Under the pieces are notes generated by a model, which worked only from the letters and a program-made list of their open reading frames with translations, made no database searches and had not been told where the DNA came from. The position numbers and the translations under genes were made by a program. Of a stretch of DNA of 64,000 nucleotides, positions 1 to 64,000 are shown piece by piece (positions within the stretch are counted from its first letter, which is position 1; the number at the start of each line of letters is the position of its first letter). This stretch comes from a virus: positions 30,118 through 94,117 of IMG/VR virus record IMGVR_UViG_3300045988_005108. One strand, written 5' to 3'.

Positions 1-39
1 TAATCTACTCACTCCCCTTTCTATTATTAACAATTAACT

Positions 40-3000
40 TTATTGCTTAAAAAATGGAATACTTTCTTCTGGGTGTAAACCTCTATATATAGTCTTATTC
101 ATAGGAATTAATGGAGACTCAAACCATAATTTAGTTGCTCTTGAATCACCTTTAAACCTACCTGACTGAATAATAGCATCTTCACCTGCAAAAGTTTCAT
201 AGTTCATAGGATTTAGTAGTCCTACCATACCCAAAACACTCTCTACAGTATTAATACCAGCAGCAGGAGATTTCAAGATTTTAAGAGCTTCTCCTACCAT
301 TTGAGGACCTGGAACCTGAGTACCAATTTCAGTATAAAGTCTCCTTGCTTGATATTCAATCATCTTCTGTAACCAAGGTCTATCCTTATTATCATCCCAA
401 TCCATGAGACCTAAGAATGCAGCAATAATTAAGAAGTGACCTACTTCAGTAGCAGCTCTTTTAATATTAGCTTTTTCTGTCTTTGTAAGGTTTTTCCAAT
501 TAGCAGCTATTGCAAATTGACCTTCCTTCAACTCTTTAGCTAATTGCCACATAAATCTTCCTGTAGTATTATAATAACCCTCTGTCCATGCTTGCAAATC
601 ATAGTTATATGTAGCAGACTTGAACCTTCTGTTAAGAGATGGTTTAATCCACTTTCTAAACATAACACCCATTCTACCTATAGCTAATCTCTGCACTGCA
701 CTTCTATCAGCCTTATTATAAATACCGTGCATTCTCTGATTTATAGCAGCAGATTTCCTACTAAATGCTATAATATCATCTCTTGTAAATGCAGACCCAT
801 CTTCCTTAGTATAACCTTGCTTTAACTGTAACTTAGCACCTAACTTCTTGTTGTTCTTATCTATAGGAACTACCTCCATAGCATCCCATAAGGAAACTAT
901 TTTACCATCAGGAGCTTTCATCTTATAAGCATCTGCAAGTGCTAATGAAGTTCTGTTCTGCATCCAATGCTCACCAGCATTATTCATAAGGAACAAGGCA
1001 GATGTACCAAACATTCTACTGAACCAAGTCTTTCTGTCAAAGTTTACCTCTCTAACATCAGTTTCATATTCCTGCATTACATTGAATAACTCATCCCACA
1101 AAGCAAGCTTGCTTGTCTTGACTCTGTTACCTATCTCAGCCAAGTACTCTGGCAATGCTTTACCATAGTTTCTATCAGCTATTAAGGTATTGGATTCATT
1201 ATAGAACTCACCTGCAAAGGACTCAATTCTCATCATAATTTTACCAGTAGTAACATTTGAAATACCACTCAACAAGTTAAGACCTAACATATTAAGAGAT
1301 GTTACTCTATTAACAAAGTTAGCTACCTTTCCTTTATCAATCTTAGTATTACCAAATGTACCTTCATCAGCCATATATCTACCATAGACTTGCATTTCAA
1401 AGAAGTCATTCAGTCTCTGCATGAATCTTGTTTCATCACCAGATTTAGTTAAGGTTGACTCCACCTTTCTACCTACAGACTTAAACTTTTCAACCAATGG
1501 TTTACCACCCCTTGTCTGTATAATCTCCCTTTCTTTCAGCATATCTCTGCCAAGCTCAAGAACATCAATTATTTTATTCATTTCATTGAAGTCATTAGCC
1601 ATAGCTGCATAGGCTGTAAGAGTAGATACTATATCAGTAGATAAGTCATTAGGGCTTTCACCTTCTTTCATTTTGGTATAGTAGATAGGAAGTACTTGCA
1701 CCTCTTTACCTTCAAAATCCTTTACTGTAGCTCTATCTCCAAACTCAGTGTCATCTGTTCTCCTAATGAATTGGTCTTTAACTGCTTCCCATACTTGTGT
1801 ACTACCTGACCTTACACCATCAGAAGCCTTTACTCTTTCAAGTAAGTCTTTTCTGATTTTAACTGCATTAGTTAAGGTAGTGTACTTGTCAGGAAGGTAT
1901 GAATCCAGCTTGGCTTTTATCTCCATAATCCTATTGTAGTATTCTTTTTGGGCAGGGTTTAAGTTCTGATAAGCCTTATTGCCATAGATTGATACTTTAG
2001 GTTGCTTCTTTCCATTGACTACCTCCATATTAGCATCAAACCAAGCCTGTCTCTCTTTTCTGTACTTCTCTGCATTATCTCCTACAGGATTATTACCATA
2101 CTTCTCATTGAGGGACTTGAACATTTCTCTGACTTTCTCCTTGAATAAGCCTTGATTAATCTCAGAGATATAATTACCTGTAAGATTACCTTTACTGTCT
2201 CTTTCAAACATCCAATCAGTATTCTTTATGCCAGCTTGCTCTAACTTAATGGTAGCAGCTTGAAGCTCCTTCATAACATTGATAGTCTCCAACCTTGCAT
2301 TTTCTTTACTCTTCTTGACAGCTTGGTCCATAACTTTCAGCATATAATCTGAAGAGTCTGCCATAGAATCAAGCCACCTGTCAAAGAAAGATATGTCTTT
2401 GTCAGCAACCTTAACCAAGTCTTCAGCAGTCATAGTCTTACCCTTGAACTTACCAAAGGGAACAGTTATACTTTCCCCTACAAAAGGCTTAATAAAATCA
2501 ACAAAGAGAGGCATTGCCACATTGTTATATCTGACAAACAAGTCTCCAAGTAGCGTAGTTGTGTTATCTAACACAACCCTTACCCTTTGACCATATCTAT
2601 TGTCTGCATATCTCTCTTCATCAATAAGAGCCTTTCTAATATCATCAGTAATATGCTTGTAACTATACAAGTAGTTTCTGACATCTCTTAGAACACCAGC
2701 TCTTTCATTAACATTGGTAGCAGGAATATTCTGCAACATAGTAAGTCTATCACTTACCTTAGTTAATTCTTCAAGAGCATTCTCAACAAAAGTATAGATA
2801 CCTTCAATCTCATTGTTATCTGCTAATTCAATATCCAATCTGTCAATAAGTAACCTTTGATTAGCACTAAACTGGCTATTAGGATTTCTCTTTTCATAAA
2901 TCTTCAATCTCTTCAACTCATTCTCAATGATTCCTTGAAGTAACTTTTTATCTCTTGCAACTCTCTCTGAGGTATTATAGAATACCCCACTTGAAGTAAT

Positions 3001-4095
3001 ATTGCTAATGTCAATAACCTCATCCATACTACCATCAAGGATTTGCTGTGCCAAAGAACCAAAGTTCTTATCAGCCTCCTTCAAGGCTCTTTGTATAGGA
3101 CTTGCATTCAGATTCTTGAAAAAATTCTTAACTGCTTGAATTACTCTTTGCAGTAGATTCTTATAAGGAGCAGATGGAATATTCTCACCTTGAAGAAGAT
3201 GCTTTGCAAGTAGTTTACCCGCAGCTTCTTTTGCCAACTTAGCCTCATCACTATGATATAAGGTATCATAGGTGTCATAGTCCTCACCTATAATTTCTCT
3301 CGCCAATCCATTGGAAGATATGTTATTGATAAGTCTATTGATGAGTGGATTATCTCCCATAGCTTCAATGGCAAAGTGTGCAAATTCCTCAGGAAGTGCT
3401 TTTTCACCTTGAATACCATTAGCAAGCCTAATCATTTCAACAAGACCATTTGCTGCATTTCTTGCAACATCAAAGTCAGTTACACCATGAATACCCATTC
3501 TCTTTTCAAGGTCAGTCAAAGCACCTATCCCTATACCATGAGACTCAAGAATACTCCTCAACCTGTTATTAAGGTTTTCATTGTATTCCATCTTATCTGC
3601 ATTAACAGAGTTAAGCCTATTTCTTTTCTCAACCTTTACTCCAATATGGATTTTTCCTGTTTCACTGTCTTGTATCTTGATTACATTAGCCACATAATCA
3701 TCCCTATACTCTGAGTTCTGATTAAAGGCTATAGCCTTCTGTTTCAACTTCTGATAATTCTCATCATTGTTTACCCACAAGGCTGGTCTGTCCATTCCTT
3801 TCTTATAGTACCCTATTTCTCTATTAAGTCTCTCAAGTACTTTAGTCTCTGGAATAACCTTACTGAGATTAGTCTGCTTTAGCAAACTTCTCAATGTAGG
3901 TTCATTGTTTTCATCTAATGTTAATCTTGGATTCCAATCTCTTATAAAAGAGTCAGCTTTTGTAATAAGATATAGTCTTGTAGCTTCACTTCTATTGTTA
4001 GAGGTGAAGGACAGCAAGTCCTTAAATAACTTGCTGTCCACTACCTGACCATTTCTATTCTTTACCTTTGGAATAATTGCACAACTTTTTGCCAT
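40..4095 (-). CDS. Large 1351-aa protein of the virion-RNAP gene block, function unknown (possibly a virion-delivered protein)
   Basis: Uninterrupted 1351-codon ORF 17 nt downstream of the RNAP C-terminal ORF on the same strand; one hydrophobic helix near the C-terminus (VGHFLIIAAFLGLM); no catalytic motif recognised. Confidence 0.35.
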   Translation of the reverse strand: MAKSCAIIPKVKNRNGQVVDSKLFKDLLSFTSNNRSEATRLYLITKADSFIRDWNPRLTLDENNEPTLRSLLKQTNLSKVIPETKVLERLNREIGYYKKGMDRPALWVNNDENYQKLKQKAIAFNQNSEYRDDYVANVIKIQDSETGKIHIGVKVEKRNRLNSVNADKMEYNENLNNRLRSILESHGIGIGALTDLEKRMGIHGVTDFDVARNAANGLVEMIRLANGIQGEKALPEEFAHFAIEAMGDNPLINRLINNISSNGLAREIIGEDYDTYDTLYHSDEAKLAKEAAGKLLAKHLLQGENIPSAPYKNLLQRVIQAVKNFFKNLNASPIQRALKEADKNFGSLAQQILDGSMDEVIDISNITSSGVFYNTSERVARDKKLLQGIIENELKRLKIYEKRNPNSQFSANQRLLIDRLDIELADNNEIEGIYTFVENALEELTKVSDRLTMLQNIPATNVNERAGVLRDVRNYLYSYKHITDDIRKALIDEERYADNRYGQRVRVVLDNTTTLLGDLFVRYNNVAMPLFVDFIKPFVGESITVPFGKFKGKTMTAEDLVKVADKDISFFDRWLDSMADSSDYMLKVMDQAVKKSKENARLETINVMKELQAATIKLEQAGIKNTDWMFERDSKGNLTGNYISEINQGLFKEKVREMFKSLNEKYGNNPVGDNAEKYRKERQAWFDANMEVVNGKKQPKVSIYGNKAYQNLNPAQKEYYNRIMEIKAKLDSYLPDKYTTLTNAVKIRKDLLERVKASDGVRSGSTQVWEAVKDQFIRRTDDTEFGDRATVKDFEGKEVQVLPIYYTKMKEGESPNDLSTDIVSTLTAYAAMANDFNEMNKIIDVLELGRDMLKEREIIQTRGGKPLVEKFKSVGRKVESTLTKSGDETRFMQRLNDFFEMQVYGRYMADEGTFGNTKIDKGKVANFVNRVTSLNMLGLNLLSGISNVTTGKIMMRIESFAGEFYNESNTLIADRNYGKALPEYLAEIGNRVKTSKLALWDELFNVMQEYETDVREVNFDRKTWFSRMFGTSALFLMNNAGEHWMQNRTSLALADAYKMKAPDGKIVSLWDAMEVVPIDKNNKKLGAKLQLKQGYTKEDGSAFTRDDIIAFSRKSAAINQRMHGIYNKADRSAVQRLAIGRMGVMFRKWIKPSLNRRFKSATYNYDLQAWTEGYYNTTGRFMWQLAKELKEGQFAIAANWKNLTKTEKANIKRAATEVGHFLIIAAFLGLMDWDDNKDRPWLQKMIEYQARRLYTEIGTQVPGPQMVGEALKILKSPAAGINTVESVLGMVGLLNPMNYETFAGEDAIIQSGRFKGDSRATKLWFESPLIPMNKTIYRGLHPEESIPFFKQ

Positions 4096-4112
4096 GTTTA
4101 TTCTATAAACCG

Positions 4113-7100
4113 TTATAAACTATATAATGTTGGAGCACCACAAATACTATCACCATTCTCATCCTTATACTCTGTATTAGGCTGAATAGTTGTCACATCA
4201 TCAGCCTTAGGAGCATAAGTATCAAGAGGAGTACCATATACCTGTTGGAAGGCATCAGTATCTACTTGTGGAATAGAATCCCAATACTCTTGAGGCATAT
4301 CTTGATAATCAGGCATAGAATCATAATCAACCTCAGCATCTCCAAGGTCAAATCTTGACAATGTATCTGCATAAGGGTCATAATCTTTCCTGTTCTTATC
4401 AATTACAGTTTCCATCTCCTCTACATCCTTGCCATATTCATATTCAATGAAGCTGTTTCTGAAGCCTAATGGTTCAATCCTTTCATAGATTGCAACATTA
4501 GTTTGTTCAGTACCTACAGATGATAACTTGTAATAGACATAGTTTCCTCTGATTCTTCTACCTATATACTTAAAGAAGTCATAAGCAGGACCATCAGGAG
4601 TATCTATCCTTTTCTTGATAACTTTCTTATCTCCAAAGGTAGCATTATCATCAATTACAAATGTAACTTCATCCTTAACTTCATTATCCTCTCCTATGAA
4701 CTGGACAGAGGCTGTATCAGGGATTTCAGGAACCAACTTTCTATTATCCAAGTGATTATAGACATATTGGTCTACAAATTGACTATAATCATCACTTGAT
4801 GACAAGAGAGTTCTCAATGTACTTATGTACTCTGGGATAGCATTTCTCACTGCCACAGGTGCCAAATGGATAAAGGTTGAAGGTCCAAATGCAAAGCCAT
4901 TCCTATAATAGCTGTATCTGAATAAGTTAAGAGCAAGTTTCTGAGCTTCTGGGTTACTCATATACAACAGAGATGCCCAATCTCTCATATATCTTTCTCT
5001 CAAAGTAGGACTTAACTGACCTACATTCTTAAACACTACTGTGTCTACAGGATTACTGTCATTTGCCCTAATTACCTTGAGTCTCTTAATAAATTCAAGG
5101 TCAGCTATATCCTCATTATCTGTAACCACTCTCTTGAAGTACTCAGGGAAATTATTAATGAAGTCCTTTCTCTTATCAGAGGAAGTTACAATAATATCAC
5201 CTACTTCTGAGTCTGGGTTTACAATCAATTCAGAACCAAAGAATCCATTCTTTGACATGATGTAGGCAAGCAAGTCATTATAAATACTATTCATAGTCTT
5301 TACATTCAACTTACCAGTCTTTGTCATGTCTCTAAGGTCATCAATTACAGTTCTGAATGATTCAGTATATTGAGGGAAGTAAGACCCTAACATTTCCTCT
5401 GTTTTCTGTAAGCCAAGAGTGTAGAAAGCCTGTAAGAAGGGAAGAGGAGCAGACAATAGTCTTTCTCTTAGAGTGTCAGTGTCAGGATTGTCTGATAACA
5501 GACCATCAAGTATTACATTGGCATTCTTCAATGGAAACTTGTCATTATTCTCTATCTGGTCTAACAGGTCTTTTACTTTCTGCATCTTTAACTCTGTATC
5601 TGCAATAGTAGGACCAGCAGCACCTCCTTGGGTATCAGACCTTGTAGCTTGTACTAATTGTCCTAAAGCATCAGCAGAGTTCATAATTCTCTTGAACAAA
5701 TATCCAACTGCAACTTGTTTCTGGTAGAACTCAATTTTTCTGAAATCAGAAGTCTGAGACCTGTCAGTAACAGCCTCCTTAGCAAGCATTATATTGTCTG
5801 CAAGCTCTTCAATATAGAAGCTATTATTCTTGTAGTTATCATAAGTCAAGTCACTATTAAGAGCAGCCTTCTCCTTATACTTATCCAGTACTTCATCAAT
5901 GATAGTATCTTTGCCTTTACCTTCTCTACTCTCTCTAAAATAGGTCTGAGTAATCTCTTGAACTATAGGCTGCATCATTAACAAACCTATCTCAATAGGG
6001 TTATAACCTAATCTTGAGAGAAGCATAGAAGCATCAGCAGTGAAAGTATTCTGATTAAGTGCTGCAAGCACAGGGTCTTTAACATTATCCACAGAAGCAG
6101 CCAAGAATCCAGCATTATTCTTTGAGATAAATTCCTTGTCACCATTCATAATATCATGTAAAGATGTAAGTCTCTTTCCATTCAATACAAATGAGCCATT
6201 TTCTTCATCCAAAGCTAACTGAGTATGTTGCATCAAAGCATGATTTGCATTATGGTTGGCATAAATACCAATCAACTTAGCACCAGTCATGTTCTGCTGA
6301 TGTAACATTACCTGAGTTCTTGGTGATAATGGGTCCATCTTGACCTTTGTCTTTTCTGCCAACTTATCAAGAGTATCAAGGTCTAAGTCAAATAGATATG
6401 AAGCAATAGACTTGGGATAAGACTTTCCACCTTTCTGTACAGTCTTATTAAGTTCTACACCTACATCCTTTAATGCTTGAGCCAAGTCACTCTCATAAGA
6501 ATCATTGAGAATGGTCATTATTCTTGCAGACTTCTTCTGATAATCAAAGCCACCTGGGTTAAGAATTTTTGAAGCTGTATCTGCATTAGTCAGAACTCCA
6601 TACATCATATCTATCAGCAAGTTATTTCTTGCTTTAAGACTGTTCTCCTGTGGAGATTTATTGAAGTCATACTTTACCTTGCTTATAATAGGCTTGGCAA
6701 GTCTGTACTTCTCTTTATTCTCCTTGAACCATTCCTTAAAGTCATCAGTATCTGCATTGAGAATATCCTCTGCTAATTGGCTATGAGTGAATTGTGACAA
6801 TACTTGATTGAATAAGCTATTCATTCTTGCATAGTCTTCTCTTGCCTGTCTCATATCATACTTCTTAACTCTGAACTCAGGTAACATGATATACATCTTA
6901 TCCACATCAAAGTCAGAACCTGATAGAGTAGTAATCTCAGCAGGAAGCATAATTGCAGAACCATTCTGTTGAGGAAGGAATCCCTTAATATACAGAGGAG
7001 CCATTGAATATTTATCCTCCGTTGGGACTCTATATCCAATCAACTTTCTCAAATCCTCAGGAAGTTTAGTTACATCAAGCTGGTGAGTATTTGGGTCCAT

Positions 7101-7766
7101 GAGAGGCTCATAGAACTCTCTACTATATGCAGGCATATAACATTCAAGATACTTAATCCTCTTGTTAGCACCTTCACCTTCAAATACTACATGAAGTTCA
7201 TCAGTCAAGCCATAATCAGATACCTGAATTAAAGCTCCACCTCTAATCTTCTGTTTAGTAATTCTACTCTTGATTACACTATTAAGGAGTGTCTGTACTC
7301 TTTGAGATTGCACAGGGTCAAAGAGAGGGATATTGAAGTTGTTGTTCTCATCAAGAGTACAAGCCCTCATCATATCCACACCATATCTTTGATTACCCCT
7401 TATCTCTTCAAGTAAGATTTCCTCTACTTTCTCTGGTTTTTTGAATATCTCATCTACATCAGCAAATGCTTGAAGAATATTCTCAGTATTGATGGCATTA
7501 TACAGGTCAAGCCATTCTTTCTTAGTCATCTTCTTACCATCAACCTCAATGATTGTGTCATCAGAGATGTCAGCAGTAATTAGTTTTCTAATCTGAGTAC
7601 CTACCAACTGAACTGCATCAATAGCATGTTCAGGAGTTGCAGTCTGAATACCATAATCTTCATAAGATACCTTATGTACTACATTAGGATTCTCATTACC
7701 AAATCCAATGCCTGTAGCATCTTTAAGCCTCTGAATTACATCAGCCTCTGTATTTACATCATTCAA
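4113..7766 (-). CDS. Virion-type giant RNA polymerase (crAss-like), C-terminal portion carrying the DxDxD catalytic loop
   Basis: 1217-aa ORF; LSGSDFDVDKMY resembles the DFDID metal-binding loop recalled for crAss-like virion RNAP; no ATG (track start is TTG) and the frame stays open upstream to 7808, as expected for the 3' part of a split gene. Confidence 0.6.
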   Translation of the reverse strand: MNDVNTEADVIQRLKDATGIGFGNENPNVVHKVSYEDYGIQTATPEHAIDAVQLVGTQIRKLITADISDDTIIEVDGKKMTKKEWLDLYNAINTENILQAFADVDEIFKKPEKVEEILLEEIRGNQRYGVDMMRACTLDENNNFNIPLFDPVQSQRVQTLLNSVIKSRITKQKIRGGALIQVSDYGLTDELHVVFEGEGANKRIKYLECYMPAYSREFYEPLMDPNTHQLDVTKLPEDLRKLIGYRVPTEDKYSMAPLYIKGFLPQQNGSAIMLPAEITTLSGSDFDVDKMYIMLPEFRVKKYDMRQAREDYARMNSLFNQVLSQFTHSQLAEDILNADTDDFKEWFKENKEKYRLAKPIISKVKYDFNKSPQENSLKARNNLLIDMMYGVLTNADTASKILNPGGFDYQKKSARIMTILNDSYESDLAQALKDVGVELNKTVQKGGKSYPKSIASYLFDLDLDTLDKLAEKTKVKMDPLSPRTQVMLHQQNMTGAKLIGIYANHNANHALMQHTQLALDEENGSFVLNGKRLTSLHDIMNGDKEFISKNNAGFLAASVDNVKDPVLAALNQNTFTADASMLLSRLGYNPIEIGLLMMQPIVQEITQTYFRESREGKGKDTIIDEVLDKYKEKAALNSDLTYDNYKNNSFYIEELADNIMLAKEAVTDRSQTSDFRKIEFYQKQVAVGYLFKRIMNSADALGQLVQATRSDTQGGAAGPTIADTELKMQKVKDLLDQIENNDKFPLKNANVILDGLLSDNPDTDTLRERLLSAPLPFLQAFYTLGLQKTEEMLGSYFPQYTESFRTVIDDLRDMTKTGKLNVKTMNSIYNDLLAYIMSKNGFFGSELIVNPDSEVGDIIVTSSDKRKDFINNFPEYFKRVVTDNEDIADLEFIKRLKVIRANDSNPVDTVVFKNVGQLSPTLRERYMRDWASLLYMSNPEAQKLALNLFRYSYYRNGFAFGPSTFIHLAPVAVRNAIPEYISTLRTLLSSSDDYSQFVDQYVYNHLDNRKLVPEIPDTASVQFIGEDNEVKDEVTFVIDDNATFGDKKVIKKRIDTPDGPAYDFFKYIGRRIRGNYVYYKLSSVGTEQTNVAIYERIEPLGFRNSFIEYEYGKDVEEMETVIDKNRKDYDPYADTLSRFDLGDAEVDYDSMPDYQDMPQEYWDSIPQVDTDAFQQVYGTPLDTYAPKADDVTTIQPNTEYKDENGDSICGAPTLYSL

Positions 7767-8016
7767 ATCTATTACACCTTGTTTCAGTTTTGTTATCCTA
7801 TAAGCTTTTTATCTCATAGTTCTTACATTTCATTTAATGTAAGCTCGGCGTACATTTTCATCTTTAGCTTTACCTATTAAGATGCAGGACACTCTTGGGT
7901 CTATTATATTTATTCAAGACCTACGCTCTACACTACTAATTAACCTTTCGTAATTTAATTAGTTAGCTCGGTATTAGCATCTCAGCTTTCACCGATTTTG
8001 CCCTGTAATTATATCA
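7767..8016 (-). other. Non-coding stem-rich segment between the endonuclease ORF and the RNAP 3' ORF (possible intron core or leader)
   Basis: 250 nt without ORF, locally GC-richer; minus-strand stems such as CTAACTAATTAA-N11(CGAAAG)-TTAATTAGTAG, GGTCT-N14-AGACC, CTTACATT-N6-AATGTAAG. Confidence 0.3.
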
Positions 8017-8784
8017 TTAATTACTTAATGATACGGCAAACAAATATTTATTATATTTTCTATCTAAGTAAACATGGGCATTATTATAAATAGTATTTAA
8101 GAATTGTATTGCTTTACTGTGAGTAAATTTAGTTTCATAATAGTTGTTGTTACCATATTTAGTTACTAAGTTTTCAATACCAGTATACTTCAAACAATTT
8201 GTAACTATATTTAGAGTTCCTACTATATTAACTCTTGGATATGGTTTAGTACAATTCTTATGTTCATCTATTCCAACACTTCCATCACCATCAAATACTC
8301 CTCTTACAAAAGGAATAACCAATGAAGAATCTTGGAATATACTCATACTTGGGAATTTCAAAATTAAAGATTTTCTTGGAGTGCATCCATAAGATATTAA
8401 CATATCTTTTAAGTGCTTACTTTTATTCATTATACTATATGATGTATATTCTTTGTAATGTTTAATTCTTATTGGATTCTTTGAACTAATAAACTCTTTG
8501 AATTTCTCTAAGTGCTCTCTGTCTATCAATCCAATCTCTAAACTACCATTATCAGAAATACAACCATCAGCATAAATGAAACCTAGCCAATATGCTTTCT
8601 CCTCAGTATCAATATTATCAAATATATGCTCATTGAATTGAGCTTTTGATAGTTTGATATTAAAAGATTTAAGTATATAAGATACTGTAGTATAGTATAT
8701 ACCTAATTCTTCTGCAATTTCCTTAACTCTTTTTCCTTGTAAAGCAAGTTCTTTTACTTTTTCATAATTTACTCTTTTCTTCAT
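8017..8784 (-). CDS. LAGLIDADG homing endonuclease (double-motif) with N-terminal HTH-like region
   Basis: 255 aa; two LAGLIDADG motifs (YWLGFIYADGCI and FVRGVFDGDGSV); sits between the two RNAP ORFs; has its own promoter-like motif. Confidence 0.85.
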   Translation of the reverse strand: MKKRVNYEKVKELALQGKRVKEIAEELGIYYTTVSYILKSFNIKLSKAQFNEHIFDNIDTEEKAYWLGFIYADGCISDNGSLEIGLIDREHLEKFKEFISSKNPIRIKHYKEYTSYSIMNKSKHLKDMLISYGCTPRKSLILKFPSMSIFQDSSLVIPFVRGVFDGDGSVGIDEHKNCTKPYPRVNIVGTLNIVTNCLKYTGIENLVTKYGNNNYYETKFTHSKAIQFLNTIYNNAHVYLDRKYNKYLFAVSLSN

Positions 8785-8806
8785 ATCATTACCTTTATAT
8801 TTGCTA

Positions 8807-8838
8807 CAAAGGTAGTAATAATTTATCTACTTAGCAAG
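8807..8838 (-). promoter_or_regulatory. Bacteroidetes-type promoter (cTTG-N20-TAccTTTG) for the LAGLIDADG ORF
   Basis: Minus strand reads CTTG...TTACTACCTTTGTAGCAAAT, the -7 box ending 22 nt before the ATG at 8784; same motif family as the five other promoters listed. Confidence 0.5.
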
Positions 8839-8854
8839 GATATAAATAAAATAT

Positions 8855-11800
8855 TTATACTTTACCAACCTTAGTAGTAGACTCAAACTGAACTACATCA
8901 ATCTGATTATCCTCCATAAACTTATTTATGGCTTTCAGCTTGCCTGACCTTCCTAAAGGACCAGCAATTAGTTCGTGCATAGCAAGTAATAGGAACTCTG
9001 AGTTCTTATGCTGTACAGGAGTCTTAATTCCAGTATGACCTTCAATGCCACTGTTATTATTGACTTGTGTATAAACATAAGGCTTCTTAGTCTGCCAAAT
9101 GATATTGAAGTCTTTGATATTCCAATCTCCATTCTTGAAGTTGTTATATGCCTGCTCCATATCATCTGTCCACTGACCTGACATACCAAGTATTGCCCTA
9201 TAGGAACTCAAACTTCTATATGCCTGAGCATCTGCTACATTCACATTCTTAAACTTGTAAATGATATTGTCTCTGTCTATCTTGGTCATTTCATTTCTTC
9301 TAACCCTTTCATCAAGTACAGTCTTGATGTCTTCAAGTACAGAAGATATTATCTCATCATCCTTCAAGTAGATAGTTCTTTCCCAATCCCTACCAATTCT
9401 CTCACCTTTATAAGTAGCCTTAGTATTCAATCTAAGAGCAGGAGCATGAACCTCCTTATATCTCTTCTGAAAGTCCTCAAGGTTCTTATAGAAAGCAAGG
9501 TCAGTAGTAGTAAGCTGGATAATTTGTGAAGTAGCTAACTTACTGTTCCAATAGTACTCTCTAAGAGCATCTTTAGCATTGTTCTTAACAAACAGGCTTC
9601 TTGAGATTGACTGAGCATCTTTCAATTCCATCTCACCTCTTGTTGCCCTATCTGTCATCAGATTCTTAATCTGCTCCATCAGGTTATTGGCTTCCCTACT
9701 ATCAAAAGCACTATTATTGTTATAGGCTCTAAGCATTAGTTCCATATTGGTATTCCACAATGAACCTAAAGCCTCTTTAGCCTTAATAAGTGCCTTTGCA
9801 GTTATTGCATTCTGCTTAGACTGACCTTCAAAAGGAAGATACTTGTACTTGCCATTAGGAAGTTCATCAAGCAGTCCTGCCCTTGACCAATCTCTGTAGG
9901 TTTGTTCAAAACCATCTTCCATCATGTCATTAAGAGTAGTTCTTAGAAAGTTTCTGAGTTCAGCACCAGTACCTGTGGATTTAAGTCTGCTTAACCTATC
10001 AATGAATGTTTCTCCATTGTCGTATCTGAGGTTGTTAAGTGCAGGAAGGAACTTAAATTCTGCACCTCCTATACTCTTTATACTACCATCTTTCTTTCTG
10101 ACAATATCATAGTTGGCAATAGGTTCTACATTCTTATCTCCACTCTGATAAGCATCATCCCTTTCTCTAACCAGCATGATTCTGTCATACTCTTGATTAA
10201 CCAAGTCTACTAACTTGTCAAGGATAACATCATCATAGGCTCTTTTCTTACCATTTTCATCAAGTACATCACCTGTTGTGTACTTTCTGAATCTGATAAA
10301 CTCAGCAGAAGGACTATCTGAAAGAATAGGAACATGATACCAAGCATACTTTATACTTGACTTTGCAGAATCAGGGTCTCCCCAATACTCTGTAAGAAGA
10401 GCTAAAGTATAGTCCAAATCATCCCAATTGGTATAGTCTACTTTGTCAGAGTTCAGCACTACTTTATGGTTAAGACCTCTTCTCAATTCATCAGACTCTG
10501 CAAGCTGTCTTAGCCAGTCATTTCTCCAATGACCATCCTTAAAGAACCACTCATAATCCTTGAACTCAGTTTGCATAAACTGTTCAAATCTCTCCTTGTC
10601 ATTCATAACATTCTTGAGATTCTTGATAAGTTTACCTAAATAGTTAGGAGTAACATGAGAATAGTAAGACTTATCATTCTCTCTGACACTACTTTCAATA
10701 GCATCCTCAGTTACCTCTGCCATCATACTTGCAATCATATTGTAAGCAGAGCCAAAAGTATTGATAAGGTCTCCTCTCTTCTCAGTACCATCCTCCCTTG
10801 TCTCAGACTTGACTTCACCTTTCTTAATACCACTGAATATGACATTCAATTGTGGTAAAAGAAGCATAATTGGGTCAGTAAATGTGATACCTGGAGCTGT
10901 CTTTATATCAGTTAATGCAGTCTTTAATACAGAAGGATTAGCATCAATACCTAACATATGAAGTAACTTCATTATGGTATTCCATACATCTTCTCTTTCC
11001 AAGAGTTGAAGTCTGGATTCTGTATCAAGGTTCTGGAACATATTGTTCAATGTCTCAGTCCATTGCAAACCCTTAGCTGCATTATCCTTGTTTATTTCCC
11101 TATTCTTCTCATATACACTATCATCATCAAGCTGTACTCCATTCTCATAGTTATCTCTCCAAGCATCAAGGAGATAATACACACCTTCAGGCTTATTAAT
11201 GGCAATAGTTTCCATTTTGAAAGAACCATCAGGCATCATTCTTTTCTTTTGAATCCAGTAAGGCATAAAGTCCTTTCTGAAGTCTTGATAGAATTGAGAG
11301 AATAAAGTTTCATCACCTTGAAGTAATTCTATTATTTGATTAACCCAAGGTTTAATCTTAGCCACATTTTCCAATAAAGGAATCATGTCATCAGAGTTAA
11401 TCATATTCCTTAACTTGTCAATGAAAGTAGCATGAACATAGTCAGCATCAAGGTATCTTGTGAAACCTAAATCATCTTCTTCATACATACCCTCATAATC
11501 AAGTTTAGGTACTTGTCTGATTACTTTTCTTACAGCTTGTGACAGAGACTCCTGTGAACTTACCTGTCTGAAATTGGTCATCCACCCATCTTTATAAGCC
11601 TCTTCTTGTCTCCAATCCTCTGCTTCATTATCTACCTCACTGTTACCATCAGGGTCATCATCATTGAGGTTTGCATCAGCAGGTGCAATGTAGTTGGGGT
11701 CTATCCTAATACCCTCAGTCATTACAAGCAAAGTACTTGCTTCCTCAGCAAGAGCTTTATAAACACTAGGGTCATCAACTATCTTCTTATATTCCTGATT

Positions 11801-12988
11801 CTTATAAGCAGCTTTCTTCTTGGCAGCTTCCAACTTTTCTTCATCAGAAAATCTTTCAGATTCATCTATTTCTCCAGCTTCAATAAGAGCATTTTCCTCA
11901 GCATTAATCTTATTAAGTTCTTGCTGTATTCTACCTTCTTCTGTATCCTGTACATAAGAATTGAAGATGTTAGCTACTCTCTTGAATATACCAGCAGGAG
12001 TGTACTTCTTTATAGCAGAGAACCTATCCAAGCTATTAAGCTCAGCCTGTAATTCTTCTTTCTCTACACCACTGGCATCATCAATTCTTCTCTTCAAAGA
12101 ATCAGTCATTTCCTGCAAGGCATTATCAACTTCATTACTGAAGAACCTTGCAATAAGGGTTACTCTATCTCTTCTCGTTTTTGGGTCAAAGAGTAAGTCC
12201 ACCTTTTGCTGTTCCTCAACAGAAGTAATCCTTGGAGTATCAAAAGAACTGCTAAGTGTATCTGTAATTTTCTCTTCTGGTCTTGAAAGAAGGCTAATAG
12301 CCTTTTTTATCTGTATGGTATTATACTCCGTACTTCTTCCTTGTTTTAGAACATTATACTCTTTCTCAAAATAATCTTCTAAGGCAGTTCTTTTAACCAT
12401 TAAGGTTTCAGGGTCAGTTTCAACAGCAGTACTATCCATCTTACTATACTTACCAGATTCTACTAAATCTCTAATAGATTCAGGAACAATCTTATTTATA
12501 TTATTCCAATACCTATCATCATTAACATTAGTAACATTACTTCCACTACTATTGAATAAATCCCAAATCTTTCTTGTAGGACTTCCATAATAAATGGCAA
12601 AAGCACTGTTACCTGTAGTAGGACTGGTAAAGTCGATTCTGATTTCTGTTCCATTAGCTCCAGGATACATACTTACTTTAGTAGTTCCCTCACTAAATTT
12701 TTCTTTATCAAAGGAAGTACTAAGTAATTCTTCTCCTTTTTCTGTAAGAAAGCCCTTATCATTACCATTAACATTCACATATTTGCTAATAGACAAAGCA
12801 GTAATTGGGTCTTCCTTTCTTATTTCCTTAATAAAATCATTGAGTTCACTACCTAATGGAATATCCTCACTAGACTTATTATTCTTTTCCTGCCACAGTC
12901 CAACCAAGTTAAGTACTGATTGCTCTGTTTCATTAGGAAACTTCTTAGCTAATTCTCTAATTTCTGGTGTTATAATTAAACAACTCAT
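8855..12988 (-). CDS. Virion-type giant RNA polymerase (crAss-like), N-terminal portion
   Basis: 1377-aa ORF upstream of and co-oriented with the DFDVD-bearing ORF, separated only by the endonuclease cassette; combined about 2594 aa puts the catalytic loop at about 64 percent of the length, similar to what I recall for single-chain crAss-like vRNAPs. Confidence 0.5.
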   Translation of the reverse strand: MSCLIITPEIRELAKKFPNETEQSVLNLVGLWQEKNNKSSEDIPLGSELNDFIKEIRKEDPITALSISKYVNVNGNDKGFLTEKGEELLSTSFDKEKFSEGTTKVSMYPGANGTEIRIDFTSPTTGNSAFAIYYGSPTRKIWDLFNSSGSNVTNVNDDRYWNNINKIVPESIRDLVESGKYSKMDSTAVETDPETLMVKRTALEDYFEKEYNVLKQGRSTEYNTIQIKKAISLLSRPEEKITDTLSSSFDTPRITSVEEQQKVDLLFDPKTRRDRVTLIARFFSNEVDNALQEMTDSLKRRIDDASGVEKEELQAELNSLDRFSAIKKYTPAGIFKRVANIFNSYVQDTEEGRIQQELNKINAEENALIEAGEIDESERFSDEEKLEAAKKKAAYKNQEYKKIVDDPSVYKALAEEASTLLVMTEGIRIDPNYIAPADANLNDDDPDGNSEVDNEAEDWRQEEAYKDGWMTNFRQVSSQESLSQAVRKVIRQVPKLDYEGMYEEDDLGFTRYLDADYVHATFIDKLRNMINSDDMIPLLENVAKIKPWVNQIIELLQGDETLFSQFYQDFRKDFMPYWIQKKRMMPDGSFKMETIAINKPEGVYYLLDAWRDNYENGVQLDDDSVYEKNREINKDNAAKGLQWTETLNNMFQNLDTESRLQLLEREDVWNTIMKLLHMLGIDANPSVLKTALTDIKTAPGITFTDPIMLLLPQLNVIFSGIKKGEVKSETREDGTEKRGDLINTFGSAYNMIASMMAEVTEDAIESSVRENDKSYYSHVTPNYLGKLIKNLKNVMNDKERFEQFMQTEFKDYEWFFKDGHWRNDWLRQLAESDELRRGLNHKVVLNSDKVDYTNWDDLDYTLALLTEYWGDPDSAKSSIKYAWYHVPILSDSPSAEFIRFRKYTTGDVLDENGKKRAYDDVILDKLVDLVNQEYDRIMLVRERDDAYQSGDKNVEPIANYDIVRKKDGSIKSIGGAEFKFLPALNNLRYDNGETFIDRLSRLKSTGTGAELRNFLRTTLNDMMEDGFEQTYRDWSRAGLLDELPNGKYKYLPFEGQSKQNAITAKALIKAKEALGSLWNTNMELMLRAYNNNSAFDSREANNLMEQIKNLMTDRATRGEMELKDAQSISRSLFVKNNAKDALREYYWNSKLATSQIIQLTTTDLAFYKNLEDFQKRYKEVHAPALRLNTKATYKGERIGRDWERTIYLKDDEIISSVLEDIKTVLDERVRRNEMTKIDRDNIIYKFKNVNVADAQAYRSLSSYRAILGMSGQWTDDMEQAYNNFKNGDWNIKDFNIIWQTKKPYVYTQVNNNSGIEGHTGIKTPVQHKNSEFLLLAMHELIAGPLGRSGKLKAINKFMEDNQIDVVQFESTTKVGKV

Positions 12989-13009
12989 ATATTAAAAGTA
13001 TTATTTGTG

Positions 13010-13041
13010 CAAAGGTAAGGAATTTAATTGTAATATACAAG
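13010..13041 (-). promoter_or_regulatory. Bacteroidetes-type promoter (cTTG-N20-TAccTTTG) for the RNAP gene
   Basis: Minus strand: CTTGTATATTACAATTAAATTCCTTACCTTTGCACAAATAA, the -7 box ending 21 nt before the ATG at 12988. Confidence 0.55.
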
Positions 13042-13098
13042 CTTTTATTCAAAAGCTAAAGGGAGAACAAGTATTTAACTTATTCCCCCTTATAATAG

Positions 13099-13728
13099 TT
13101 ATTCAACTACATACTTGACACCATCAAAGATTAAATATTTAATGGTGTTGATATTGACTGGTCTAACTCCAGACTCTTTATCTGTCTGTTGTATGTCCAT
13201 ATCAATGCAGTTATACCTGCCATCTCTTGATTCAAATTGAATTTTGTAGCCTCTAAGAACTCTGTCTTCACCCTCTTCATAAGGCAGAATAGGTTCTCTA
13301 ATAAGTTCAGTAATAAGTTGCTTAGCCTTTTCAGCTACTCCCTTCTTATTTGCTTTAACCTTATCAATATCCTTAGAGAACTGGTCTACAAGATAGTCAA
13401 TCTCCTCATTGAGCTTCTTCTTACTCTTAGGCTTATCCTGTTTCTTAAAACATACAGTAAATACCTGACCAGAATGAATGTTCTCCCAGATACTTCTAAT
13501 ACCAAGAGTACCATCCTTCTTATCTTCCTTAGTTACCTTTACTGTAGTTTCAAACAAGTCAGCAGAATTAGTATAGTTCTTCAGATAACTCATACCAATC
13601 TGGACCTCTTCACCACTTTCAAAGTGAGTAAGCCAAGCATTAGAACCTGACACTCTGTTCACAATATAGTGAGAACTCTCACTAATAATGGAACCTTGCT
13701 TTAGCTGATTTATTTGTTCAATAGCCAT
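13099..13728 (-). CDS. Hypothetical protein (209 aa)
   Basis: Long ORF in the minus-strand gene series; Lys-rich central linker; no motif recognised. Confidence 0.6.
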   Translation of the reverse strand: MAIEQINQLKQGSIISESSHYIVNRVSGSNAWLTHFESGEEVQIGMSYLKNYTNSADLFETTVKVTKEDKKDGTLGIRSIWENIHSGQVFTVCFKKQDKPKSKKKLNEEIDYLVDQFSKDIDKVKANKKGVAEKAKQLITELIREPILPYEEGEDRVLRGYKIQFESRDGRYNCIDMDIQQTDKESGVRPVNINTIKYLIFDGVKYVVE

Positions 13729-13740
13729 AATTTTTTTTTT

Positions 13741-14637
13741 TTAGTTATCAATATAATTTCTTGTAATAAATTCCTTCATCAAAGGTTCTGCTAATTCCTT
13801 AGCCTGAGGATGTGGAGCACCTGTAGTACCTCTTGCTCTTAGGTCAAAGAAGTGATTCCAATCAGATGTAAATCCAGTTACAACCAATTCTGTCTTTAAG
13901 GAGTTTGGTAAGACAGCTCTTGCTTCCTGTGGTTTCCATCCACACTTTAACAAATTGAAGTAAGATTTCTCTGCACTTAGTAAAGTACCAAGAAATGCAC
14001 TCTCTTCAACAGATTGAGTAGGCATTCTATAGAAGGTATTAGCATCCCAATGTCCAGTATCATCTATTAGAGAACTACCAAACCAACAAGGTTTAATAAA
14101 GGTAAGTTCATTACCAAACTTATCCTTAGAGTAGTTACAGTACCTTGTACTTTCCTGAGCAAAAGACATTACTCTATGCCTTACAAATTCATGGGATACA
14201 CCTCTATCACATACAAAGTGTACAGTAACTCTTCTCTCATGGTACTTTGTAGGTTCACAGATATATTGTAGGTCATCAAGCCAACCATTCTCTACAAGTA
14301 CTCTAAAATTAGTGGTTATATATATATCATTCCCATTATAATTTACTATAGAATACTTATTGATACAATATTTATCCAACAACTTACAAGGTAAAGTTTG
14401 GTTACATAGTTCACAAGTTTTACCATCCCATAAGAATTTTAAATACACAGTACCATGTTCCAACATTGCATTATGACCAGACTTAATCATCCTATCTACA
14501 AATAGCTTAGCAGAATCTTCTGTTATCTTATCCTCAGACTTGTAACATACTCTACCTACTTTCTCAATCTGTTTATAAACTCCTTCAAGACCAGCAGACT
14601 GTTCCCATATTTCAAATAAAGGTTTACATAATTTCAT
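13741..14637 (-). CDS. thyX: Flavin-dependent thymidylate synthase ThyX
   Basis: Exact ThyX signature RHRxxSxxxxSxR in HEFVRHRVMSFAQESTRY; 298 aa. Confidence 0.9.
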   Translation of the reverse strand: MKLCKPLFEIWEQSAGLEGVYKQIEKVGRVCYKSEDKITEDSAKLFVDRMIKSGHNAMLEHGTVYLKFLWDGKTCELCNQTLPCKLLDKYCINKYSIVNYNGNDIYITTNFRVLVENGWLDDLQYICEPTKYHERRVTVHFVCDRGVSHEFVRHRVMSFAQESTRYCNYSKDKFGNELTFIKPCWFGSSLIDDTGHWDANTFYRMPTQSVEESAFLGTLLSAEKSYFNLLKCGWKPQEARAVLPNSLKTELVVTGFTSDWNHFFDLRARGTTGAPHPQAKELAEPLMKEFITRNYIDN

Positions 14638-14645
14638 CTTTTCTT

Positions 14646-14804
14646 TTATTTCAAATTTATAGTTACACTCTCACAGAACATAACACTACATTCATCAATG
14701 TTATGCCCAAGCTCTCTTAATAGTGTTTCAGTATCCTTATCTTCAGGATTAGTATACACACTTACACTACTATCAGAGAAGTCCATTACAACTAATCTTT
14801 CCAT
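14646..14804 (-). CDS. Small hypothetical ORF (52 aa), not in the ORF track
   Basis: ATG 3 nt after the stop of the upstream ORF; MERLVVMDFSDSSVSVYTNPEDKDTETLLRELGHNIDECSVMFCESVTINLK fills an otherwise empty gap. Confidence 0.3.
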   Translation of the reverse strand: MERLVVMDFSDSSVSVYTNPEDKDTETLLRELGHNIDECSVMFCESVTINLK

Positions 14805-14806
14805 AA

Positions 14807-15145
14807 CTACTCCTCCAAATTTACTTCAAGGTCATCAACACACCAATTACTTAAATCTTCATGTACTTCTGGTTTGCTCTTAACATATATATAAGCATTT
14901 TGAGGCAATGCAATCTGCTTTTCAACTGCACCTTTAAGGTCACAATTTGAGTAGTCTACATCCTCAAAATACTCACCATCTTCATCCTTTCCAGAGTCAG
15001 TAATCTCATAGTCAGATACCATAATCTTTACAGTTTTACTAAGGGTGACACTTACTGTGACCTCAATTTCCCTTTCAGGATTATCAACCTGATTCCAGGG
15101 TGCATCTTTAGTATCTGCACCCATAGGATAATTATAATTGTCCAT
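14807..15145 (-). CDS. Acidic hypothetical protein (112 aa), immediately downstream of the HicA-like ORF
   Basis: ORF starts 6 nt after the HicA-like stop; strongly acidic; no HicB motif recognised. Confidence 0.55.
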   Translation of the reverse strand: MDNYNYPMGADTKDAPWNQVDNPEREIEVTVSVTLSKTVKIMVSDYEITDSGKDEDGEYFEDVDYSNCDLKGAVEKQIALPQNAYIYVKSKPEVHEDLSNWCVDDLEVNLEE

Positions 15146-15150
15146 TATTT

Positions 15151-15351
15151 TTATTTTCTCCTTTTAATATCTGTTATCAAGTTATTCTCTTTAATCAAAC
15201 GCAGAGCAATTACACATTCAAGATTCTTAGGTATGCTGACATGCCTCCCCTTATCATTCACATAAATAGCATGGTCTCCATTATGTCTGCTATAATAGAA
15301 GCCATTAAATTCCACTATCTTTATGAACTCTCTTGATGTATATTGTCTCAT
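15151..15351 (-). CDS. hicA: HicA-like (YcfA family) mRNA-interferase toxin homolog
   Basis: 66 aa; SREFIKIVEFNGFYYSRHNGDHAIYVNDKGRHVSIP parallels the HicA pattern (L.k.GF...R..GSH......g....V.iP) including the G-[SD]-H catalytic His. Confidence 0.55.
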   Translation of the reverse strand: MRQYTSREFIKIVEFNGFYYSRHNGDHAIYVNDKGRHVSIPKNLECVIALRLIKENNLITDIKRRK

Positions 15352-15352
15352 A

Positions 15353-15811
15353 CTATACTTTCAGAATGTCTTTATACCTCTCATAAGTCTTTCTTATGAC
15401 CTCCTCTCCTATTGGATTAGGTCTCTTTGAGTCCCTCTCTATACACTCTTGAAGAGGTATAAAGAAGTCCTTAAATTCAAGGCTGTACTTTGGTTTTACT
15501 ACATCAGGCATTGCCCACTCTGGATTATTCCAACCATCAAGCACTCTATTATAGTACTCCAATTCCTTGGGATTGAGATTCATATTGTCAATAACAATAT
15601 CAAAACCATAGGACATAGAATTTAGCAAGAAAACACTTCTCAAGCTTTTTACTAAATCCTCTCTGCTGGGAACCCAATACTTACCTAACATATTTCTGAT
15701 GTCATCATTGTTGAATCTTACTCTATGTTCTGGGTCTTCAAGTGCCCATTGTTTAGCCCACGTAGTTTTGCCACTACCTGGAATACCTCGGCATAAAATT
15801 ATTTTTGGCAT
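15353..15811 (-). CDS. P-loop kinase resembling the kinase domain of T4 polynucleotide kinase (AAA_33-like)
   Basis: N-terminus KIILCRGIPGSGKTTWAKQW resembles the T4 Pnk N-terminus as I recall it; 152 aa, no phosphatase domain. Confidence 0.6.
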   Translation of the reverse strand: MPKIILCRGIPGSGKTTWAKQWALEDPEHRVRFNNDDIRNMLGKYWVPSREDLVKSLRSVFLLNSMSYGFDIVIDNMNLNPKELEYYNRVLDGWNNPEWAMPDVVKPKYSLEFKDFFIPLQECIERDSKRPNPIGEEVIRKTYERYKDILKV

Positions 15812-15812
15812 A

Positions 15813-15995
15813 TTACTTACTTTTACTGACTACAGAGTTCAAAACTAACAAAGCATCCCTAAGAGTCTTCTTTTGAGCAGGAGTACAGTTACTCAATTCA
15901 TCATACTCCTGTTCAAAAAGATATGACCTTAGGTGGTTAGATAGTTTCAGAGTCTCTTTAGCCTTTGTTTTAACACTAATCTTAATTCCACTCAT
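15813..15995 (-). CDS. Hypothetical protein (60 aa)
   Basis: ORF packed 1 nt from the neighbouring gene on the same strand. Confidence 0.5.
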   Translation of the reverse strand: MSGIKISVKTKAKETLKLSNHLRSYLFEQEYDELSNCTPAQKKTLRDALLVLNSVVSKSK

Positions 15996-16018
15996 CTTTC
16001 TACCCTCCTATGATGGAC

Positions 16019-16162
16019 TTAGAAAGATTCAATGTATTCTGCATTAGGAAATGTAGCATAGGCATCATCCCAAGCTGCATCTCTCTCATGCTCTACATCC
16101 TCATCATACCTATTACTATAGGTTTCCCTATGTCCATCTTTGAAATGAATTATAAATGTCAT
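16019..16162 (-). CDS. Small hypothetical ORF (47 aa), not in the ORF track
   Basis: ATGA start/stop overlap with the upstream DUF3310-like ORF; MTFIIHFKDGHRETYSNRYDEDVEHERDAAWDDAYATFPNAEYIESF. Confidence 0.4.
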   Translation of the reverse strand: MTFIIHFKDGHRETYSNRYDEDVEHERDAAWDDAYATFPNAEYIESF

Positions 16163-16407
16163 ACTTCCCCACCTAATTGCTTTATCCTGTCATTGATATA
16201 CCATATAGTCTTCTTCAAATCTTCAATCTCTTTCTGATTATCTGTAAGGCTTGCATCCTGCTTATGTCCTGCCCTAAGTATATATTTAATGGCATTGCCT
16301 AAGCAAAAATCCATGTGTCTTGTTATATCAATCACCTCAATTCCACACTTATCTTTAAGCCATGTATAGTGTGGAGGATGATTAACATTGTCAATCTTCT
16401 GTTCCAT
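16159..16407 (-). CDS. DUF3310-family phage protein
   Basis: NHPPHY ... IEVIDI ... GNAIKYILRAGHK matches the HPxHY / GNaiKY.R pattern recalled for DUF3310. Confidence 0.6.
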   Translation of the reverse strand: MEQKIDNVNHPPHYTWLKDKCGIEVIDITRHMDFCLGNAIKYILRAGHKQDASLTDNQKEIEDLKKTIWYINDRIKQLGGEV

Positions 16408-16420
16408 ATTAATTTTTTTT

Positions 16421-18733
16421 TTAATGTACCCAGCAAGCTGCCAGTTCAGGAACTGCCTTAATAGTTACTTTCTTACAAAAGATATTAGCTGCATACTCCA
16501 TACACTCACTTAACTTCTTAGCTTCCTGCTCTGCAATTTCCTCAGGTGGCTCTATCAGATACTCATCATGTACATCATTAGGAATGAGGACTTTGAATAT
16601 AAGTCCATCATTAACCAAGTGATTAAAGTATCTAATACCTGCTATCTTAGTCATTGCAGCAGCAGTACCTTGGGAAGGATAGTTACATGACTGATTGTCA
16701 GAAGCACTCTTTCTCTTCCATAAGTACTTCATCACTGACACATATACAGTTTCTCTGTTAATGTCAATGAATCTTTCCTCTACCTTACCTGCTTTTTTAA
16801 CCTTATATGAATACCTAACAGCTATTTCTTCAATAGGAGCACCTTGGGCAAACTTCTTTGCAATTTCTTGCATGACAGGTGGTGGGATTTCAGATATTAC
16901 TCTACCACTATCTCTTGCAGCTTTGTATATATCCCAGAAATCTTCCATACCATTCTTTCTCCTTTCAATACCTTTCAGTATAGGATAGTCATAGATATAT
17001 GCTCTTAATCCAGTTATCTTTGAGATTAGGATGTAGCCTCTATTCCACATGTCTCTCTTTTGTACCTTGAAATAACTTGCTATACCATTGAACCTCTTGA
17101 AATAGTTGTTATAAATCTCAGTTGCAAAGTCCACAGGAATATTACAATTAGTTGCCATTGTAGGAGCCTGACCATTATAATTGAAACAAAACCTTGCCTT
17201 CTTAGCCAAATCTCTAAGGTCTTTTCTTACCTTCCTGACATCCTTCTCTGCAACCCCATCAAGGTCTTTAGGGAAACACATCTTGGCTACAAAGGAGTGC
17301 CCATCTCTTTGGTTAGGGTCATTATAAAATGCAATCCATTCCCTATCATTAGATAGTTCAGTGAACACATGACCCTCTTGGTCTCCATAATCACAATCTA
17401 CCAGTAAATGCCCCTTTTCAGGTACAAATGCTGCTCTTGTTTCTTCTGTGGCTGGGAGCTGCTGAACATTGACACTCTTATCATTTGCTTGTGTAGAAGT
17501 ATCTTTGTTCTCATCCGCCTCCTCTGCAACATCATCATCTTTAGTCTTACCTCCCTTGCCTTTTCCTCCTGAACCACAACTCAACCTACCTGTATCCATC
17601 ATTTGATGGAATGTTGGATGGATTCTTTGTGTAATAGGATTAATGGCATCAAGGAAATTTTGACCAAAAGATGTTACCACCTTGAAAGCTGCTGAATATT
17701 CCAAGTATAAAGGAACAATACTGCTCTTACTTGCTTGCAATTCTATAAATTTAGACTCTACAGACTTTTTCATTTTGCCTGTTTTCTTATCTTTGACTAA
17801 TAGGTCAAATCCAAGTTCTTCAAACAGTCTAATTACCTGCTTAGAACTATTCCAGTTAATGATACATTGAGGTCCAGTATCAAATTCAGCAAATAATGAT
17901 GGCTGCGGTATTACCACATATACATTATCTGCAAGTTTGGCTGCCTTGCCTTTCTCATGGGTATCATAGTTTCTTGCAATAAGAGAAGGGTCATCCTTTT
18001 TCATTACATAATCTACTACCCAATCATTGAGTTTCTGCTCAGCAATCCTTAACCTCTCTGCATCCTTAACCATCTTAGCCTTCCATTTAACAGGGTCAAG
18101 TTTAATGCCACAATATTCAATATATGCAAGGACTCTTACAAACTCATTCTCAATATCAAGTGCCACTTTCTGACTTCTTGCATTGATAGTAATAAGTTGT
18201 AAGTTCATAATATCCTCAAGATGCACAACATCATTTGCTGCATAAACTATAACTTCTTCTGTCATACCTGCATGTATCTGTCCTCTGACAGTCTTGTCAA
18301 GATAGATATGTAAATACCTATCACAACAAGCCTGCAAGGACAAAGATACAATGCCAGGTGGAAATCCAAGAAATAGAATCTTTTCAGCTAAATAAGTATC
18401 ATAGACATTTCTGACTACAATATGTTCCTTATACAGCCATCTTAAATCAAACTTTGCATTATGAATGATGAATAATCTGTCACTTTCAAGATAATCCTTA
18501 TACTGCTTGACATCAATAGTCATACAGTCTATTACAACTTGATTTTCCTTATTACCAAGCTGAAGAGTAAGCAATTTACCTTGCCATATCTCTGTACCTG
18601 TAGTTTCAGTATCTAAACCTACCACTCGAAGAGGCTCTAATATTTTAAGAGACTCCTCTACAGAGATACACTTATACTTAGCATCAGGAAACTCAAATAG
18701 TTCTCTCTGACCAGTAACAAAATATATCATCAT
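16421..18733 (-). CDS. Family A DNA polymerase with 3'-5' exonuclease domain
   Basis: Exo motifs VGLDTETTG, HNAKFDLRWL, YAANDVVHL; pol motifs DCDYGDQEGHV (A), RDLAKKARFCFNYNG (B), VHDEY (C); 770 aa. Confidence 0.9.
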   Translation of the reverse strand: MMIYFVTGQRELFEFPDAKYKCISVEESLKILEPLRVVGLDTETTGTEIWQGKLLTLQLGNKENQVVIDCMTIDVKQYKDYLESDRLFIIHNAKFDLRWLYKEHIVVRNVYDTYLAEKILFLGFPPGIVSLSLQACCDRYLHIYLDKTVRGQIHAGMTEEVIVYAANDVVHLEDIMNLQLITINARSQKVALDIENEFVRVLAYIEYCGIKLDPVKWKAKMVKDAERLRIAEQKLNDWVVDYVMKKDDPSLIARNYDTHEKGKAAKLADNVYVVIPQPSLFAEFDTGPQCIINWNSSKQVIRLFEELGFDLLVKDKKTGKMKKSVESKFIELQASKSSIVPLYLEYSAAFKVVTSFGQNFLDAINPITQRIHPTFHQMMDTGRLSCGSGGKGKGGKTKDDDVAEEADENKDTSTQANDKSVNVQQLPATEETRAAFVPEKGHLLVDCDYGDQEGHVFTELSNDREWIAFYNDPNQRDGHSFVAKMCFPKDLDGVAEKDVRKVRKDLRDLAKKARFCFNYNGQAPTMATNCNIPVDFATEIYNNYFKRFNGIASYFKVQKRDMWNRGYILISKITGLRAYIYDYPILKGIERRKNGMEDFWDIYKAARDSGRVISEIPPPVMQEIAKKFAQGAPIEEIAVRYSYKVKKAGKVEERFIDINRETVYVSVMKYLWKRKSASDNQSCNYPSQGTAAAMTKIAGIRYFNHLVNDGLIFKVLIPNDVHDEYLIEPPEEIAEQEAKKLSECMEYAANIFCKKVTIKAVPELAACWVH

Positions 18734-18999
18734 TCAAATGTTATAGTCCATCCATAACCCTCAATAAAGTCTATAGATTTGACAACTGCCTTGGCTTCTT
18801 CAAGCTCACATCCTACCACAATCATTGGACCTCCTGATGGGTCAATAAACTTATTTCCTCCCTGAACTTCACCTACTCTTAATGTGGGTACATCAGTTTT
18901 AAGTACATAAGTTTTAGAATCAGTACCATCAGGTTTAGGCATTTTCTTGAGGTAGTTTATAGCTTCATATCTGGACCTAAGTTTTATAATATCTTCCAT
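18730..18999 (-). CDS. Hypothetical protein (89 aa)
   Basis: 4-nt overlap with polymerase start and 1-nt overlap with the upstream ORF. Confidence 0.55.
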   Translation of the reverse strand: MEDIIKLRSRYEAINYLKKMPKPDGTDSKTYVLKTDVPTLRVGEVQGGNKFIDPSGGPMIVVGCELEEAKAVVKSIDFIEGYGWTITFE

Positions 19000-19496
19000 T
19001 ATTTCTTAGAATAAGCAATAAGACTTTCAAAGTCAAAGACATACTTATACTTTTGGAAGAACAGGCTACCAAGAATACCATGAATCTGTACACCAGACTC
19101 TTCCTTGACAATAGCAAAGGCATCATCCAAGTTATGAATACAGAAATCACCTACAAATTCTTGTCCCTTATAAGTGATTGTCATTTCACAGAACTCAGTG
19201 TTCACTTTATTGCCTTCAATTCCTGTTACATCCATGTCTTTTGCCTCTATCTTCTTATGGTCAAGAAGAGGAAGAATAGAGCTGTTGATTTGGGAGATGT
19301 TACTTCCAGTGTCCAACAAGAAGTTAAGTTTCTTATCTCCATTATAGAATGTTACCACAGGCAACTCTACCAAATCCATAGCCTCTTTGAAAGACATATT
19401 TACCCTTTTACTTTGCTTACAGTAATCTTCTATACCATTAATGATAATAGATAGAATGATTACTGCAAGTATAATACCAATTACTTCTAATACCAT
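18999..19496 (-). CDS. Membrane-anchored retropepsin-like aspartic protease
   Basis: N-terminal TM helix (VIGIILAVIILSIIING); FLLDTGSNISQI (D-T-G-S active site) and HGILGSLFF flap-like motif, typical of single-domain retroviral-type aspartyl proteases. Confidence 0.6.
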   Translation of the reverse strand: MVLEVIGIILAVIILSIIINGIEDYCKQSKRVNMSFKEAMDLVELPVVTFYNGDKKLNFLLDTGSNISQINSSILPLLDHKKIEAKDMDVTGIEGNKVNTEFCEMTITYKGQEFVGDFCIHNLDDAFAIVKEESGVQIHGILGSLFFQKYKYVFDFESLIAYSKK

Positions 19497-19518
19497 GCTT
19501 CATGCTTTTTTTTAGTTA

Positions 19519-20055
19519 TTACTTGACACCAGAAGTACCAAATCCTCCTCTGTTATTATCACCTAAGTCATCCACTTCCACAAGTTCAATACCTGAACTC
19601 AGCAGCCATTTAATCTTCTGCCACATAGTAGCTTTCTGACTAAGTTGAATCCTGAATTGACAGATTCTATCACCTGCTTCAATGGCAGTCTCCCTCATAG
19701 GAGAACATACATAGTGCCACTGGTCATCATTGCCATGGTATATATTATCCACTACACCTTGACCATTTGGAATGAATAATCCTAACTTCTTAGGACCACT
19801 ACTCCTTGAATCAATAATGGCTTCAAATCCTTTAGGCAGTTGCATTGCAACTCCAAGAGGAATATAATAGGTAGGAATCTCTACATTCCTGTGACCTACT
19901 CTCTCTCCTTCAACAGTTTTTCTTTTAAGGACATCAGACTGTGGTGCAGGAATAGTAATATCTACTGCTGATTTCAAATCAACCCAATCACCATTCTCAT
20001 TAATTACAGGCATACAGCCCTCAGTCAATACTTTTACTTTAATTTTCAGTTTCAT
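19519..20055 (-). CDS. dut: dUTP pyrophosphatase (trimeric dUTPase)
   Basis: IDSRSSG, GQGVVDNIYHGNDD (motif III G.iD..Y.G) and C-terminal NRGGFGTSG (motif V). Confidence 0.85.
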   Translation of the reverse strand: MKLKIKVKVLTEGCMPVINENGDWVDLKSAVDITIPAPQSDVLKRKTVEGERVGHRNVEIPTYYIPLGVAMQLPKGFEAIIDSRSSGPKKLGLFIPNGQGVVDNIYHGNDDQWHYVCSPMRETAIEAGDRICQFRIQLSQKATMWQKIKWLLSSGIELVEVDDLGDNNRGGFGTSGVK

Positions 20056-20530
20056 GTTTCCAAAATTTACTCGTTATATCTATTAATTCTCCATCACTAA
20101 TCTTATAGAATCTCTGATTGGTAGTCCTACTGTTAAGTGGACCAAACTCTTCCTTATATGGTCCAAGTTTTATATAATCAAAGTTGCACAGGTCAATATT
20201 ATTATTCAACTCTTGCCTCCCACTATACCAAGCTACCTTTATGTAATTATAATGGTTAATAATGAAAGAAGCCAAAGTATTTATTTTGTCTGGCTCTGCA
20301 TCACCTCCCATGAGAGCTATACAGCTAATTCCACTATTCCTCTTGATAAGCTTTCCCACTTCATTGAAAGTCAATTCAGTACCAATATCCTGTGCCAAGT
20401 AAGAGCTATGACAGCCCTTACATTGACATGGACAATTAGATATGTTGATAGCAAGAGTTACTTCATCAGGAATTTCCTGAAAAACAATTTTAGTGTCTAC
20501 GTATTTTAACATTGCTCTTCTAATTTCCAA
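20039..20530 (-). CDS. nrdG: Anaerobic ribonucleotide reductase activating protein NrdG (radical SAM)
   Basis: Cys cluster NCPCQCKGCHS near the N-terminus; about 160 aa; nrdD lies upstream on the same strand; true start may be the internal Met (MLKYVD) at 20512. Confidence 0.7.
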   Translation of the reverse strand: MEIRRAMLKYVDTKIVFQEIPDEVTLAINISNCPCQCKGCHSSYLAQDIGTELTFNEVGKLIKRNSGISCIALMGGDAEPDKINTLASFIINHYNYIKVAWYSGRQELNNNIDLCNFDYIKLGPYKEEFGPLNSRTTNQRFYKISDGELIDITSKFWKHETEN

Positions 20531-21111
20531 ATATAACCTTTGAATACACCATCTCTTTTAATAGCCCTTGAAAGTGAGTTATAATTGCCATTTACAGATT
20601 TAACAGCATCTTTTAATGTATCAAATCTTTCCAAGAACTCACCATCTCTTGTAAATTTACATACACAAGTGTGGTGGGCTAAATAATCATGTTTGTTACA
20701 AGATTGTAAGAAGATAACTTGTTCTTTAGTCAAGGTTTTGCCCTTAGCTTTATGTGTCCTTGACCTTTTTAGATTACTCTCTTTGGATTGTTTAAGTCCA
20801 AGAGTCCCACCTCCTCCTAATGTTAAATTATATCCAAAATTAGGGTCATTAGATTTATAGACAGAAATGTACTTCTGCTCCAAAGTATCAAGTTTTATCT
20901 TTAACTCCTTAACATTTGCATCATCTATCTCCTCTAATATCTCATAGGCAAACTTATCATATCCATATTTCTTTATAGCATTATGGAAATATGACCTCCA
21001 TGAATTAAGAGTATGTTTATGTGCATATATTCTCTTATACTCATTTATAGTTTGACCAATATAGACCTTATTATTGACTTGATTAGTGTATTTATAGATT
21101 ATACCTTTCAT
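20506..21111 (-). CDS. GIY-YIG homing endonuclease, free-standing between nrdD and nrdG
   Basis: N-terminal GIIYKYTNQVNNKVYIGQT (GIY-x10-YIG) with downstream R and H residues; basic C-terminal DNA-binding-like region. Confidence 0.8.
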   Translation of the reverse strand: MKGIIYKYTNQVNNKVYIGQTINEYKRIYAHKHTLNSWRSYFHNAIKKYGYDKFAYEILEEIDDANVKELKIKLDTLEQKYISVYKSNDPNFGYNLTLGGGGTLGLKQSKESNLKRSRTHKAKGKTLTKEQVIFLQSCNKHDYLAHHTCVCKFTRDGEFLERFDTLKDAVKSVNGNYNSLSRAIKRDGVFKGYIWKLEEQC

Positions 21112-21162
21112 TTTTCTTATCTTTCAGCAAAGACTACCTTAGTATCAACATACTTCAACATA

Positions 21163-21402
21163 TTATAGTTTCAATCCATCAGCAGTTGGTGCTACGTAAT
21201 CTCCAGACTTTGGGTCTTTACTTTCTGGATAGGGGTCAGGACTATTAAGAGCCTTTAAGTGCATACCTAGCCACATGATACCCTCTTGTAACTTAGTTAC
21301 TGCAAGGCTTCTCTCTCTTGTAGAAGAAAGCTCTTTCACTTTTTGAAGCACCTCATCAATATCCTTTCTGAGCTGTTTTGTTTTAACTATTTCTGATTTC
21401 AT
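21163..21402 (-). CDS. Hypothetical protein (79 aa)
   Basis: ORF 4 nt downstream of nrdD; helical N-terminal half; no motif assigned. Confidence 0.55.
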   Translation of the reverse strand: MKSEIVKTKQLRKDIDEVLQKVKELSSTRERSLAVTKLQEGIMWLGMHLKALNSPDPYPESKDPKSGDYVAPTADGLKL

Positions 21403-21406
21403 ATTA

Positions 21407-23566
21407 TTAAATATTTTTACTATAAACTCTTTTACTTGCTTCTATTTGTCTATCCTTACCAAAGGACTTGATAGGTCTAAGGTACCCAATTACCCTTGTA
21501 TATTGGGTGATGTTCTTACTATGACACTTTGGACATTCAGTGATAGGATGCTTAGTAATATAACCACAATCATCACACTTACTATTAGGAATATTAAATG
21601 TGAAGTAGTTGGTTCCATTAGCTATAGCAAAGTCTATCAGCTTGAGATACTGCTCCTTACTCAGATGGTCTTCAAGATTAATGTGAGCTGCACTACCTCC
21701 ATCAGTATATTGGTAAGTCTGTCTTCCATGAAGTATGAACTTATCAAGTACTGAGGTGTCATCATGTGCATCATAGAAGTATGAATTATACAAATTCTCA
21801 TCCTCAGGAACCCAATAACCATCTTCTTTATCCCAATTATAGTTCTTACCACCAAGACCTTCAGCAGGAACTACCTCAGAATTGAATAGGAATGGTCTAT
21901 TAGCATCATGGATAGAGTGTGCCTTATTTTGCTCCTTGATAGTACCAAGAACCAGTTGCAAGAACTCAATATACTCCTTATTGTTACCAACAGTCATACC
22001 TAAGAATCTTGCAGCCTCATTCAAGCCATTGATACCTATGGTACTGTATAACTTGCTTATGTAAATATATCCACCATTTGAAGCAGCAAACATGCCTCTA
22101 TCTTCAAGCTCATAGAGCATTGTCTTGAATGCAATATGATACTTGTAGACTCTTTGTAGAATATCTACTAAGTAATCCCTAAGAAATGAAGTATTTTCTT
22201 TCCATCCTCCATTCCTCTTCAATCCATAAGCCTTATTGCAATCCTGTACAATTCTATTGATATTAAGAGTGATTACATTGCATGAGCCAGTCATTACACC
22301 AGTAAGACCTGATGTAGGACTGAAGGTATTCTCTGCAAGTTCATTTCTCAATCTACAGCATGATGCAAGACTATCAGCACTATCTGAAATATAAGTAAAG
22401 AATGAATGCCCCTCTGCATACATCTCAGCAGTGAAGTCCTTATAGTCCTTATCTATAATATCATTGGTCTTTGGGTCATACACCATAGCCATAGTTTCCA
22501 CGGGGAATGTAAGAATCTGCTTGGTTCTCAACTTATTAAAGAACTTCATAAACAGTCTTTGCAGACAATTTACTGCTTCCCATTGAGGCTTAGTACCATC
22601 AGGATAATAGAACTCTCCAAACAATGAATCAAAATATGTATGGTCGTAATAACTCACGTTTGTAAAGGGTGACTGGTAGCTTCTATTACCAGCAGGCTGA
22701 TTTACACCATAGATAAACTGCTTGAATGCCTTATATATAGCATCTCTTACAGTCCTTTGCTTGTTACAATGGTCTGTAGTAGTTACTACATCCAGCTTCT
22801 CATACCAATTAGGACCAAATTCCTGTACAATGTAATAATTCAGTGCAATAAAGTATTCACCTACTGCCACTGCACCTTTACACTGAGAGGATAGCAAGAA
22901 GATAAGATTGGTTATTTGACCACTGAATGATTGCAAGTCATTAGGAGGTGTTGGAGTGATACCATCAATATTACCTACTCCTTCCATCATAAGAGGATAT
23001 AGACTTACAGCCATACAATACTGCTTCAAGACAGGAGTGGTTGCTTCATCATGTGTATAAATGATATGAGAGTTCAAATCCTCTTCATACTTCTTTGCTA
23101 CTTCAGGGTACATTTCATTCAGCTTGTCTTTCATCCTTTGCCTCTGAATAACCCTATTAGTAGTCTTATACACTTCACCCTCAAGGTTGGCAACATTCTT
23201 CATAGTTACATTTGCATTAGCATCTGTCTCTGATGAAGTGGCTGCATTCTCATTAGACTGACTATACTCATTCATATAATCAATTCTTTCCCTAATGAAT
23301 CTTGCTTGCTTATGCTGCTCCCTATAAATGATATAACTCTTTGCTACATCAAAGTGTTTATCATTCATAAGAACATCCTCAACCTTATTCTGTATCTCTT
23401 CAATACCTATAGTATCTCCTTCCAAAGTACCAAACAAGGCACCTATCATGTCATACAAATATTGAGGCATTTCCTTGTTACAAGACTTAAAGGCTTTCTC
23501 TACAGCACTTATAATCTTATCAACATTAAATTCCTCTATACTGCCATCTCTTTTTACTACCTGCAT
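21407..23566 (-). CDS. nrdD: Anaerobic ribonucleoside-triphosphate reductase NrdD
   Basis: N-terminal ATP-cone (VVKRDGSIEEFNVDKI); C-terminal Zn ribbon CDDCGY...CPKCHS and glycyl-radical motif TRVIGYLRP; 719 aa. Confidence 0.9.
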   Translation of the reverse strand: MQVVKRDGSIEEFNVDKIISAVEKAFKSCNKEMPQYLYDMIGALFGTLEGDTIGIEEIQNKVEDVLMNDKHFDVAKSYIIYREQHKQARFIRERIDYMNEYSQSNENAATSSETDANANVTMKNVANLEGEVYKTTNRVIQRQRMKDKLNEMYPEVAKKYEEDLNSHIIYTHDEATTPVLKQYCMAVSLYPLMMEGVGNIDGITPTPPNDLQSFSGQITNLIFLLSSQCKGAVAVGEYFIALNYYIVQEFGPNWYEKLDVVTTTDHCNKQRTVRDAIYKAFKQFIYGVNQPAGNRSYQSPFTNVSYYDHTYFDSLFGEFYYPDGTKPQWEAVNCLQRLFMKFFNKLRTKQILTFPVETMAMVYDPKTNDIIDKDYKDFTAEMYAEGHSFFTYISDSADSLASCCRLRNELAENTFSPTSGLTGVMTGSCNVITLNINRIVQDCNKAYGLKRNGGWKENTSFLRDYLVDILQRVYKYHIAFKTMLYELEDRGMFAASNGGYIYISKLYSTIGINGLNEAARFLGMTVGNNKEYIEFLQLVLGTIKEQNKAHSIHDANRPFLFNSEVVPAEGLGGKNYNWDKEDGYWVPEDENLYNSYFYDAHDDTSVLDKFILHGRQTYQYTDGGSAAHINLEDHLSKEQYLKLIDFAIANGTNYFTFNIPNSKCDDCGYITKHPITECPKCHSKNITQYTRVIGYLRPIKSFGKDRQIEASKRVYSKNI

Positions 23567-23567
23567 A

Positions 23568-24617
23568 TTACAATGTATTTAACCATTCTCTTAAATCATT
23601 AGAACCAGTCTCATTAATGCCCACAGGAACTTTTGGTCTAGAAGTGAGATAAAAAGAAAGCTCTTCTCCTATCACAAAAGGACTCCTCATTTCTATTTGT
23701 TCATTCTTTCCAAACTTCAATGTACCTGCTGCCTGTGTAAATGGGCAAGTCCACACCAATGGGACAAGAATCCTTCTATTGACTACAATAAAATCATAGT
23801 CAAGTAGCTTGAAGTCTTTGAAGTACTCATCCTTATCCATATTCTGCCTTATAATAGCCCAATATAGTCTGGCTTGAATATCATATCTCCAATCTACAAA
23901 GGATTTATAGAAATCCCACTCTGTATGGGAACTTGTTTTCAAATCCACTGGCTTTACCCACTTCTCTTTATGATTGACTATGATTAAGTCAGCCATATTT
24001 CTATACTTTACACCATTGAACTTTCCTTTAAACTTCAACTGATAGAATCTCTCAATATCTGGTTCAAATGGATTATTTTCTGCAAAGTAGAACTGAGTGG
24101 ATTTACTCTCTTTCAATGCTCTTACTGCATTGCACACATCTTGATAGGTCTGAGTATCAAGTATAGTCTTACTACCTGCTATAAATAACAGGTTATAGTA
24201 GTCAGCTCCTTTCTCCTTGATAACCTTAGCCCTTGTCTCAGGCTTCCAGTTCATCTGATAACTCTGATATTCAGTCTCCTTAATGATTGCATCATCAGGA
24301 ATTGCAATAAGACTCCTATAGGAATCTCCATACTGACTGAACAAAGATTTTACCATCTTTGTAATAGAGTCTGGAGTAGAAGGAAACTCAGCAATCATAA
24401 ACCTTTCATCAAACTCTTCTTGACCACCTGTGATAATACTGTCTACAGCACTACCAAAAGTAAGAGAAGGAGTCTCTATCCTATCAAATAGTTTATCCAA
24501 GTTATTGAATCCCTCCCTCTCATATCTTGCAAGGGTTGAATAGCTTAATGCTGGGTCTGCCCTATATGTTTCCTCAGACACATCCCAAGATATACTTCTT
24601 AAAGATTTTCTCTCCAT
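23568..24617 (-). CDS. PD-(D/E)XK family nuclease (RecB/Cas4-like exonuclease fold)
   Basis: MADLIIVNHKEKWVKPVDLKTS (D...D/E-x-K) followed by WRYDIQARLY (QxxxY), the arrangement of PDDEXK_1-type nucleases. Confidence 0.6.
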   Translation of the reverse strand: MERKSLRSISWDVSEETYRADPALSYSTLARYEREGFNNLDKLFDRIETPSLTFGSAVDSIITGGQEEFDERFMIAEFPSTPDSITKMVKSLFSQYGDSYRSLIAIPDDAIIKETEYQSYQMNWKPETRAKVIKEKGADYYNLLFIAGSKTILDTQTYQDVCNAVRALKESKSTQFYFAENNPFEPDIERFYQLKFKGKFNGVKYRNMADLIIVNHKEKWVKPVDLKTSSHTEWDFYKSFVDWRYDIQARLYWAIIRQNMDKDEYFKDFKLLDYDFIVVNRRILVPLVWTCPFTQAAGTLKFGKNEQIEMRSPFVIGEELSFYLTSRPKVPVGINETGSNDLREWLNTL

Positions 24618-24931
24618 TAGTAATAATCTTGATTATATTCTTCACTACTGAAATCTTCATATCCCTCCTGCTCTGGCAATTCAAGTGCCTCACAATAGGT
24701 GTCTACTTCTGACTTCAACTTTCTCATTTCTCCAAGGTCTGCTTTCAGATACTCCTCTTTGGGACTTTCCTTACTAAGACCTTTCTTTACTCTGACAAGA
24801 GATGAATCAACTAAGAGTTGGAGAGACTCAAAGTCCCTACTATTCAAGTACCTATGTGCAAGCTTCACATCTCCCCCAGGCAATGAGGGAATCAAAGCCT
24901 TTATCCTGTCTATTGGTTCTCTATTGTCCAT
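24617..24931 (-). CDS. Hypothetical protein (104 aa)
   Basis: 1-nt overlap with the downstream gene; acidic C-terminus. Confidence 0.55.
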   Translation of the reverse strand: MDNREPIDRIKALIPSLPGGDVKLAHRYLNSRDFESLQLLVDSSLVRVKKGLSKESPKEEYLKADLGEMRKLKSEVDTYCEALELPEQEGYEDFSSEEYNQDYY

Positions 24932-25439
24932 AACTCTTGATAATTTCTATTGCCTGCAAGAGTTGTTTCTTGGTATATACCTCAAAATAGATAGACTTTT
25001 CACCTTTTTCAGTGTATAGGTTATCAAGATATTTTATAAACATCTTTTTCTTGATATAGAATACATCATTCTCTATTCCTTTGGCTTCAATATAAACATT
25101 GAGGTCATTATACTTGAAATAAAAGTCTGGTGTATATCTGATACCAACAATTTTACCTGTTTTCTGAATAAGTATCTTTGAAGTACGGGTGTCTATGCCA
25201 TCTGATAATCTTTTGATTTTCTGCTTATCAGTCTCCTTGTCATAATATGGGGTAATAGGCTCAAAACCCTCCCACAAAGTAAATGTAGTTGGCTCATATT
25301 GAGGTTCAAACCCTTGTTGAAGAAGAGTATTGTATATGCTCTTCTCCAACTGGGATTTGAATGTTATACCCTTAGAACTACTCTGTGTGGCATTCCTAAT
25401 CTTCTTATTTGCCACTCTTGAACATTTCTTTAAGTACAT
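24921..25439 (-). CDS. T7 endonuclease I-like PD-(D/E)XK nuclease (putative Holliday junction resolvase)
   Basis: IRYTPDFYFKYNDLNVYIEAKG matches the yTPDF....(x)..iE.KG core recalled for T7 gp3-type endonucleases. Confidence 0.5.
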   Translation of the reverse strand: MYLKKCSRVANKKIRNATQSSSKGITFKSQLEKSIYNTLLQQGFEPQYEPTTFTLWEGFEPITPYYDKETDKQKIKRLSDGIDTRTSKILIQKTGKIVGIRYTPDFYFKYNDLNVYIEAKGIENDVFYIKKKMFIKYLDNLYTEKGEKSIYFEVYTKKQLLQAIEIIKSYGQ

Positions 25440-25956
25440 CTCTCACAATGGAACAAGCAATTTTTGCGTCACTTACAGACCTAAATGCTGCAAAGTTCCT
25501 GTAGTTCTTGATGTGGGCTTTGTTAGCCTTGGTAATTCTACCATCAAGCATAGAGATTACATAAATCTCAGGACTCTTTTCAATATGGTCCTCATACTTC
25601 TTATCTAACTCAATGGCTATTTCTCTAAGTACCATAGAGAATGCAGCAGCAGGAAGGATAGCATATACACTATTGAGATAGTTATAGACCTTCTCAACTT
25701 TCCAGCCAAGTTTGTCTGCAATCTTCTGAATGTAGTACTCCAGTTCCATAGGAACCTCAGTCTCAACTACAGACTTTGCAGGTTTGGTAGTAGTAACAAT
25801 ACCAGCCTCAAGGAGCTTAAGAAGAATATCCTTAGTCACTTTAACATGCTCAATTACAGTACCCTTACCAAAGAAGGGGTCTTTCACTTTAGATACTTTA
25901 GTCAGAGTGTCTCCAATCTGTACCTCTTTACCATTTGTCAAATAAATCTTTTCCAT
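25405..25956 (-). CDS. Hypothetical protein (183 aa from the internal Met)
   Basis: Track ORF starts at 25992 inside the UDG gene; MEKIYLTNG at 25956 lies after a T-rich spacer and avoids the overlap. Confidence 0.55.
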   Translation of the reverse strand: MEKIYLTNGKEVQIGDTLTKVSKVKDPFFGKGTVIEHVKVTKDILLKLLEAGIVTTTKPAKSVVETEVPMELEYYIQKIADKLGWKVEKVYNYLNSVYAILPAAAFSMVLREIAIELDKKYEDHIEKSPEIYVISMLDGRITKANKAHIKNYRNFAAFRSVSDAKIACSIVRDVLKEMFKSGK

Positions 25957-25973
25957 TTTTTTTTTGTTTAGTA

Positions 25974-26651
25974 TTAATACTCTTCGTACCATTTTATTGG
26001 TACACCATAAATTCCTTTTACTCTATTACTTATATCAATAAATAGTTGGTGTGGCATCTTAGTGCCACTCCTTGCAAAGTATGCAGGATGTTCAATCTCT
26101 ATAATGTGATTGAATCTACTATTGATATAAGGTTTGAAAGTTTGAGCCTGTCTGCCAAATAGCACATATATTATAGCTGTGTCATACTCAGACAAGTTCT
26201 TTAATAGTTTAGCTATGAAAGGTCTCCATATCATCACATGGGAGCCTATCCTGTTCATCTCTACAGTAAGAGCAGAGTTTATCATTAGTATCCCTTGTTT
26301 AGCCCAACTCTCTAAAGTCTGGTCAAAGGTAATACAATAATGTGGAATCTCAAAATTAATGGCTGCTTCTTTAACAACATTTAATGAAGGAGACAAGTTA
26401 TCCTCATTAACCTCCTTCCTGTTACCAAAAAGTATGCCAGTTGCAACTCCCTTTTGTGGATAGGGGTCTTGACCTAACATAACTACTTTTAAGTCCTTGA
26501 GGGGACAAAGCTCAAATGCCCTGAACACATCAGACTGGGCAGGACACAGAGGCTTTCTCCTGTATTCTTGTCCAACCTTAGCCATTACATTATTAAGCTC
26601 TGCCCTGTCAATTACCTTCATCCAATCTCCAAAGTATTCATCCAATGTCAT
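25974..26651 (-). CDS. ung: Uracil-DNA glycosylase (family 1)
   Basis: VVMLGQDPYPQKG (GQDPY water-activating loop), IEHPAYF (HPS-like motif); 225 aa. Confidence 0.85.
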   Translation of the reverse strand: MTLDEYFGDWMKVIDRAELNNVMAKVGQEYRRKPLCPAQSDVFRAFELCPLKDLKVVMLGQDPYPQKGVATGILFGNRKEVNEDNLSPSLNVVKEAAINFEIPHYCITFDQTLESWAKQGILMINSALTVEMNRIGSHVMIWRPFIAKLLKNLSEYDTAIIYVLFGRQAQTFKPYINSRFNHIIEIEHPAYFARSGTKMPHQLFIDISNRVKGIYGVPIKWYEEY

Positions 26652-27418
26652 AGCAACATCATTATGTCCTCAATATTGTCAATAAGGCATTCATTCAGTG
26701 CATCATTAGAGCAGGCAGATGGAGTAGGCTTGATAGGCTCTATAAAGAACTTATCAAAATTATCTACTATGACCTTTACTTTTCTATCCTCTGGATTACT
26801 ACTGAAACTATAATTGTTTCTTGGGAAATTTACATCCCTACTTGTATAATAAGGAATTAATTTCCTGGTGATGCCTTTATTAATCAATTTATCAGGCTCT
26901 AAGAATACTTTAGGGCTGATGTGGCACACAGGTCTGTAATAGACCATAGTATTATCATTATCCTCAGTATGTACACTTCTTGCAGTTAATGTACATAATA
27001 GTAATGGAGTATAACTCTCATCAAAAATGATACCTTTGCCACCATAATACACTTCACCTTTATTGGTGATTATCTTCTGTAATTTTTTATCATATCCAAC
27101 ATTAGTAAACAATTGCTTTATGATACTATCAAAAGTTCTTCTCTCTTGGCTTGGTGTATTATTATATAATGGCAATATTATCTTCTTGATTCCCATAATT
27201 GTAGGAGAAGCCAAATTATCCGAGACCAACTTTTCAAAGTGTTCTCTTGCAATCACAGGTATCTCTACCTCATTACCATTTACTTCAACGATAAGGCTTC
27301 TTCTAAATACATTGTTACTATCAAGAGACAGATTCATTTCAAGCTGACCTGGTGATTCAGACTCACTGCTATTGAAAACACTACTTACACTATATATAAA
27401 TCCTGTGCTAAATTCCAT
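26648..27418 (-). CDS. Hypothetical protein (256 aa), last gene of the E1/JAB cassette; possible beta-grasp N-terminal half ending in GG
   Basis: Start overlaps the E1-like stop by 1 nt, stop overlaps the UDG start (ATGA); SLIVEVNGNEVEIPV...KIITNKGEVYYGG (GG at aa 126-127) is ThiS/MoaD-like by eye only. Confidence 0.3.
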   Translation of the reverse strand: MEFSTGFIYSVSSVFNSSESESPGQLEMNLSLDSNNVFRRSLIVEVNGNEVEIPVIAREHFEKLVSDNLASPTIMGIKKIILPLYNNTPSQERRTFDSIIKQLFTNVGYDKKLQKIITNKGEVYYGGKGIIFDESYTPLLLCTLTARSVHTEDNDNTMVYYRPVCHISPKVFLEPDKLINKGITRKLIPYYTSRDVNFPRNNYSFSSNPEDRKVKVIVDNFDKFFIEPIKPTPSACSNDALNECLIDNIEDIMMLL

Positions 27419-28554
27419 TATACTTCAGTTTTAAGATACATTGTTTCTGCATTATATGTGGTAAGAAATGGCAGGTCTCTGTCAATGAGAGGCTCACATT
27501 GATTAGCACAGAAGTTTACAAACAAATTAACCATATAGGATGCAATCATATTTGCACAGAAGGTAGTTTGTTTATAGGAGCAGACAGTTGCATCAGCTTC
27601 TGTATCAGAGAATAGAAACTCATTATTGTACCTATTGATATTGTACTCATCATCTCCCTTGATACATAATACTTGAAACTCTTCTGCTGCTAATCTACCA
27701 TCAATAAACAAGCAATTCTTTCTCTCCTTTTCTGGCTTGGATTGAACATGATTTACCCATTTATTAAAGAAAAGTCTTCTTGCTGCCATATTATCAAAGC
27801 CACAAATCATAATATCTGATGCCTCAGATTCAGTGGTAAATCTCTCACTTATTGCAAAGACACTGCTATAGCCAGCATAGTTTCTAATCATCTCAGTCAG
27901 TGCAGATACCTTAGGTCTACCTAAATCAGATTGACCATATAACTGACCTGACATATTGACAGCTTCTACTATGTCATTATCATAGATAAACATAGAAGCT
28001 GGCTTCATCCTTGCCAATAAAAAGCCTACATAACTACCAATACCACCCACACCTGCCAAAATAATAGTTTTCTTCTGAATGTTCTCATACCAAATGGCAG
28101 AACTAAACCTACTTGTAGCTTCATCTACAAGCAAAGTTGCAGAGTTTGTAGGTATCTCTTGATGTGCATCTTCTACAGCTTGACCAAGGATAGCCTGTTC
28201 CTCTTCTGAAAGTTCAAAGCTAATGCTGTCACCATCATCTTCTACAGAGTTACCTGTCCTTATAGCCCAAGCCTCTTCAATTAAACTTTTGAAGTGTTCA
28301 TTGACAAAGATTCTACCTGTTACACCTTCAGTGCTACTATATACAATTTTATAGGTATTAGGTACACCATCCAAACCAATAATATTAAGAGAGGCAATGA
28401 GACCCATTCTAATATTATTAAGGACACTATTGAAAGTGTTAAGGTCAGCATATCCCACCTCATTATATTCATGAACATTATTCTCATTGAGACTTTCCAT
28501 AAGGGAATTATAAGCCTCAGTTGCTTCTTGTGGAATTGTTACTTCTTCATTCAT
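27418..28554 (-). CDS. ThiF/MoeB/E1-like adenylyltransferase-fold protein with a novel 155-aa N-terminal extension
   Basis: KKTIILAGVGGIGSYVG (GxGGxG Rossmann loop), IYDNDIVEAVNMSGQLYGQSDLGRPKV, CGFDNMAARR: order and spacing as in ThiF/MoeB/E1 adenylation domains; N-terminal 155 aa lack Cys. Confidence 0.7.
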   Translation of the reverse strand: MNEEVTIPQEATEAYNSLMESLNENNVHEYNEVGYADLNTFNSVLNNIRMGLIASLNIIGLDGVPNTYKIVYSSTEGVTGRIFVNEHFKSLIEEAWAIRTGNSVEDDGDSISFELSEEEQAILGQAVEDAHQEIPTNSATLLVDEATSRFSSAIWYENIQKKTIILAGVGGIGSYVGFLLARMKPASMFIYDNDIVEAVNMSGQLYGQSDLGRPKVSALTEMIRNYAGYSSVFAISERFTTESEASDIMICGFDNMAARRLFFNKWVNHVQSKPEKERKNCLFIDGRLAAEEFQVLCIKGDDEYNINRYNNEFLFSDTEADATVCSYKQTTFCANMIASYMVNLFVNFCANQCEPLIDRDLPFLTTYNAETMYLKTEV

Positions 28555-29759
28555 AATATTAAGTATTTCTGAAGTGCATCAATATACCCTTTGATATAAT
28601 CATTTTCAGGGAGTTTTGTAAGCTCCTCTATCATATCATGGGCACAAATAGCACAAATTTCTGTTTCATCAAAGCCAAGCTCTTCTAATTTCTCATCTGT
28701 TGTATACCATGTCAGATATTCTGTGTAGGTATCTGCCCACATTTTGAAATTTTTCATGCCTTCTTCACCCTTACCAAATCTCTTTTCATACAATGCAGAC
28801 ATTGACTTAGCCCATTTGGTAATGTCAATCTTACTATCATTAGAGATAATAATGCTACCTGTAATCAATTGAAGTACAAGAGACTTCAAAGTGACTTTAT
28901 CAAATGTCACCTGACCATAAGGTAGATTATAGTCATCATCAAATGGCAAGTCATCTACATTATCAAAGAGAGTTGACTGAACCACCTTAGATTTATTATC
29001 TTCCTTCTTGACAAGATTTGCTGGACCTGCCTTTGTACCATAAGAGTTAGCAATAACAGGCTTATAGCCACCTTGATATACAGGTGTCTGAGCTTTCTTG
29101 GCTTTCTCTGCTTTAACTTGCTTGATTTCCTCAAGTCTTGCTGCCATATCTGGGAATGAAAATGTTTCATCTTCATTCTCTATTTTAAGATAGAACCATT
29201 CAATCTCATCTGCATCACTTATATACTCCTTAGTATCTTGCTTTTCACCATCACCAAAGAACTCATAAGATACAGATTCCATGGTCTGCTTTGACTTGAT
29301 TCTCCTTGTGATTGCAGCAGTATAGGAACCTGCATTATTCACAATAAGAGACACAAAATTATTCCTATCCCTACCTTCTTCCTTTAGAGTAGCAGTGTCT
29401 GTTCCACTAAAGAAAGTGCTCATATTATTATGTGAATGGATTAATCCCATTTGACAATCAAGCAGTTCAGGATTTTCACACATATAGGATATTACATCAG
29501 GATTCATATCAAACTCTGTATAGGCTTGAGTTCCAATATCCATGATGTAAATATCTACACACCTTATTACAAGGTCATCATTTTCAAATGAACCTTCATG
29601 TGTAAAGAACAATGTACCTGACCATTCAGTATTCCATACCTTCTGACAGGCAAACCTTATCTTTCTTTCCACTTCTGCTGGAATAATCAGCTTATAATTA
29701 TAGGTACCTGACTTCTGTACCAGGCTGATTACTTTCATGGGTTGCTTTGTTTCTTCCAT
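28551..29759 (-). CDS. JAB/MPN+ (JAMM) metallopeptidase-domain protein with a 240-aa C-terminal extension
   Basis: NTEWSG (Glu) plus LIHSHNNMSTFFSGTD = exact HxHx7Sx2D JAMM signature (H108,H110,S118,D121); 4-nt ATGA overlap with the E1-like ORF. Confidence 0.8.
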   Translation of the reverse strand: MEETKQPMKVISLVQKSGTYNYKLIIPAEVERKIRFACQKVWNTEWSGTLFFTHEGSFENDDLVIRCVDIYIMDIGTQAYTEFDMNPDVISYMCENPELLDCQMGLIHSHNNMSTFFSGTDTATLKEEGRDRNNFVSLIVNNAGSYTAAITRRIKSKQTMESVSYEFFGDGEKQDTKEYISDADEIEWFYLKIENEDETFSFPDMAARLEEIKQVKAEKAKKAQTPVYQGGYKPVIANSYGTKAGPANLVKKEDNKSKVVQSTLFDNVDDLPFDDDYNLPYGQVTFDKVTLKSLVLQLITGSIIISNDSKIDITKWAKSMSALYEKRFGKGEEGMKNFKMWADTYTEYLTWYTTDEKLEELGFDETEICAICAHDMIEELTKLPENDYIKGYIDALQKYLIL

Positions 29760-31032
29760 ATCTGTAATTTAATACTTTGAGTATTGTTGTTAATATGTAT
29801 AGTGCAATTTGAGTATTAAGAATTATGCTCTTGTTCTCATTTCTCACTTCTACAATATCTGTAATATCTACAGTTATTTCTCTTCCCTTGAATACACAAA
29901 CTTTCTTGCCTATATGCTGAGCATAGTTATTTACATTATTCCTGCTCCTATCATAGTAAATCCTTCCATTGTCTATGATACACTCTCTCAAGATACCATG
30001 TTCCTTCAAGTCTGCAAATTCAGTAGTCAATTCCCTTTTATTGAATTGGTCATTATACCACTTGATAAACTCATTACTGATAAGCACAATAAATTCAATA
30101 AGTGACATTCCAATAGAATAGGAGCCATTGACATAATTAAATTTGAGTCTCTTAGAGTTAATGAAATACCTCACAAACTCCTTGAATTTGTCAGAAGTGA
30201 TGTTAACTTCATAGTAACCAGGAAACAGATATGTAATGAATCTATTTATACCTGTTTCCATATCACTGGTGCCTAAATTCTCCAAGTAATGATAAGGTCT
30301 CCCAGCAACAGATTCTACAGTTACATACTTACTTAATTCAAGGCAAAACATATTCCACATATCCTCATCATAATCCCTATTGAGGGCACTAATAGTACCA
30401 TTAATAGGACCACTACCTGTACAAGGATTTTGGAATTTGGTGAAATCACTTTTAGGGATACTACTGACATGACTATGCAAATAATTACTCTTGAAGTGAA
30501 GCAGGGTATATTCTGACCTGTTAAGTGTGAATCCACCTCTCAATGTACCATCACACATTACTTTCACCTTAGCCCACAGGTGGTTAATATCCACAAATCT
30601 GTCATGCTCATTAGTTACTCTTACATGAGGAAAATGTACAAGAATGAATATGTCATTGAACTTAGCATTACCAATTCTTTCCTCTACTGTAGTATTTGTA
30701 AGCACATTAACAACCTCCTCTACTTGGTCTTTAGGTAAATCAGTAATGGATATTGCTCCATACATGCTCCAGTCATTCCTATTCATGCCTACAATACTAC
30801 CATTAGGAATATAAGTAGATAGAGGTTCTATATTCATCCAAGATTTGAACTTATCCAAACTCCAATATCCTTGCATATCAACTTTATCCTCCCCAAAGAA
30901 GTCATTGAATATGCCTAATACTCGGAGTGGTCTATCCATCAAGGAGTTATATAGTTCCTCTATCTTCTCCTCAATTAATTTAATTGTTTCTCCACTCATA
31001 TTACTGTAAAAAAAAAGTAGGTAAGGGGGCAT
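29698..31032 (-). CDS. Hypothetical protein (433-444 aa), first gene of the E1/JAB cassette
   Basis: Overlaps the JAB ORF by 41-62 nt; only a weak GS-x12-DxD string (CTGSGPINGTISALNRDYDED); likely start is MSGETIK at 30999. Confidence 0.5.
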   Translation of the reverse strand: MPPYLLFFYSNMSGETIKLIEEKIEELYNSLMDRPLRVLGIFNDFFGEDKVDMQGYWSLDKFKSWMNIEPLSTYIPNGSIVGMNRNDWSMYGAISITDLPKDQVEEVVNVLTNTTVEERIGNAKFNDIFILVHFPHVRVTNEHDRFVDINHLWAKVKVMCDGTLRGGFTLNRSEYTLLHFKSNYLHSHVSSIPKSDFTKFQNPCTGSGPINGTISALNRDYDEDMWNMFCLELSKYVTVESVAGRPYHYLENLGTSDMETGINRFITYLFPGYYEVNITSDKFKEFVRYFINSKRLKFNYVNGSYSIGMSLIEFIVLISNEFIKWYNDQFNKRELTTEFADLKEHGILRECIIDNGRIYYDRSRNNVNNYAQHIGKKVCVFKGREITVDITDIVEVRNENKSIILNTQIALYILTTILKVLNYRYGRNKATHESNQPGTEVRYL

Positions 31033-31055
31033 TTCTAACCTCCTTACCTACTATA

Positions 31056-31595
31056 TTATTTTGCAAATTTCCAAACAAAGCCATAAGATTGAGATACTGA
31101 GACCCACTTACCTCCTCTATAATATCCTCCTCTACAACAATTAAGTATTGGAGCAGTATTATATCCTAACTCTCTTTGTATTTGAGAAGCTGAGTCATAA
31201 GTCTTTACAAGAATATTTGCCCTATATTGCGCTATTTTTAGTCCTCTCTTTTTACTAATTTTCTTCAAAGAGAGCCTTTCTTGAGCACTTCCATAATTTA
31301 CATTGTAACTTTGACTACACCACTCAAGATTGCTCACAACATTATTAATAGGGTTCTCATCTTTATGATTTACATAAGGTAAGTTTGAAGGATTATCAAT
31401 AAAAGCCTGTGCTACAAGTCTGTGTACAAGATAATGTTTCCCTACATTTTCCTTATATAGGCTTACAGATGAATATCCTCTGTTATTCTTGTGCTTGCTT
31501 AGCAAAGCATTCCTACTTAGAGATTTTACATTCCCTAAGTTGGAAACTTCATATAACCCTTCATATCCTTGTATAGGTCTCCATATTTCAACCAT
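31056..31595 (-). CDS. HNH homing endonuclease with NUMOD4-like N-terminus, free-standing
   Basis: WRPIQGYEGLYEVSNLGNVKS (NUMOD4-like) and VNHKDENPINNVVSNLEW (HNH_3-type H-N-N). Confidence 0.75.
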   Translation of the reverse strand: MVEIWRPIQGYEGLYEVSNLGNVKSLSRNALLSKHKNNRGYSSVSLYKENVGKHYLVHRLVAQAFIDNPSNLPYVNHKDENPINNVVSNLEWCSQSYNVNYGSAQERLSLKKISKKRGLKIAQYRANILVKTYDSASQIQRELGYNTAPILNCCRGGYYRGGKWVSVSQSYGFVWKFAK

Positions 31596-31600
31596 ATAAT

Positions 31601-32335
31601 TTAGCCTACAAAATTAAACATATCATCAATCTCATCATCAGAGTAAGGAGAAGCTGACTTAGGCTTGTACTCCTCAGAAGGTTCAGCACTTACTGCAACC
31701 TTACCCCCAAGAATGCCAAGCACTTCCTCTTTCTCATCCTCTTCAATTGTGCCATTGTCCTCAAGAACTTCCACCAACTTACTGATAGCAGCTCTTGCTA
31801 CAGTATCAACACATTCACCACCATTACTTGCAGGTGCTACAGGAGCACTTGCTTCAGGAGTATTTACAGGTGTTTCCTCCTTCTTAGCCTCAGCTTTAGC
31901 CTCAGCTTTAGGAGCAACAGGTGCAGGCTTTAAAGCACCACTGTCCTGTACTAATGCAATAAGGTCAGCAGTTTTACACATAGTGAAGTTCTTACCAAAC
32001 TTCTTTACACAAGCACTCTGCAAACTCATAGACTTGATAGCATTATATGCCTCAGTTCTGCTCATTGCTCCTGACCTAATCTTCTTATTAGTGTTAGTAA
32101 GCATGAAAACCAACTCATTGGTGACAATTCCCTTGTAAGGAACATCATGTGGCAGAACTGAAGCATCATTCTTCAATTCAACCTTTGATGTGCCTTCAAA
32201 GAAGGTCATATCATCATAGTCAATATTATTGGCTCTCAAGTCACTCTTCAACTCAGCAAGGGTCGTGGCTGCTGACATAATAACACTCTTCTTCTGATTC
32301 TTAGTCTGTACGACTGTAATTTTTCTTGCTTCCAT
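31601..32335 (-). CDS. Hypothetical replication-module protein with Ala/Pro/Lys linker and acidic aromatic C-terminal tail
   Basis: 244 aa; PAPVAPKAEAKAEAKKEE linker; C-terminus SDDEIDDMFNFVG resembles SSB-type acidic tips. Confidence 0.5.
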   Translation of the reverse strand: MEARKITVVQTKNQKKSVIMSAATTLAELKSDLRANNIDYDDMTFFEGTSKVELKNDASVLPHDVPYKGIVTNELVFMLTNTNKKIRSGAMSRTEAYNAIKSMSLQSACVKKFGKNFTMCKTADLIALVQDSGALKPAPVAPKAEAKAEAKKEETPVNTPEASAPVAPASNGGECVDTVARAAISKLVEVLEDNGTIEEDEKEEVLGILGGKVAVSAEPSEEYKPKSASPYSDDEIDDMFNFVG

Positions 32336-32375
32336 GTTTTCACTTTTTTTTTTATAAATTGAACTTATTGAAACT

Positions 32376-33437
32376 TTAATCTATACAAAAGGGCAAATCA
32401 TTCCAATCATTGTCCTCTTGTCTTGAAGAGTTAAATAAAGGCTTGATTATTCTAAGGAACTCATCTTTGCCCTTAGCTTTCATCAAATCACTTATATCTT
32501 TCCCTCCATTAAAGGGTGGTAATACTACATTAGTAAATCCTGTTTCCTCAGCTAACTTCTGAGCATCTTTTAATCCTGGCTCATCATTATCCAAGCAAAT
32601 AAAGACTTGTTTATACCTTCTTTTCAGTTCACTAATTGCAGTATCACTCATCCTATATCCCTCACCTTGAATGGCAAGGGATGGTATTCCTGTATTAGCC
32701 CAAAGACATAAAGCATCTTTCAGTGAGGAGCATATACATACTTGCTCCCCATATTCAGGTACTTTAGTCCATAGGCTTACTACAGAATTGTCATGTTTGT
32801 TACTCCACTTATAACCAGCTTTATTGAAAGGCTGATATATCTTTAGGGTAACTTTTCCCTCCTTGTGTTCTACATAAGCATAGGCATACTTATCAGCTCC
32901 AAACACATATCTATGACCATCTTTTATGACAATCTTGTGAGATATGGGGTAAACTTCTGCATATTTGAGCCATTCTAAAGTTATACCATAGGATGCCCAA
33001 TATTCAATATCATAATCTCTCCAATCTCTGACTTTACACTGTAAGTCTGTATCTTTGTTGTAACTACTTGTACTTCTTATAGCACAGGGAGTATATGAAT
33101 GAATACTGGCACCACCACAGAACTTTGAAATGTCCTCATTGATTTTATTTAAGACCTTCTTGAAGCTGCAATTCCACATTTTACCAAGAAGGTCAAACAG
33201 ACCTCCACTATCCTTTGTAGCTAAGTCTGTATAAAATATTCTTACTCCATCAGAAGAATAAAGACCAAAGGAAGGTCTTCTATCCTGTCTAAGAGGACTA
33301 TTGATTATGCACGGAACCTCTGTAATTCCTAAGTAATATGACAGAATATCTGCCTCTGTCACTTTACTTAGAATATCATCAAGGCTCACAGAAGATTTAC
33401 CAGAACTGAATGCCATTACTTTTTTTTTAGAAATCAC
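32376..33437 (-). CDS. Toprim-domain DNA primase (DnaG-like)
   Basis: CSSLKDALCLW (Toprim Glu region) and FICLDNDEPGLKDAQKL (DxD) followed by GGKDISD; 353 aa, adjacent to helicase and SSB-like genes. Confidence 0.6.
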   Translation of the reverse strand: MISKKKVMAFSSGKSSVSLDDILSKVTEADILSYYLGITEVPCIINSPLRQDRRPSFGLYSSDGVRIFYTDLATKDSGGLFDLLGKMWNCSFKKVLNKINEDISKFCGGASIHSYTPCAIRSTSSYNKDTDLQCKVRDWRDYDIEYWASYGITLEWLKYAEVYPISHKIVIKDGHRYVFGADKYAYAYVEHKEGKVTLKIYQPFNKAGYKWSNKHDNSVVSLWTKVPEYGEQVCICSSLKDALCLWANTGIPSLAIQGEGYRMSDTAISELKRRYKQVFICLDNDEPGLKDAQKLAEETGFTNVVLPPFNGGKDISDLMKAKGKDEFLRIIKPLFNSSRQEDNDWNDLPFCID

Positions 33438-34411
33438 TACTTCTTACCAAAATCCCAAGGTGTACCACCAGCATCATTACCAGGAGGGAAAGGCATATCA
33501 CCTGATGCACCAGAGTTACTGAGGTCTGTAGATTCTACATTATACTCCTTCAAGTCACATACAGTAAACTCAGTAGTAGGGTATGCACTAGCAGCCTTTC
33601 TTTCCTGCAAGTTTTCATCCAACTTACTGTAATCAGTGGTGACGTTCTTCAAGAACATCTGATTATAAATAGCCTGATACTGCTTGTTATCATCAGTGGT
33701 TTTTACACCGAACAATATCTTAACCTTGTTATTAGGCTGCAATGCAATAACATCTCTTAGCTCCTTGAAATTACCCTTGAAGTACTCAGCAATGTCCTCA
33801 AGTCTTGCTTCACAATCCTCAGGGTTGTCTACCTTAACCCAAGTATTATTGACATACTTCATTACATTAGGAATGCCAAGATATGCCTTGATGAATTTAG
33901 TAAGCTCTTCCTCACCATGATAAGCAGGTCTATAATCCTTGTCAATATTGGCAGGACCATTCTTATATACAGGAATTTCATGTGCTTTAGCCTGCTCTAT
34001 AGTAACCCAAGCAGTTCTACCATATTTATCAATTACCTGTACCTTAGTTTGGTCTTTATTGTATCTGTATTCATTTCTAATGAAGAAAGATGCCTTAGTA
34101 GTAAACTCAATACCACCACATTTTTCAGCATCAGTCTTAACAATGAAGTCAAGTCTGACATTCTGTACCTTGTGCTTGTCCTCACCTACTTCAACTTCAC
34201 TCAAATATTCAGGGTCATTTTCAAGCTGGGTATTATACAGCTTCTCAAGCTCTGACTTGCTAGGATTTACAGCCAAAACAAATACAGGAGCTACACCTAT
34301 ATATCTCTTTACTGCATTGCCTTCTTTACTCTCTGTTCCTTTACTGAATGCCATAAAGGCATATCCAACTTTTCTATTATTATTCATATTCTTATTTTTT
34401 TTAGTTTCCAA
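33437..34411 (-). CDS. Putative single-stranded DNA-binding protein (tentative)
   Basis: 324 aa, position next to the primase, C-terminal SGASGDMPF...WDFGKK acidic/aromatic tail; no OB-fold motif verified. Confidence 0.3.
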   Translation of the reverse strand: METKKNKNMNNNRKVGYAFMAFSKGTESKEGNAVKRYIGVAPVFVLAVNPSKSELEKLYNTQLENDPEYLSEVEVGEDKHKVQNVRLDFIVKTDAEKCGGIEFTTKASFFIRNEYRYNKDQTKVQVIDKYGRTAWVTIEQAKAHEIPVYKNGPANIDKDYRPAYHGEEELTKFIKAYLGIPNVMKYVNNTWVKVDNPEDCEARLEDIAEYFKGNFKELRDVIALQPNNKVKILFGVKTTDDNKQYQAIYNQMFLKNVTTDYSKLDENLQERKAASAYPTTEFTVCDLKEYNVESTDLSNSGASGDMPFPPGNDAGGTPWDFGKK

Positions 34412-34415
34412 TTAA

Positions 34416-34895
34416 TTATTCTTCAAAAGGCATATCACCAACCTCTGCATCATTAAAAGAGTTAGTAGGGTCAAAAGGAGACTCTTCACCAGCCTTTACT
34501 TCTGTCTCAGGTACCTTCTCAGTATCATCTACTGTTTCAGGCTCAACATTATCAACCTCAGGCTCTTCTACATGAATTTCATATACATTAGCCTCCTCAT
34601 TGAATACCATTATGCCAGCCTTAGGCTCATACTTAGTAACTTTTACAGGCTTACCATCCTTATCAACCTTACCAGTATCTTCTACCTTCTTGACAACCAA
34701 GTCTTCACTTGTGAGACCACCTGTCAAAGCCTTGACACCCATTTCATGTCCCTCAATCTCCTCAATCAGAGCATTATACTCTGCATTAAGTTCATCAATC
34801 TTGGCAGCAATCTTATTCTTCTTTACTACCAAAGGGTTAACATTCTGTGCAATTCTTTTTACACCTGCAAACTGTCTTACTGTTAATGTCTTCAT
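34416..34895 (-). CDS. Hypothetical protein with acidic C-terminal GDMPF tail
   Basis: 159 aa; coiled-coil N-terminus; C-terminus NDAEVGDMPFEE shares GDMPF with the next gene. Confidence 0.5.
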   Translation of the reverse strand: MKTLTVRQFAGVKRIAQNVNPLVVKKNKIAAKIDELNAEYNALIEEIEGHEMGVKALTGGLTSEDLVVKKVEDTGKVDKDGKPVKVTKYEPKAGIMVFNEEANVYEIHVEEPEVDNVEPETVDDTEKVPETEVKAGEESPFDPTNSFNDAEVGDMPFEE

Positions 34896-34906
34896 AATTG
34901 TTTCTT

Positions 34907-35170
34907 TTAATATATTAAAATAACTTTGTTATTATTACTTAATCTAAATACATTGTACTTGGTAATATAATAATCAATTGCAGTTGAATAGAAATTAAGA
35001 GTTATTTGTATTGGTAATTGGGATAGTGTTTTAATAAACAAATCAATCTTACTTTTCTCTTTACCTTTTTCCAATAAGAACTCTTCTAACATCTGTAACT
35101 GACTATTCATATTAAATGGTGTAATACCATATATTTGATTACCAAGTTCTACTGTCTTCTCTCTATCCAT
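34907..35170 (-). CDS. Hypothetical protein (87 aa)
   Basis: ATG overlaps the stop of ATPase exon 2 (ATGGATAG). Confidence 0.5.
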   Translation of the reverse strand: MDREKTVELGNQIYGITPFNMNSQLQMLEEFLLEKGKEKSKIDLFIKTLSQLPIQITLNFYSTAIDYYITKYNVFRLSNNNKVILIY

Positions 35171-35379
35171 AAATCTCCCTCAATTTGTCTACTACTATAG
35201 ACAAATCATTAGGAATCTCATCAGGAAGGTCATCCAATGCACCCAGACTGTCTTTAGCAGGATATTCTCCATCAAACTCCTTGACAAAGTGCTTGATAGG
35301 TCTCTTGTTTTCTGCATCATATCCTACCTTGCCAAAGAGGATAATATCAAACTTACCTTCTGGTGTGATGTAATCGTCC
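35163..35379 (-). CDS. AAA_24/Sak4-like P-loop ATPase, exon 2 (predicted)
   Basis: Start-less open frame ...(V)DDYITPEGKFDIILFGKVGYDAENKRPIKHFVKEFDGEYPAKDSLGALDDLPDEIPNDLSIVVDKLREIYG*; joins exon 1 in frame at the P1/P10-predicted splice site. Confidence 0.65.
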
Positions 35380-36272
35380 CATTTTATGAAACATAACTTA
35401 TGTAGGTAATCATTCTACTATGTTTCCTTAATATTTCTATTAAGATTTGACTATATCTTCAATAGATTTTCTCTTAGCCCACCAAAGTTTAATAGATTCA
35501 CTTCTTTTTCTTTTGGATTCCTCACTTTGGGAAATACCCTTATGAGATTCTGATAGCTTCTTTCTTGTAGACTCTGAAGCCCTTCTTCCCTTATTAGCTA
35601 AACCTATTTTACTTTTATGTTCTTCACTAAGAGGTACACCTTTAAGCCTTTTACTCATAGCCTTCCTAAACTCTATAGAATGCTTAGTTCCAATCTTAGA
35701 CTGTCTAATCTTTTCTATAGCTTCAGAATTATGAATAAATCCTGTACATCCATCACCCCCAGCAGTAAGATTAATTAAATTGGGAAACTGTGAAATCCAA
35801 TATTGCTCCCTTTCCTGCCAAATACCACTTTGACAGGTTTCCAAGAGTTCTATTATAGGTTTCTTATTCTCCTTTAAGATATTAAGAATCCAATTGCTTA
35901 AATGCTTATTATGCTTATTTCCTTTAGCATTGGCAATATGGTTTCCCAATCTCCTACTTAGACTTCTTACAGTCTTACCTACATATCTTACTTCTAAGGT
36001 ATCAGGATGCTTTAATGTGTAAATGTGTACTTCTCTATTGTCTACCATTTCCAAATATAATTGATTACTTTATAAATGTACTCCCCCACAACAGGGGATA
36101 GTCGATGAACCTTGAACTTGTAAATAAGCCCCTTGGCTGCTGATTGCCCATTCCTCCATCACTAAGAATACAACTAATTTTCAAACATTCAAGCTTATTG
36201 TTACCAATTACTTTGTAGTTTAGTTGTCTTTAGGGTGTTCCAGCAATTAGATAGATAATGGCAGACTATGCT
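35380..36272 (-). mobile_element. Group I intron (893 nt) carrying a GIY-YIG endonuclease ORF, inserted in the AAA-ATPase gene
   Basis: 5' exon GAUGGU pairs with intron GCCAUU (splice-site U:G wobble); adjacent GUCU pairs with 3' exon GGAC (P10); intron ends in G; about 210-nt GC-richer core (36055-36272) precedes the ORF. Confidence 0.7.
35440..36054 (-). CDS. GIY-YIG homing endonuclease (intron-encoded) with NUMOD3-like repeats
   Basis: HIYTLKHPDTLEVRYVGKT (GIY-YIG variant), conserved R/H/N downstream, C-terminal repeats SEEHKSKIGLANKG / SESHKGISQSEESKRKRSES. Confidence 0.85.
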   Translation of the reverse strand: MEMVDNREVHIYTLKHPDTLEVRYVGKTVRSLSRRLGNHIANAKGNKHNKHLSNWILNILKENKKPIIELLETCQSGIWQEREQYWISQFPNLINLTAGGDGCTGFIHNSEAIEKIRQSKIGTKHSIEFRKAMSKRLKGVPLSEEHKSKIGLANKGRRASESTRKKLSESHKGISQSEESKRKRSESIKLWWAKRKSIEDIVKS

Positions 36273-36826
36273 ACCATCTTTCCAGTGGTCTTGAACTTAT
36301 AGGAAATAGAGTCACCATTCTTATCCTTATACTCCTCATAGTGGGCACAGCAGATGATATTCTTATCCTCAGGAAGTCCCTTGAAAGCATCAAAGATAAG
36401 ACCCATTCCATAGCCAATTTGCTTAGGAGTATCCCATCCACCTTTCATGGCATTTGCCATATAGAAATCCTGTGCAAGATAATTGAAATCATCAATTACA
36501 ATGTTCTTGAAAGGAGACTTCTTCAGCATATCTATGAGTTCTGCTATCACTGCAAACCTATCAAGACCTGTAAGACTATCTACCTGTACCCTGTTACCTG
36601 TACCAAGGGCATTTGTATTTGTAAGTTTCTGTGTAGGCTTACCTACATTCTCTATTCCAATGCTACCCTCAATTAGTTTGAAGTTAGGGTTAGGAACACC
36701 CCTACCAATACACTGGATAACATAAGTTTCCTTTGGGTCAAGCCCCTTAATACCTAACTTCTCCCTACCACAGTAGGAAGTAGTCTTTCCAAAACCACTT
36801 TTTGCAAGAACTAAAATCTTTGCCAT
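36273..36826 (-). CDS. AAA_24/Sak4-like P-loop ATPase, exon 1
   Basis: MAKILVLAKSGFGKTTS (Walker A), NIVIDDFNYL (Walker B); the track ORF runs 2 codons into the intron before a TAG and is short for this family. Confidence 0.7.
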
Positions 36827-36849
36827 TGTTTTTGTTTTATATGTTACTT

Positions 36850-38055
36850 TTACTTGAAAAGGGCTGCAAATTTACTAAATAGTTTAGTTATCCACAACCC
36901 TTTATTTATTTTACTTATTCCATAGCTAAAAAATGACTTAGCTATCTTTGCTCTCATGTCTTGAAGAGATTTATATACATTCTGTATCTTAGGGTCATCA
37001 GCTTTTGGAAGTTCACTGAAATAATTGGCAGCTCCATCAAAGTATAAAGCTATTATACCTCCTGGGCTTCCACCTCTATTAATAAGCACCTCCAAGAACC
37101 TACAATTATCCCTTAGCTTTGAAATGTCATAACCAAAATATTCTTTAAGTTCATACTTGAAAGGACTAAATATACCTAAAGCTACATTACAATCTCTCAT
37201 AGTATACTTTGAATCAGCAGCTCCTGCAACTGTAGGTCTTACTCTATTGAGTTTTATGTTCTCAATACCTTCATTTTCAAAGGCTTGCTGTTGTACAATT
37301 ACAGGACTAAAGTTATATCTATTTCTAAGTATAACACAGTACTCACTTAATTTGTCAATACTCTGTTTCAAGGACATTCCTCTCTCAGTATTAGTCAATG
37401 ATATATGGTCATAGAATATAATTCTATACTCATCTGGGTCATTAGACTCATACCAATCAAAGGCATCTACAGTAGTAGTTTCTCCTAATTCTCCTTTTAT
37501 AGTTTGCTTCTTAGTATGTACAATACCATTACTCTCTGCATACTTCCTACACTCATTATATACTCCTGTAGGGTTTGTAGATGCACTAAATATAACATTA
37601 CTTTCAAAGAATTTAAGAATATCTAAATACTCATCCTTTTTGAGTAAGTCTATTATAGTTTCATCTAATACCTTATTATTCCTGACAGACCTTAGGTCAG
37701 TTGGACTAATTCTTATCTTGTAACCACTCAATGTGTAGAGTAGATAAGACATGAATCTTGTCATAATATCCTCAGGAGTTTCCTCCAAAGGATAATAAAA
37801 TATCTTAACCCTCAGCTTGTCAGGATTATTATAGGCATAAAGTAGAGTATTATATATGAATAAATAAGATGCTATTTGAGTCTTAGCTGACTTTGTTGAG
37901 CCAGTTACAACATAATACTTACCCTGTTCTACTCCTAAGAAATCCTCACTAAACCTAATAAAAGGAGAAGGAATAGAGTTTATACCACCATTGATGACTT
38001 TTTTTCTCCTTTCTTCAAGACCATTTAATACTCTGTTTATAAGACTTTTATCCAT
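36850..38055 (-). CDS. DnaB-like replicative helicase (RecA-fold C-terminal domain type)
   Basis: YYVVTGSTKSAKTQ (Walker A-like), YYPLEETPEDIMTRF (SLEMS-like), IIFYDHISL (Walker B), VIVQQQAFENEG, DSKYTMRDCNVALGIFSP, VLINRGGSPGG: colinear with DnaB C-domain motifs. Confidence 0.7.
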   Translation of the reverse strand: MDKSLINRVLNGLEERRKKVINGGINSIPSPFIRFSEDFLGVEQGKYYVVTGSTKSAKTQIASYLFIYNTLLYAYNNPDKLRVKIFYYPLEETPEDIMTRFMSYLLYTLSGYKIRISPTDLRSVRNNKVLDETIIDLLKKDEYLDILKFFESNVIFSASTNPTGVYNECRKYAESNGIVHTKKQTIKGELGETTTVDAFDWYESNDPDEYRIIFYDHISLTNTERGMSLKQSIDKLSEYCVILRNRYNFSPVIVQQQAFENEGIENIKLNRVRPTVAGAADSKYTMRDCNVALGIFSPFKYELKEYFGYDISKLRDNCRFLEVLINRGGSPGGIIALYFDGAANYFSELPKADDPKIQNVYKSLQDMRAKIAKSFFSYGISKINKGLWITKLFSKFAALFK

Positions 38056-38056
38056 A

Positions 38057-38656
38057 CTATCTTAACTCTGTATTCCAATCCCTACTTAGAGTATCTTCTT
38101 GTCCGAAGTTCTCAATATAACTAATCAATTCTGAGTCTCCTTCAACCTCACCAGCAGCACCAACTTTCTCTTTGAATATGAAATACTTCAATAACCTCAT
38201 ATATGTATAGTTCCCATTGAAACCTTCTACATACTTACTGGTTGCCTGTATGATTTGCTCATCAGTATAAGTATTTCCATACTTCTTAAAGAATAGCTTT
38301 AATCTTCGTACAATCAAAGCCACTCCATCTGCCCAATAATAGTTAGTGCCATCCTTCTTACCTTTAGGGAATATCTCCTTTAGCCTTGTAGCCAACTGAA
38401 CTAACCTGTCATTAGGTTCTTGCTTCTTGTCAGAATCTACAATCACAGAATCTATCACCTCAGTACCTTTATTAGTGAGTCTCCATCCAACCTGCTGGAA
38501 CAGGTCATCCCTATTAGCAGTTATATAACCTTTCTTGATTAGCTCCTTTTGGGCTGTATCAAGGTCAGCATTATTATGGATAGCAAGCATTAAAAGAGCC
38601 TCAGCAAGACTAATGTTGTTCTTCTGACACCCTTCCTTACTTAAACATATTGTCAT
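38057..38656 (-). CDS. Hypothetical protein (199 aa) between the two helicases
   Basis: Overlapping or adjacent to both helicase genes; no motif recognised. Confidence 0.55.
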   Translation of the reverse strand: MTICLSKEGCQKNNISLAEALLMLAIHNNADLDTAQKELIKKGYITANRDDLFQQVGWRLTNKGTEVIDSVIVDSDKKQEPNDRLVQLATRLKEIFPKGKKDGTNYYWADGVALIVRRLKLFFKKYGNTYTDEQIIQATSKYVEGFNGNYTYMRLLKYFIFKEKVGAAGEVEGDSELISYIENFGQEDTLSRDWNTELR

Positions 38657-39792
38657 AGCTTAATGTCATTAATACTATCAACACTAATGATAGAATCCTC
38701 AGAGTACTCCTCTATCATCTTCTGCACAAGTTCCTCTTCTCTTGTATCCTTGAAATAAGGTATGATGATAATAGGGGATTTATGTCTAAGTATTCTACCA
38801 ACTCTTTGCTTTACTACAATCTCTGAACTATTCAAATTGCAGAATATACCTATTCTACAATTAGTCAAGTTCACACCTTCATTGAGTATATTACAGGCAG
38901 TAATATGCTTAATCTTGTTGAGATTAAACATTTCAAGGTTCTTCACTGAAGCCTTATTCTTCGAGGTGATATTGTATTTACCTAACCTCTCTGACTGTTC
39001 AATACTACTACAGAAAGTCAAAGTCTTGTAATTCCTGAACCTGTCAAGAAGATGTAATACAAGGGCTTCCTTCTGTTCAGCACACCATTTCAACCTTTTG
39101 CCTGCTGTTGAAAGCCATAAGTTCTTTATTCTCTCATTTCTTGAGTTAAAGTACTTATTCTTGTACCACTCTATAAGTGAAGAGACATTATCATAATAGC
39201 CTTTCTGAGTAGTAGTGACCTCCTTACCAAATCTTTTGGTTCTGTACTTGCATATAGAGTTATCCAAAGTTAAGGGCAATAGGTATACTGTAGGCTCAGG
39301 CAATACTTCATCTTCTACAGCTTCCTTGAGACCACACTTAATGACCTCAGCCTTATGATTGTAGGTGAAATAGTCTCTCATATCTCTCTTGATAGTAGCA
39401 GATAGCCCAATGAAAGATTCATTGATATGGATAGTCTCCAATACATCAATTCTTGCTTCTGACAAATGCTGCATCTCATCTGCTACTACTATATCAAAGT
39501 ATGAGTCCTTATAGTTCTTTAATGACTCATAACACTCAATGGTAATATGGTCAGACTTAATACCTCCCCATTTCTTAATCTCATCCCTCCAAGTCTGCTT
39601 ATGTACAGTCTTTGCCACAAGAATAAGTATAGTAGTAGGACATTCATCATTCCTGAATACCCTATCACATATATGATTAATAAGGTCTATCGCCAATTTG
39701 GATTTACCAAAGCCTGTGATTAGCTCCAATATCATATACTTAGTCATATCTACCTTAGATAAGGCTAAATCATGTATCTCTTCTCTTGTCAT
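38653..39792 (-). CDS. Superfamily 2 DEAD/DEAH-box-type helicase
   Basis: Motif I LITGFGKSKL, motif II VVADEMQHL, motif III GLSAT, motif VI QRVGRILR. Confidence 0.8.
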   Translation of the reverse strand: MTREEIHDLALSKVDMTKYMILELITGFGKSKLAIDLINHICDRVFRNDECPTTILILVAKTVHKQTWRDEIKKWGGIKSDHITIECYESLKNYKDSYFDIVVADEMQHLSEARIDVLETIHINESFIGLSATIKRDMRDYFTYNHKAEVIKCGLKEAVEDEVLPEPTVYLLPLTLDNSICKYRTKRFGKEVTTTQKGYYDNVSSLIEWYKNKYFNSRNERIKNLWLSTAGKRLKWCAEQKEALVLHLLDRFRNYKTLTFCSSIEQSERLGKYNITSKNKASVKNLEMFNLNKIKHITACNILNEGVNLTNCRIGIFCNLNSSEIVVKQRVGRILRHKSPIIIIPYFKDTREEELVQKMIEEYSEDSIISVDSINDIKL

Positions 39793-40292
39793 TCTTTGTT
39801 TACAATACTTTTTAATGTACTTATATATTCTTTATCACTTGCATAGTTAATATTCTCAAGAAAAGCATAGTAGTTATTCGGAGGTTGATATTTCTTTTGA
39901 ATCCACTCCTTATAAGCTAAAACACTTTCAGTCCAATGCTTGAACCTACAATATCTCTTTTCTTTACTGTTATAAAGACCAAAGAGATTATTATATTTCA
40001 AACATGCCTCAGACTTGAAATGTCCTGTTTCAAGAACAGCTTGAGCATAGACAATATCTTTATGCTCTAAACCATAATAAGACAAAGCCTCCTCCAGACC
40101 CTCCTTAGGGGTCTGAGAGAAGAACTTTGGTTGCTCATTAATAATGGTATCAGCTACCTCTATTACAGGGACAGTTTCAACCTTTGGCTGTTGAGAAACT
40201 ATACTCTTGACTTGCAAGAGTAATACAATTACTGCACTCCACGGCACCACTGTAGCTGCTACAATTAGTGCTTTCAACCATTTATTTCTCAT
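39789..40292 (-). CDS. Glucosaminidase/FlgJ-type peptidoglycan hydrolase with N-terminal signal anchor (candidate endolysin)
   Basis: AQAVLETGHFKSEACLKYNNLFGL matches the LETG..S....NN.FG core of the glucosaminidase family; N-terminal hydrophobic helix. Confidence 0.65.
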   Translation of the reverse strand: MRNKWLKALIVAATVVPWSAVIVLLLQVKSIVSQQPKVETVPVIEVADTIINEQPKFFSQTPKEGLEEALSYYGLEHKDIVYAQAVLETGHFKSEACLKYNNLFGLYNSKEKRYCRFKHWTESVLAYKEWIQKKYQPPNNYYAFLENINYASDKEYISTLKSIVNKE

Positions 40293-40606
40293 ATTTTTCT
40301 TGAAAAGAATTTATCCTTAAATCTCCAATATGTGTACCAAACATCATAGCATGGACCTTCGTCAGGGTCTGAGTAGTATTTTAACCATATAATCCAAAAT
40401 ATAATGGTCTCTACTATATTAACAAATGGTATAATACTGGTAATCAGCATGATAAGTGCTATCCACAATGGAATACCTATCTTTTCAGCTTCTTTCCAGT
40501 TTAAGGAGAAGACTCCTTTTACTGGGATTGTATAAGTATGCTTTAGCACATATATTTGGATTATGAAGGATATTAAACCAATTATAACCCAATTAATCAA
40601 ATTCAT
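40289..40606 (-). CDS. Small membrane protein, 2-3 TM helices (holin-like candidate)
   Basis: 105 aa; hydrophobic segments VIIGLISFIIQIYVL, IPLWIALIMLITSIIPFV, IIFWIIWL; 4-nt overlap with the hydrolase gene. Confidence 0.4.
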   Translation of the reverse strand: MNLINWVIIGLISFIIQIYVLKHTYTIPVKGVFSLNWKEAEKIGIPLWIALIMLITSIIPFVNIVETIIFWIIWLKYYSDPDEGPCYDVWYTYWRFKDKFFSRKI

Positions 40607-40608
40607 AG

Positions 40609-41394
40609 TTACTCTATACCTTTAAATAATGTAGGCAAACTACCATATACAGGAAGCTTACCATCCCATTTATCAATCCACTGCTGCTTGAGAATCATAG
40701 GAGTCAAAGCCTGTGTTCTAAGCTTATTAGCCTCTGCTTCTGCCTGAGCTGCAACTACTTTCTTCTCTGCCTCTGCCTTAACTACAGCTAACTCATTCTG
40801 AGCCTTCTGTGCTTTTTGAATTGCAGCATTCTTAGCATTAACTGCCTCTACAATAGACTGAGGATATTTCAATCCAGAAGTTAGCTGTTCCAACTGAAAA
40901 TTCTCTTTAAGCAGTGCCTTGGACAAATGTGCTTCAATAGCTTTCTCTACCATATCTCTGTTTGATACAATCTCATCAGTAGTATACTTATTGAGCTGGA
41001 TTCTGAAAGCATCTTTTACATAGTTAAAGAGAGTTCCATTAATAACATCAGCAAGCTCCTTCCTATATTTCTTGAATACCTGAGGTGACTTACCATCAAC
41101 AATCTTCAATGAAATAGTAGGGTCAATACTGAACTCTGAACCATCCTTTGCATTAATTGTGAAAGCAGGATAATCTATTGTCTGGACATAAGTAGGATAC
41201 TCATAAACCTGCTCAGTGAATGGATTATACCATACTGCACCAGTAACCAAAGATATATCATCTACACCCTTGTCAGAGCCATAGAGATTTACCTTAATAC
41301 CCTCACAACCTGCATCTACTCTCTCATAACCACATGAGGACATACCCAACATGGTAAACAATGCCATAAGGCACATAATTACTTTACTTTTCAT
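40609..41394 (-). CDS. SPFH/Band-7 (prohibitin-like) lipoprotein
   Basis: Signal peptide with lipobox LGMSSC; SPFH-like core followed by an Ala/Glu/Lys coiled coil (VVAAQAEAEANKLRTQ). Confidence 0.65.
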   Translation of the reverse strand: MKSKVIMCLMALFTMLGMSSCGYERVDAGCEGIKVNLYGSDKGVDDISLVTGAVWYNPFTEQVYEYPTYVQTIDYPAFTINAKDGSEFSIDPTISLKIVDGKSPQVFKKYRKELADVINGTLFNYVKDAFRIQLNKYTTDEIVSNRDMVEKAIEAHLSKALLKENFQLEQLTSGLKYPQSIVEAVNAKNAAIQKAQKAQNELAVVKAEAEKKVVAAQAEAEANKLRTQALTPMILKQQWIDKWDGKLPVYGSLPTLFKGIE

Positions 41395-41575
41395 CTTCTT
41401 TTGTTTTAATGAATTTAATTATTACTTCTACACCTATCCATATAGCTACTATTAACAATACAATTCCTGCAATGTTAGCAGCTGTGTTACTCATGGTGAG
41501 TAATTGAGTAACAGCATTTAGTGCTATGAATAAACATAGTACTAAACATACTACCTTGATAATGAATTTTCTCAT
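41384..41575 (-). CDS. Small 2-TM membrane protein (63 aa)
   Basis: Two hydrophobic helices, charged C-terminus KTKEDEK, holin-like topology. Confidence 0.4.
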   Translation of the reverse strand: MRKFIIKVVCLVLCLFIALNAVTQLLTMSNTAANIAGIVLLIVAIWIGVEVIIKFIKTKEDEK

Positions 41576-41579
41576 ATTA

Positions 41580-41798
41580 TTAATCCCAATACCAAATACT
41601 TCTTGATACCATCTTTCTCATAGATATATGACCATCCAAGGTCTTCCAAAGCTTTTTATGTCTGAAAAACTTAAACTTTGCTTTTTCACCATTTTTACCA
41701 CCCACTACCTTGTACCTACGCCCATACTTATTCCATTTTCTGACTGGGTACTTATGAAGATACTTACGTGGTATATTATACTTCTTTCCTTTACTCAT
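41580..41798 (-). CDS. Highly basic small protein (72 aa)
   Basis: About one third Lys/Arg; no motif recognised. Confidence 0.45.
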   Translation of the reverse strand: MSKGKKYNIPRKYLHKYPVRKWNKYGRRYKVVGGKNGEKAKFKFFRHKKLWKTLDGHISMRKMVSRSIWYWD

Positions 41799-41989
41799 AT
41801 TGTAAATAGATGTATGTAATTTCTTACTATTTCTGGCTTATTAATAAAGTGGTTCCATTGGTGCTTGTTATACCATAATAGAACCTTATATCTGTTGCCT
41901 ACTACTATTATATCTATTGATGGCTCATAATGATTAAATAGGACCATCACGTATATTATGAGTAAAATTATAATCCATACCCTTACCAT
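41795..41989 (-). CDS. Small protein with N-terminal TM helix (64 aa)
   Basis: VWIIILLIIYVMVLF helix; 4-nt overlap with the downstream ORF. Confidence 0.45.
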   Translation of the reverse strand: MVRVWIIILLIIYVMVLFNHYEPSIDIIVVGNRYKVLLWYNKHQWNHFINKPEIVRNYIHLFTI

Positions 41990-42000
41990 AAATTACTTTT

Positions 42001-42567
42001 TTATTCATCCTCTTCTGATTTAGGACAACACACTACATACTTAAATCTTGAACAAATTCCTTTCCACTTCTTATAATCATCACATGAGTTCTTCTTCAAT
42101 GTTTTTGCATCAATGAAGTTACTTACACAAAGCATATCATACTTATTAATAGGATGATATGCTGTATTAGCAAAGTACCCATCCAGTTCCCGTATAATTG
42201 CTTCAATGGTTTCACCTGATGCTATAAAGTCATCCACAACTGTAAACCTTGTAACACCAACATCATCAATCCCTCTTAATGAAGAACAATGAGCATGTGT
42301 ATCCTCATCCTTCCTGACAATCAGGATATAGGTCTTAGTAGTTGGGTTAATGTTGTTTAACTGATTGAGTATAGCACCTGCAATCATGGCTCCTGATGTG
42401 CCTCTTGCTACAAAGGTTATGCTTGTACCTTTCTCAATGTCCTTTTTATATGTATTGAAGATTGCTTCTGCACATTGTTGTATATAACTATGCCTCCAAT
42501 GAACACCAAATGGATATACTACGCTAATAAAATGGTCAAGATGTATAAATTTAGGAACATATCCCAT
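42001..42567 (-). CDS. Type I phosphoribosyltransferase-domain protein
   Basis: RFTVVDDFIASGETI is the PRPP-binding loop (hhhhDDhhtTGgT) of PRTases; 188 aa. Confidence 0.65.
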   Translation of the reverse strand: MGYVPKFIHLDHFISVVYPFGVHWRHSYIQQCAEAIFNTYKKDIEKGTSITFVARGTSGAMIAGAILNQLNNINPTTKTYILIVRKDEDTHAHCSSLRGIDDVGVTRFTVVDDFIASGETIEAIIRELDGYFANTAYHPINKYDMLCVSNFIDAKTLKKNSCDDYKKWKGICSRFKYVVCCPKSEEDE

Positions 42568-42602
42568 AGTCTCTTAGTTTTATCCTACTTGTTCAGTAGG
42601 TT

Positions 42603-42647
42603 GTAAAAAAAAAAGAAGGACAAGGATATTATAGTACCCTTGTCCTT
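42603..42647 (-). terminator. Rho-independent terminator
   Basis: Minus strand: AAGGACAAGG-N12-CCTTGTCCTT (10-bp stem) followed by a TC-T10 run, just downstream of the ORF ending at 42668. Confidence 0.7.
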
Positions 42648-42667
42648 TACTATAAGAATATTCCCAG

Positions 42668-43102
42668 TTAGTCCTCAAACACTTGATAAGTGTACGAAGT
42701 ACCTCCAAGATGTTCTACTGTTCTCTGCAAATGAGCTTCAAGCCTTTCCTTTTCACTCATTGCAGCCCACTTGCCAGGCTTAGACCATGAAGGACAAGAA
42801 TCCTTGTCAATCATGTACTCATAAGCCTCCTTGCTCATGTTCAGGGACTGTGCAGCTGGCTTGCACTTCCTTGTATGGAAAGTGATAATTTCTGGATTGG
42901 TACCATCCTTGTCAGTCACTCTCATAGAGCACTTCTCCATCTTGTCCCAATCCTCTACTTTTACCTTAATGGTTTTCCTGTAAATTTTACCAGCTTTGGT
43001 CTTCTTCTCAATCACTTTGTGAGTTGTTTTAAGGCACTCCTCCTTGCTGAACATTGTGCTTCCTTGAAGCTCAATACTCAGACTTAACTTGATTTCATTC
43101 AT
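42668..43102 (-). CDS. Hypothetical protein (144 aa)
   Basis: ORF followed by a strong terminator. Confidence 0.55.
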   Translation of the reverse strand: MNEIKLSLSIELQGSTMFSKEECLKTTHKVIEKKTKAGKIYRKTIKVKVEDWDKMEKCSMRVTDKDGTNPEIITFHTRKCKPAAQSLNMSKEAYEYMIDKDSCPSWSKPGKWAAMSEKERLEAHLQRTVEHLGGTSYTYQVFED

Positions 43103-43107
43103 GTTTA

Positions 43108-43479
43108 TTAATCTTCTTTAGATTCTTCCTCCATAATTGTAGCAAGCATAAGAGCAGTCATTGCATCTGTCACTGTAGCTTCTCCTTTGTCTGCTCTTTC
43201 CTTCAGCTCCTCTACCATCTTCATGTGGAGAGCATGTTTCAGGACTCCAATAGTGCCCATTAGCTCTCTTGCATTGAGGAATGTTGTACTTGTTACAATC
43301 ACCTCAAAAGGTGCTTGCACTGTCTTACCTTTGTAGCTTTCTACCAAGTTTTCAATAAGTTCAACATTGGTCAAACTACCATTCTCTTTGCCACCTTCAA
43401 TGGCTTTTGCAGCATCTTCAAAATGCTTCTGTTCCAGATTTCTATCAAGAACAGTCTTTTCACTCTTTTCTCTTTTCAT
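43108..43479 (-). CDS. Hypothetical protein (123 aa)
   Basis: Helical, acidic; packed 5 nt from the next gene. Confidence 0.55.
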   Translation of the reverse strand: MKREKSEKTVLDRNLEQKHFEDAAKAIEGGKENGSLTNVELIENLVESYKGKTVQAPFEVIVTSTTFLNARELMGTIGVLKHALHMKMVEELKERADKGEATVTDAMTALMLATIMEEESKED

Positions 43480-43494
43480 ATCTTACTGTTTTAG

Positions 43495-43890
43495 TTATTC
43501 ATGCAAATGTTTTAAGTAATCCTTATCTAAGTCAGGATGTTTGTGTATTAAGAATTTGCAACTTATACACACTATCAGGTGAGCTACACCCTCTGCTGCT
43601 ATAATTCCTATTACAATATCCTGCCACTTAGGAAGTGAATCCCAGCTTGTCAGGAAGAGTATAAGAATGAGTATAGTTATCCAAAAGGTACTACAATAGA
43701 TGCAGAATCCTAATGGATATGCTATAAAATGTAAGAATCTATTGCCACTTTTAACCATAGGTACAAACACTTTACTGTACAAAGGATAGAATATCATATC
43801 CTTAACCTTCAGGCAATTCCTATAGAATATACCTAATAGTCCACCTATTACTCCCAATAGCATGAACTCTAACATTAATTGTGTAAACAT
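43495..43890 (-). CDS. Integral membrane protein, about 4 TM helices (131 aa)
   Basis: Hydrophobic segments LMLEFMLLGVIGGLLGIF, FIAYPLGFCIYC, FWITILILILFL, IVIGIIAAEGVAHLIV. Confidence 0.5.
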   Translation of the reverse strand: MFTQLMLEFMLLGVIGGLLGIFYRNCLKVKDMIFYPLYSKVFVPMVKSGNRFLHFIAYPLGFCIYCSTFWITILILILFLTSWDSLPKWQDIVIGIIAAEGVAHLIVCISCKFLIHKHPDLDKDYLKHLHE

Positions 43891-43904
43891 AAATGATTTA
43901 TTTA

Positions 43905-44186
43905 TTACTGTATATTAAGTAACTTAGCAATTCTTTGAAAAGCCCTCTCTTCATACTTTCTGTCCTCAGGGTAATTTATTGCATCTTTGCACCATTCTTC
44001 ATAGCACTCTTTATCCATAGTATCATTTAATACTACAGGGTAGTAGATGTCTCCTAATATAGGATTATCACATTGCATACAGACACAATCTCCAGAGTCT
44101 GATATACCCCAACCTAGTTTACCTGCTTCATCTACTGACAACTTGATTACCTTGAACCCTTTGTCATTCTTAACTAACTTTGCCAT
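43905..44186 (-). CDS. Hypothetical Cys-containing protein (93 aa from the internal Met)
   Basis: Track start at 44225 lies inside the tmRNA 3' end; MAKLVKNDKGF at 44186 is the more likely start. Confidence 0.5.
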   Translation of the reverse strand: MAKLVKNDKGFKVIKLSVDEAGKLGWGISDSGDCVCMQCDNPILGDIYYPVVLNDTMDKECYEEWCKDAINYPEDRKYEERAFQRIAKLLNIQ

Positions 44187-44217
44187 AAAAAAGAAATTAT
44201 TATTAAAATACTTATTG

Positions 44218-44597
44218 TGGAGCATAGGGGACTCGAACCCCTGTCTTACTAATCTTTAATAAAAGAATTACACATGCTTACTACTTTTTAATGTGGTCAG
44301 TTACCCACTGAGCTAACTGAATTTACAGCATTTCCACCACCTTATTTTATTGTCCATAAACAAGGAAAAAGTTGAGTTACCTTCTGCGAGACCACAGCCC
44401 ATTAATGCTCTTAAAGTCGGACCCTCAGCCTTAGTCTTTAATCAGGCTTTGCACCTTTCTGTTTCCAAGTAAGTGCTACTCAGCCTATTTAGGCAGCAAC
44501 TCTATAAGAAGTATTGCCAGTTATTGTTTTGATGTCTTTCCATCAGTCTTTGCATGTTCTCTTACCAAATAATTAGCAATCAAAACCAAAATGCCCC
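44218..44597 (-). ncRNA. ssrA: tmRNA (SsrA-like), tag peptide GNTSYRVAA
   Basis: 5' GGGGCAT pairs with 3' ATGCTCC (G3:U70), canonical T-arm AGGGG-TTCGAGT-CCCCT, no anticodon arm; 5' GGGGCATTTTGGTTTTGATTGC resembles the tmRNA 5' consensus; mini-ORF GGC AAT ACT TCT TAT AGA GTT GCT GCC TAA at 44518-44489 with the stop in a hairpin loop. Confidence 0.8.
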
Positions 44598-44603
44598 ATT
44601 GTG

Positions 44604-44634
44604 CAAATGATGGGAGTTGTTGATTATTAACCAA
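44604..44634 (-). promoter_or_regulatory. Weak promoter-like motif upstream of the tmRNA
   Basis: Minus strand cTTGG-N19-ATCATTTG-N6-GGGGCAT; the -7 box deviates from TAnnTTTG. Confidence 0.3.
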
Positions 44635-44667
44635 GCTATACTTAATTAAGCTCCCACCATTGCAATT

Positions 44668-44883
44668 TTATCCTACACTCCTTTCGGGATTAGGTATAAT
44701 TTCCCATCCATCATCCCATACAGAACCTTGTCTATATCTCCAGAACTCCTCTGGGTCACACATTACACCATCTTCCAAGCATAACATACCATTAGTGCAT
44801 TGAGTTACCCACTCTTCTTTACTGAAGTATCTATGCCTTACTCTGTGAGTCTGCATAGCTTTAATTGCTTCCTCTTTTGTCAT
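44668..44883 (-). CDS. Hypothetical protein (71 aa)
   Basis: 4-nt overlap with the upstream 2H phosphoesterase ORF. Confidence 0.5.
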   Translation of the reverse strand: MTKEEAIKAMQTHRVRHRYFSKEEWVTQCTNGMLCLEDGVMCDPEEFWRYRQGSVWDDGWEIIPNPERSVG

Positions 44884-45290
44884 TTCTTTTCAAGTTTTAC
44901 AGTTATAACTATAGGTTCAATATTCTTCCAATTAGTAATCTCATTGCTATCTACAGGCTTTCCTTCCCTAAATGTGGCAATGGTAATGTGTGGAATATCA
45001 TTGGCACATACTACACCCTTTTTATCTACTCTAAAAGCCATAGCTTTGCTAGAAATGCCTACACCATTAATGACTATTTGGAACTCTTTTCCCACATAAT
45101 CTTTAAGGTAATTATATATTTCAGAGTTGCCATGTAGCTGAGATACATGTAATAGTGTACAATGGTCTATGAATATTCTATCTGCAACACCCAAGGCTAT
45201 ATTATAGTCTATGTTATCAGTCAGTATATCCATTAGTCTATTCTTGGTATCTGTATCAAGAAATAGACCAAAGTAATGAAAGTTGTTCAT
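44880..45290 (-). CDS. 2H-phosphoesterase superfamily protein (Acb1-like or LigT/CPDase-like)
   Basis: Two H-x-T motifs: DHCTLLH (H43,T45) and PHITIAT (H101,T103) in a 136-aa protein, the defining feature of 2H phosphoesterases. Confidence 0.55.
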   Translation of the reverse strand: MNNFHYFGLFLDTDTKNRLMDILTDNIDYNIALGVADRIFIDHCTLLHVSQLHGNSEIYNYLKDYVGKEFQIVINGVGISSKAMAFRVDKKGVVCANDIPHITIATFREGKPVDSNEITNWKNIEPIVITVKLEKK

Positions 45291-45529
45291 ATTGTGAGTT
45301 TTAAGAATTTTCTGTTTTTGGATTCATTTCTTATTGAAAGAATGTCCTAACAAAGTCAAATATTGTTTCCTATTGAAACATCATTATTAAAGTCACGTAG
45401 CTTCCTCTTTATATCCCCACATTTGAAGCAGTTGCATTTATTAAGTGGTGATAGCTTACCTATCAGCATCACATTTTGCTTTCTTTAGGTCCCATGCTTA
45501 GTAGAAATAGTGAGCTAAATCCACCATTG

Positions 45530-45603
45530 TATCTCCAGTGAGACTCGAACTCACAACCCACAGCTTAGAAGGCTGTTGCTCTATCCAATTGAGCCATGGA
45601 GAC
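45530..45603 (-). tRNA. tRNA-Arg(TCT)
   Basis: Hand-folded cloverleaf GTCTCCA-TG-GCTC..GAGC-A-ACAGC-CTTCTAA-GCTGT-GGGTT-GTGAG-TTCGAGT-CTCAC-TGGAGAT. Confidence 0.8.
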
Positions 45604-45703
45604 ATGCAAAAGGAAACCTGTATATCACATACCAGTTTCCTATAATAACCATTGATTTACTTACCTAAAAACAATCAAATTACCTTTACAAATAACACCT
45701 TAG

Positions 45704-45775
45704 TACTCCCAACAAGACTCGAACTTGTGTCTACTCTTTAGGAGAGAGTTATTCTATCCACTGAACTATGGGAGC
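45704..45775 (-). tRNA. tRNA-Arg(CCT)
   Basis: Cloverleaf GCTCCCA...ACTCT-CTCCTAA-AGAGT...ACAAG-TTCGAGT-CTTGT-TGGGAGT. Confidence 0.8.
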
Positions 45776-45831
45776 ATTTATCCTAATGTTGCTAAGCATA
45801 AAGGGAGCAGCTAATTCCCACCATTAGGAAA

Positions 45832-45906
45832 GGTAATAGTACTTACCATTATGGTAAGAACCCCAACATTGAAAAAGCTGTGCTCTACTTGAGCTATACT
45901 ATTACC
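45832..45906 (-). tRNA. tRNA-like element, possible degenerate tRNA-Glu(TTC) with a non-canonical T-loop
   Basis: 10-bp acceptor-like helix, D-arm GCTC-AAGTA-GAGC, anticodon loop TTTTCAA, but T-loop is CATAATG instead of TTCRANY. Confidence 0.35.
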
Positions 45907-45958
45907 TTATTAACTATACTAAATTTCTGGAATTTCCATAATCATACAATTTAGTGTC

Positions 45959-46717
45959 TTAATCAAATAATCTTTTTACTTTATCACCAAGAATTTCAAC
46001 TGCTTTAATTACATCTTCTTTATTCTTGAAGTATATAATTCCTGCATGTTGTACACAGAGATGCTGATATATATCTACACCATTGTAAGCACAAACTACA
46101 TTATTGCGTCTACTACAATTGCTAATGAAATATCCTGCATTGTTTATAGTTTTCTTCCAAGAGCCATTGAAGAACTTAGCAATGATTGCCAAGTCTGTAA
46201 GTGTTTTGTACTTCTCTACTTCATTAACAGGGGCATTGACATAGAAGCCTGTATTACATACCTTGCTGTTGATGTATTTGAAGTTGAGCTTCAATTCATC
46301 CTCAGTGTATGCACTCAGTGCTAATGTACGCAATGTACTATTACCACTATTATACCACTCCATTGCCTGTTCAAGTGTTACCTTGATGTTTCTTTCCTCT
46401 TCCATGTTATTTGTTCTTTGTTTATCAATATCAGAATCACTTCCTACCAAGCTACCATTAACCAATCCAGCAGGCTGGGTAATAACCTGTCCATTTACCT
46501 TGGTAATGTAGATGTCTTTCAGAGTTATTCCTTGCTGAACTCTATCAGTATCAAAAGTAAACCCTACTACCATCATTTTACTAGTGTATCTTGGGTCTTC
46601 TATCATATCATAGAGAGATACAGTATCATAGTTGCACAAGAACTTATACTTCTTGTAAGAAGGTATTGCACCAATAGGCACCTTTCTGTCTGTGAAAATT
46701 ACAGTTATTGTTCGCAT
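45959..46717 (-). CDS. Hypothetical protein (252 aa)
   Basis: Long ORF following the minus-strand tRNAs; no motif recognised. Confidence 0.6.
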   Translation of the reverse strand: MRTITVIFTDRKVPIGAIPSYKKYKFLCNYDTVSLYDMIEDPRYTSKMMVVGFTFDTDRVQQGITLKDIYITKVNGQVITQPAGLVNGSLVGSDSDIDKQRTNNMEEERNIKVTLEQAMEWYNSGNSTLRTLALSAYTEDELKLNFKYINSKVCNTGFYVNAPVNEVEKYKTLTDLAIIAKFFNGSWKKTINNAGYFISNCSRRNNVVCAYNGVDIYQHLCVQHAGIIYFKNKEDVIKAVEILGDKVKRLFD

Positions 46718-46944
46718 AATTTTTCTCCTATTATTTTGTTAAACCATCTGTATAAAGACAATATTTCAAATTCTTTCTCTGAAATTAGTTTACAGCAACA
46801 GAATATCATTACTACAACAGCTATAAAAGTCTGAAAGAAATATCCATTGTCACAAATGCTGTCTGCTCCTGCTATGAAGAACATAGTCACAAAGGCTGTT
46901 GTCCATAACAATATACCTTTGATTATAAACTTAAATTTGTTCAT
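46705..46944 (-). CDS. Small 2-TM membrane protein (79 aa)
   Basis: Hydrophobic helices ILLWTTAFVTMFFIAGA and FIAVVVMIFCCC. Confidence 0.5.
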   Translation of the reverse strand: MNKFKFIIKGILLWTTAFVTMFFIAGADSICDNGYFFQTFIAVVVMIFCCCKLISEKEFEILSLYRWFNKIIGEKLCEQ

Positions 46945-46961
46945 TTTTGTTTAATTGTTTG

Positions 46962-47192
46962 TTAAGTTGAAAATAATTCAAGCACATCTTCTGTACTAAA
47001 TTCTACCTTATTCTTATAGTCTATATTAGACTTACTCATAGATTCATTGCCTTGATTATTCATAATGTTGCTATGAGCTAAAGTATTATTATGTACAGAG
47101 ATGTACTTTATGTATTCATCAATGACCAATCCCATACTCTTGTCAAGAAGAGCATGAGATTGGGCAAAGATGTATAACTCTCTAATTGTCAT
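46962..47192 (-). CDS. Hypothetical protein (76 aa)
   Basis: ORF in the co-oriented series. Confidence 0.5.
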   Translation of the reverse strand: MTIRELYIFAQSHALLDKSMGLVIDEYIKYISVHNNTLAHSNIMNNQGNESMSKSNIDYKNKVEFSTEDVLELFST

Positions 47193-47203
47193 ACAGTAAG
47201 TTA

Positions 47204-47635
47204 TTATTTTAATATTCTCACTTTGACTTTATCTAACTTTACCCTTCTATTATCTTTAGGATGTATAAGTATGTCAATACAGTGATTGTATCTTTTATTC
47301 ATTACATCCCTCACTTCATATACTCCATAACCTTCAATGTAGACTCTCTTAGGCTTATTCTTGGGAAATAGCCATAGTAAATCTCTTGAGACAGCACACC
47401 ATTTGATTCTATTATTCTTCAAATGATTTAGGTTAATCTTACTTCCATCTGCTGTAATAAGAGGCTGGTTATTGCATTGCTTTTTTACAGGTTGATAGTA
47501 TGTAAGAGTAACATGAGTAGTCTGTGCCTTACAATTAATTGTACCAAATAGTATAAGCATTACAATGCCTATACTATTCAGTATAAAAAACCTTAATTTG
47601 CACATTCTACTCATTGTATCTTTTATGGAATCCAT
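47204..47635 (-). CDS. 3D-domain (RlpA/MltA-like double-psi beta-barrel) cell-wall hydrolase with signal anchor
   Basis: TLTYYQP..ITADGSKI..WCAVSRDL..VYIEGYGVYEVRDVMNKRY..CIDIL follows the 3D-domain pattern; N-terminal hydrophobic helix. Confidence 0.55.
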   Translation of the reverse strand: MDSIKDTMSRMCKLRFFILNSIGIVMLILFGTINCKAQTTHVTLTYYQPVKKQCNNQPLITADGSKINLNHLKNNRIKWCAVSRDLLWLFPKNKPKRVYIEGYGVYEVRDVMNKRYNHCIDILIHPKDNRRVKLDKVKVRILK

Positions 47636-47858
47636 CTAAGAAAGTAGAGTCAAGCTCATGTCTAAGATTAAGATAATCAGACATATAATCTGAACCATCT
47701 TTATCCCAAATCCCATTGTTATCCAGTATATTATCTGAATAATTTAGGCACTTGTCCATCAATCTTATAGTGTCATTCTGCTTGGATATTATTTCACCCA
47801 TATTTAATGCTACCAGCAACAGGATGATAGATGAAAGTGTAGTTATTATCTTATACAT
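47607..47858 (-). CDS. Small protein with N-terminal TM helix (83 aa)
   Basis: LSSIILLLVALNMG helix. Confidence 0.5.
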   Translation of the reverse strand: MYKIITTLSSIILLLVALNMGEIISKQNDTIRLMDKCLNYSDNILDNNGIWDKDGSDYMSDYLNLRHELDSTFLDGFHKRYNE

Positions 47859-47954
47859 TGTATTATTTATTTAATTGTTCGTTGGTACTTTTGGCATACT
47901 CTATCAATAAATATATGAATAGGATGCCAAGAATTTGTGCGAGGATGAATAGTA

Positions 47955-48191
47955 TTATTTCCATATTATAGTCATCTCCTTTTCAAATCTGGTTACTTCA
48001 CTTGGAGTAATAGCTATCAAGTTGCCAAACACTTTTACATATGCTTGTCTCTTAACAACTATTTCTTCCTTTACTACCATTTCCATGAGTGCTTTATGAT
48101 TTTCCTTCAGCATATTCATGTGTAGTCTCTTTGATTGCTTATAGTTCTTTGAACTACAAACAGCATTTGGGTTTATTCTGTATCTTGCCAT
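47955..48191 (-). CDS. Hypothetical basic protein (78 aa)
   Basis: ORF in the co-oriented series. Confidence 0.5.
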   Translation of the reverse strand: MARYRINPNAVCSSKNYKQSKRLHMNMLKENHKALMEMVVKEEIVVKRQAYVKVFGNLIAITPSEVTRFEKEMTIIWK

Positions 48192-48194
48192 AAT

Positions 48195-48383
48195 TTAGTC
48201 CATTAAATCCCATAAATATGATTCATACTCACATGCAATTTCCTCATAGGTTAGTTTGGCATCCTCTAAATACTCTGAGAGAAAATTACTTACTTGTTGG
48301 AAATTGTTAATGTCACCATTGTATGTGACATTAAGCCACTGCTCACAGAAGTGAACAGCAGCTTTCTGGCTATTTGTGGTCAT
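48195..48383 (-). CDS. Hypothetical acidic protein (62 aa)
   Basis: 4-nt overlap with the upstream ORF. Confidence 0.5.
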   Translation of the reverse strand: MTTNSQKAAVHFCEQWLNVTYNGDINNFQQVSNFLSEYLEDAKLTYEEIACEYESYLWDLMD

Positions 48384-48571
48384 AATCCTATTCCTTTGAT
48401 AAGTTTATATGGTACATATACTGAATCACTAACAGATACTCCATGTTTGTGATACTTTATAGTATCCCATTCTGAGATACAAGCACACATATCATCTTTA
48501 CCTATTATAGTGCAAAAGCCTTTACTATTCTTCAAGACTTTCTTTATTCCTTTAATACTGCCCATACTCAA
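48380..48571 (-). CDS. Hypothetical protein (63 aa)
   Basis: 4-nt overlaps on both sides. Confidence 0.5.
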   Translation of the reverse strand: MSMGSIKGIKKVLKNSKGFCTIIGKDDMCACISEWDTIKYHKHGVSVSDSVYVPYKLIKGIGL

Positions 48572-48891
48572 TCATCATAAGGTATAACAAGAGTAAATAC
48601 AAATACATCCAAGTTCTCATCATAGGTGAATTTATAGTATGGATGAAAAGCATTAGTCATAGATGGGTGCTGTGTATTCTTTATATAATAATCACCCGCA
48701 GACCATAAATATCCTTGCTTATATCCTAACTCTTCTTCCATGATAGATACAATGGCTTTTCTTGATTTGCCATAGTTCTCTTCCTCTGTCTTGATATGAT
48801 ACACTTTGTGTTGTGTGTAATCATTGTTTGACAGTTGTGGCTGATACTCTATCTGATAAAGTATGCCATTGTAAAATGCTGGTTTGCTCAT
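48568..48891 (-). CDS. Hypothetical protein (107 aa), first gene after the 0.95-kb non-coding region
   Basis: Tyr-rich ORF. Confidence 0.55.
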   Translation of the reverse strand: MSKPAFYNGILYQIEYQPQLSNNDYTQHKVYHIKTEEENYGKSRKAIVSIMEEELGYKQGYLWSAGDYYIKNTQHPSMTNAFHPYYKFTYDENLDVFVFTLVIPYDD

Positions 48892-48920
48892 TTGATTGTT
48901 TGTTTATGGATTGATAAAAG

Positions 48921-48991
48921 GGAGGTATGATAGACTTGAACTATCATTATAACTGCAATTGAGTTATGTACTAACATTGTACTAATACCTC
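48921..48991 (-). tRNA. tRNA-like element with a non-canonical anticodon loop (CAATTGC; A33, anticodon ATT)
   Basis: GAGGTAT-TA-GTAC-AATGTTA-GTAC-A-TAACT-CAATTGC-AGTTA-TAAT-GATAG-TTCAAGT-CTATC-ATACCTC: perfect cloverleaf geometry but lacks U33. Confidence 0.4.
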
Positions 48992-49069
48992 CTAATTCCT
49001 AAATCATAATATTAGTTGCTGTCTTTTATATGCCTTAATTCTCCTAATATATTCAGTTTCAAAACCTTC

Positions 49070-49249
49070 TTACTCTCTGTGCAATTCTATGTTGATTCTG
49101 TTTCTTTCTATCATCACTAAGTCTATTGAGTAATTATTAATATCACTCTCACCACAGTCCTGTAGTAGTGTACTATTCTTTACATCTGCACCCAATTTCA
49201 GTAGCACTTCCAATATATTGGTACTCAATTGAAGACATTTTAACAACAA
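49070..49249 (-). pseudogene. Short ankyrin-repeat-like ORF or remnant (59 aa, no ATG)
   Basis: TTG-initiated frame ...NILEVLLKLGADVKNSTLLQDCGESDINN... resembles one ANK repeat (LL..GADVN); isolated in the large intergenic region. Confidence 0.25.
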
Positions 49250-49375
49250 TTAATATGTGTTTGTTTGCTTGTTAGAGTGTAGTTTTGTATTATTATTGTA
49301 ACAGTAAAAACAGTCATACATTATTGGATGATTGTTCCTTGTTGTTGATTATAATGAGGTAATAATTATGTGGTA

Positions 49376-49409
49376 GTGACATAATGTCACACATCTGACA
49401 ATATGTCAG
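49376..49409. promoter_or_regulatory. Two adjacent operator-like palindromes sharing TGACA/TGTCA half-sites
   Basis: GTGACAT-A-ATGTCAC (49376-49390) and CTGACA-ATA-TGTCAG (49395-49409), centres 19 bp apart. Confidence 0.35.
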
Positions 49410-49706
49410 TCCATTCTATTAACTCTCAGTAAATCAACAAGTTACATTCAATACAAAACAAGGAAGATAGGATATAAAGTGTATTCCACACTCTATTATC
49501 CTATCCTACTTATCCAATGTACTAAACCTCTAAATACTCTACTTACCTCTCTAATCCTCTTGTCAGGAAGAGATGTAATAGAGCATTCTTCATCTCACTC
49601 TAACCACTAACAGAATTAAATCCTATTACATATAATATAATGTGTAACATATCTTGGAGTTATACTAAGAGCATACTAATGCCTACTCATATAACTTTTA
49701 CACACA

Positions 49707-49800
49707 AATACTATTAATGTTCAAAGGATTAAACTATTAATGTTCAAGTGACTAAACACTATTACAACTAAATAAGAATTGTATTAATGCTTAAAGGAAA
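49707..49800. repeat. Imperfect direct repeats (iteron-like)
   Basis: ACTATTAATGTTCAAAGGATTAA / ACTATTAATGTTCAAGTGACTAA in tandem with 24-nt period, third degenerate copy GTATTAATGCTTAAAGGAAA at 49781. Confidence 0.5.
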
Positions 49801-49828
49801 TGAAAAGGCAAACAGGCATTCCTGCCTG
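49801..49828 (-). terminator. Probable Rho-independent terminator of the 86-aa gene
   Basis: Minus strand CAGGCA-GGAA-TGCCTG followed by TTTGCCTTTTCATTT, starting 13 nt after the stop. Confidence 0.5.
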
Positions 49829-49840
49829 CTGCCCTCATGC

Positions 49841-50101
49841 TTAGAAGCTTGCCAATGTGGGTGCTCCTCCCTGACCTTCCTCATGCAGAAGCCAGAATGA
49901 GCTACCATCAGAGCCAGTGACATTGCTCAGCATAGGATGTGAGGGGATGCCTTTGACTGCAACTGCTCCTGTCTTTGCACCATAGGTGAAGAAGAGCTTG
50001 CCTGTCTTAGGATTCTTCTTCACGTCAATGCGTGATACATTCATCTGTGCCTTGAACTGCTCTACTGTCAGAGTGTCATTGAAAATAAGATTCTTTTCCA
50101 T
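49841..50101 (-). CDS. Hypothetical protein (86 aa), apparently monocistronic and GC-richer than its surroundings
   Basis: First minus-strand gene at the divergent region; own terminator; KNPKTGKLFFTYGAKTGAVAVKG; no motif recognised. Confidence 0.6.
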   Translation of the reverse strand: MEKNLIFNDTLTVEQFKAQMNVSRIDVKKNPKTGKLFFTYGAKTGAVAVKGIPSHPMLSNVTGSDGSSFWLLHEEGQGGAPTLASF

Positions 50102-50269
50102 AATGTAAAAAGTTAATTTGTTAATAATGTTAAGACCCAGGGGTAGGACCCCCTTGGGCTAAGTGATGGGGAGGGTGTGGTTGGTGTAAGTACCACTCAT
50201 GGAAATACAATAGAAAAAAAAAAATTAAAAAAAAATTATTTTCTATGCAGTAAATTTTTCATTTATATA

Positions 50270-50301
50270 TTTGCATATATCAAAACTTTTACTTATCTTT
50301 G
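50270..50301 (+). promoter_or_regulatory. Bacteroidetes-type promoter (TTTG-N20-TAtcTTTG)
   Basis: TTTGCATATATCAAAACTTTTACTTATCTTTGCA; shares the TTACTTAnCTTTGCA core with the 54314 and 61065 promoters. Confidence 0.6.
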
Positions 50302-50593
50302 CATCCCAGTAGAGGTTAATGGTGGGTTAACCTTTCACCCATGAGGTTAAAAAGTAATGGGTCAGAAGTTGGGTTGGTATCTACAAATAGTAGAGAGATT
50401 GTCCCCAATACTACTAAAATTGCTACTATATAAATTAGATTGCATGAGCACATCCACCTGAGAAAATGCACAGGGAATCATGCTATAGGGGTATAATCAA
50501 GAACTGGTCTAATGAAGTTAGTAGTTAAAAGGAGATTAGAGATAACTCTTATGAAGCCATAACAAAGCTTCAGGGATATTACTATATACAAGA

Positions 50594-50995
50594 ATGAAGA
50601 AGATAGGTAATTATATTAAGGATTCTATTAAATGGTTATGGCAGTTTCCACAGAATATGCTTGCTTTATGTATAGAGGGTATATTGTGTCAAGCTGCATA
50701 TAGAGAAGGTAAGGCAGATGGTAATACCATTATAGTGAATAATGTTCTACCTTCAGCTATGTCATTAGGAGATTATCTCTTTGTGAATCCTATGTCATCA
50801 CAAAAGTCTATTCAACATGAATGTGGTCATAGTAAGCAATCTGATATATTAGGTCCACTATATTTGATAGTAATAGGAATCCCATCATTACTACATAATA
50901 TAATACATTATCTATGTAGTAAGATAGGAATTAAATGGAACTACTACAGTTTTTATACTGAATCTTGGGCTAACAAGTTAGTAGGAATTACTTAA
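50594..50995 (+). CDS. Small HExxH-motif protein (putative zinc metallopeptidase) with a hydrophobic C-terminal half
   Basis: IQHECGHSKQS contains HExxH; 133 aa; hydrophobic stretch GPLYLIVIGIPSLL. Confidence 0.4.
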   Translation: MKKIGNYIKDSIKWLWQFPQNMLALCIEGILCQAAYREGKADGNTIIVNNVLPSAMSLGDYLFVNPMSSQKSIQHECGHSKQSDILGPLYLIVIGIPSLLHNIIHYLCSKIGIKWNYYSFYTESWANKLVGIT

Positions 50996-51084
50996 AGAAT
51001 ATAGATTAGACCTAAATCCAAAAACCAACTTTACTCCTTCAAGACAAGAAAATGGTACTTGAATTAAAAATAATTGAGAAAAAG

Positions 51085-51116
51085 TTTGGTGGTTTCAAAC
51101 ATTTTGCTTACCTTTG
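51085..51116 (+). promoter_or_regulatory. Bacteroidetes-type promoter (TTTG-N20-TAccTTTG) upstream of the tRNA array
   Basis: TTTGGTGGTTTCAAACATTTTGCTTACCTTTGTAG. Confidence 0.55.
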
Positions 51117-51164
51117 TAGAGCAATTAAGAAAGAGAGATTGGTTTTAGGAAATTTCCATTGTTA

Positions 51165-51208
51165 GGAATGTTACTTTAACCAGTTGTTTAGAGTAACATT
51201 CCTTTTTT
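51165..51208 (+). terminator. Terminator-like hairpin between the promoter and the first tRNA
   Basis: GGAATGTTACT-N16-AGTAACATTCC (11-bp stem) followed by TTTTTT, ending 3 nt before tRNA-Gln. Confidence 0.55.
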
Positions 51209-51210
51209 AT

Positions 51211-51283
51211 TGCCCCATAGTATAGTTGGTTATTACACGGGATTTTGGCTCCTGTAACATAAGTTCGAGTCTTATTGGGGTAA
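51211..51283 (+). tRNA. tRNA-Gln(TTG)
   Basis: TGCCCCA...CGGGA-TTTTGGC-TCCTG...ATAAG-TTCGAGT-CTTAT-TGGGGTA. Confidence 0.8.
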
Positions 51284-51299
51284 CAATAGAAAGGTAAAT

Positions 51300-51371
51300 G
51301 CCCTCTTAGTTCAATGGACAGAATAAGAGACTTCTAATCTTTTGATATAGGTTCGATTCCTATAGGGGGTA
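51300..51371 (+). tRNA. tRNA-Arg(TCT)
   Basis: GCCCTCT...AGAGA-CTTCTAA-TCTTT...ATAGG-TTCGATT-CCTAT-AGGGGGT. Confidence 0.8.
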
Positions 51372-51385
51372 CTAAATAAATTAAT

Positions 51386-51748
51386 ATGAAAACATGCAGG
51401 ATATGTAATAGGAATTTAGATGATATACTATTCCCTAAAAATGGAAATGCTTTAAGGAATGTATGTAAAGAGTGCCAAACAAAAAGAGTAAGAGCAAAGC
51501 AACTGGAGTTTGTAAATTGGCTACAATCTTTGAAAACAGAATGTTCTATATGTGGGTATAAAAGATGTAAGGAGGCTTTAGAATGGCATCATACTGGAGG
51601 AGATAAGGAGTTTAATGTAAGTAAATTTGTCAATAGTAATTATCCATCACTAAAGAATAAAGAAAAAGTACTTACTGAGTTAAGTAAGTGTGTTCTAGTA
51701 TGTGCTAACTGCCACAGAGAGATACATAAAAATGTTGGGTTAGAATAG
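51386..51748 (+). CDS. HNH endonuclease inserted in the tRNA array
   Basis: Cys pairs CRIC/CKEC and CSIC; WHHTGGDKEFNV ... CANCHREIH (H-N-H); the last 15 nt overlap the 5' end of tRNA-Glu. Confidence 0.75.
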   Translation: MKTCRICNRNLDDILFPKNGNALRNVCKECQTKRVRAKQLEFVNWLQSLKTECSICGYKRCKEALEWHHTGGDKEFNVSKFVNSNYPSLKNKEKVLTELSKCVLVCANCHREIHKNVGLE

Positions 51749-51806
51749 GTGGCTAGTTCGTGAGATTTTCAATCTCAAGAGATGGGTTCGAGTCCCATAC
51801 CCAATA
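51734..51806 (+). tRNA. tRNA-Glu(TTC)
   Basis: GTTGGGT...TGAGA-TTTTCAA-TCTCA...ATGGG-TTCGAGT-CCCAT-ACCCAAT. Confidence 0.8.
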
Positions 51807-51812
51807 CAATAT

Positions 51813-51884
51813 AGAGCTATCTACTAAGGGATAGGTAACTGCCCTCTCAAGGCAGAAATTTGGGTTCAATTCCCAATAGCTCTA
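51813..51884 (+). tRNA. tRNA-Glu(CTC)
   Basis: AGAGCTA...CTGCC-CTCTCAA-GGCAG...TTGGG-TTCAATT-CCCAA-TAGCTCT. Confidence 0.8.
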
Positions 51885-51890
51885 CAACTT

Positions 51891-51963
51891 AGGGTGTGTA
51901 GCATAGTGGTTAATGTGCCTGACTGTCAATCAGGAGATTGGAGTTCAATTCTCCCACATCCTG
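51891..51963 (+). tRNA. tRNA-Asp(GTC)
   Basis: Anticodon arm CCTGA-CTGTCAA-TCAGG; acceptor helix AGGGTGTG/CACATCCT reads as 8 bp with a 4-bp T-stem GGAG-TTCAATT-CTCC. Confidence 0.7.
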
Positions 51964-52017
51964 CTAATCCACTTTTAATCTACTGAAGTCCTATCCTACA
52001 GAGGTAGGATAGGCAAT

Positions 52018-52101
52018 GGAGAGTAAACCTAAAAGGTTTAGGAACTGTCTGCTAAACAGATTGTACCAACATGGTATGTGTTTCAAGTACACTGCTCTCC
52101 G
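52018..52101 (+). tRNA. tRNA-Ser(GCT), class II
   Basis: GGAGAGT...loop CTGCTAA; long variable arm TACCA-ACA-TGGTA; T-loop TTCAAGT; acceptor 3' GCTCTCC. Confidence 0.75.
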
Positions 52102-52107
52102 CAATAT

Positions 52108-52179
52108 ATGGGTGTAATTCAGAGGTAGAATGCTGGCTTTGGGAGCCAGTTGTCCTTGGTTCAAATCCAAGTACCCATA
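52108..52179 (+). tRNA. tRNA-Pro(TGG)
   Basis: ATGGGTG...CTGGC-TTTGGGA-GCCAG...CTTGG-TTCAAAT-CCAAG-TACCCAT. Confidence 0.8.
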
Positions 52180-52182
52180 CTT

Positions 52183-52256
52183 GGGCTTTGTAGTGTAATC
52201 AGGTTAGCACAAGACATTTGCAATGTTTTAGAGGAGTTCAAATCTCACAAGGTCCA
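52183..52256 (+). tRNA. tRNA-Ala(TGC)
   Basis: GGGCTTT/AAGGTCC acceptor with G3:U70; AGACA-TTTGCAA-TGTTT; weak T-stem. Confidence 0.7.
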
Positions 52257-52362
52257 CACGATGTTTTCATGTTTTCATAATGTTGAGCTTTTGCTTGAAC
52301 CCTCTTTTGGGTAGTTAGAGGTTAAAGAAACTACCTATCTACTCTCTATCTAGAGAGTATTT

Positions 52363-52434
52363 GGGTCTTTAGTTCAAAGGTTAGAACAAGGGGCTGTTAA
52401 CCCTTAGATGTAAGTTCGAGTCTTACAGGTCCCG
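52363..52434 (+). tRNA. tRNA-Asn(GTT)
   Basis: GGGTCTT...AGGGG-CTGTTAA-CCCTT...GTAAG-TTCGAGT-CTTAC-AGGTCCC. Confidence 0.8.
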
Positions 52435-52543
52435 CAAAAACTTTTGCAAGGAGTTTAGTCAAGTAGCTTGCAATACTTGATGCCATCATTTCTGAAAGTT
52501 CTCTGAGTGCAATAAGGAGAAGTAATCAATGATTTGATGTTTT

Positions 52544-52616
52544 AGCAGGTTAGAGAAGTAGTAATCTTGCCCCACTCATAGTGGGGAGACCAGTGGTGCA
52601 AATCCACTACCTGCAA
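52544..52616 (+). tRNA. tRNA-Met/Ile2(CAT), copy 1
   Basis: AGCAGGT...CCCCA-CTCATAG-TGGGG...AGTGG-TGCAAAT-CCACT-ACCTGCA; A1:A72 mismatch. Confidence 0.7.
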
Positions 52617-52625
52617 CTAAGTAAT

Positions 52626-52698
52626 TGGGAAGTAGCTCAATTGGTAGAGCACTGGTCTCCAAAATCAGCGGTTGTGGGTTCAATTCCTACCTTCTCAG
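52626..52698 (+). tRNA. tRNA-Trp(CCA)
   Basis: TGGGAAG-TA-GCTC..GAGC-A-CTGGT-CTCCAAA-ATCAG...GTGGG-TTCAATT-CCTAC-CTTCTCA. Confidence 0.8.
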
Positions 52699-52703
52699 CA
52701 TAT

Positions 52704-52780
52704 TGGGATATATCTCCTCTGTCTGATAAGCAGTTGAAAGAGTAGTTGGTTACAGGTGAGTTCAATTCTCACTATCCCAA
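52704..52780 (+). tRNA. tRNA-like gene, anticodon undetermined (aberrant D/anticodon region)
   Basis: Perfect acceptor TGGGATA/TATCCCA and T-arm GTGAG-TTCAATT-CTCAC, but the 45 nt between do not fold into canonical D and anticodon arms. Confidence 0.4.
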
Positions 52781-52800
52781 CATTAGTCAAGAAGAGTAAA

Positions 52801-52872
52801 GTTGATGTACTTTAATGGTAGAAGGCTGCTCTCATAAGGCAGTAGTTGAAAGTTCGAGTCTTTCCATCAGCA
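52801..52872 (+). tRNA. tRNA-Met/Ile2(CAT), copy 2
   Basis: GTTGATG...CTGCT-CTCATAA-GGCAG...GAAAG-TTCGAGT-CTTTC-CATCAGC. Confidence 0.8.
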
Positions 52873-52874
52873 CT

Positions 52875-52948
52875 GTGTTAGTAGCTCAGTTAGGTAGAGC
52901 AGAGGATTGTGGCTCCTTATGGCATGGGTTCAAATCCCATCTAACACC
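52875..52948 (+). tRNA. tRNA-His(GTG)
   Basis: GTGTTAG-TA-GCTC..GAGC-A-GAGGA-TTGTGGC-TCCTT...ATGGG-TTCAAAT-CCCAT-CTAACAC. Confidence 0.8.
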
Positions 52949-52955
52949 CTAATAT

Positions 52956-53029
52956 ACTCACATAGCTCAATTGGTCAGAGCAGGAATCTTATACATTCAA
53001 GGTTAGGGGTTCAAGTCCCTTTGTGAGTA
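52956..53029 (+). tRNA. tRNA-Ile(TAT)
   Basis: ACTCACA-TA-GCTC..GAGC-A-GGAAT-CTTATAC-ATTCA...AGGGG-TTCAAGT-CCCTT-TGTGAGT. Confidence 0.75.
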
Positions 53030-53033
53030 CTAT

Positions 53034-53108
53034 CTTGGAGTACCTGAGTGGTCTAAGGGCACAGACTGCAAATCTGATGATTCGTGGGTTCAAATCCCAC
53101 CTCCAAGT
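53034..53108 (+). tRNA. tRNA-Cys(GCA)
   Basis: CTTGGAG...ACAGA-CTGCAAA-TCTGA...GTGGG-TTCAAAT-CCCAC-CTCCAAG. Confidence 0.75.
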
Positions 53109-53110
53109 CT

Positions 53111-53362
53111 ATGTGTTATATAGATAAACTTATAAAGAATAATACAGGAGTTTCTTCAAAGAACTTCTTCTTAGTGGCAGTTACCTTAATAGGTTTAATC
53201 CTACTATTAGTTCCTGCTGTACTTCTTATAATAGAAATATGTTATAATCATACTATACAGACAGACCTTAATGGTCTTGCTGCTTATATAGGTGCTGTTG
53301 CTGGAGTATTTGCATCAGCAGGTATTACTAAAGCATGGTCTGAAAAGTATGAAAAGAAATAA
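53111..53362 (+). CDS. Small 2-TM membrane protein (83 aa from ATG) inside the tRNA array
   Basis: Track ORF begins with GTG inside tRNA-Cys; ATG at 53111 is 3 nt after the tRNA; helices FFLVAVTLIGLILLLVPAVLLII and LAAYIGAVAGVFASAGI. Confidence 0.5.
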   Translation: MCYIDKLIKNNTGVSSKNFFLVAVTLIGLILLLVPAVLLIIEICYNHTIQTDLNGLAAYIGAVAGVFASAGITKAWSEKYEKK

Positions 53363-53363
53363 T

Positions 53364-53437
53364 GCTCCTATAGCTGAATTGGTTAAAGCAACAGTCTCTT
53401 AAACTGTGGACTCAAGGTTCAAGTCCTTGTGGGAGCA
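53364..53437 (+). tRNA. tRNA-Lys(CTT)
   Basis: GCTCCTA...ACAGT-CTCTTAA-ACTGT...CAAGG-TTCAAGT-CCTTG-TGGGAGC. Confidence 0.8.
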
Positions 53438-53459
53438 CAACCTCAACCTTGGCAAATAC

Positions 53460-53530
53460 TCCCCTAAAGCATAGTGGCGATGCTCAAGACTTTTAATCCT
53501 GAGAGTAAGGTTCAATTCCTTATGGGGGAA
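53460..53530 (+). tRNA. tRNA-Lys(TTT)
   Basis: TCCCCTA...CAAGA-CTTTTAA-TCCTG...TAAGG-TTCAATT-CCTTA-TGGGGGA. Confidence 0.75.
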
Positions 53531-53565
53531 CATAACATATTATTAACTCTAAATTTTTAATTGTT

Positions 53566-53673
53566 ATGAAAAAGGTTATTTCATTAATTAAGAGAGGTGC
53601 TAAGGCATACTTTAGACAAGCTGCTAAGACCTATGCTTGGACACCTACAGGAACTATTCCAGTTGGGATATAG
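53566..53673 (+). CDS. Possible 35-aa basic peptide ORF in the tRNA array
   Basis: MKKVISLIKRGAKAYFRQAAKTYAWTPTGTIPVGI; only support is ATG..TAG in a tRNA-free spacer. Confidence 0.25.
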   Translation: MKKVISLIKRGAKAYFRQAAKTYAWTPTGTIPVGI

Positions 53674-53708
53674 TTCCTTTGATGTGGAGTGAGTAATAAA
53701 TATTATAT

Positions 53709-53791
53709 GGGGTAGCTTTAATGTGGTGAATTAGTGTGGACTGTAAATCCACTGCCTCAGGCTATTTAAGGTTCAATTCCTTTCTGCCCCA
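53709..53791 (+). tRNA. tRNA-Tyr(GTA), class II
   Basis: GGGGTAG...GTGGA-CTGTAAA-TCCAC, variable arm GCCT-CA-GGC, TAAGG-TTCAATT-CCTTT-CTGCCCC. Confidence 0.75.
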
Positions 53792-53859
53792 CTTCAATAG
53801 AAATTTTTGTCCTTGACTTATGGAAAGTGATGTGGGTAGAGACACAAATAAGTCATTAT

Positions 53860-53934
53860 GGGTGTTGGGCAGGTATGGTTACATTGCAGAGGACTGAAAA
53901 TCCTTAGAACAAAGTTCGATTCTTTGAACACCCA
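53860..53934 (+). tRNA. tRNA-Phe(GAA)
   Basis: GGGTGTT...GAGGA-CTGAAAA-TCCTT...CAAAG-TTCGATT-CTTTG-AACACCC. Confidence 0.8.
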
Positions 53935-54198
53935 CAGTAGTGCTTGCATGTTTAACCAAGGTATGTGAGCACTTAAAAAGAACTAACAAAGCTATGAGTT
54001 CTAGATTATATGTAGCAACGTAACTCTTAGGGTTCTTAATAAGGTAAAACTAGCCCCTTTTGGATGTCGTAGAATCCATGTGAATGCCTTGCACAGAGTT
54101 CATTAAGGCTATAAGTAACAGATTAGTTAAGCAGAAGTCCTGCCCCTGCCTAGTTTATAAAAGGGTGTGTAATGAAGATTACACTAATCTAGGCTTAT

Positions 54199-54280
54199 AC
54201 CCTCTTGATGGAATGGTAGACATAAAGGTCTTAGAAGCCTTGACCATAATGGTGTAAGAGTTCGAGTCTCTTAGGGGGTA
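54199..54280 (+). tRNA. tRNA-Leu(TAG), class II
   Basis: ACCCTCT...AAGGT-CTTAGAA-GCCTT, variable arm ACCAT-AA-TGGT, AAGAG-TTCGAGT-CTCTT-AGGGGGT. Confidence 0.8.
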
Positions 54281-54313
54281 CTAAAAAATAATTTGAAAAT
54301 AATTAGGAAAATA

Positions 54314-54345
54314 TTTGGTTAATTGAAATATTTTACTTAACTTTG
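54314..54345 (+). promoter_or_regulatory. Bacteroidetes-type promoter (TTTG-N20-TAacTTTG)
   Basis: TTTGGTTAATTGAAATATTTTACTTAACTTTGCA, the -7 box ending 20 nt before the ATG at 54366. Confidence 0.6.
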
Positions 54346-54365
54346 CACCATCAAAATAAGAGAAT

Positions 54366-54812
54366 ATGTTTGAAGAAGATAACCTATTTACTCCAATGGA
54401 ATCAAGCAGAAGTACAGAAGTATCTGGTTCTCAGCTCTTTATTAACTTCTTGAATCAGCTTGAGGGTTGGAAGACTAAGTGTAAGAATCTGCATTGGGCA
54501 GCACCTAAGAAGAATATCCATGTATATCTTGATGAGTTCCTTGATATATTGTCAGACTATCAAGATGGTCTTGCAGAGGGATACATGGGAATACTTGGTA
54601 AGATGCAGCCTAATGTAATCAAAGGAACTTCAAGTGATGCACTGAATGCTTTTGACTTTATAAGTGAAGTTAAGTCTGCTACTATTGCATTCTATGATAA
54701 GATTCCTCAAGAGACTATTTATAAAGGTATAACATCTGAATGTGAGACCTTTATTCAGAATATCAATAAGTATGACTACTTATTCCACTTATGTGATATA
54801 AGACCTTACTAA
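54366..54812 (+). CDS. Dps/ferritin-like four-helix protein (tentative)
   Basis: KNLHWAAPKKNIHVYLDEFLDILSDYQDGLAEGYMGILGK parallels the Dps pattern aHWN..G..F..vHe.lD.f....D..AER...LGG; 148 aa. Confidence 0.45.
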   Translation: MFEEDNLFTPMESSRSTEVSGSQLFINFLNQLEGWKTKCKNLHWAAPKKNIHVYLDEFLDILSDYQDGLAEGYMGILGKMQPNVIKGTSSDALNAFDFISEVKSATIAFYDKIPQETIYKGITSECETFIQNINKYDYLFHLCDIRPY

Positions 54813-55279
54813 TGACAAAACTGAGAAGTAGAGAAGTATATGAAGAGGCTATAAGAAACAGTCTTAGTATAGCACAGGTATGTAGATACCTGCATATAAA
54901 GCCTATAGGAGGGAATTACAGAACTATACATCAAGCAATTGATTTATACAATATAGATACTTCCCACTTTACAGGTCAGGGATGGAACTCTGGTGAAAGA
55001 TATTCTCCAGTAGTTAAGAAATTCCCTCTTAGTAGGATTCTTGTAAATCCTTCAAGATATAACTCAAACAATCTAAAGAGAAGATTGCTTTCAGAAAATA
55101 TAAAAGAACATAGATGTGAGAGATGTGGATTGTCCGAATGGCAAGGACAAAAGATACCTTTAGAGCTGCATCACAAAGATGGTAATAATAGTAATAATGA
55201 AATAGGTAATTTACAGCTCTTATGTCCTAATTGTCATGCTCTGACAGACAATTACAGAGGGAAAAATAAAATGGTCTAA
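54812..55279 (+). CDS. HNH endonuclease inserted in the tRNA array
   Basis: CERCG...ELHHKDGNNSNNEIGNLQLLCPNCHALT (H-N-H with two CxxC pairs); stop codon lies inside the acceptor stem of tRNA-Leu(TAA). Confidence 0.8.
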   Translation: MTKLRSREVYEEAIRNSLSIAQVCRYLHIKPIGGNYRTIHQAIDLYNIDTSHFTGQGWNSGERYSPVVKKFPLSRILVNPSRYNSNNLKRRLLSENIKEHRCERCGLSEWQGQKIPLELHHKDGNNSNNEIGNLQLLCPNCHALTDNYRGKNKMV

Positions 55280-55356
55280 TGGTGGAACTGGAATACACAA
55301 GGGACTTAAAATCCCTCGCCCTTTAGGGATTGAGGGTTCAAATCCCTCTTAGACTA
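55273..55356 (+). tRNA. tRNA-Leu(TAA), class II
   Basis: GGTCTAA...AGGGA-CTTAAAA-TCCCT, variable arm CCCT-TT-AGGG, GAGGG-TTCAAAT-CCCTC-TTAGACT. Confidence 0.8.
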
Positions 55357-55360
55357 CAAT

Positions 55361-55434
55361 GCCTCCTTAGTGTTAATGGTTTAGCAAGCCTGTCTTGTAA
55401 ACAGGAAGAGAGGGTTCAAATCCTTCAGGAGGCT
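55361..55434 (+). tRNA. tRNA-Thr(TGT)
   Basis: GCCTCCT...CCTGT-CTTGTAA-ACAGG...GAGGG-TTCAAAT-CCTTC-AGGAGGC. Confidence 0.8.
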
Positions 55435-55441
55435 CTATAAT

Positions 55442-55514
55442 GTAGGTATAGTGTTAGTGGTTAGCATATGACATTGCCAATGTCAAGGGGTCAGTTCAAA
55501 TCTGATTATCTACT
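55442..55514 (+). tRNA. tRNA-Gly(GCC)
   Basis: GTAGGTA...TGACA-TTGCCAA-TGTCA...GTCAG-TTCAAAT-CTGAT-TATCTAC. Confidence 0.8.
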
Positions 55515-55519
55515 CAAAT

Positions 55520-55591
55520 GCAGGTATAGTATAAAGGTTAGTATGTAACACTTCCAATGTTAATGTGTGGGTTCAATTCCCACTATCTGCT
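55520..55591 (+). tRNA. tRNA-Gly(TCC)
   Basis: GCAGGTA...TAACA-CTTCCAA-TGTTA...GTGGG-TTCAATT-CCCAC-TATCTGC. Confidence 0.8.
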
Positions 55592-55609
55592 CAAATTATG
55601 TATATATAT

Positions 55610-55682
55610 CGTGGGGTGATAGCAATGGTAGCTAACAAGGCTCATAACCTTGAGGTTGAGAGTTCGAGTCTCTCCCCCGCAA
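55610..55682 (+). tRNA. tRNA-Met(CAT), copy 3, initiator-like (C1:A72 mismatch)
   Basis: CGTGGGG...TAGC-AATGGTA-GCTA-A-CAAGG-CTCATAA-CCTTG...GAGAG-TTCGAGT-CTCTC-CCCCGCA; one extra nt at positions 8-9. Confidence 0.7.
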
Positions 55683-55696
55683 CTAATTTAGATAAT

Positions 55697-55894
55697 ATGG
55701 AAGAGATAGAAAAGACAAAGATGACAAAAACTAAAAAGACCAATGGTTCAGAGGTTCATCAAGTTATGACTGCATTAACTGATATCACAATTAGAGGTAT
55801 TGTAAGGTCAGCCAATGAGGAAGGAATTAAGAGAGAGGATATAGTTTCTCTACTTAAAGAAAATGGTCAGTTTGTATTAATTTACTTTAGATAA
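55697..55894 (+). CDS. Hypothetical small protein (65 aa from ATG)
   Basis: Track ORF starts with GTG inside tRNA-Gly; MEEIEKTKM at 55697 follows the last tRNA. Confidence 0.5.
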   Translation: MEEIEKTKMTKTKKTNGSEVHQVMTALTDITIRGIVRSANEEGIKREDIVSLLKENGQFVLIYFR

Positions 55895-55901
55895 AAACAT
55901 T

Positions 55902-56231
55902 ATGGAAATGGAAGAGCAGAAAGCAATAGAAAGACCCTTGATGAGTGAAGAGGAGTTCAAGGATTATATGGAGAAGAATAGAGTAGATGTTGTGGAAGAT
56001 TTCTATGAAAAAGGTATTCTCCACCTGAGAACTTATGAAGCAGTGAGCAAGTTCAAGTCTGTAAGGAGAGCAATCAAGAGAGGTTATGTATCTCTTGATG
56101 GTATTATCTTCCCTAAGAGACCTTTCAATAATAAGGCTAATACTTGTAAGAGAAAGGGACATCACAGTAGGACTATCAATGAAAGAAAGAAGATGATTTA
56201 TGAGCAACTTAAACACAGAAAATCAGCCTAA
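55902..56231 (+). CDS. Hypothetical basic protein (109 aa)
   Basis: ORF in the co-oriented plus-strand series. Confidence 0.55.
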   Translation: MEMEEQKAIERPLMSEEEFKDYMEKNRVDVVEDFYEKGILHLRTYEAVSKFKSVRRAIKRGYVSLDGIIFPKRPFNNKANTCKRKGHHSRTINERKKMIYEQLKHRKSA

Positions 56232-56421
56232 TGATTACAATGAAGTGCCAGTATTATACTGCAAGCATTGTCTATCATTGAAAATTAGGAACATTCCAAG
56301 AATGGAGGATTCAGATTACTGTGATGAGTGTGGCTCCACTGATATAGGAGAATGTTCAATAGAAGAGTGGGAGACTCTATACAAGAATAGATATGGACAT
56401 AAGTATCTTGAAGAATATTAA
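56200..56421 (+). CDS. Small zinc-ribbon protein (73 aa)
   Basis: CKHC...(x19)...CDEC Cys4 arrangement. Confidence 0.5.
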   Translation: MSNLNTENQPNDYNEVPVLYCKHCLSLKIRNIPRMEDSDYCDECGSTDIGECSIEEWETLYKNRYGHKYLEEY

Positions 56422-56441
56422 TAACTTAATTATAAATTAAA

Positions 56442-56774
56442 ATGGAAGAGCAGAAGGGAAAGGTTGTAGAGATGCAGCCAACAACAAAGGAAACAGAGAG
56501 ACCTGAGAAGATGTCTTATGAGCAGTTAGAGAACATAGCTCACCAGCTTAGTGAGCAAGCTAAGCAGTTATATATGAAGTTACAGGCTGCTAATATGAGT
56601 AATACATTCAAGAGACTTGACTACTTGTTTAAGGTAGTAGAGAATGGGCACATGTTCAAGCAGGACTTCCTTGAAAAGTGTATTGCTGAGATTGAGGAAA
56701 TTATGACAGTTCCTGAAGAGACTGAGGAAGATAACAAGGAAGAGGAAACACCAGATATTAAAACTGAAGATTAA
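56442..56774 (+). CDS. Hypothetical acidic coiled-coil protein (110 aa)
   Basis: ORF with a Glu-rich C-terminus. Confidence 0.55.
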   Translation: MEEQKGKVVEMQPTTKETERPEKMSYEQLENIAHQLSEQAKQLYMKLQAANMSNTFKRLDYLFKVVENGHMFKQDFLEKCIAEIEEIMTVPEETEEDNKEEETPDIKTED

Positions 56775-56785
56775 TATAGTCATGT

Positions 56786-57166
56786 ATGAAGAAGCCTAAT
56801 AATATAGTTAGAGTACCATGTTCTTTGAGTGGGAGCTTCTTCAGGTACTGGTTCAAATTCTTAGAGCCTTTTCATAAGCTAACTGATAGAGAGATTGATG
56901 TAATTACATCCTTTGTTAAGCAAAGATATGAACTCAGTAAAGTTATCAAGGACAATGAGATACTTGATAAGGTTACAATGAGTGAAGATACAAAGAAGAA
57001 AGTAAGGGAAGAGTGTAATATCACTCTTCCACACTTTCAAGTAATTATGGGCAAGCTAAGGAAGAATAAGGTTATCATTGATGGTAAGATTAATCCAAGG
57101 TTTATTCCCAACATTGATGAAGAGACTGGTACTTTCCAACTATTGTTACTTTTTGAATTAAAATGA
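56786..57166 (+). CDS. Hypothetical protein (126 aa)
   Basis: 4-nt overlap with the next ORF. Confidence 0.55.
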   Translation: MKKPNNIVRVPCSLSGSFFRYWFKFLEPFHKLTDREIDVITSFVKQRYELSKVIKDNEILDKVTMSEDTKKKVREECNITLPHFQVIMGKLRKNKVIIDGKINPRFIPNIDEETGTFQLLLLFELK

Positions 57167-57435
57167 ATTATCCTGATATAATTGGTAAGGTTTCTGAAGA
57201 GTTGAATTTACCTAAAGAAGTGGTAGATAAAACATATAAAGCATTTTGGTTATTCATTAATCAATCTATACAGTCCTTGCCATTAAAGGAGGACCTTAAT
57301 GAAGAGGATTTTGCTAAGTTAAGAACAAATTTCAACATTCCATCACTGGGTAAACTGACTTGCACTTATGATAGGATGTTAGGTATGAAAAAGAGATTCA
57401 AGTTTATTAAACAAATAAGGGAGAAGAAATGTTAA
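57163..57435 (+). CDS. HU/IHF-like DNA-binding protein (tentative)
   Basis: IIGKVSEELNLPKEVVDKTYKAFWLFINQSI resembles the N-terminal helices of HU/IHF (li..va...gl.k..v...v.af...i); 90 aa. Confidence 0.35.
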   Translation: MNYPDIIGKVSEELNLPKEVVDKTYKAFWLFINQSIQSLPLKEDLNEEDFAKLRTNFNIPSLGKLTCTYDRMLGMKKRFKFIKQIREKKC

Positions 57436-57851
57436 AAGTTAGAAAAATACGTCCAATGTTTACCTCGCTCATCACTACCATGGATAAGTATGAGCATGAT
57501 ATGATGGTAGGAGATAGTCTTATTGATGTGACTAAGAGAGAAGGCAGCTTGAAGGAATATCAGAGAGTACTTGCAGTAGGTAGCTCTGTAAGAGACATTA
57601 AAGTTGGTGACTTGGTATGGGTTAATCCTACAAGATTTGGTGTAAAGAAGCACCAAGAGGGTACTCTAAAAGATGGAATAGTAACTGATAATCCTATCAT
57701 AACTTACAATTTTGATGTTGTTGAGATGGATGGAAAGCAGTGCCTATTACTACAGGATAGGGATATTGACTTCATTATTGAAGAGTGGGAAGAGGTTCCT
57801 GATAAGTCTTCACCTATCATTCAACCAGAGAAAAAGAAAATAATAGTATAA
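57429..57851 (+). CDS. GroES/Gp31-like co-chaperonin (tentative)
   Basis: KIRPM...YQRVLAVGSSVRDIKVGDLVWVNP...LLLQDRDIDFIIEE is colinear with GroES IRPL...GEVLAVG...VKVGD.V.f...ilai.e. Confidence 0.45.
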   Translation: MLKVRKIRPMFTSLITTMDKYEHDMMVGDSLIDVTKREGSLKEYQRVLAVGSSVRDIKVGDLVWVNPTRFGVKKHQEGTLKDGIVTDNPIITYNFDVVEMDGKQCLLLQDRDIDFIIEEWEEVPDKSSPIIQPEKKKIIV

Positions 57852-57857
57852 CATTAT

Positions 57858-57898
57858 AAGCATCAGGAGATTAAAACCTTTTGATGCTTTTTTTTTTA
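57858..57898 (+). terminator. Rho-independent terminator
   Basis: AAGCATCA-N15-TTGATGCTT stem followed by T10, 7 nt after the stop at 57851. Confidence 0.75.
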
Positions 57899-57908
57899 TT
57901 CATAAAAT

Positions 57909-58235
57909 ATGAAAGTGGAAGACATTATAGAGGGATTTAATAAGCATATTGAGGAAAAAAGGAAAGAGTTAAATATAAACACTAAAGGACATTTAGTTCT
58001 GCAAAAACTTATTACCCCGAGTCCTACATTTAAGGCTTATAAATTTTATGAGATGATATTGTGGTTTGTTAAATCTAGTAAAAAGCAGAAACTTTTTACT
58101 ATTTCTCAAACTGTTAAAATGATAGATAGTCAGGAAGAGAGTGTAAATAGGTATATGAATATTTTGCTAAGTACTGAGTTATTTTCTTTTATAGGCACTA
58201 AGGAGTATGAACAAATAATAAAGGGAGAAATATGA
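57909..58235 (+). CDS. Hypothetical protein (108 aa)
   Basis: First ORF after the terminator; 4-nt overlap with the next ORF. Confidence 0.55.
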   Translation: MKVEDIIEGFNKHIEEKRKELNINTKGHLVLQKLITPSPTFKAYKFYEMILWFVKSSKKQKLFTISQTVKMIDSQEESVNRYMNILLSTELFSFIGTKEYEQIIKGEI

Positions 58236-58774
58236 AACTGTTAAAATATGAAGGATACAAGCTTACTTTTGAGCCAGAAATTCTAACTCTAAAAGTATTT
58301 AAAAAGCTATATATAAGAGATAAGACTAAAGACAAGTCAAGGTTCATTCAAGAATTAGGACTAATATATTTCTATGTGGACCCTAGAAGTGATTATCAAT
58401 ATTTGACTGATGAAGATGAAAGACTTAAAGCTATCATTGAGGGTGAGGGACTACCTCAAGATTTTAAAATAGATAGTCTACTAAGTGAGGCTATAGAATA
58501 TTATAAGAAATTTAGACCTACATCTGCATTACTCCTTGAAGACACAAGAGTGGCAGTAGATAAACTAAGAAAGGCTCTCAGAGAAATAGACTTAGATGCT
58601 AGAGATGATAAGGATAAGCCTATCTATACTCTTAATTCTATCACATCCACTATTAAATTAGTACCTTCTCTCATCAAGGACTTGGATGAAGCAGAGAGAA
58701 CTATTGCCAAGGAAATAGTACAAAATGACAAAGTGAGAGGTGCAGTAGAAAAGAGCATGTATGAAGACCTTTAA
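58232..58774 (+). CDS. Hypothetical protein (180 aa), positional candidate for small terminase
   Basis: Ends 2 nt before the large terminase start; no motif verified. Confidence 0.3.
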   Translation: MKLLKYEGYKLTFEPEILTLKVFKKLYIRDKTKDKSRFIQELGLIYFYVDPRSDYQYLTDEDERLKAIIEGEGLPQDFKIDSLLSEAIEYYKKFRPTSALLLEDTRVAVDKLRKALREIDLDARDDKDKPIYTLNSITSTIKLVPSLIKDLDEAERTIAKEIVQNDKVRGAVEKSMYEDL

Positions 58775-58776
58775 TT

Positions 58777-61020
58777 ATGACAGAATTAATAAAGACTAAC
58801 AAGTACCAAACTCCTATAACTGAAGAGTTACTAAGTTCCTATCCAGATGAGGTTAGAGAACAGTTTATGGATGCTATATCTACTGTACCTCTCATCCAGA
58901 ACCTAATTTCACCTTCTAGACCAGCTATAGAAACTCTTCCTAGGGACTCTCAAGGAAGAGCCATAATAGACATTACTAACCCCCCTACTTTTGAAGATGC
59001 AGATTGGTTTAGGCAACCTGCACTATTCTTCTTGAAAAATGGTTGTTATACATTCCTTAGACCTAATAGTAATCCTAATAGTGAATATAGGAAGTACTGG
59101 GATAGAGAAATAGATAGGTGCTACAATGGATTATTAAGAGAAACTGATGGTATGTATATACCTGGGTATCTTTATTGGTTCCTTAATTACTGTCCTATGA
59201 TGATTAATAAATATAAAGAAGGACAGAAAAAGGCTATAAGAACTGAAGGATTTGCATATTTCTTTGAGGGTATTTGGTGGAGATATTTATATCTTAAAAA
59301 TGCAAGAGATAAAGGACATCATGCAGTAGAATTAGCCAAAAGAGGATGTGCTAAGTCTTATGGATTAGCAGCTATAATGTCCCATAACTTAATAATAGGA
59401 GAGTCAGAGGAATCAAAGAAAAGAACCATTACTGTGCTAACTGCTTACCAAAAAGAATATCTTAAAGATGATAAAGATGGTACATTAAGTAAGTTTGTTC
59501 CTATATTATCTTTTTTATCAAAGAATACCCCATTTCCTAGATTAATGCTAAAACAGTCTTCTAATGAAATGACTTGGCAAATGGGCTATAAGGATGAGTA
59601 TGGCAGAAATCAAGGTTCCTTAAATCAAGTAATGGGAGTATCTGCAAAGGATGATTCTGATAAATTAAGAGGAAAGAGAGGTTATATTCTATTTGAAGAG
59701 TTTGGTAACTTTCCTTCTCTTCTTGACCTCTATGATGTTACTAGGAAATCAGTGGAGGATGGAGATTATACATTTGCTTTAATGTATCTAATAGGTACTG
59801 CAAATAATAAAGAAGCAAATTTTCAATCTGCTAAAACCTTGTTATATGCTACAGAATCATATAATATTGAGTCCTTGAAAAATGTTTATGATAAGAAAGG
59901 ACAGGGCAGAGATACTTTTGGATTCTTCTTTCCCTCTTATATAAATAGGGCAGGGTGCTATAATAAAGATGGTATAAGTGATGTAGTTAAAGCTTTACTA
60001 CAAGTGCTCATGAATAGGTATAAGGCAAAGTATGGTGCAGACCCTACTTCAGTACTTAGAGTTATAGCAGAGGACCCCATTACACCTGCTGAAGCTATAA
60101 TTAAGGTTAAGGATGCCTATTTTCCTGTGGCTGCTTTAAATGAAAGAGCACAACAATTGGATACTAATCCCCATATCTATGATGATATATATGTAGGAGA
60201 ATTATTTTTTAATAATTCTAATCAAGTAGAGTTCAGACCTACAGGAGACATACCTATTAGAAAATTCCCAGTGGATAATGATACCAAGGGAGCTTTAGAG
60301 ATATATACTATGCCTGAGAAGGATAGTACAGGAACAGTATTTAATGATAGGTATATATTAGGATATGACCCAACAAATAATGACCAAGCAGAATCACATT
60401 CACTAGCATCTGTATTTGTATTTGACTTATTTACTGATAGAATAGTTGCAGAGTTTACAGGTAGAACAGAGTTTGCAGATGATATGCACGAAATAGTAAG
60501 AAAGCTATGCTTATTTTATAATGGTAAAGTGTTATATGAGAGTAACATTAAAGGATGTTATTCTTATATGGAAAGAATGCACAGTACCTATTTACTAGCT
60601 GATACTCCTCAATATCTTAGAGATAAACAGATTATCAAATATAGTGGATTTGGGTCATCAGCTAAAGGAGTGTCTGCAACAGCCCCTGTTAATAATTTTG
60701 CTAATAGATTAATTAAAGATTGGTTTAATAAGTTAGTTCCTATAGAGAGAACAGATGAAGATGGTAATAAGGAGATAGTACAAACCCCAAGCCTTTATCT
60801 TTTAAAGACAAGGGCACTAATTGAGGAAGCCATACAATTTAATCCAGAAATCAATGTTGATAGAATCAGGGCATTAGGTATGGTAATGCTTTATAGAGAA
60901 GAATATATTATATTGTATGGTAATAATCTTAATAGAGAATCTAGAGAAAAAGTAAGAAAGGATGACCCTTCAAATGACCCATTCTTCAAGAGAAACTATG
61001 ACTTTAGGTTTAAACAGTAA
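58777..61020 (+). CDS. terL: Terminase large subunit
   Basis: 747 aa; P-loop-like AKRGCAKSYG, Walker-B-like GYILFEEFG, C-terminal nuclease-like ILGYDPTNND; immediately upstream of the portal-sized gene. Confidence 0.65.
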   Translation: MTELIKTNKYQTPITEELLSSYPDEVREQFMDAISTVPLIQNLISPSRPAIETLPRDSQGRAIIDITNPPTFEDADWFRQPALFFLKNGCYTFLRPNSNPNSEYRKYWDREIDRCYNGLLRETDGMYIPGYLYWFLNYCPMMINKYKEGQKKAIRTEGFAYFFEGIWWRYLYLKNARDKGHHAVELAKRGCAKSYGLAAIMSHNLIIGESEESKKRTITVLTAYQKEYLKDDKDGTLSKFVPILSFLSKNTPFPRLMLKQSSNEMTWQMGYKDEYGRNQGSLNQVMGVSAKDDSDKLRGKRGYILFEEFGNFPSLLDLYDVTRKSVEDGDYTFALMYLIGTANNKEANFQSAKTLLYATESYNIESLKNVYDKKGQGRDTFGFFFPSYINRAGCYNKDGISDVVKALLQVLMNRYKAKYGADPTSVLRVIAEDPITPAEAIIKVKDAYFPVAALNERAQQLDTNPHIYDDIYVGELFFNNSNQVEFRPTGDIPIRKFPVDNDTKGALEIYTMPEKDSTGTVFNDRYILGYDPTNNDQAESHSLASVFVFDLFTDRIVAEFTGRTEFADDMHEIVRKLCLFYNGKVLYESNIKGCYSYMERMHSTYLLADTPQYLRDKQIIKYSGFGSSAKGVSATAPVNNFANRLIKDWFNKLVPIERTDEDGNKEIVQTPSLYLLKTRALIEEAIQFNPEINVDRIRALGMVMLYREEYIILYGNNLNRESREKVRKDDPSNDPFFKRNYDFRFKQ

Positions 61021-61064
61021 ATTTAGTAAAAATGAAGGCTAATGGTTAATAAATTATTTATATA

Positions 61065-61096
61065 CTTGTATAGGTCAAGGATTTTACTTACCTTTG
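61065..61096 (+). promoter_or_regulatory. Bacteroidetes-type promoter (cTTG-N20-TAccTTTG) for the portal gene
   Basis: CTTGTATAGGTCAAGGATTTTACTTACCTTTGCA, the -7 box ending 13 nt before the annotated start. Confidence 0.6.
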
Positions 61097-61109
61097 CACA
61101 ATAATTAAA

Positions 61110-63548
61110 TTGAAGTATATGGGATATGAAATGATAAACTTGCCTCCACAGCAACTTCCCTTCAGTAAGAAAAATAAAGCTTGGAGGAAGAAGCACTTGG
61201 ATTGGGCAGACAGTAAGACCTTCTTCAATTATAGCTTAGTTAGAAAATCTGTAATACATAAGAAAATTAACTATGACTTGCTCAATGGTAAACTCCACAT
61301 GAGTGACCTTGAGATGATACTGAATCCTGAGAAGCTACAGGCAGGTTTCATACCTGATAGGATTCAACACTATCCTATTATGAATAGTAAGTTGAATGTG
61401 CTTAGAGGTGAGGAAAGTAAGAGAGTCTTTGACTTTAAAGTAGTAGTTACTAATCCTAATGCTATTACAGAAATAGAGAATAACAAGAAGCAAGAATTAC
61501 TACAGAAGCTACAAGAGTGGGTATCTAATACTTCTCAGTCAGAGGAAGAGGCTAACCAGGAGCTTGAAAAGATAAATGACTATTACAGTTATGAGTGGCA
61601 GGACATGAGGGAAATTAGGGCTAATGCCTTATTAAACCATTATATAAAGGAGTTGAATGTTCCTTTAATGTTCAATCAAGGGTTCATGGATGCAATGGCA
61701 GTTGGTGAAGAAATTTACCAATGTGATATTGTAGGAGGTGAGCCTACTATTGAGAGATTGAATCCACTTAAAGTAAGAATCTTTAAATCAGGATATAGCA
61801 ATAAGATTGAGGATGCAGATATGATAATCCTTGAAGATTTTTGGAGTCCAGGCAAAGTCATTGATACCTATTATGATGTATTGACAAAGAAAGACATGGA
61901 GTACATAGAGAAGATGCCTGACCATGTAGGTCAAGCTGCTACAGACTCTATGGATAATATAGATGAGAGATATGGCTTTGTCAATAACCACATGGTAGGG
62001 GATGAAATAAGTACAGAGGGATTCTTTTGGGACCCATTAGGAGGGTATGATGGAGTTAATAATTCACTTCTTCCTTATGATGTTGCAGGAAACTTGAGAG
62101 TACTTAGAGTATATTGGAAGTCAAGGAGAAAGATTAAGAAGGTAAGAAGTTATGACCCTCAAACAGGTGAAGAAGTATTTAACTTCTACCCAGAGACTTA
62201 TGTAATAGATAAGAATGCTGGGGAAGAAGAGCAAATATTCTACATCAATGAAGCATGGGAAGGAACTAAGATTGGTACAGACATTTATGTCAATATGAGA
62301 CCAAGAGTAGTTCAATATAACAGATTAAGCAACCCTTCAAGATGTCACTTTGGAATTGTAGGCTCTATTTATAACCTTAATGATAACAGACCATTCAGTT
62401 TAGTAGACATGATGAAGCCATATAACTATTTGTATGATGCAATACATGATAGATTGAATAAACTGATAGCAAGAAACTGGGGTTCATTAGTTAGACTTGA
62501 CTTTGCCAAAAAGCCTAAAGAATGGGATGTAGAGAAGTGGTTATACTATGCAAAGACAATGGGTCTTGCAGTAGAAGACAGCTTCAATGAGGGTAATGTA
62601 GGTGCAGCTACAGGTAAACTTGCAGGTGCATTAAACAATGCTTCCACTGGTGTAATTACAGCTTCTGATGGTAATCAGATACAGCAATACATTAATCTTC
62701 TTGAGTTTATCAAGATGGAAATGGCAGAAGTTGCTGGTATTACCAAGCAAAGAGAAGGTCAGGTAAGTAATAGAGAGACAGTAGGTGGAGTAGAGAGAGC
62801 TACCCTCCAGTCTTCTCACATTACAGAGTGGCTATTTGTAGTACATGAGGATGTCAAGAAGAGAGCATTAGAGTGTTTGCTTGAAACAGCTAAGATAGCA
62901 TTAAGAGGTAGAAGCAAGAAGTTCCAATACATCTTATCAGATAATTCAATGAGAGTTATGGAGATAGATGGTGATGAATTTGCAGAAGCTGATCATGGTC
63001 TTGTAGTGGATAATAGTAATGGTATACAAGAGCTTAATCAGAAATTAGATACTTTAGCTCAGGCAGCATTGCAGAACCAGACTCTATCATTCTCAACTAT
63101 TATGAAGTTATTCAGTTCATCTTCACTTGCTGAAAAGCAAAGACTTGTTGAAAAGGATGAAAGAAGTATCCAAGAGAGACAAGCCCAAGCACAGCAACAG
63201 CAGTTGCAAGTACAACAGCAAGAGATAGAACAGAAGGCTCAAATGGAACAAGCTAAGATGCAGCAGGAAGATACTCTTAACCAAAGAGATAATGAGACAA
63301 AGATTCTTATTGCACAGATGCAAGCCTATAGCAAGAATAGTGAAGATGATGGCATAATAGAGCCTGAGTATTCACAAGAGGCTAAGGATAAGCTCATGGA
63401 ATCAATGAGACAGTTTGATGAAAGAATTAAGCTTGATAGGGAAAGATTGGAGTTTGATAAAGATAAGGCAAGGTCTGATGCAAAACTTAAAGAAAAGCAG
63501 ATAAACAAAACAACTCAAAAAAAAAATCAGATAAATGAGAAGATTTAG
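61110..63548 (+). CDS. Portal protein
   Basis: 812-aa ORF directly after terL; C-terminal Gln/Glu/Lys-rich coiled coil; track start is TTG, alternative ATGs at 61119 and 61131. Confidence 0.6.
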   Translation: MKYMGYEMINLPPQQLPFSKKNKAWRKKHLDWADSKTFFNYSLVRKSVIHKKINYDLLNGKLHMSDLEMILNPEKLQAGFIPDRIQHYPIMNSKLNVLRGEESKRVFDFKVVVTNPNAITEIENNKKQELLQKLQEWVSNTSQSEEEANQELEKINDYYSYEWQDMREIRANALLNHYIKELNVPLMFNQGFMDAMAVGEEIYQCDIVGGEPTIERLNPLKVRIFKSGYSNKIEDADMIILEDFWSPGKVIDTYYDVLTKKDMEYIEKMPDHVGQAATDSMDNIDERYGFVNNHMVGDEISTEGFFWDPLGGYDGVNNSLLPYDVAGNLRVLRVYWKSRRKIKKVRSYDPQTGEEVFNFYPETYVIDKNAGEEEQIFYINEAWEGTKIGTDIYVNMRPRVVQYNRLSNPSRCHFGIVGSIYNLNDNRPFSLVDMMKPYNYLYDAIHDRLNKLIARNWGSLVRLDFAKKPKEWDVEKWLYYAKTMGLAVEDSFNEGNVGAATGKLAGALNNASTGVITASDGNQIQQYINLLEFIKMEMAEVAGITKQREGQVSNRETVGGVERATLQSSHITEWLFVVHEDVKKRALECLLETAKIALRGRSKKFQYILSDNSMRVMEIDGDEFAEADHGLVVDNSNGIQELNQKLDTLAQAALQNQTLSFSTIMKLFSSSSLAEKQRLVEKDERSIQERQAQAQQQQLQVQQQEIEQKAQMEQAKMQQEDTLNQRDNETKILIAQMQAYSKNSEDDGIIEPEYSQEAKDKLMESMRQFDERIKLDRERLEFDKDKARSDAKLKEKQINKTTQKKNQINEKI

Positions 63549-63642
63549 AGATATTGTAGAAGATATTAAAGCACCAAGTCCTCAAAGCCTATAGCTTGAT
63601 AACGGAAAACTGAAGTTCTTTGGAACTAAGGGATGGGTTTCA

Positions 63643-64000
63643 ATGGTAGGTGAAGGGGATGATGATAGGCAAGAGCTTGAGGAAAAAGTAGATAATCTTG
63701 ATAAAGAAGTAGGTAGTATACAGAAAGATGTAGCAGTGCTTAATAGTAAAGCTACAATAGAGCTTGAAATAGGTAATAGTGAAACTGTTAAAGCTAATAA
63801 CTTAGCTAAACTGCAAGCTATACAATCAGTAGACCATTTATTCTTTGCTGATATAGACTATGGCTATGGAGCAGCTAAGTGGTTATCTACTACAGGAGGT
63901 GAAGCTTTTATTGTAACAAGTAGTGGTAGAGCTGTTATTTATAATATAGGTAAGGATGGTTCAGTTACTAAAGCCAGTACTGACATAGACCTTACTAATC
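63643..64000 (+). CDS. Partial ORF (5' part) of a structural-module protein with coiled-coil N-terminus; start uncertain
   Basis: Open to the window end from ATG 63643 (MVGEGDDDRQELEEKVDNLDKEV...); the same frame is open upstream to ATG 63535 except for one TAG at 63592. Confidence 0.5.
   Translation, partial: MVGEGDDDRQELEEKVDNLDKEVGSIQKDVAVLNSKATIELEIGNSETVKANNLAKLQAIQSVDHLFFADIDYGYGAAKWLSTTGGEAFIVTSSGRAVIYNIGKDGSVTKASTDIDLTN

Follow-up and report, generated by a model that had tools for sequence, protein, structure and literature searches.

Background

The closest described systems to the locus analyzed here are the endonuclease-bearing introns of phages, namely those of T4 (td, nrdB and nrdD), of the Staphylococcus Twort-like phages and of the Bacillus SPO1/Bastillevirinae phages, most of which belong to subgroup IA. 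These introns reside in highly conserved stretches of essential phage genes, follow an exon-terminal U and end in G, carry a P1/P10 guide, possess a P3/P7 pseudoknot and, between P7 and P3', an additional element (P7.1), and loop out an endonuclease open reading frame (ORF) that overlaps the core; close relatives are polymorphic for their presence. All these traits recur at the present locus. The intron ORFs of T4 are located in P6a or P9.1, and the subgroup IA trait in the Michel-Westhof scheme is one or more extra helices (P7.1/P7.2) between the 5' strand of P7 and the 3' strand of P3. Partial or missing matches to Rfam and GISSD models are common for phage introns, which are mostly IA-like (Bastillevirinae study, PMC11878797).

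Among crAss-like phages, the Delta and Zeta groups have been reported to carry group I introns in core genes, found via protein domains, without RNA structure or guide, and in the same work the legend of Fig. 3 marks an "intron-encoded endonuclease maturase" of the LAGLIDADG type among the genes of the transcription block; the Alpha-Gamma genomes were said to lack such insertions, and the Beta group (crAss001-like Steigviridae) was not highlighted (Yutin et al. 2021, PMC7886860). Published cases thus already include LAGLIDADG-bearing introns of the crAss transcription block, and the intron described here is a further one, which differs from those reported in its Steigviridae host and in a gp50 insertion site defined to the base.

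Here, we describe a locus in a 64,000-nt stretch of viral DNA (the window; positions 30,118 to 94,117 of IMG/VR record IMGVR_UViG_3300045988_005108) from a cr85_1-like (Kahnovirus-like) crAss-like phage of the family Steigviridae. The 1079-nt gap that divides its gp50-type virion RNA polymerase gene is, with high confidence, a mobile group I intron carrying an endonuclease gene.

Results

A polymerase gene in two pieces

Three ORFs occupy the locus, all on the minus strand, in the arrangement and at the coordinates recorded in an earlier examination of the bare sequence (hereafter, the sequence-only reading):

12988..8855, minus strand: upstream ORF, 1377 aa, ATG start
8784..8017, minus strand: middle LAGLIDADG ORF, 255 aa
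7766..4113, minus strand: downstream ORF, 1217 aa, TTG start

Non-coding flanks border the endonuclease ORF, the 5' one of 79 nt (8863..8785) and the 3' one of 232 nt (8016..7785). Their lengths approximate the 70 and 250 nt estimated in that reading, which had also correctly recorded a downstream ORF lacking an ATG and open for 14 more codons. The frame stays open 5' from the TTG as far as 7808, and the first in-frame ATG of the downstream half lies at 7529, 94 codons past the upstream stop.

The proposal that the outer ORFs are halves of one gene was borne out by close relatives, in which the gene is uninterrupted and annotated as a single CDS (2401 aa in cr85_1; 2412 aa for gp50 of crAss001). 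A junction-spanning query was covered to at least 80% in one place by 59 of the 64 matching phage records. With cr85_1, tblastn produced a single ungapped alignment of 389 aa across the junction at 92.8% identity, a match in reading frame far beyond chance, and the alignment over the junction is likewise ungapped with bajarodcaudo virus 1 and crAss001. When joined, the exons form 2598 codons with zero internal stops, and the encoded protein is 67% identical to crAss001 gp50 over 2393 aligned positions. Exon 2 matches phi14:2 gp66 (6VR4_A, PDB 6VR4; E=1.6e-25), and the DxDxD catalytic motif, DFDVD, lies in the second half, as first noted, at residue 1666 once the halves are joined. This similarity, together with the mass-spectrometric detection of crAss001 gp50 in virions (PMC10172136), justifies the name "virion RNA polymerase" on grounds of homology, and the polymerase of this phage may likewise be packaged in the virion. 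The phi14:2 homologue of the polymerase drives early transcription.

Exon 1 contains an extra segment of ~175 aa at about residues 65-239. We rejected an intein as its explanation because the segment neither starts with Cys/Ser nor ends with His-Asn, and it matches nothing in Pfam.

Insertion boundaries and target site

Comparison of the window DNA with the intron-less alleles L001 and L003 delimited the insert and its flanking exons:

8864..12988, minus strand: first exon of the virion RNA polymerase (gp50-type) gene; 1375 codons ending at U8864, in colinear alignment with cr85_1 and with gp50 of crAss001
7785..8863, minus strand: probable group I intron of 1079 nt, running from A8863 to the terminal G7785
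4113..7784, minus strand: exon 2, 1223 codons plus stop; holds DFDVD and the phi14:2 gp66-homologous region

With ^ marking a junction, the intron-less alleles read ...AAGGTTGG(G/T)^AAACAAGGTGT..., and the window reads ...AAGGTTGGT^AAAGTAT...AACTG^AAACAAGGTGT. The alignment with uninterrupted relatives that the sequence-only reading had recommended places the insertion point at the very junction it had proposed, TTKVG^KQGVIDL (U8864/G7785), where colinearity is exact and the U/G rule is obeyed. A 3-nt repeat, AAA, at both intron ends makes the boundary formally ambiguous, and only the chosen boundary combines an exon-terminal U with an intron-terminal G. The omega G of the intron is G7785, and the last base is G in 10/10 tabulated family members. 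The site falls within a block of 15 aa, FESTTKVGKQGVIDL; three phages share this block unchanged, against only 67-88% identity over the rest of their proteins. Contigs L023 and L024 carry the same insertion, so that the intron is found at one site in three independent contigs that are ~6% diverged. The spliced junction is predicted as ...AAGGUUGGU^AAACAAGGU.... The cr85_1-type intron-less target sequence is ...ACTAAGGTTGGGAAACAAGGTGT... / ACCACTAAGGTTGGGAAACAAGGTGTCATAG.

A widespread intron family

The 3' tail of the insert has DNA matches of 67-85% in 141 phage records. These delineate an intron family that, in phages from five or more host groups, separates the two parts of split genes; most of the members examined sit in this position, in genes for helicase, ATPase, RecD, PolA, TerL, MCP and tape measure, and members were also located in genes of cr6_1, cr7_1, cr118_1 and cr128_1. 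A covariance model, R1, was built from 14 homologues with the window left out. It gives one match in the window, at 7784..8009(-), of 225.1 bits (E=6e-58) over the full model length. Neither blastn nor the covariance model found further intron copies in the 64-kb window.

An Rfam scan of window positions 7000-9600 at E<=10 returned no group I or group II match, only chance-level snoRNA and riboswitch hits. At its gathering score, RF00028 matched neither the window intron nor 12 other family members that lie in split genes; because these 12 are clear members that the model also misses, we do not count the missing match against the intron. The connection to group I runs instead through a bridging intron of a sister contig, L023 2371-2598, matched both by R1 (100.8 bits, vs 212-225 bits for the studied intron) and by RF00028 (48.5 bits, E=1.9e-11), in which P3, P7 and P8 coincide in the two alignments. 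As RF00028 does not match the window intron, this link is transitive and structural.

Other introns of the RF00028 type interrupt the same gene, at L023 2136-2281, 1323-1460 and 2408-2651 and at 7500-7589 and 8193-8380 of bajarodcaudo virus 1 (L003). L023 has two further such introns in its polymerase gene, one scoring 52.4 bits, above the gathering score, and the gene of bajarodcaudo virus 1 is interrupted at another site again. They share with the studied intron the host gene, the logic of a mobile intron and endonuclease genes of the LAGLIDADG_2 or HNH_3 type, and differ from it in insertion site and in their canonical, Rfam-recognised core; only L023 2371-2598 also scores with R1.

A covarying ribozyme core

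The family alignment resolved the following elements:

8012..8033, minus strand: P2 hairpin, UAUCAUUAA GUAA UUAAUGAUA, with a GNRA-type loop; contains the endonuclease stop; 9/9 pairs changed on both sides (helix 1)
8005..8000 / 7890..7885, minus strand: P3, enclosing P4, P5, P6, P6a and P7.1 (7885..8005)
7995..7991 / 7972..7968, minus strand: P4, with a compensatory change between the window and L023/L024
7987..7985 / 7978..7976, minus strand: P5, from the helix map
7967..7965 / 7934..7932, minus strand: P6, from the helix map
7962..7955 / 7943..7936, minus strand: P6a, from the helix map
7926..7922 / 7852..7848, minus strand: P7, GCGUA/UACGC, forming the P3/P7 pseudoknot
7921..7917 / 7902..7898, minus strand: P7.1, GGUCU/AGACC; 5/5 pairs changed on both sides, 100% paired
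7884..7879 / 7864..7859, minus strand: P8, within the 7848..7926 block
7843..7836 / 7829..7822, minus strand: P9, within the 7785..7843 block
7819..7813 / 7804..7798, minus strand: P9.1, within the 7785..7843 block
up to terminal G7785, minus strand: conserved 3' end, GAUAACAAAACUG

Across 65 pairs in 15 sequences, 94.5% of base-pair cells are paired, vs 33-44% in slid controls; both sides have changed in 48 of the 65 pairs, and the score for covariation is 0.636 vs about 0.09. Against L023 and L024, which are ~94% identical, 12 of the 19 core differences make up six compensatory pairs, and one more converts G.U to G-C; five of the compensatory pairs and this conversion lie in the 3' block, 7785..7843. 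No non-standard pair was flagged in the window core in the model alignment, and all family-invariant nucleotides are present in it, the family alignment from which invariance is judged including the window itself.

P7.1 constitutes a 39-nt insertion relative to RF00028, on which basis, read against the Michel-Westhof scheme, the intron is probably subgroup IA-like. Unlike the T4, Twort-like and SPO1-type introns, with their usual R and S core elements UCAGAGACUA / AAGAUAUAGUC, it reads GUAGAGCGUA / AAAAUGUACGCC at these positions, and RF00028 is blind to it.

A guide within the last codons of the endonuclease gene

The sequence-only reading had failed to find a convincing P1 guide. One exists, 826 nt downstream of the 5' splice site rather than in the 5' 79 nt:

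8861..8867, minus strand: P1 5' strand, exon UGGU (8867..8864) plus intron AAA (8863..8861), with U8864 pairing G8037
8044..8034, minus strand: internal guide sequence UUUGUUU[G]CCG, UUUGUUUGCCG, within the last codons of the endonuclease ORF

Guide bases 8040..8034 form the 7 bp of P1 (UGGU^AAA with UUUGCCG), with the U8864-G8037 wobble at the splice site, and bases 8044..8038 form the 7 bp of P10 (UUUGUUU with the 3' exon AAACAAG, 7784..7778). In ten family members, the last U of the exon is paired by a G lying immediately before P2, and the bases flanking this G covary with the exon (GGU/GCC, GCU/GGC, GCGAU/GUCGC, GAGGU/GCCUC); alignment A1 shows a conserved position of the guide, adjoining the 5' side of P2. 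Another candidate for P1, UUGCUAA near 8838..8832 in the 5' 79 nt, was dropped because the exon-covarying guide adjoins P2 in every family member.

Since the guide pairs with both exons, the endonuclease ORF lies in the P1 loop, unlike in the T4, Twort-like and SPO1-type introns, and the guide falls within its last codons. P1 formation must bridge 826 nt. Ribosomes on the endonuclease gene would cross P2 as well as the guide, a possible obstacle to splicing.

The endonuclease gene and a candidate promoter

8017..8784, minus strand: P1-loop gene for a putative LAGLIDADG homing endonuclease of 255 aa with two motifs
8814..8807, minus strand: candidate Bacteroidetes-type -7 promoter element, TACCTTTG, 22 nt upstream of the endonuclease ATG

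The endonuclease ORF matches Pfam LAGLIDADG_3 (28 bits; cut-off 22.5) and contains two LAGLIDADG motifs in one chain, LGFIYADG and RGVFDGDGS; weaker matches, below the cut-off, assign residues 12-42 to HTH families. In cr6_1, cr116_1 and Bacillus and Staphylococcus phages, homologues 34-41% identical carry the annotation of an intron or mobile-intron endonuclease; comparison with solved structures gave only spurious weak matches. The ORF is intact in the window, L023 and L024; that of L024 is short of one residue in the second motif (FDGDGS to FGDGS).

The suggestion that the cassette has its own promoter gains moderate support. The octamer TACCTTTG is enriched (10 found vs 3.2 expected) and recurs with equal spacing and similar flanks before the gp50 ATG (13017..13010) and a gene starting near 61110; no enrichment is seen for the general motif, TAnnTTTG (84 found vs 75 expected). 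The octamer probably drives endonuclease expression, a case built on one 8-mer. A start-masking hairpin is described for T4 I-TevI; its counterpart here, a ribosome-binding-site-masking hairpin UACCUUU/AAAGGUA (8814..8808 / 8796..8790), is weak, because G8792 is replaced by A in L023 and L024, which breaks a C-G pair.

Discussion

The proposed course of events follows standard group I chemistry. The gene would be transcribed as a single pre-mRNA, in which the guide UUUGUUUGCCG would pair with the exon 1 end UGGU to form P1 and with the exon 2 start AAACAAG to form P10, and the core from P3 to P9.1 would fold about the P3/P7 pseudoknot. A free guanosine would then attack after U8864, and the released exon 3'-OH after the terminal G7785. 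Ligation, ...ACU AAG GUU GGU^AAA CAA GGU..., would yield one 2598-aa protein, ...FESTTKVG^KQGVIDL..., a polymerase of the gp50/phi14:2-gp66 type. The endonuclease, probably expressed from its own promoter, would cut intron-less gp50 alleles during co-infection, and repair of the cut allele would copy the intron in (homing).

The sequence-only reading had judged an intron and a free-standing endonuclease equally possible. The former option stands; the equality does not, as the uninterrupted relatives, the U/G junction, the covarying core and the exon-matched guide all favor an intron. For an endonuclease cassette that does not splice, two polypeptides (1377 aa, and about 1217 aa from TTG 7766) would assemble after translation. 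Both halves are indeed open ORFs, the upstream one stopping two codons into the insert, Rfam reports no group I match on the window, and crAss-like transcription proteins are naturally spread over several genes, gp47, gp49 and gp50 (PMC10172136). Such an arrangement is nonetheless very unlikely indeed: the insert carries a complete, covariation-supported core with a guide matching both exons and has kept six compensatory pairs within the lineage, it interrupts an invariant block with base precision, and the examined relatives keep one gene. Moreover, an ATG appears in the second half only after 94 codons, and the 14 extra codons upstream of it (KAYRITKL...) coincide with the conserved RNA 3' end, the same ITKL reading recurring in unrelated genes. 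An ordinary mobile group I intron is therefore expected to give one full-length protein, not two.

The intron might also be decayed or splicing-defective, in a dead or assembly-chimeric genome with no functional full-length polymerase. The sequence is of metagenomic origin, probably an assembly, and the motif loss in L024 hints at the onset of endonuclease decay. This is very unlikely given a core with no flagged pair and every family-invariant nucleotide, an endonuclease ORF intact in 3/3 contigs, and occupation of the same site in diverged contigs whose helices are kept by compensatory changes. Scarcely credible is a third variant, in which the intron splices and the unspliced mRNA is also used for a stand-alone 1377-aa N-terminal protein, with splicing efficiency setting the product ratio. 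On unspliced mRNA, ribosomes would meet the stop codon UAA 8857..8855 only two codons beyond the splice site; a truncated by-product of this kind is expected for any intron in a coding gene, no sign of function was seen for it, and the intron-less relatives make the full-length protein only. By far the best account of the locus is a mobile group I intron that would splice to restore the polymerase.

A broader scheme, which we regard as doubtful, would make this family a distinct, uncurated branch of phage group I introns in phages of Bacteroidota, Bacillota, Actinomycetota and Cyanobacteria, unseen by RF00028. Translation of the P1-loop endonuclease, with the guide in its last codons, and the folding of P1 and P2 would be mutually exclusive; a near-constant guide, UUGCC, would bias insertion to GGU^AA(A/G), often Walker A Gly-Lys codons; and the gp50 site would represent an ectopic capture, at which the efficiency of splicing would gate the supply of full-length polymerase for packaging.

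Annotation of the locus should merge both RNA polymerase ORFs, with the endonuclease between them, into one intron-containing gene. Left unjoined, they make the polymerase look two-subunit, and studies of protein families or structures among crAss-like polymerases would start from truncated chains. As the Rfam model misses a widespread intron family, scans based on RF00028 under-count phage introns. The presumably essential polymerase gene tolerates from 0 to at least 3 mobile introns among relatives that are 88-95% identical in the region, and with this variable load the introns are well suited to tracking co-infection and gene flow among crAss-like phages of the gut.

The insertion in the polymerase gene and its boundaries

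The insert between the two long ORFs is a mobile group I intron. It lies within the gene for a virion RNA polymerase of the crAss001 gp50 type, and its P1 loop houses a gene for a LAGLIDADG homing endonuclease.

Open reading frames at the polymerase locus
12988..8855 (-), upstream ORF, 1377 aa, ATG start
8784..8017 (-), middle ORF, 255 aa
7766..4113 (-), downstream ORF, 1217 aa, TTG start

All the elements described in an earlier, sequence-only reading are present: the three minus-strand ORFs, the LAGLIDADG ORF among them, the open frame upstream of 7766 and both flanks. The middle ORF contains two LAGLIDADG motifs and matches Pfam LAGLIDADG_3 (28 bits; cut-off 22.5); its residues 12-42 also give HTH matches that are weaker and fall below threshold. 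It is flanked by 79 nt on its 5' side and 232 nt on its 3' side.

The last 197 residues of the upstream ORF (final KV removed), joined to KQGVIDL... of the downstream ORF, were compared with phage genomes using tblastn. This junction-spanning query matched 64 records, 59 of which cover at least 80% of it in one place. In cr85_1 (Steigviridae, Kahnovirus), the query aligns in one stretch over exactly 389 codons without gaps (92.8% identity), and in crAss001 the identity is 78.7%; in each phage, the junction region lies within one annotated CDS ("putative RNA polymerase," 2401 aa, and gp50, 2412 aa, respectively). In DNA, alleles that lack the intron have ...ACTAAGGTTGG(G/T)|AAACAAGGTGT... and the window allele has ...ACTAAGGTTGGT|AAAGTATAA ... 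AAAACTG|AAACAAGGTGT..., so that the insertion is 8863..7785 (1079 nt). The boundary is formally ambiguous by a 3-nt AAA repeat, and only one placement gives an exon-terminal U (8864) and an insert-terminal G (7785). Alignment with uninterrupted relatives, proposed as a check in the sequence-only reading, thus arrives at the junction suggested there.

The joined exons comprise 2598 codons with zero internal stops, and the product is 87.6% identical to the cr85_1 protein and 67.3% to crAss001 gp50, with the insertion site inside a 15-residue block, FESTTKVGKQGVIDL, shared without change by all three phages. Exon 2 is similar to the phi14:2 gp66 RNA polymerase (PDB 6VR4; E=1.6e-25) and contains DFDVD at residue 1666 of the joined protein. 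The crAss001 gp50 protein (276.9 kDa) was found in virions by mass spectrometry (PMC10172136). We infer that splicing results in one 2598-aa protein; endonuclease activity is predicted.

A segment of ~175 aa in the N-terminal part of gp50 (window about 12795..12270 (-), exon 1 residues about 65-239) is absent from cr85_1 and crAss001 gp50, and its DNA is unalignable with the otherwise 94%-identical IMG/VR contig L024. It produced no match in a Pfam search, lacks intein hallmarks, which rules out an intein, and looks like a hypervariable inserted domain.

A ribozyme core shared by diverse phage introns

An Rfam scan of window positions 7000-9600 returned no intron match even at E<=10. With the insert as blastn query, 141 phage records were matched; sequences 67-85% identical to its 3' tail (intron positions about 820-1079) come from crAss-like, Clostridioides, Clostridium, Bacillus, Staphylococcus, Arcanobacterium and Leptolyngbya phages. 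In most fetched records, the matching element sits between the halves of a split gene, encoding an ATPase (cr6_1), a helicase (cr118_1), a RecD-like helicase (Bacillus phage PJN02), a DNA polymerase (Leptolyngbya phage JY46), the terminase large subunit (Staphylococcus and Arcanobacterium phages), the major capsid protein (cr128_1 and bajarodcaudo virus 1), or tail and tape-measure proteins (C. difficile phages).

The structure drawn on an alignment of 15 full-length cores (65 pairs scored) is of the group I type, with P2, P3, P4, P5, P6, P6a, P7, P7.1, P8, P9 and P9.1, and P3 and P7 crossing as a pseudoknot. Standard pairs occupy 94.5% of the paired cells, compared to 33-44% in controls with partners slid by 1-3 columns; two-sided changes occur in 48 of the 65 pairs, compared to a shuffle mean of 32.2 (0/500 shuffles reach 48) and 16-23 in the slid controls; and the covariation score is 0.636 versus 0.08-0.15 in the slid controls. 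In P7.1, P2 and P6a, nearly every pair varies while pairing is kept. R1, a covariance model made from the 14 homologues with the window left out, matches the 64-kb window exactly once, at 7784..8009(-) (225.1 bits, E=6e-58). The match spans the whole model, and no non-standard pair is flagged in it. The covariance-model search suggested in the sequence-only reading finds an intron core, through R1 and not through Rfam.

Several phages have more than one copy of this intron family within one gene: the C. difficile phage pCD1602_4 locus, which is unannotated and was assigned to the tape-measure region by phiCDIF1296T homology, contains two ORF-less introns ~250 nt apart (L006 972..1248 and 1501..1763), and crAss-like major capsid protein genes (loci L010 and L017) hold three or more copies per gene.

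The guide sequence and the position of the endonuclease gene

Every family member has a (U)UUGCC(G) stretch directly 5' of the P2 hairpin. In the ten members with the 5' splice site fixed from exon reading frames, the guide G pairs with the exon-terminal U (10/10), and the bases beside it pair with exon and first intron bases, these pairs covarying across the ten.

Exon end/intron start and guide in members of the family
Window gp50: UGGU / AAA; guide UUUGCCG
cr118_1 helicase: UGGU / AAUA; guide UAUUGCCG
Leptolyngbya JY46 PolA: GCGAU / AAA; guide UUUGUCGC
C. difficile phage pCD1602_4: GCU / AA; guide UUGGC
Staphylococcus F1 TerL: GAGGU / A; guide UGCCUC
MT835539: CGGU / AGA; guide UCUGCCG

Helices at the splice sites of the window intron
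P1, exon pairs: U8867-G8034, G8866-C8035, G8865-C8036, U8864-G8037
P1, intron pairs: A8863-U8038, A8862-U8039, A8861-U8040
P10, 7 bp: 3' exon AAACAAG (7784..7778) with UUUGUUU (8044..8038)

The final endonuclease codons (...L F A V S L S N stop) contain the guide, and P2 contains the stop codon. The guide G is 8-10 nt from the 5' splice site in members that lack an ORF and 753-883 nt from it in those that carry one (826 nt in the window), which places the endonuclease gene in the P1 loop. The sequence-only reading had found no convincing P1 guide because it looked in the 5' 79 nt, whereas the guide is 826 nt downstream, at the 3' end of the ORF. Six of the ten sites read GGU|AA(A/G), four of these being Walker A Gly-Lys codons; the gp50 site, GUU GGU|AAA CAA, is compatible with the same guide.

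The P1 loop of the cr118_1 helicase intron (337 nt; L007 1401..1500) keeps a remnant of a LAGLIDADG ORF C-terminus (...LDRKLEKYKEYCR, compared to ...LDRKYNKYLFAVS in the window), a likeness that suggests loss of the endonuclease gene with retention of the guide at its 3' end.

Intron or free-standing endonuclease

The sequence-only reading held an intron and a free-standing endonuclease, with the polymerase made as two chains, to be equally possible; the intron is borne out, and the two-chain arrangement is very unlikely. The frame of the downstream ORF is open for 14 further upstream codons (KAYRITKLKQGVID), and 94 codons separate the preceding stop from the first in-frame ATG. What reads as a KAYRITKL "peptide" upstream of exon 2 is the RNA's conserved 3' end, made up of the P9.1 3' strand and GAUAACAAAACUG, and the ITKL reading recurs before exon 2 in unrelated genes.

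The insert recurs at an identical site in two IMG/VR contigs, L023 and L024, that are ~94% identical to the window. Selection within this lineage shows in the ribozyme core, which differs between the window and these contigs at 19 positions, 12 of them falling into six pairs whose changes compensate fully (P4, 7995/7968; P9, 7839/7826 and 7837/7828; P9.1, 7818/7799, 7817/7800 and 7816/7801); one further difference changes G.U to G-C at 7815/7802. All three contigs have an intact endonuclease ORF, with one Asp missing from the second motif in L024.

Relation to canonical group I introns

Exon 2 of L023 has two further insertions, encoding LAGLIDADG_2 and HNH_3 endonucleases and giving three matches to the Rfam group I model RF00028 (52.4, 48.4 and 36.9 bits).

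Additional group I introns in L023
1312..2251, minus strand of locus, insertion point equivalent to window 6905/6906
2372..3273, minus strand of locus, insertion point equivalent to window 7025/7027

One of these two, at L023 2371-2598, is matched by both R1 (100.8 bits) and RF00028 (48.5 bits, E=1.9e-11, full length), and the Rfam P3, P7 (GACUA/UAGUC) and P8 coincide with the family P3, P7 (GCGUA/UACGC) and P8. Relative to RF00028, the family has 39 extra nt, P7.1, between P7 and the P3 3' strand. In the Michel-Westhof scheme, an insertion placed there marks subgroup IA, the type usual in phages. A published study reports that most phage introns are IA-like and that Rfam and GISSD models often match them only partly (PMC11878797).

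Where L023 and the window align, their identity is about 94-97%, and L023 has ~108 additional in-frame nt near window 7717-7761. In bajarodcaudo virus 1 (PQ006092), a phage of the rodent gut, the gp50 homologue is interrupted at a different site (L003 7491..8386) and annotated as two "hypothetical proteins" with an "endonuclease" between; RF00028 matches on both flanks (47 and 32.3 bits) and a LAGLIDADG_2 ORF identify this interruption as an unannotated intron.

A candidate promoter element

The general TAnnTTTG motif is not enriched in the window (84 found, 75 expected), whereas the specific octamer TACCTTTG is (10 found, 3.2 expected; 0/100 shuffles reached 10).

Occurrences of TACCTTTG
13017..13010 (-), 21-22 nt upstream of the gp50 first ATG
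8814..8807 (-), 21-22 nt upstream of the endonuclease gene first ATG
61089..61096 (+), 21-22 nt upstream of the ATG of a gene near 61110
51109..51116 (+), extended-motif occurrence

The flanks are similar upstream of gp50, the endonuclease gene and the gene near 61110. An extended form, (C/A)(T/C)TACCTTTG(C/T)A(C/G), recurs before gene starts, in three of them followed by the ATG after 21-22 nt, and is a candidate phage promoter element. Enrichment of the octamer and the shared spacing make the internal promoter proposed earlier for the endonuclease gene plausible but unproven. L023 and L024 do not preserve a hairpin that could mask the endonuclease start.

Other RNA genes in the window

44217..44597 (-), phage tmRNA (Rfam RF00023, 69.8 bits), tag peptide GNTSYRVAA* (ARAGORN), adjoining tRNA genes
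45529..45903 (-) and 51211..55681 (+), large tRNA complement (Rfam)

Across the 64-kb window, 26 Rfam tRNA matches reach the gathering score, most of them in two (+) clusters.

Significance

Introns bearing LAGLIDADG genes have already been published for crAss-like phages, also from the transcription gene block (PMC7886860, Fig. 3 legend and intron section), and the gp50 intron is therefore of a kind already known. The present analysis adds modest interest in that the family is invisible to Rfam, the guide is embedded in the endonuclease ORF, and the intron load of gp50 varies among close relatives.

Follow-up and report, generated by a model that had tools for sequence, protein, structure and literature searches.

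Bacterial operons of the Bil type encode a ubiquitin-like protein (Ubl), an E2, a JAB peptidase and an E1 in this order, with the JAB peptidase pre-processing the Ubl and thereby exposing its glycine (PMC10557695). In Bub systems, a peptidase cuts a Ubl fusion protein (BubAB by BubCD; PMC11601596), and the JAB proteins of CysO-Mec+ and QbsE-QbsD-QbsC trim C-terminal residues from their carriers (Iyer et al. 2006, PMC1779556). The window analysed here, 64,000 nucleotides of a crAss-like gut phage, contains within its DNA-replication genes a minus-strand cassette whose order, W-X-JAB-E1, is that of bilA-bilB-bilC-bilD. Together with a fifth gene, Y, we read this cassette, interrupted here by an HNH homing endonuclease, as a five-gene phage module for Bil-like Ubl conjugation with a non-canonical "E2", an interpretation to which we give an even chance. 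A published description of this phage Ubl module was not found in the literature.

The first-pass annotation had described four coupled minus-strand ORFs (29698-31032, 28551-29759, 27418-28554 and 26648-27418), and these were confirmed along with their overlaps: 62 nt between the genes of the 444-aa protein X and JAB, ATGA at JAB/E1, TAATG at E1/Y, and ATGA between the 256-aa Y and UDG. It had also taken the JAB+E1 pair as the sign of a prokaryotic Ubl-type module, unusual in a phage, and this idea is strengthened because a Gly-terminated Ubl-like domain lies upstream and the genes are ordered as in Bil operons. The order Ubl, 444-aa protein, JAB, E1 is kept at 158 of 174 phage loci, including those of ΦcrAss001 (gp79-gp76) and Flavobacterium phage FpV4, and W stands upstream of X at 165 of 175. 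Chance falls far short of explaining why the same gene set and order recur at ~160 phage loci, and the module is kept in hundreds of phages. It lies amid nucleotide-metabolism and replication genes and adjoins the primase, as a stable and syntenic part of the replication block in very diverse phages. The HNH/NUMOD4 homing endonuclease between W and X (31056..31595, minus strand; Pfam NUMOD4 E=1.3e-14, HNH_3 E=1.4e-4) is no part of the module; it is missing at this site in the nearest relative (L001) as well as in crAss001, DAC15, cr128 and cr111.

The JAB and E1 proteins are identified by their domains and conserved catalytic residues. The 402-aa JAB/JAMM metalloprotease (28551..29759, minus strand; crAss001 gp77) consists of a JAB domain (aa ~14-165) and, at the C-terminus, a helical domain of some 120 aa that is also conserved. 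The complete JAMM signature that had been noted in this ORF proved to be 97-100% conserved among 142 unique homologues (E45 in NTEWSG, H108-S-H110, S118, D121). Its Pfam Prok-JAB match is weak (E=3.2e-4, 21 bits; cutoff 25), and a profile search linked it to CSN5 and archaeal JAMM1, the motif residues falling in register. We predict that it both processes and deconjugates the Ubl. The E1-like protein (378 aa, 27418..28554, minus strand; crAss001 gp76) matches Pfam ThiF with its core at aa ~147-378 (E=6e-17, 62 bits; cutoff 28.1), in keeping with the ThiF/MoeB/E1 motifs originally seen in it. It conserves G168, G170, S174, D192, D194, N200, Q204, K215, D254 and R259, and the arginine of the usual NLxRQ motif is indeed replaced, the motif reading NxSGQ. 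Where the first-pass annotation had remarked on a Cys-free extension, the E1 core has an invariant Cys325, kept along with the catalytic residues across 148 unique homologues. The N-terminal ~145 aa are a lineage-specific extension that most environmental loci lack, as do cr111, Dulem virus 41 and FpV4. As the core measures only ~225 aa, it has no room for the separate CYS and UFD domains found in E1s that charge E2s, which counts against the conjugation reading. Its best solved relatives are UBA5, MccB, PaaA, MoeB and ThiF, all matched over the nucleotide-binding half only. UBA5, the E1 of UFM1, ranks first, and UFM1, ATG8 and ATG12 are conjugating Ubls with single-Gly (x-G) ends.

A small Ubl ORF had been reported as absent, but the gene next upstream of the four ORFs proved to encode a Ubl-like domain whose terminal glycine is conserved; its product is the 244-aa protein W (31601-32335, minus strand; ΦcrAss001 gp79, FpV4 gp53, phrog_15560). 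This domain occupies aa 1-89 (32069..32335, minus strand; alignments A11 and A12) and ends ...KKIRS-G89, the Gly codon lying at 32069-32071. Of 147 unique homologues, 144 have the glycine and three are gapped at that place in the alignment; it is the sole invariant residue over 59 aligned diverse W domains, with S or A immediately before it (-1) and K or R before that (-2). In 19 homologues, the domain is a free-standing ORF of 75-106 aa that ends 1-5 residues past the glycine, which is the classic layout of a trimming-dependent Ubl. Besides, in three loci (L028, L062 and L063), an endonuclease gene sits two codons past the glycine and cuts the W gene into two ORFs, one of which encodes the C-terminal part separately. 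Profile searches of the domain against the PDB, ubiquitin and ThiS returned nothing significant; its weak Pfam matches are enriched for ubiquitin-clan families (among them ThiS, SAMP2, the Ub-like DUF348, DIX and OTU1-UBXL), and a crude profile gives the secondary structure beta-beta-alpha-beta-?-beta. From sequence, aa 1-89 of W may thus form a beta-grasp fold. In the C-terminal part (31601..32068, minus strand; alignment A11), a helical region shows conservation (MSRTEAYNAIK..FGKNFTMCKTADL); there are also a linker rich in K, E, P and A and an acidic tail whose last residues are DDEIDDMFNFVG, which we take to resemble SSB C-terminal tails in its acidic-hydrophobic character. This part is missing or very short in the 19 stand-alone homologues; usually, the Ubl is fused to a C-terminal region of 50-217 aa, predicted to be the leaving fragment upon JAB cleavage. 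Because this region is long and conserved in most phages, it is also conceivable that the Ubl domain might act uncleaved.

The E2 slot is taken by the orphan protein X (29698..31032, minus strand; crAss001 gp78, FpV4 gp52, phrog_15310). Its homologues are almost all 433 aa long, so the true start may be Met12 at 30999; the ATG at 31032, which yields 444 aa, does however have AAGGAGG 7 nt upstream. The family comprises 1524 clusters at 50% identity, and the contigs bearing it are from phages only. Invariant or nearly so are N141-E142, R172, Y184, H186-S187-H188 (codons 30469-30477), C204 (30421-30423), G206, E240-S241, G244 and P246, the invariant cysteine plus the His and Glu residues being kept across 144-148 diverse homologues. 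Its AF2 model is confident (pLDDT 91.7, pTM 0.83), yet Foldseek matched it to no fold in the PDB (best E 0.63, TM about 0.1), and BFVD matches were uncharacterised phage homologues only; by sequence, X matched nothing in Pfam, NCBIfam, PADLOC or the PDB. The earlier nucleotidyltransferase reading found no support, the 'GS-x12-DxD' string lying in a variable, gapped N-terminal region and no fold match being found. Since Foldseek, HMM and hhalign comparisons gave no UBC/E2 likeness, it is the position of X and its invariant cysteine that suggest an E2-like protein of unrelated fold, and a metal site would be an equally good reading of the H-S-H/C/E pattern.

On the opposite flank, 3' of E1 in Steigviridae-like loci, lies the fifth gene, encoding the 256-aa protein Y (26648..27418, minus strand; crAss001 gp75), which is translationally coupled to E1 and UDG and is fast-evolving. 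In environmental phages, its position is taken by other proteins that are at best distant kin (hhalign Y1 vs Y2, P=0.0024). Y matched nothing in Pfam or PHROG, and its AF2 model (pLDDT 69) found nothing significant in the PDB (best E 0.09).

For the chemistry of the module, we infer the following route at every step. JAB would cut the W precursor past Gly89, producing a ~89-aa Ubl that ends ...K-I-R-S-G and freeing a C-terminal, DNA-replication-associated fragment. The minimal E1 would then adenylate the terminal glycine with ATP and probably load the Ubl onto Cys325, from where it would pass to Cys204 of X, and X would hand it to a phage or host target protein. Conjugation could be reversed by JAB, and Y may serve as a specificity factor or target.

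The same parts might instead make up a sulfur-carrier pathway. The W domain, a carrier of the ThiS/MoaD type, would be trimmed by JAB, adenylated by E1 and turned into a thiocarboxylate by means of a persulfide; X, with its invariant Cys, His and Glu, would then use this sulfur to thiolate a nucleic acid, nucleotide or metabolite while replication proceeds. The surrounding nucleotide-metabolism and replication genes would suit this, as would the ThiS and SAMP2 matches of the W domain, the resemblance of its C-terminal strand ('..GDFTLFL.P.KVKSG') to a 'DGDxVxFFPPVxGG' strand, and the best NCBIfam matches of E1, which are ThiS adenylyltransferase models, albeit well below cutoff at 66 bits. JAB, E1 and a small carrier are also the layout of CysO/Mec+ and QbsE/QbsD (PMC1779556). 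However, the W terminus is [SA]-G, with GG in just 3 of 147 sequences. To our knowledge, the sulfur carriers ThiS, MoaD, CysO, QbsE, TtuB, the SAMPs and Urm1 all end in GG. With neither a rhodanese nor a cysteine desulfurase or PP-loop enzyme in or beside the module, and no match of X to a known sulfurtransferase or synthase fold, we regard this route as unlikely.

A second alternative concerns purpose and could go together with conjugation chemistry, namely that the module, or JAB alone, undoes or jams host CBASS Cap2/Cap3, Bil or Bub systems through deconjugation or as a decoy Ubl or E1. Host Ubl-type systems are indeed antiphage (PMC10557695; 10.1101/2023.09.04.556158), E1 weakly resembles PADLOC models of CBASS E1-E2 proteins (Cap2; E 8e-12, Rossmann part only), and fast evolution as seen in Y is common in arms-race genes. 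Yet most anti-defence genes are accessory and patchy, whereas this module is stable and syntenic beside the primase; moreover, a lone deconjugase needs no Ubl, E1 or X of its own, and JAB had no Cap3-type match in PADLOC. A counter-defence role therefore seems rather improbable to us.

Little likelihood attaches to E1 working on a non-Ubl substrate, by MccB/PaaA-type adenylation of a peptide C-terminus or TcdA-type activation of a nucleic-acid carboxylate, with the glycine of W incidental. E1 does count MccB, PaaA and TcdA among its best solved relatives (E 1e-13 to 7e-11), and X and Y, of no known fold, leave room for novel chemistry, but these matches span the shared nucleotide-binding half only, as do those to UBA5, MoeB and ThiF, and the strict co-occurrence and order with JAB and a Gly-terminated small domain would be left unexplained. 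The first-pass proposal that JAB, by cutting past GG126-127, exposes a beta-grasp Ubl lying at aa 40-127 of Y is largely refuted and very improbable: although aa 39-127 of the AF2 model run beta-beta-alpha-beta-alpha-beta-beta, positions 126-127 vary among homologues (GG/GA/GC/VG/KG; only Y124, Y125 and G129 are nearly invariant) and sit in an unbroken predicted beta-sheet whose strands run past 127 (pLDDT 81-87), ubiquitin, ThiS and MoaD were not among the 50 Foldseek matches listed, and Y is swapped in most environmental phages where W, X, JAB and E1 remain.

Returning to Ubl conjugation as the preferred reading, the module can be set against the systems already described. NCBIfam and PADLOC scores gave no support to the suggested membership in PRTRC or CBASS Cap2/Cap3. 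PRTRC elements, too, are mobile and carry a ThiF-family E1 beside a JAB-like protein, A, yet the likeness is weak (PRTRC_ThiF 34 bits and PRTRC_A 13.5 bits, where the families require 145 and 102 bits), ParB and the PRTRC B-F proteins are absent, and the carrier is a phage rather than a conjugative element. With type II CBASS, the phage locus shares the pairing of a JAB peptidase with an adenylation domain of E1 type, and its E1 has weak HMM similarity to Cap2, but the Cap2 matches span just ~90 residues of the Rossmann fold, and the phage module has a dedicated Ubl domain and neither a CD-NTase nor an E1-E2 fusion. CysO-Mec+ and QbsE-QbsD-QbsC likewise combine a trimming JAB with an E1-like adenylase and a small carrier that ends in Gly; their termini are G-G rather than S-G or A-G, and the phage module lacks a sulfurtransferase partner and has the Cys-bearing orphan X. 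Bub resembles it in releasing a Ubl from a larger fusion by peptidase cleavage, as predicted for W, and in its divergent E1 and conjugating enzymes (BubCD gave a distant E1 match, E 7e-7), but has its peptidase fused to E1 and works by Ser/oxyester chemistry, whereas the phage E1 and X keep their cysteines and JAB is separate. BilABCD, to which PADLOC and NCBIfam linked the locus by generic E1 matches only, is bacterial and stands beside capH/capP, whereas the phage module belongs to the replication module of lytic phages, adds Y, has a minimal E1 core of about 225 aa and a Ubl usually bearing a 50-217-aa C-terminal fusion, and fills the E2 slot with a protein (433-444 aa) of no detectable UBC fold. 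Both, however, arrange Ubl, second enzyme, JAB peptidase and E1 in the same order, both encode a Ubl with residues past the reactive glycine that JAB is needed to expose (in the phage, by prediction), and both employ an E1 of the ThiF superfamily with a conserved cysteine.

The four minus-strand ORFs reported by the first-pass annotation are present in the window: X, a protein of 444 aa (29698-31032), the JAMM metalloprotease JAB (402 aa, 28551-29759), the ThiF-like adenylating enzyme E1 (378 aa, 27418-28554) and Y (256 aa, 26648-27418). So are the overlaps read as translational coupling, namely ATGA at JAB/E1 and between Y and the following uracil-DNA glycosylase gene (UDG, 25974-26651; Pfam UDG, E=2.7e-12), TAATG at E1/Y, and 62 nt at X/JAB. 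Directly upstream of this cassette lies W, a minus-strand gene for a 244-aa protein (31601-32335; crAss001 gp79, FpV4 gp53, phrog_15560), separated from X by a minus-strand HNH/NUMOD4 homing endonuclease gene (31056-31595), which locus comparison found to be missing from relatives, the nearest included. For X, an ATG at 31032 carries AAGGAGG 7 nt upstream (window 30995-31060, minus strand), and nearly all database homologues begin at the equivalent of Met12 (30999); which of the two is the true start codon is uncertain. The X/JAB overlap measures 50-125 nt in the window (29698-29759) and the loci compared with it (L003, L005, L007, L008, L009), with JAB always in the +1 frame relative to X. 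This +1-frame overlap is common to the crAss clade, Dulem virus 41 and Flavobacterium phage FpV4, and the constant frame could be inherited or could reflect coupled or frameshifted translation. In the wider window, GC-skew sign and coding strand switch near ~50 kb, the border at which a leftward block (replication/early) meets a rightward one, and three ORFs of 1217-1377 aa occupy positions 40-12988. A promoter/terminator scan was uninformative.

No small ubiquitin-like protein (Ubl) ORF had been recognised in the first reading of the sequence. Scanning the window for Gly-terminal ORFs drew attention to W, which holds a Gly-terminated Ubl-like domain; no convincing candidate came from small ORFs with a GG terminus in the rest of the window. 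W begins with a domain of ~89 residues ending ...KKIRS-G89; behind it come a helical region that is conserved, a linker of low complexity and, at the C-terminus, an acidic tail. Its terminal Gly is found in 144 of 147 unique homologues (the other three are gapped at that column), and Gly89 is the sole invariant residue over 59 diverse W domains. Of the 147 sequences, 126 have Ser at position -1, 12 have Ala and 3 have Gly, with Lys/Arg at -2. In nineteen homologues the W domain stands alone as an ORF of 75-106 aa, which runs on for only 1-5 residues past the Gly. In addition, three Steigviridae-like contigs (IMG/VR L028, L062, L063) carry an endonuclease gene, related to the HNH/NUMOD4 endonuclease of the window, two codons after the Gly, splitting W into a 91-aa Ubl ORF (ending ...KKIKSG followed by KF) and a separate ORF that starts from the equivalent of window residue ~90. 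The stand-alone and split variants thus mark Gly89 as a functional domain end.

With ~75-90 aa, a conserved Gly and residues beyond it that would need trimming, W aa 1-89 has the size and terminus of a Ubl. Evidence for the fold is weaker than for the Gly end: a profile search of the domain against the PDB and hhalign against small ubiquitin/ThiS sets gave no significant match, single-sequence Pfam scans returned weak matches enriched in ubiquitin-clan families (ThiS, SAMP2, DUF348, DIX, OTU1-UBXL), and a crude propensity profile gave the secondary structure beta-beta-alpha-beta-?-beta. The N-terminal ~89 aa of W look like a domain of the ubiquitin type. The C-terminus of W (window 31601-31640, minus strand) forms an acidic-hydrophobic tail, ...SDDEIDDMFNFVG, conserved as S..EID.MF.FV, which we take to resemble the tails at the C-terminus of single-stranded DNA-binding proteins (SSBs) that mediate protein interactions; the region ahead of it (FGKNFTxCKTxDL) looks SAP/HeH-like.

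Conservation of residues in X, JAB and E1 was scored over 142-148 unique homologues. The JAMM motif ascribed to JAB is there (E45, H108, H110, S118 and D121; E...HxHx7Sx2D) and is 97-100% conserved. Against Pfam Prok-JAB the protein scores 21 bits, just under the 25-bit cutoff, and a JAB profile matched CSN5 (E 0.016) and JAMM1 (E 0.066) in the PDB with the motifs aligned. The ThiF/E1 motifs were likewise borne out, with a Pfam ThiF (PF00899) match at aa 156-299 (E=6e-17) whose 62 bits exceed the cutoff of 28.1. Roles of E1 residues were assigned by alignment to UBA5, MoeB and ThiF together with established knowledge: G168, G170, G173, S174, D192, K215 and D254, 93-100% conserved over 148 unique homologues, represent the GxGxxG nucleotide loop, the ribose-binding Asp, the catalytic Lys and the Mg-binding Asp. 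As had been noticed before, the usual NLxRQ arginine is replaced (N200-x-S-G203-Q204, where 95% of homologues have Gly instead of Arg); two invariant arginines, R259 and R287, might stand in for it. C325 is conserved in 100% of the 148 unique homologues and is a candidate for the catalytic Cys of the crossover-loop region behind the adenylation core. The best solved relatives of E1 (UBA5, MccB, PaaA, MoeB, ThiF, TcdA) match only its nucleotide-binding half, so that no subfamily can be assigned. The N-terminal ~145 aa form a variable extension, which ranges from 0 to ~160 aa between close relatives; many relatives lack it, and the nearest one, with an E1 of 284 aa, has lost part of it. A 227-aa ThiF-like E1 also occurs in the Xanthomonas jumbo phage PhiXhv-15 (L004:2256-6506), next to topoisomerase genes and a Cys-rich protein of 892 aa, at a locus that yielded neither a JAB nor a W homologue. 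The 892-aa protein has a string, 'IHPHM..SLCLGS', that recalls the X motif, but its similarity to X is not significant: the X HMM aligns this string with a negative score, and by this test the two are not homologous.

X takes the position that E2 has in Bil operons. Its AlphaFold2 model is confident (pLDDT 91.7, pTM 0.83; alignment of 148 sequences), and a Foldseek comparison with the PDB found no fold match (best E 0.63, TM about 0.1), while BFVD returned uncharacterised phage homologues only. Neither X nor Y has Pfam, NCBIfam or PADLOC matches, and their PHROG families are of 'unknown function'. Invariant in X are N141, R172, Y184, H186-S187-H188, C204, G206, E240-S241, G244 and P246. Given the unmatched fold and this residue set, we regard X as an orphan-fold protein with enzyme-like residues. 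Since X and Y are without relatives by sequence or fold outside phages, and the X model is confident, X may represent a novel type of enzyme that transfers or uses a Ubl.

Several known identities were considered for X. Its resemblance to E2 is limited to an HSH-x15-C string and the gene position: there is no E2/UBC protein among the 50 Foldseek PDB matches listed, an HMM profile search lent no support, and hhalign against UBE2D2, UBC9 and UBE2N found nothing. A second MPN/JAB domain stays a weak lead, with only 'YMHSH' aligning to 'GLIHSH' of JAB (P 0.06-0.11) and no MPN match among the 50 Foldseek matches listed. The pol-beta NTase suggested by the first-pass annotation did not hold up, as the GS-x12-DxD string falls in a non-conserved, gapped region and no fold match was obtained. 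Matches to T-fold enzymes, peptide deformylase and 3C protease stayed at noise level in Foldseek. The idea that E1 acts on the Tyr-Leu/Ile at the C-terminus of X was discarded too, these residues being conserved in the crAss clade only and not in environmental homologues.

The fifth gene, Y, evolves fast: the gene that follows E1 in environmental phages encodes a different protein, at best remotely related to Y. The AlphaFold2 model of Y is moderate (pLDDT 69) and has no significant match in the PDB, with no ubiquitin-like protein among the matches listed. The beta-grasp domain and GG processing site once proposed for Y are not supported, with GG126-127 not conserved and no beta-grasp protein among the matches listed. 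Matches to OB-fold SSBs are too weak for an assignment; 9 of the 50 listed Foldseek matches are SSB/PriB, but at E 0.09-1.5 and TM <0.25.

The window belongs to a crAss-like phage whose nearest record is bajarodcaudo virus 1 (79% nucleotide identity). The cassette is syntenic in Steigviridae, including ΦcrAss001 (gp78-gp75), the PhiCrAssBcn phages, DAC15, Kolpuevirus and cr85/106/111/112/126/128, and it is present too in Dulem virus 41 and in FpV4, which lies outside Crassvirales. Publicly, the module genes are annotated as 'thiamine biosynthesis protein', 'metalloprotease' ('metalloprotease domain') or 'hypothetical protein'. Two IMG/VR scans added 160 further loci, 80 of them from diverse environments; across these 80, the order X-JAB-E1 is essentially universal, and a primase lies <=6 kb away in 66 of ~81 environmental loci. 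A W homologue sits upstream of X in 165/175 loci, and the order W-X-JAB-E1 is kept in 158/174. In the representative library, clustering at 50% identity divides the X family into 1524 clusters. Among 185,579 species genomes, X was found in five MAG contigs only, two of them short fragments and three of 29-111 kb that look like mis-binned phage DNA. Bins labelled Bacilli, Acholeplasmatales, Spirochaetia and Agathobacter hold module contigs, and the name of one Y homologue assigns it to Fusobacterium (L090-L094; P0024). Some MAG-binned module contigs are near-complete crAss-like genomes, and these labels and the Fusobacterium naming are probably binning or annotation artefacts.

The combination of a Gly-terminated, C-terminally extended Ubl-like domain, a JAB, an E1 whose Cys is invariant, and a further Cys protein encoded between Ubl and JAB, in Bil order, leads us to favour a phage-encoded Ubl conjugation-like module, each chemical step of which we infer. 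Bub operons, in which a Ubl fusion protein gets cleaved (PMC11601596), add to this preference as a precedent. In such a module, JAB would cut W after Gly89, E1 would adenylate the freed Ubl, and X might serve as the transfer enzyme. The main mechanistic rival is a sulfur-carrier pathway, against which stand the S-G/A-G terminus of W and the lack of sulfurtransferase partners; known ThiS/MoaD carriers end in Gly-Gly, whereas W has Gly at -1 in only 3/147 homologues. As to purpose, counter-defence is possible; the stable position that the module holds within the replication block agrees poorly with it.

Carrying the conjugation-like reading further, we put forward, tentatively and as a rather unlikely proposal, that a large, phage-only clade of replication modules (those of the model gut phage ΦcrAss001 and of hundreds of environmental phages) encodes a complete protein-tagging system, with X as a new-fold transfer enzyme unrelated to UBC E2s; by tagging replication proteins of the phage or of the host, the system would govern genome replication or the takeover of the host. 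If true, this would be the first Ubl conjugation system of a bacterial virus, and a new class of Ubl-transfer enzyme. To our knowledge, descriptions of bacterial Ubl conjugation have so far cast it as a weapon that hosts turn on phages (CBASS type II, Bil, Bub). In the present case it is the phage that possesses the full Ubl/E1/JAB set, which belongs to the core of its replication block. The literature available without subscription yielded nothing connecting crAss-like or other phages with such a module (ThiF, JAB, Ubl). The crAss-like family dominates the human gut virome, and the existence of a cultured model, ΦcrAss001 (gp75-gp79), makes the idea directly testable.

Among known systems, kinship with CBASS Cap2/Cap3 or PRTRC had been suggested earlier; membership at the sequence level is not supported for either, nor for Bil. 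The module lacks the CD-NTase and the E1-E2 fusion of type II CBASS, and only partial E1 matches were seen. NCBIfam models scored 13.5 bits against a cutoff of 101.8 (PRTRC_A) and 34.3 against 144.75 (PRTRC_ThiF), and no NCBIfam match was found for the other PRTRC components (ParB, proteins B-F). The closest likeness is to Bil operons, which have the constant order bilA-bilB-bilC-bilD and in which the JAB protein BilC pre-processes the Ubl, exposing its Gly (PMC10557695). The phage order W-X-JAB-E1 equals the Bil order Ubl-E2-JAB-E1, with X an E2 by position only. W, X and JAB have no matches in PADLOC or NCBIfam, and sequence relatedness of all four proteins to Bil proteins was not seen; the phage genes reside in replication modules and not in a bacterial defence island with capH/capP regulators. 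What is new with respect to prokaryotic Ubl/E1/JAB systems is that the module is encoded by phages, puts an orphan-fold protein where the E2 would be, and includes an extra, fast-evolving gene.

What the first reader, a model, noticed from the sequence alone, without database searches (positions are those of the whole stretch)
35380..36272. Group I intron with GIY-YIG ORF splitting the AAA/Sak4-like ATPase gene; splice site predicted from P1/P10
The ATPase ORF (36826 to 36266) stops early at ...KFKTTGKMVA*. About 0.9 kb downstream, a start-less frame (open from about 35416) encodes a plausible C-terminus (DDYITPEGKFDIILFGKVGYD...REIYG*). A GIY-YIG ORF lies in between. On the RNA, exon-1 GAUGGU (36278-36273) pairs with intron GCCAUU (36262-36257), giving the hallmark U:G wobble at the splice site. 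The four nucleotides 5' of that guide sequence (GUCU) pair with GGAC at the start of the proposed exon 2, forming P10. The intron ends in G (35380). Splicing there restores the frame as ...KFKTTGKM-V-DDYITPEG..., a 256-aa protein of normal size for this family. A GC-richer segment of about 210 nt (36055-36272, for example CCCC-TGTTGT-GGGGG at 36079-36105) precedes the endonuclease ORF. This resembles compact phage introns whose ORF sits in a 3' extension.
Basis: partly seen in the sequence, partly recalled or inferred. Interest (0 to 1): 0.7.

Follow-up and report, generated by a model that had tools for sequence, protein, structure and literature searches.

The report
Mobile group I intron in crAss-phage ATPase
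A gut crAss-like phage has its Sak4-like recombination ATPase gene split by an 893-base group I intron of the type that splices itself out, carrying its own GIY-YIG homing endonuclease; this is a well-supported but ordinary example of a known kind of mobile element.

Summary
Exon 1 is 36826-36273 (-), the intron is 36272-35380 (893 nt) and exon 2 is 35379-35163.

- **Splice junction.** Joining the exons gives a 256-aa protein that aligns without a gap to more than 100 uninterrupted 256-aa homologs. The DNA junction ATGGT|GGAC matches intron-less ATGGTGGATGAC in the two closest phages.
- **Rfam.** RF00028 finds both halves of a group I core (38.3 and 29.1 bits). Both are below the gathering score because a 202-aa GIY-YIG/NUMOD3 ORF splits the core.
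- **Structure.** Seventeen IMG/VR contigs carry the same intron at the same codon. On 14 distinct copies, my P1, P10, P3-P9.1 model has 95% of cells paired, against 35-47% when the partners are slid. Thirty-six pairs show compensatory changes, including P10 pairing with exon 2.
- **Mobility.** The intron is 94-100% identical between phages whose distal exon 1 is only 58-64% identical. The ORF has dN/dS of 0.07-0.28. This indicates active homing.
- **One correction.** The ORF lies in the P8 loop and overlaps core helices at both ends. It is not in a 3' extension.

Group I introns in crAss-like phages, including in this ATPase gene (ATP_43b), are already reported. This is a new member of a known kind, of low to moderate interest. 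Splicing itself is inferred, not shown.

The parts
36273..36826 (-). Exon 1 of the Sak4-like / AAA_24 (ATP_43b) ATPase gene, codons 1-184 plus GT of codon 185
   Evidence: ORF. The spliced protein matches PHROG 2872 'Sak4-like ssDNA annealing protein' at 1.7e-25. It is 86-91% identical over 100% of its length to 256-aa homologs.
35380..36272 (-). Group I intron, 893 nt (intron position n = window 36273 - n)
   Evidence: RF00028 partial hits. Identical to the intron in L003, and 16 further contigs carry related copies at the same site. Covariation.
36273..36278 (-). P1 5' strand (exon GAUGGU). U36273 forms the U:G wobble at the 5' splice site
   Evidence: UG 14/14, GC 14/14, GC 14/14.
36257..36262 (-). 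Internal guide sequence GCCAUU (P1 3' strand)
36263..36266 (-). P10 guide GUCU. It pairs with GGAC at 35379-35376, the first 4 nt of exon 2
   Evidence: helix 2: 100% paired. The outer pair is AU 8, GC 4, GU 2.
36266..36268 (-). In-frame stop (UAG), 5-7 nt into the intron. It ends exon-1 translation before the ribozyme core
   Evidence: A stop (TAG or TAA) is at the same position in all 14 variants.
36250..36255 (-). P3 5' strand UCUAUC. It pairs with GGUAGA at 36046-36041
   Evidence: model positions 49-158. helix 3: invariant and 100% paired.
36138..36245 (-). P4-P5 domain. P4 is 36245-36240 with 36143-36138. P5 is CCC/GGG. P5a is 36227-36220 with 36177-36170. P5b has a GNRA loop at 36213-36191. 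P5c is tentative, at 36169-36150
   Evidence: helices 4-11: P5a has 5 pairs and P5b 6 pairs with compensatory change; P5c is weak at 75%. About 80% identical to Twort nrdE-I2, Listeria LPJP1 and the cr118_1 intron.
36109..36137 (-). P6/P6a hairpin
   Evidence: helices 12-13: 4 pairs with compensatory change.
36098..36103 (-). P7 5' strand GACUAU. It pairs with AUAGUC at 35454-35449 and forms a pseudoknot with P3
   Evidence: both halves match the RF00028 consensus, with GAAGAUAUAGUC exact. helix 14: invariant and 100% paired.
36083..36097 (-). P7.1 hairpin CCCCU-GUUGU-GGGGG, the peripheral element typical of subgroup IA
   Evidence: helix 15: 3 of 5 pairs show CG to UA compensatory changes; 100% paired.
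36047..36082 (-). A/U-rich segment between P7.1 and P3'. Likely P7.2, but the pairing is not resolved
   Evidence: the single-sequence and consensus folds disagree. I did not model it.
36034..36040 (-). P8 5' strand CAAUAGA. It pairs with UCUAUUG at 35466-35460. The ORF fills the P8 loop
   Evidence: helix 16: 98% paired, 2 pairs with compensatory change.
35440..36048 (-). Homing endonuclease ORF, 202 aa from the conserved AUG. It has an N-terminal GIY-YIG domain and about 4 NUMOD3-like repeats. The start codon overlaps P3'. The last 9 codons and the stop encode P8', J8/7, P7' and the start of P9
   Evidence: Intact in 16 of 17 contigs, with dN/dS of 0.07-0.28 against the window's copy.
35427..35444 (-). 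P9 hairpin CUUAAUA-GAAA-UAUUAAG
   Evidence: model positions 233-253. helix 17: 6 of 7 pairs with compensatory change; 100% paired.
35388..35426 (-). P9.1 extended hairpin: an 8-bp stem plus an inner 4-bp stem
   Evidence: helices 18-19: 8 pairs with compensatory change.
35380..35380 (-). Terminal guanosine (omega-G), the last intron nucleotide
   Evidence: G precedes GGAY in all 17 copies.
35163..35379 (-). Exon 2: the last base of codon 185, codons 186-256 and the stop. It has no start codon of its own

Best explanation
This is a mobile subgroup-IA (IA2-like) group I intron of 893 nt, inserted in the most conserved motif (TGKMV|DDY) of the Sak4-like ATPase gene of a Steigviridae-type crAss-like phage.

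**Shown here**
- The gene is interrupted exactly between the 2nd and 3rd base of codon 185.
- The intervening RNA has a complete group I core: P1 with U:G, P3, P4-P6, P7, P8, P9 and a terminal G. It also has P7.1, an extended P5a-b, P9.1 and P10.
- The helices are kept by compensatory changes across 14 distinct copies.
- The P8 loop holds an intact GIY-YIG endonuclease gene under purifying selection.
- The element is much more similar between phage lineages than the host gene is.

**Inferred**
- After transcription the RNA folds and an external guanosine attacks after U36273.
- The freed exon 1, held by P1 and P10, attacks after G35380. This ligates the exons to give the mRNA for the 256-aa ATPase.
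- The endonuclease cuts intron-less alleles near the insertion site in co-infecting phages. Repair then copies the intron in (homing).
- The ORF overlaps P3'/P8 at its start and P8'/P7'/P9 at its end. Its translation and ribozyme folding probably exclude each other on a single transcript.
For: - **Junction.** The spliced protein is 256 aa, 86-91% identical at 100% coverage to more than 100 uninterrupted homologs. GKMVDDYITPEG is invariant and ungapped. The DNA junction equals ATGGTGGATGAC of the intron-less bajarodcaudo virus 1 and cr85_1.
- **Core.** RF00028 hits are 38.3 bits (E 7e-8, P3-P7-P3') and 29.1 bits (E 4e-5, P7'-P9).
- **Controls.** An ORF-less relative in the cr118_1 capsid gene scores 94.7 bits full-length. 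The Twort nrdE intron 2, which carries an ORF and is reported in the literature to self-splice, is not detected at all. So sub-threshold scores are expected for a core split by an ORF.
- **Covariation.** Of 95 pairs, 95.0% of cells are paired against 35-47% when slid. Thirty-six pairs change on both sides, against 6-10 when slid and 12.8 when shuffled (0 of 500 shuffles reach 36).
- **Same site.** Seventeen IMG/VR contigs carry it at the same position.
- **Mobility.** The 5' part of the intron is 94-96% identical and the 3' part 83-100%, while distal exon 1 is 58-64% identical (L006-L009, L016). The intron is 100% identical to L003 although the exons differ.
- **Endonuclease.** Pfam GIY-YIG above cutoff, PHROG homing endonuclease, dN/dS 0.07-0.28.
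- **Kinship.** The P3-P6 region is about 80% identical to introns in Twort nrdE, phiR1-37 and Listeria LPJP1.
Against: - No RNA data exist, so splicing and endonuclease activity are inferred.
- Neither Rfam hit reaches the gathering score of 50 bits.
- P7.2 could not be drawn with confidence, and P5c is weakly supported (75% paired).
- One copy (L017) has a weakened P1 and a frameshifted endonuclease, so some copies are decaying.
- The 14 sequences are related, so counts of compensatory cells overstate the number of independent events.
Confidence: 0.9

Rival explanations
1. The intron is real in ancestry but no longer splices in this phage. The ATPase gene would then be a pseudogene, or would yield only the 186-aa N-terminal fragment.
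For: Rfam scores are below the gathering score. One relative (L017) shows decay of P1 and of the ORF.
Against: - All core helices in the window copy are intact and match the conserved consensus.
- Exon 2 stays 97-100% identical in protein to close relatives and is in frame. The gene is a conserved replication-block gene in crAss-like phages.
- The window's intron is identical to that of another contig whose exons differ. This points to recent transfer rather than decay.
Confidence: 0.05
2. A free-standing GIY-YIG endonuclease gene has inserted into the ATPase gene ('intron-less homing'). The two halves would be translated separately and reassemble, with no RNA splicing.
For: Phage genes split by free-standing endonuclease genes are known from the literature (my own knowledge; the review read mentions intron-less homing).
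Against: - Exon 2 has no ATG, GTG or TTG start in frame.
- The 240 nt before the ORF and the 87 nt at and after its end form a covarying group I core.
- The boundaries obey the U:G and terminal-G rules and restore the codon exactly.
Confidence: 0.02
3. The element splices in vivo but is not truly self-splicing. It would need a phage or host protein (a maturase or chaperone), or ongoing translation, to fold.
For: - The element is very A/U-rich (34% GC).
- P1 is short (6 bp) and P7.2 is poorly defined.
- T4 introns are reported to depend on translation in vivo (titles of references 65-66 cited in the review).
Against: Close relatives of the core (the Twort nrdE introns) are reported to self-splice in vitro (title of Landthaler et al. 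2002, cited in the review; the paper itself could not be read). GIY-YIG endonucleases are not known as maturases (my own knowledge).
Confidence: 0.1

Closest known systems
Staphylococcus phage Twort nrdE intron 2 (encodes the HNH endonuclease I-TwoI) and related IA2-type phage introns (phiR1-37, Listeria LPJP1, Bacillus and Aeromonas phages)
   Same: The P3-P4-P5-P5a/b-P4'-P6 region is about 79-84% identical in nucleotides over about 85-90 nt. The layout is the same: a 5' core half of roughly 200 nt, then an endonuclease ORF, then a short 3' core half, all inside an essential DNA-metabolism gene.
   Different: The host gene, host phylum and endonuclease family differ (HNH in Twort, GIY-YIG here). 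The regions outside P3-P6 do not align. The Twort introns are reported to self-splice, but I could not read the paper; this one has not been tested.
Group I introns of crAss-like phages reported by Yutin et al. 2021 (PMC7886860), including insertions in ATP_43b (AAA-domain ATPase), MCP, PolB and primase of the Delta group
   Same: Same phage order and the same kind of element. ATP_43b is the AAA ATPase of the replication block, which I take to be the gene family interrupted here. The ORF-less intron that splits the cr118_1 (Suoliviridae) capsid gene has a core 75% identical to this one and scores 94.7 bits on RF00028.
   Different: That paper found introns through endonuclease domains. In the passages I read it gives no splice sites or RNA structures. 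It describes them for the Delta and Zeta groups, whereas this phage and all 17 carriers are closest to Steigviridae. No record in the 50,697-phage GenBank set carries this intron at this site.
Phage T4 td intron with I-TevI (GIY-YIG)
   Same: Both are group I introns in a phage DNA-metabolism gene that encode a modular GIY-YIG endonuclease with an N-terminal catalytic domain and a C-terminal DNA-binding region. In both, the ORF reaches into core sequence, and the review says this goes with tightly controlled ORF expression. Both target a highly conserved part of the host gene.
   Different: No detectable sequence similarity to any solved structure, I-TevI included. The ORF is in the P8 loop here; in td it is in the P6 region (my own knowledge). 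The cleavage position is unknown here.

Membership tests
Group I intron (Rfam RF00028) | P1 helix between the end of exon 1 and an internal guide sequence, with a U:G wobble at the 5' splice site | tested here: met
   GAUGGU/GCCAUU. The three pairs next to the splice site are invariant in 14 copies, including UG 14/14.
Group I intron (Rfam RF00028) | Terminal guanosine at the 3' end of the intron | tested here: met
   G35380. A G precedes exon 2 in all 17 copies.
Group I intron (Rfam RF00028) | Conserved catalytic core: P3-P8 pseudoknotted with P7, P4-P6, and the J8/7 and P7 sequences | tested here: met
   Both core halves align to RF00028, with GAAGAUAUAGUC exact. P3, P4 and P7 are invariant and 95-100% paired. 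P5a, P5b, P6a, P8 and P9 covary.
Group I intron (Rfam RF00028) | Score at or above the Rfam gathering threshold (50 bits) | tested here: not met
   38.3 and 29.1 bits for the two halves. The cause is the 600-nt ORF inside P8. The ORF-less relative scores 94.7 bits, and the ORF-containing Twort nrdE-I2, reported to self-splice, is not detected at all. This reflects a limit of the model rather than a missing feature.
Group I intron (Rfam RF00028) | Removal restores an uninterrupted host gene | tested here: met
   The protein and DNA junctions match intron-less alleles exactly.
Group I intron (Rfam RF00028) | Guanosine-dependent self-splicing | not testable with these tools
   Needs in vitro transcription and splicing, or RNA from infected cells.
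Subgroup IA (IA2-like) | Extra helices P7.1 and P7.2 between P7 and P3' | tested here: inconclusive
   P7.1 is present and covaries (helix 15). The 36-nt A/U-rich stretch where P7.2 should be gave no consistent fold. Nucleotide similarity is to phage introns of this type. The assignment to a subgroup rests on my recollection of the classification.
GIY-YIG homing endonuclease (Pfam PF01541) | GIY-YIG catalytic domain above the Pfam cutoff, with the motif residues present | tested here: met
   30.4 bits against a cutoff of 22.6. IY, YVG, the RLG arginine, the H of KHIANAKG/NHIANAKG, the RE of WQERE/WEDRE/WEERE, and the N of NL.N.T are invariant across 14 copies.
GIY-YIG homing endonuclease (Pfam PF01541) | Site-specific cleavage of the intron-less allele and homing | not testable with these tools
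   The evidence is indirect. The intron is 94-100% identical across phages whose exons are 58-64% identical, and the ORF is under purifying selection.
Sak4-like / AAA_24 ATPase (host gene) | Profile match over both exons | tested here: met
   PHROG 2872 matches at 1.7e-25 over residues 3-255. Pfam AAA_24 reaches only 17.2 bits against a cutoff of 27. The homolog in NC_055883 is annotated 'Sak4-like ssDNA annealing protein'.

The most novel reading that the evidence does not exclude
The intron may be more than a neutral parasite. It may act as an expression switch for the phage's Sak4-like recombination ATPase. The endonuclease ORF overlaps P3'/P8 at its start and P8'/J8-7/P7'/P9 at its end, so ribosomes translating the endonuclease would unfold the ribozyme. 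Each transcript would then yield either the endonuclease or a functional ATPase mRNA. That would tie the supply of a recombination protein to the very double-strand-break repair that homing needs.
Probability: 0.1. Interest if true: 0.5.

Novelty: new member of a known kind. Interest (0 to 1): 0.25.

Why it matters
- **Annotation.** Gene callers report a truncated 186-aa ATPase, an 'orphan' endonuclease and an uncalled C-terminal fragment. The correct product is a 256-aa protein. The closest reference genomes lack the intron, so homology transfer will not fix this.
- **A reusable model.** The analysis gives exact splice sites and a covariation-supported secondary structure for an intron lineage that has spread through several Steigviridae lineages. 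The lineage also has relatives in the capsid gene of a Suoliviridae phage and in Flavobacterium phages. This could seed a covariance model that finds ORF-containing crAss introns which Rfam misses.
- **A marker.** The pattern of a near-identical intron in diverged hosts marks co-infection and recombination among gut crAss-like phages.

None of this changes what is known about how group I introns work.

Tried and rejected
- **Rfam at gathering threshold, whole window.** No intron was called. A permissive whole-window scan also dropped it. Only the scan restricted to 35100-36500 showed the two halves.
- **Alternative junction GTA|GAC** (intron 36271-35379). It gives the same protein but was rejected. 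Exon 1 would end in A rather than the U of a U:G pair, and intron-less alleles have GTG.
- **Other copies in the window.** nhmmer profiles of both intron halves and tblastn with the endonuclease found none.
- **Similarity of the endonuclease to solved structures.** Nothing meaningful; the best E-value was 0.25, to unrelated proteins.
- **P7.2.** The single-sequence and consensus folds disagree, so it was left unmodelled. P5c is kept as tentative (75% paired) and is absent in L013 and L015.
- **Co-conversion signature.** Exon sequence near the insertion site is more similar than distal exon sequence. The same is true for the intron-less L001 and L002, so this reflects motif conservation and cannot be read as co-conversion.
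- **Reading Landthaler et al. 2002 (PMC113830).** The paper is not held.
- **Intein, group II intron or assembly artefact.** None fits. The ORF is not in frame with the exons, nothing matches a group II model here, and the element recurs in 17 contigs.

Full report
**What the window is.** The region lies in the replication block of a crAss-like phage. The nearest GenBank records over the ATPase gene are bajarodcaudo virus 1 (PQ006092, 86.7% nt) and crAssphage cr85_1 (NC_055883; Steigviridae, Asinivirinae, Kahnovirus oralis; 83.4% nt). In both, a DnaB-like helicase gene is followed by an uninterrupted 771-nt gene. That gene is annotated 'AAA domain protein' in one and 'Sak4-like ssDNA annealing protein' in the other.

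**Checking the observation.**
- On the minus strand, an ORF from 36826 stops at 36266 with ...KFKTTGKMVA*.
- A 204-aa ORF (36054..35440; conserved AUG at 36048) matches Pfam GIY-YIG above its cutoff and NUMOD3 weakly. It also matches PHROG 314 'homing endonuclease'.
- Downstream, a frame without any ATG, GTG or TTG start encodes DDYITPEGK...REIYG*.
- Two details are loose. The hairpin CCCCUGUUGUGGGGG is at 36097-36083. The 'GC-richer' character of the 5' segment is marginal, at about 36-37.5% against 33-34% in the ORF and 38-41% in the exons.

**The junction is right.**
- Joining 36273 to 35379 gives a 256-aa protein.
- Against 5.8 billion proteins it finds 1192 relatives. The top 120 are full-length proteins of 238-258 aa, most of them 256 or 242 aa. 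The closest are 256 aa, 86-91% identical and cover 100% of the query.
- In an alignment with 12 of them the junction region TGKMVDDYITPEGK has no gap and is almost invariant.
- At the DNA level the two intron-less phages read ATGGT|GGATGAC where the window reads ATGGT + GGACGAT.
- The only other junction that gives the same protein (GTA|GAC) would put an A before the splice site and create a GTA codon. The intron-less alleles have GTG.

**The RNA is a group I intron.**
- Rfam at gathering threshold calls nothing here. A scan limited to 35100-36500 finds RF00028 twice on the minus strand.
  - 36256-36040: 38.3 bits, E 7e-8, model positions 49-158. This is P3, P4, P5, P6, the 5' strand of P7 and P3'.
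  - 35543-35427: 29.1 bits, E 4e-5, including an exact GAAGAUAUAGUC (J8/7 and P7') and the P9 hairpin.
- The 600-nt ORF between the halves explains the sub-threshold scores. An ORF-less relative that splits the capsid gene of cr118_1 scores 94.7 bits over the whole model. The Twort nrdE intron 2, which carries an ORF and is reported to self-splice, is not detected at all under the same conditions.

**Comparative evidence.**
- A scan of IMG/VR with the endonuclease protein returned 17 contigs with close relatives (69-100% identical). In all 17 the element sits at the same codon of the same gene.
- Every copy begins after ATGGT, has a stop codon 5-7 nt into the intron, and ends in G before GGAY.
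- I aligned the 14 distinct copies with MAFFT, without reference to structure. I then wrote a structure from the window sequence: P1, P10, P3, P4, P5, P5a, P5b, P5c, P6, P6a, P7, P7.1, P8, P9 and P9.1.
- Of 1296 cells, 95.0% form standard pairs, against 35-47% when the 3' partners are slid by 1-3 columns.
- Thirty-six of 95 pairs show changes on both sides, against 6-10 when slid and 12.8 ± 2.3 in shuffles. None of 500 shuffles reaches 36.
- The catalytic helices P3 and P7 never vary, and P4 hardly does. The peripheral helices carry the compensatory changes: P5a, P5b (always with a GNRA loop), P6a, P7.1, P8, P9 and P9.1.
- P10 also covaries with the first bases of exon 2: GUCU/GGAC, GUCU/GGAU and AUCU/GGAU occur, but never AUCU/GGAC.
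- P5c is weak (75% paired) and missing in two copies. P7.2 could not be settled.
- The sequences are related, so the cell counts overstate independent events. Even so, several helices show three or four different pair types.

The ORF is not in a 3' extension. It fills the loop of P8 (CAAUAGA 36040-36034 with UCUAUUG 35466-35460).
- Its AUG (36048-36046) overlaps P3' (36046-41), and codons 2-5 encode P3' and the 5' strand of P8.
- Its last nine codons (SIEDIVKS and the stop) encode P8', J8/7, P7' and the first bases of P9.
- The final 87 nt of the intron are therefore indispensable core, not a tail.
- No P2 is present. P7.1 sits between P7 and P3', and the core is about 80% identical to Twort nrdE-I2, phiR1-37, Listeria LPJP1 and similar phage introns. 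I therefore place it in subgroup IA, IA2-like. The subgroup label rests partly on my recollection of the classification.

**Mobility.**
- Between the window and L006-L009 or L016, the distal part of exon 1 is 58-64% identical. The 5' half of the intron is 94-96% identical, the ORF 84-87% and the 3' part 83-100%.
- Against L003 the intron is 100% identical although the exons differ (91-99%).
- The carriers are nearest to different Steigviridae lineages. L006 resembles Kehishuvirus or cr106_1 at about 68-70%. L013 is 91% identical to the cultured phages DAC15 and DAC17, which lack the intron. L014 is only about 66% identical to any record.
- The ORF is intact in 16 of 17 contigs, keeps the GIY-YIG motif residues, and has dN/dS of 0.07-0.28 against the window's copy.
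- This is the pattern expected of an actively homing intron that targets a conserved motif.
- Exon sequence near the insertion site is more conserved than distal sequence. The same holds for intron-less alleles, so I do not read it as co-conversion.

**Mechanism.**
- Shown: the interruption, the core, its conservation by covariation, the exact restoration of the gene, and the endonuclease gene under selection.
- Inferred from the established chemistry of group I introns (review PMC3984707): guanosine attack after U36273, exon ligation after G35380 guided by P1 and P10, and endonuclease-driven homing into intron-less alleles during co-infection.
- The conserved stop codon 5-7 nt into the intron should keep exon-1 ribosomes out of the core.
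- The ORF overlaps core helices at both ends. This suggests that endonuclease translation and splicing compete on a single transcript, as the review describes for introns whose ORFs extend into core sequence.

**Comparison with what is known.**
- Group I introns with GIY-YIG, HNH and other endonucleases are classic in phages.
- For crAss-like phages, Yutin et al. 2021 reported a high density of group I introns. [quoted passage not shown] ATP_43b is the AAA-domain ATPase of the replication block.
- The crAss001 genome figure also marks introns.
- What is added here is a Steigviridae-type carrier, exact splice sites, a covariation-supported structure, and evidence of lateral spread.
- None of the 50,697 GenBank phage records carries this intron at this site.
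- It is therefore a new member of a known kind.

**Verdict.** It is an ordinary mobile group I intron, useful for correcting annotation and for building better intron models for gut phages. It is not surprising to a specialist. Interest is 0.25.

Noticed in passing
window 44217-44597 (-): A tmRNA (ssrA) gene in the phage genome. Rfam RF00023 scores 69.8 bits (E 4e-25), and ARAGORN predicts the tag peptide GNTSYRVAA*. A 91%-identical sequence in crAssphage cr106_1 is already annotated as 'transfer-messenger RNA, SsrA'. Similar unannotated sequences are in cr128_1 and Kehishuvirus 'tikkala'.
   Followed up: partly
window 45529-45775 (-), 48920-48991 (-), 51211-55683 (+): Twenty-six tRNA genes, most of them in one dense array on the + strand. 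They include three tRNA-Met(CAT), tRNA-Ile(TAT) and an odd tRNA-Asn(ATT). No suppressor anticodon was seen.
   Followed up: no
L013:1172-2131 and the same place in L015 (IMG/VR contigs 91% identical to Bacteroides phage DAC15): These two contigs carry a second insertion of about 960 nt in the same ATPase gene, between residues 132 and 133. It holds a 263-aa ORF with two LAGLIDADG-like motifs (LGYIVADGSI, GFIDGDGSI). Rfam gives no group I hit there at E <= 0.01, so its nature is unsettled; it may be a second intron of another type.
   Followed up: partly
L032:2455-2931 (crAssphage cr118_1, NC_055872, Suoliviridae): The major head protein is annotated as two separate CDSs. The gap contains an ORF-less group I intron (RF00028 94.7 bits, full length) whose core is 75% identical to the window's intron. 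The record has no intron annotation.
   Followed up: partly
L034:2812-3004 (Listeria phage LPJP1, MZ422438): A group II intron domain hit (RF02004, 94.1 bits) lies about 1.2 kb downstream of the group I-like core that matched the window's intron.
   Followed up: no
L017:2262-3178 (IMG/VR contig 3300020112_000312): This copy looks as if it is decaying. Its guide sequence reads GCCUGU instead of GCCAUU, which weakens P1. A 1-nt deletion shifts the frame of the C-terminal third of the endonuclease.
   Followed up: no
window 36269-36264 (-), intron nt 4-9: The hexamer AUAGUC in the P1 loop repeats the P7' strand (35454-35449). It could in principle compete for the P7 5' strand. It overlaps the conserved stop codon and the P10 guide.
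   Followed up: no
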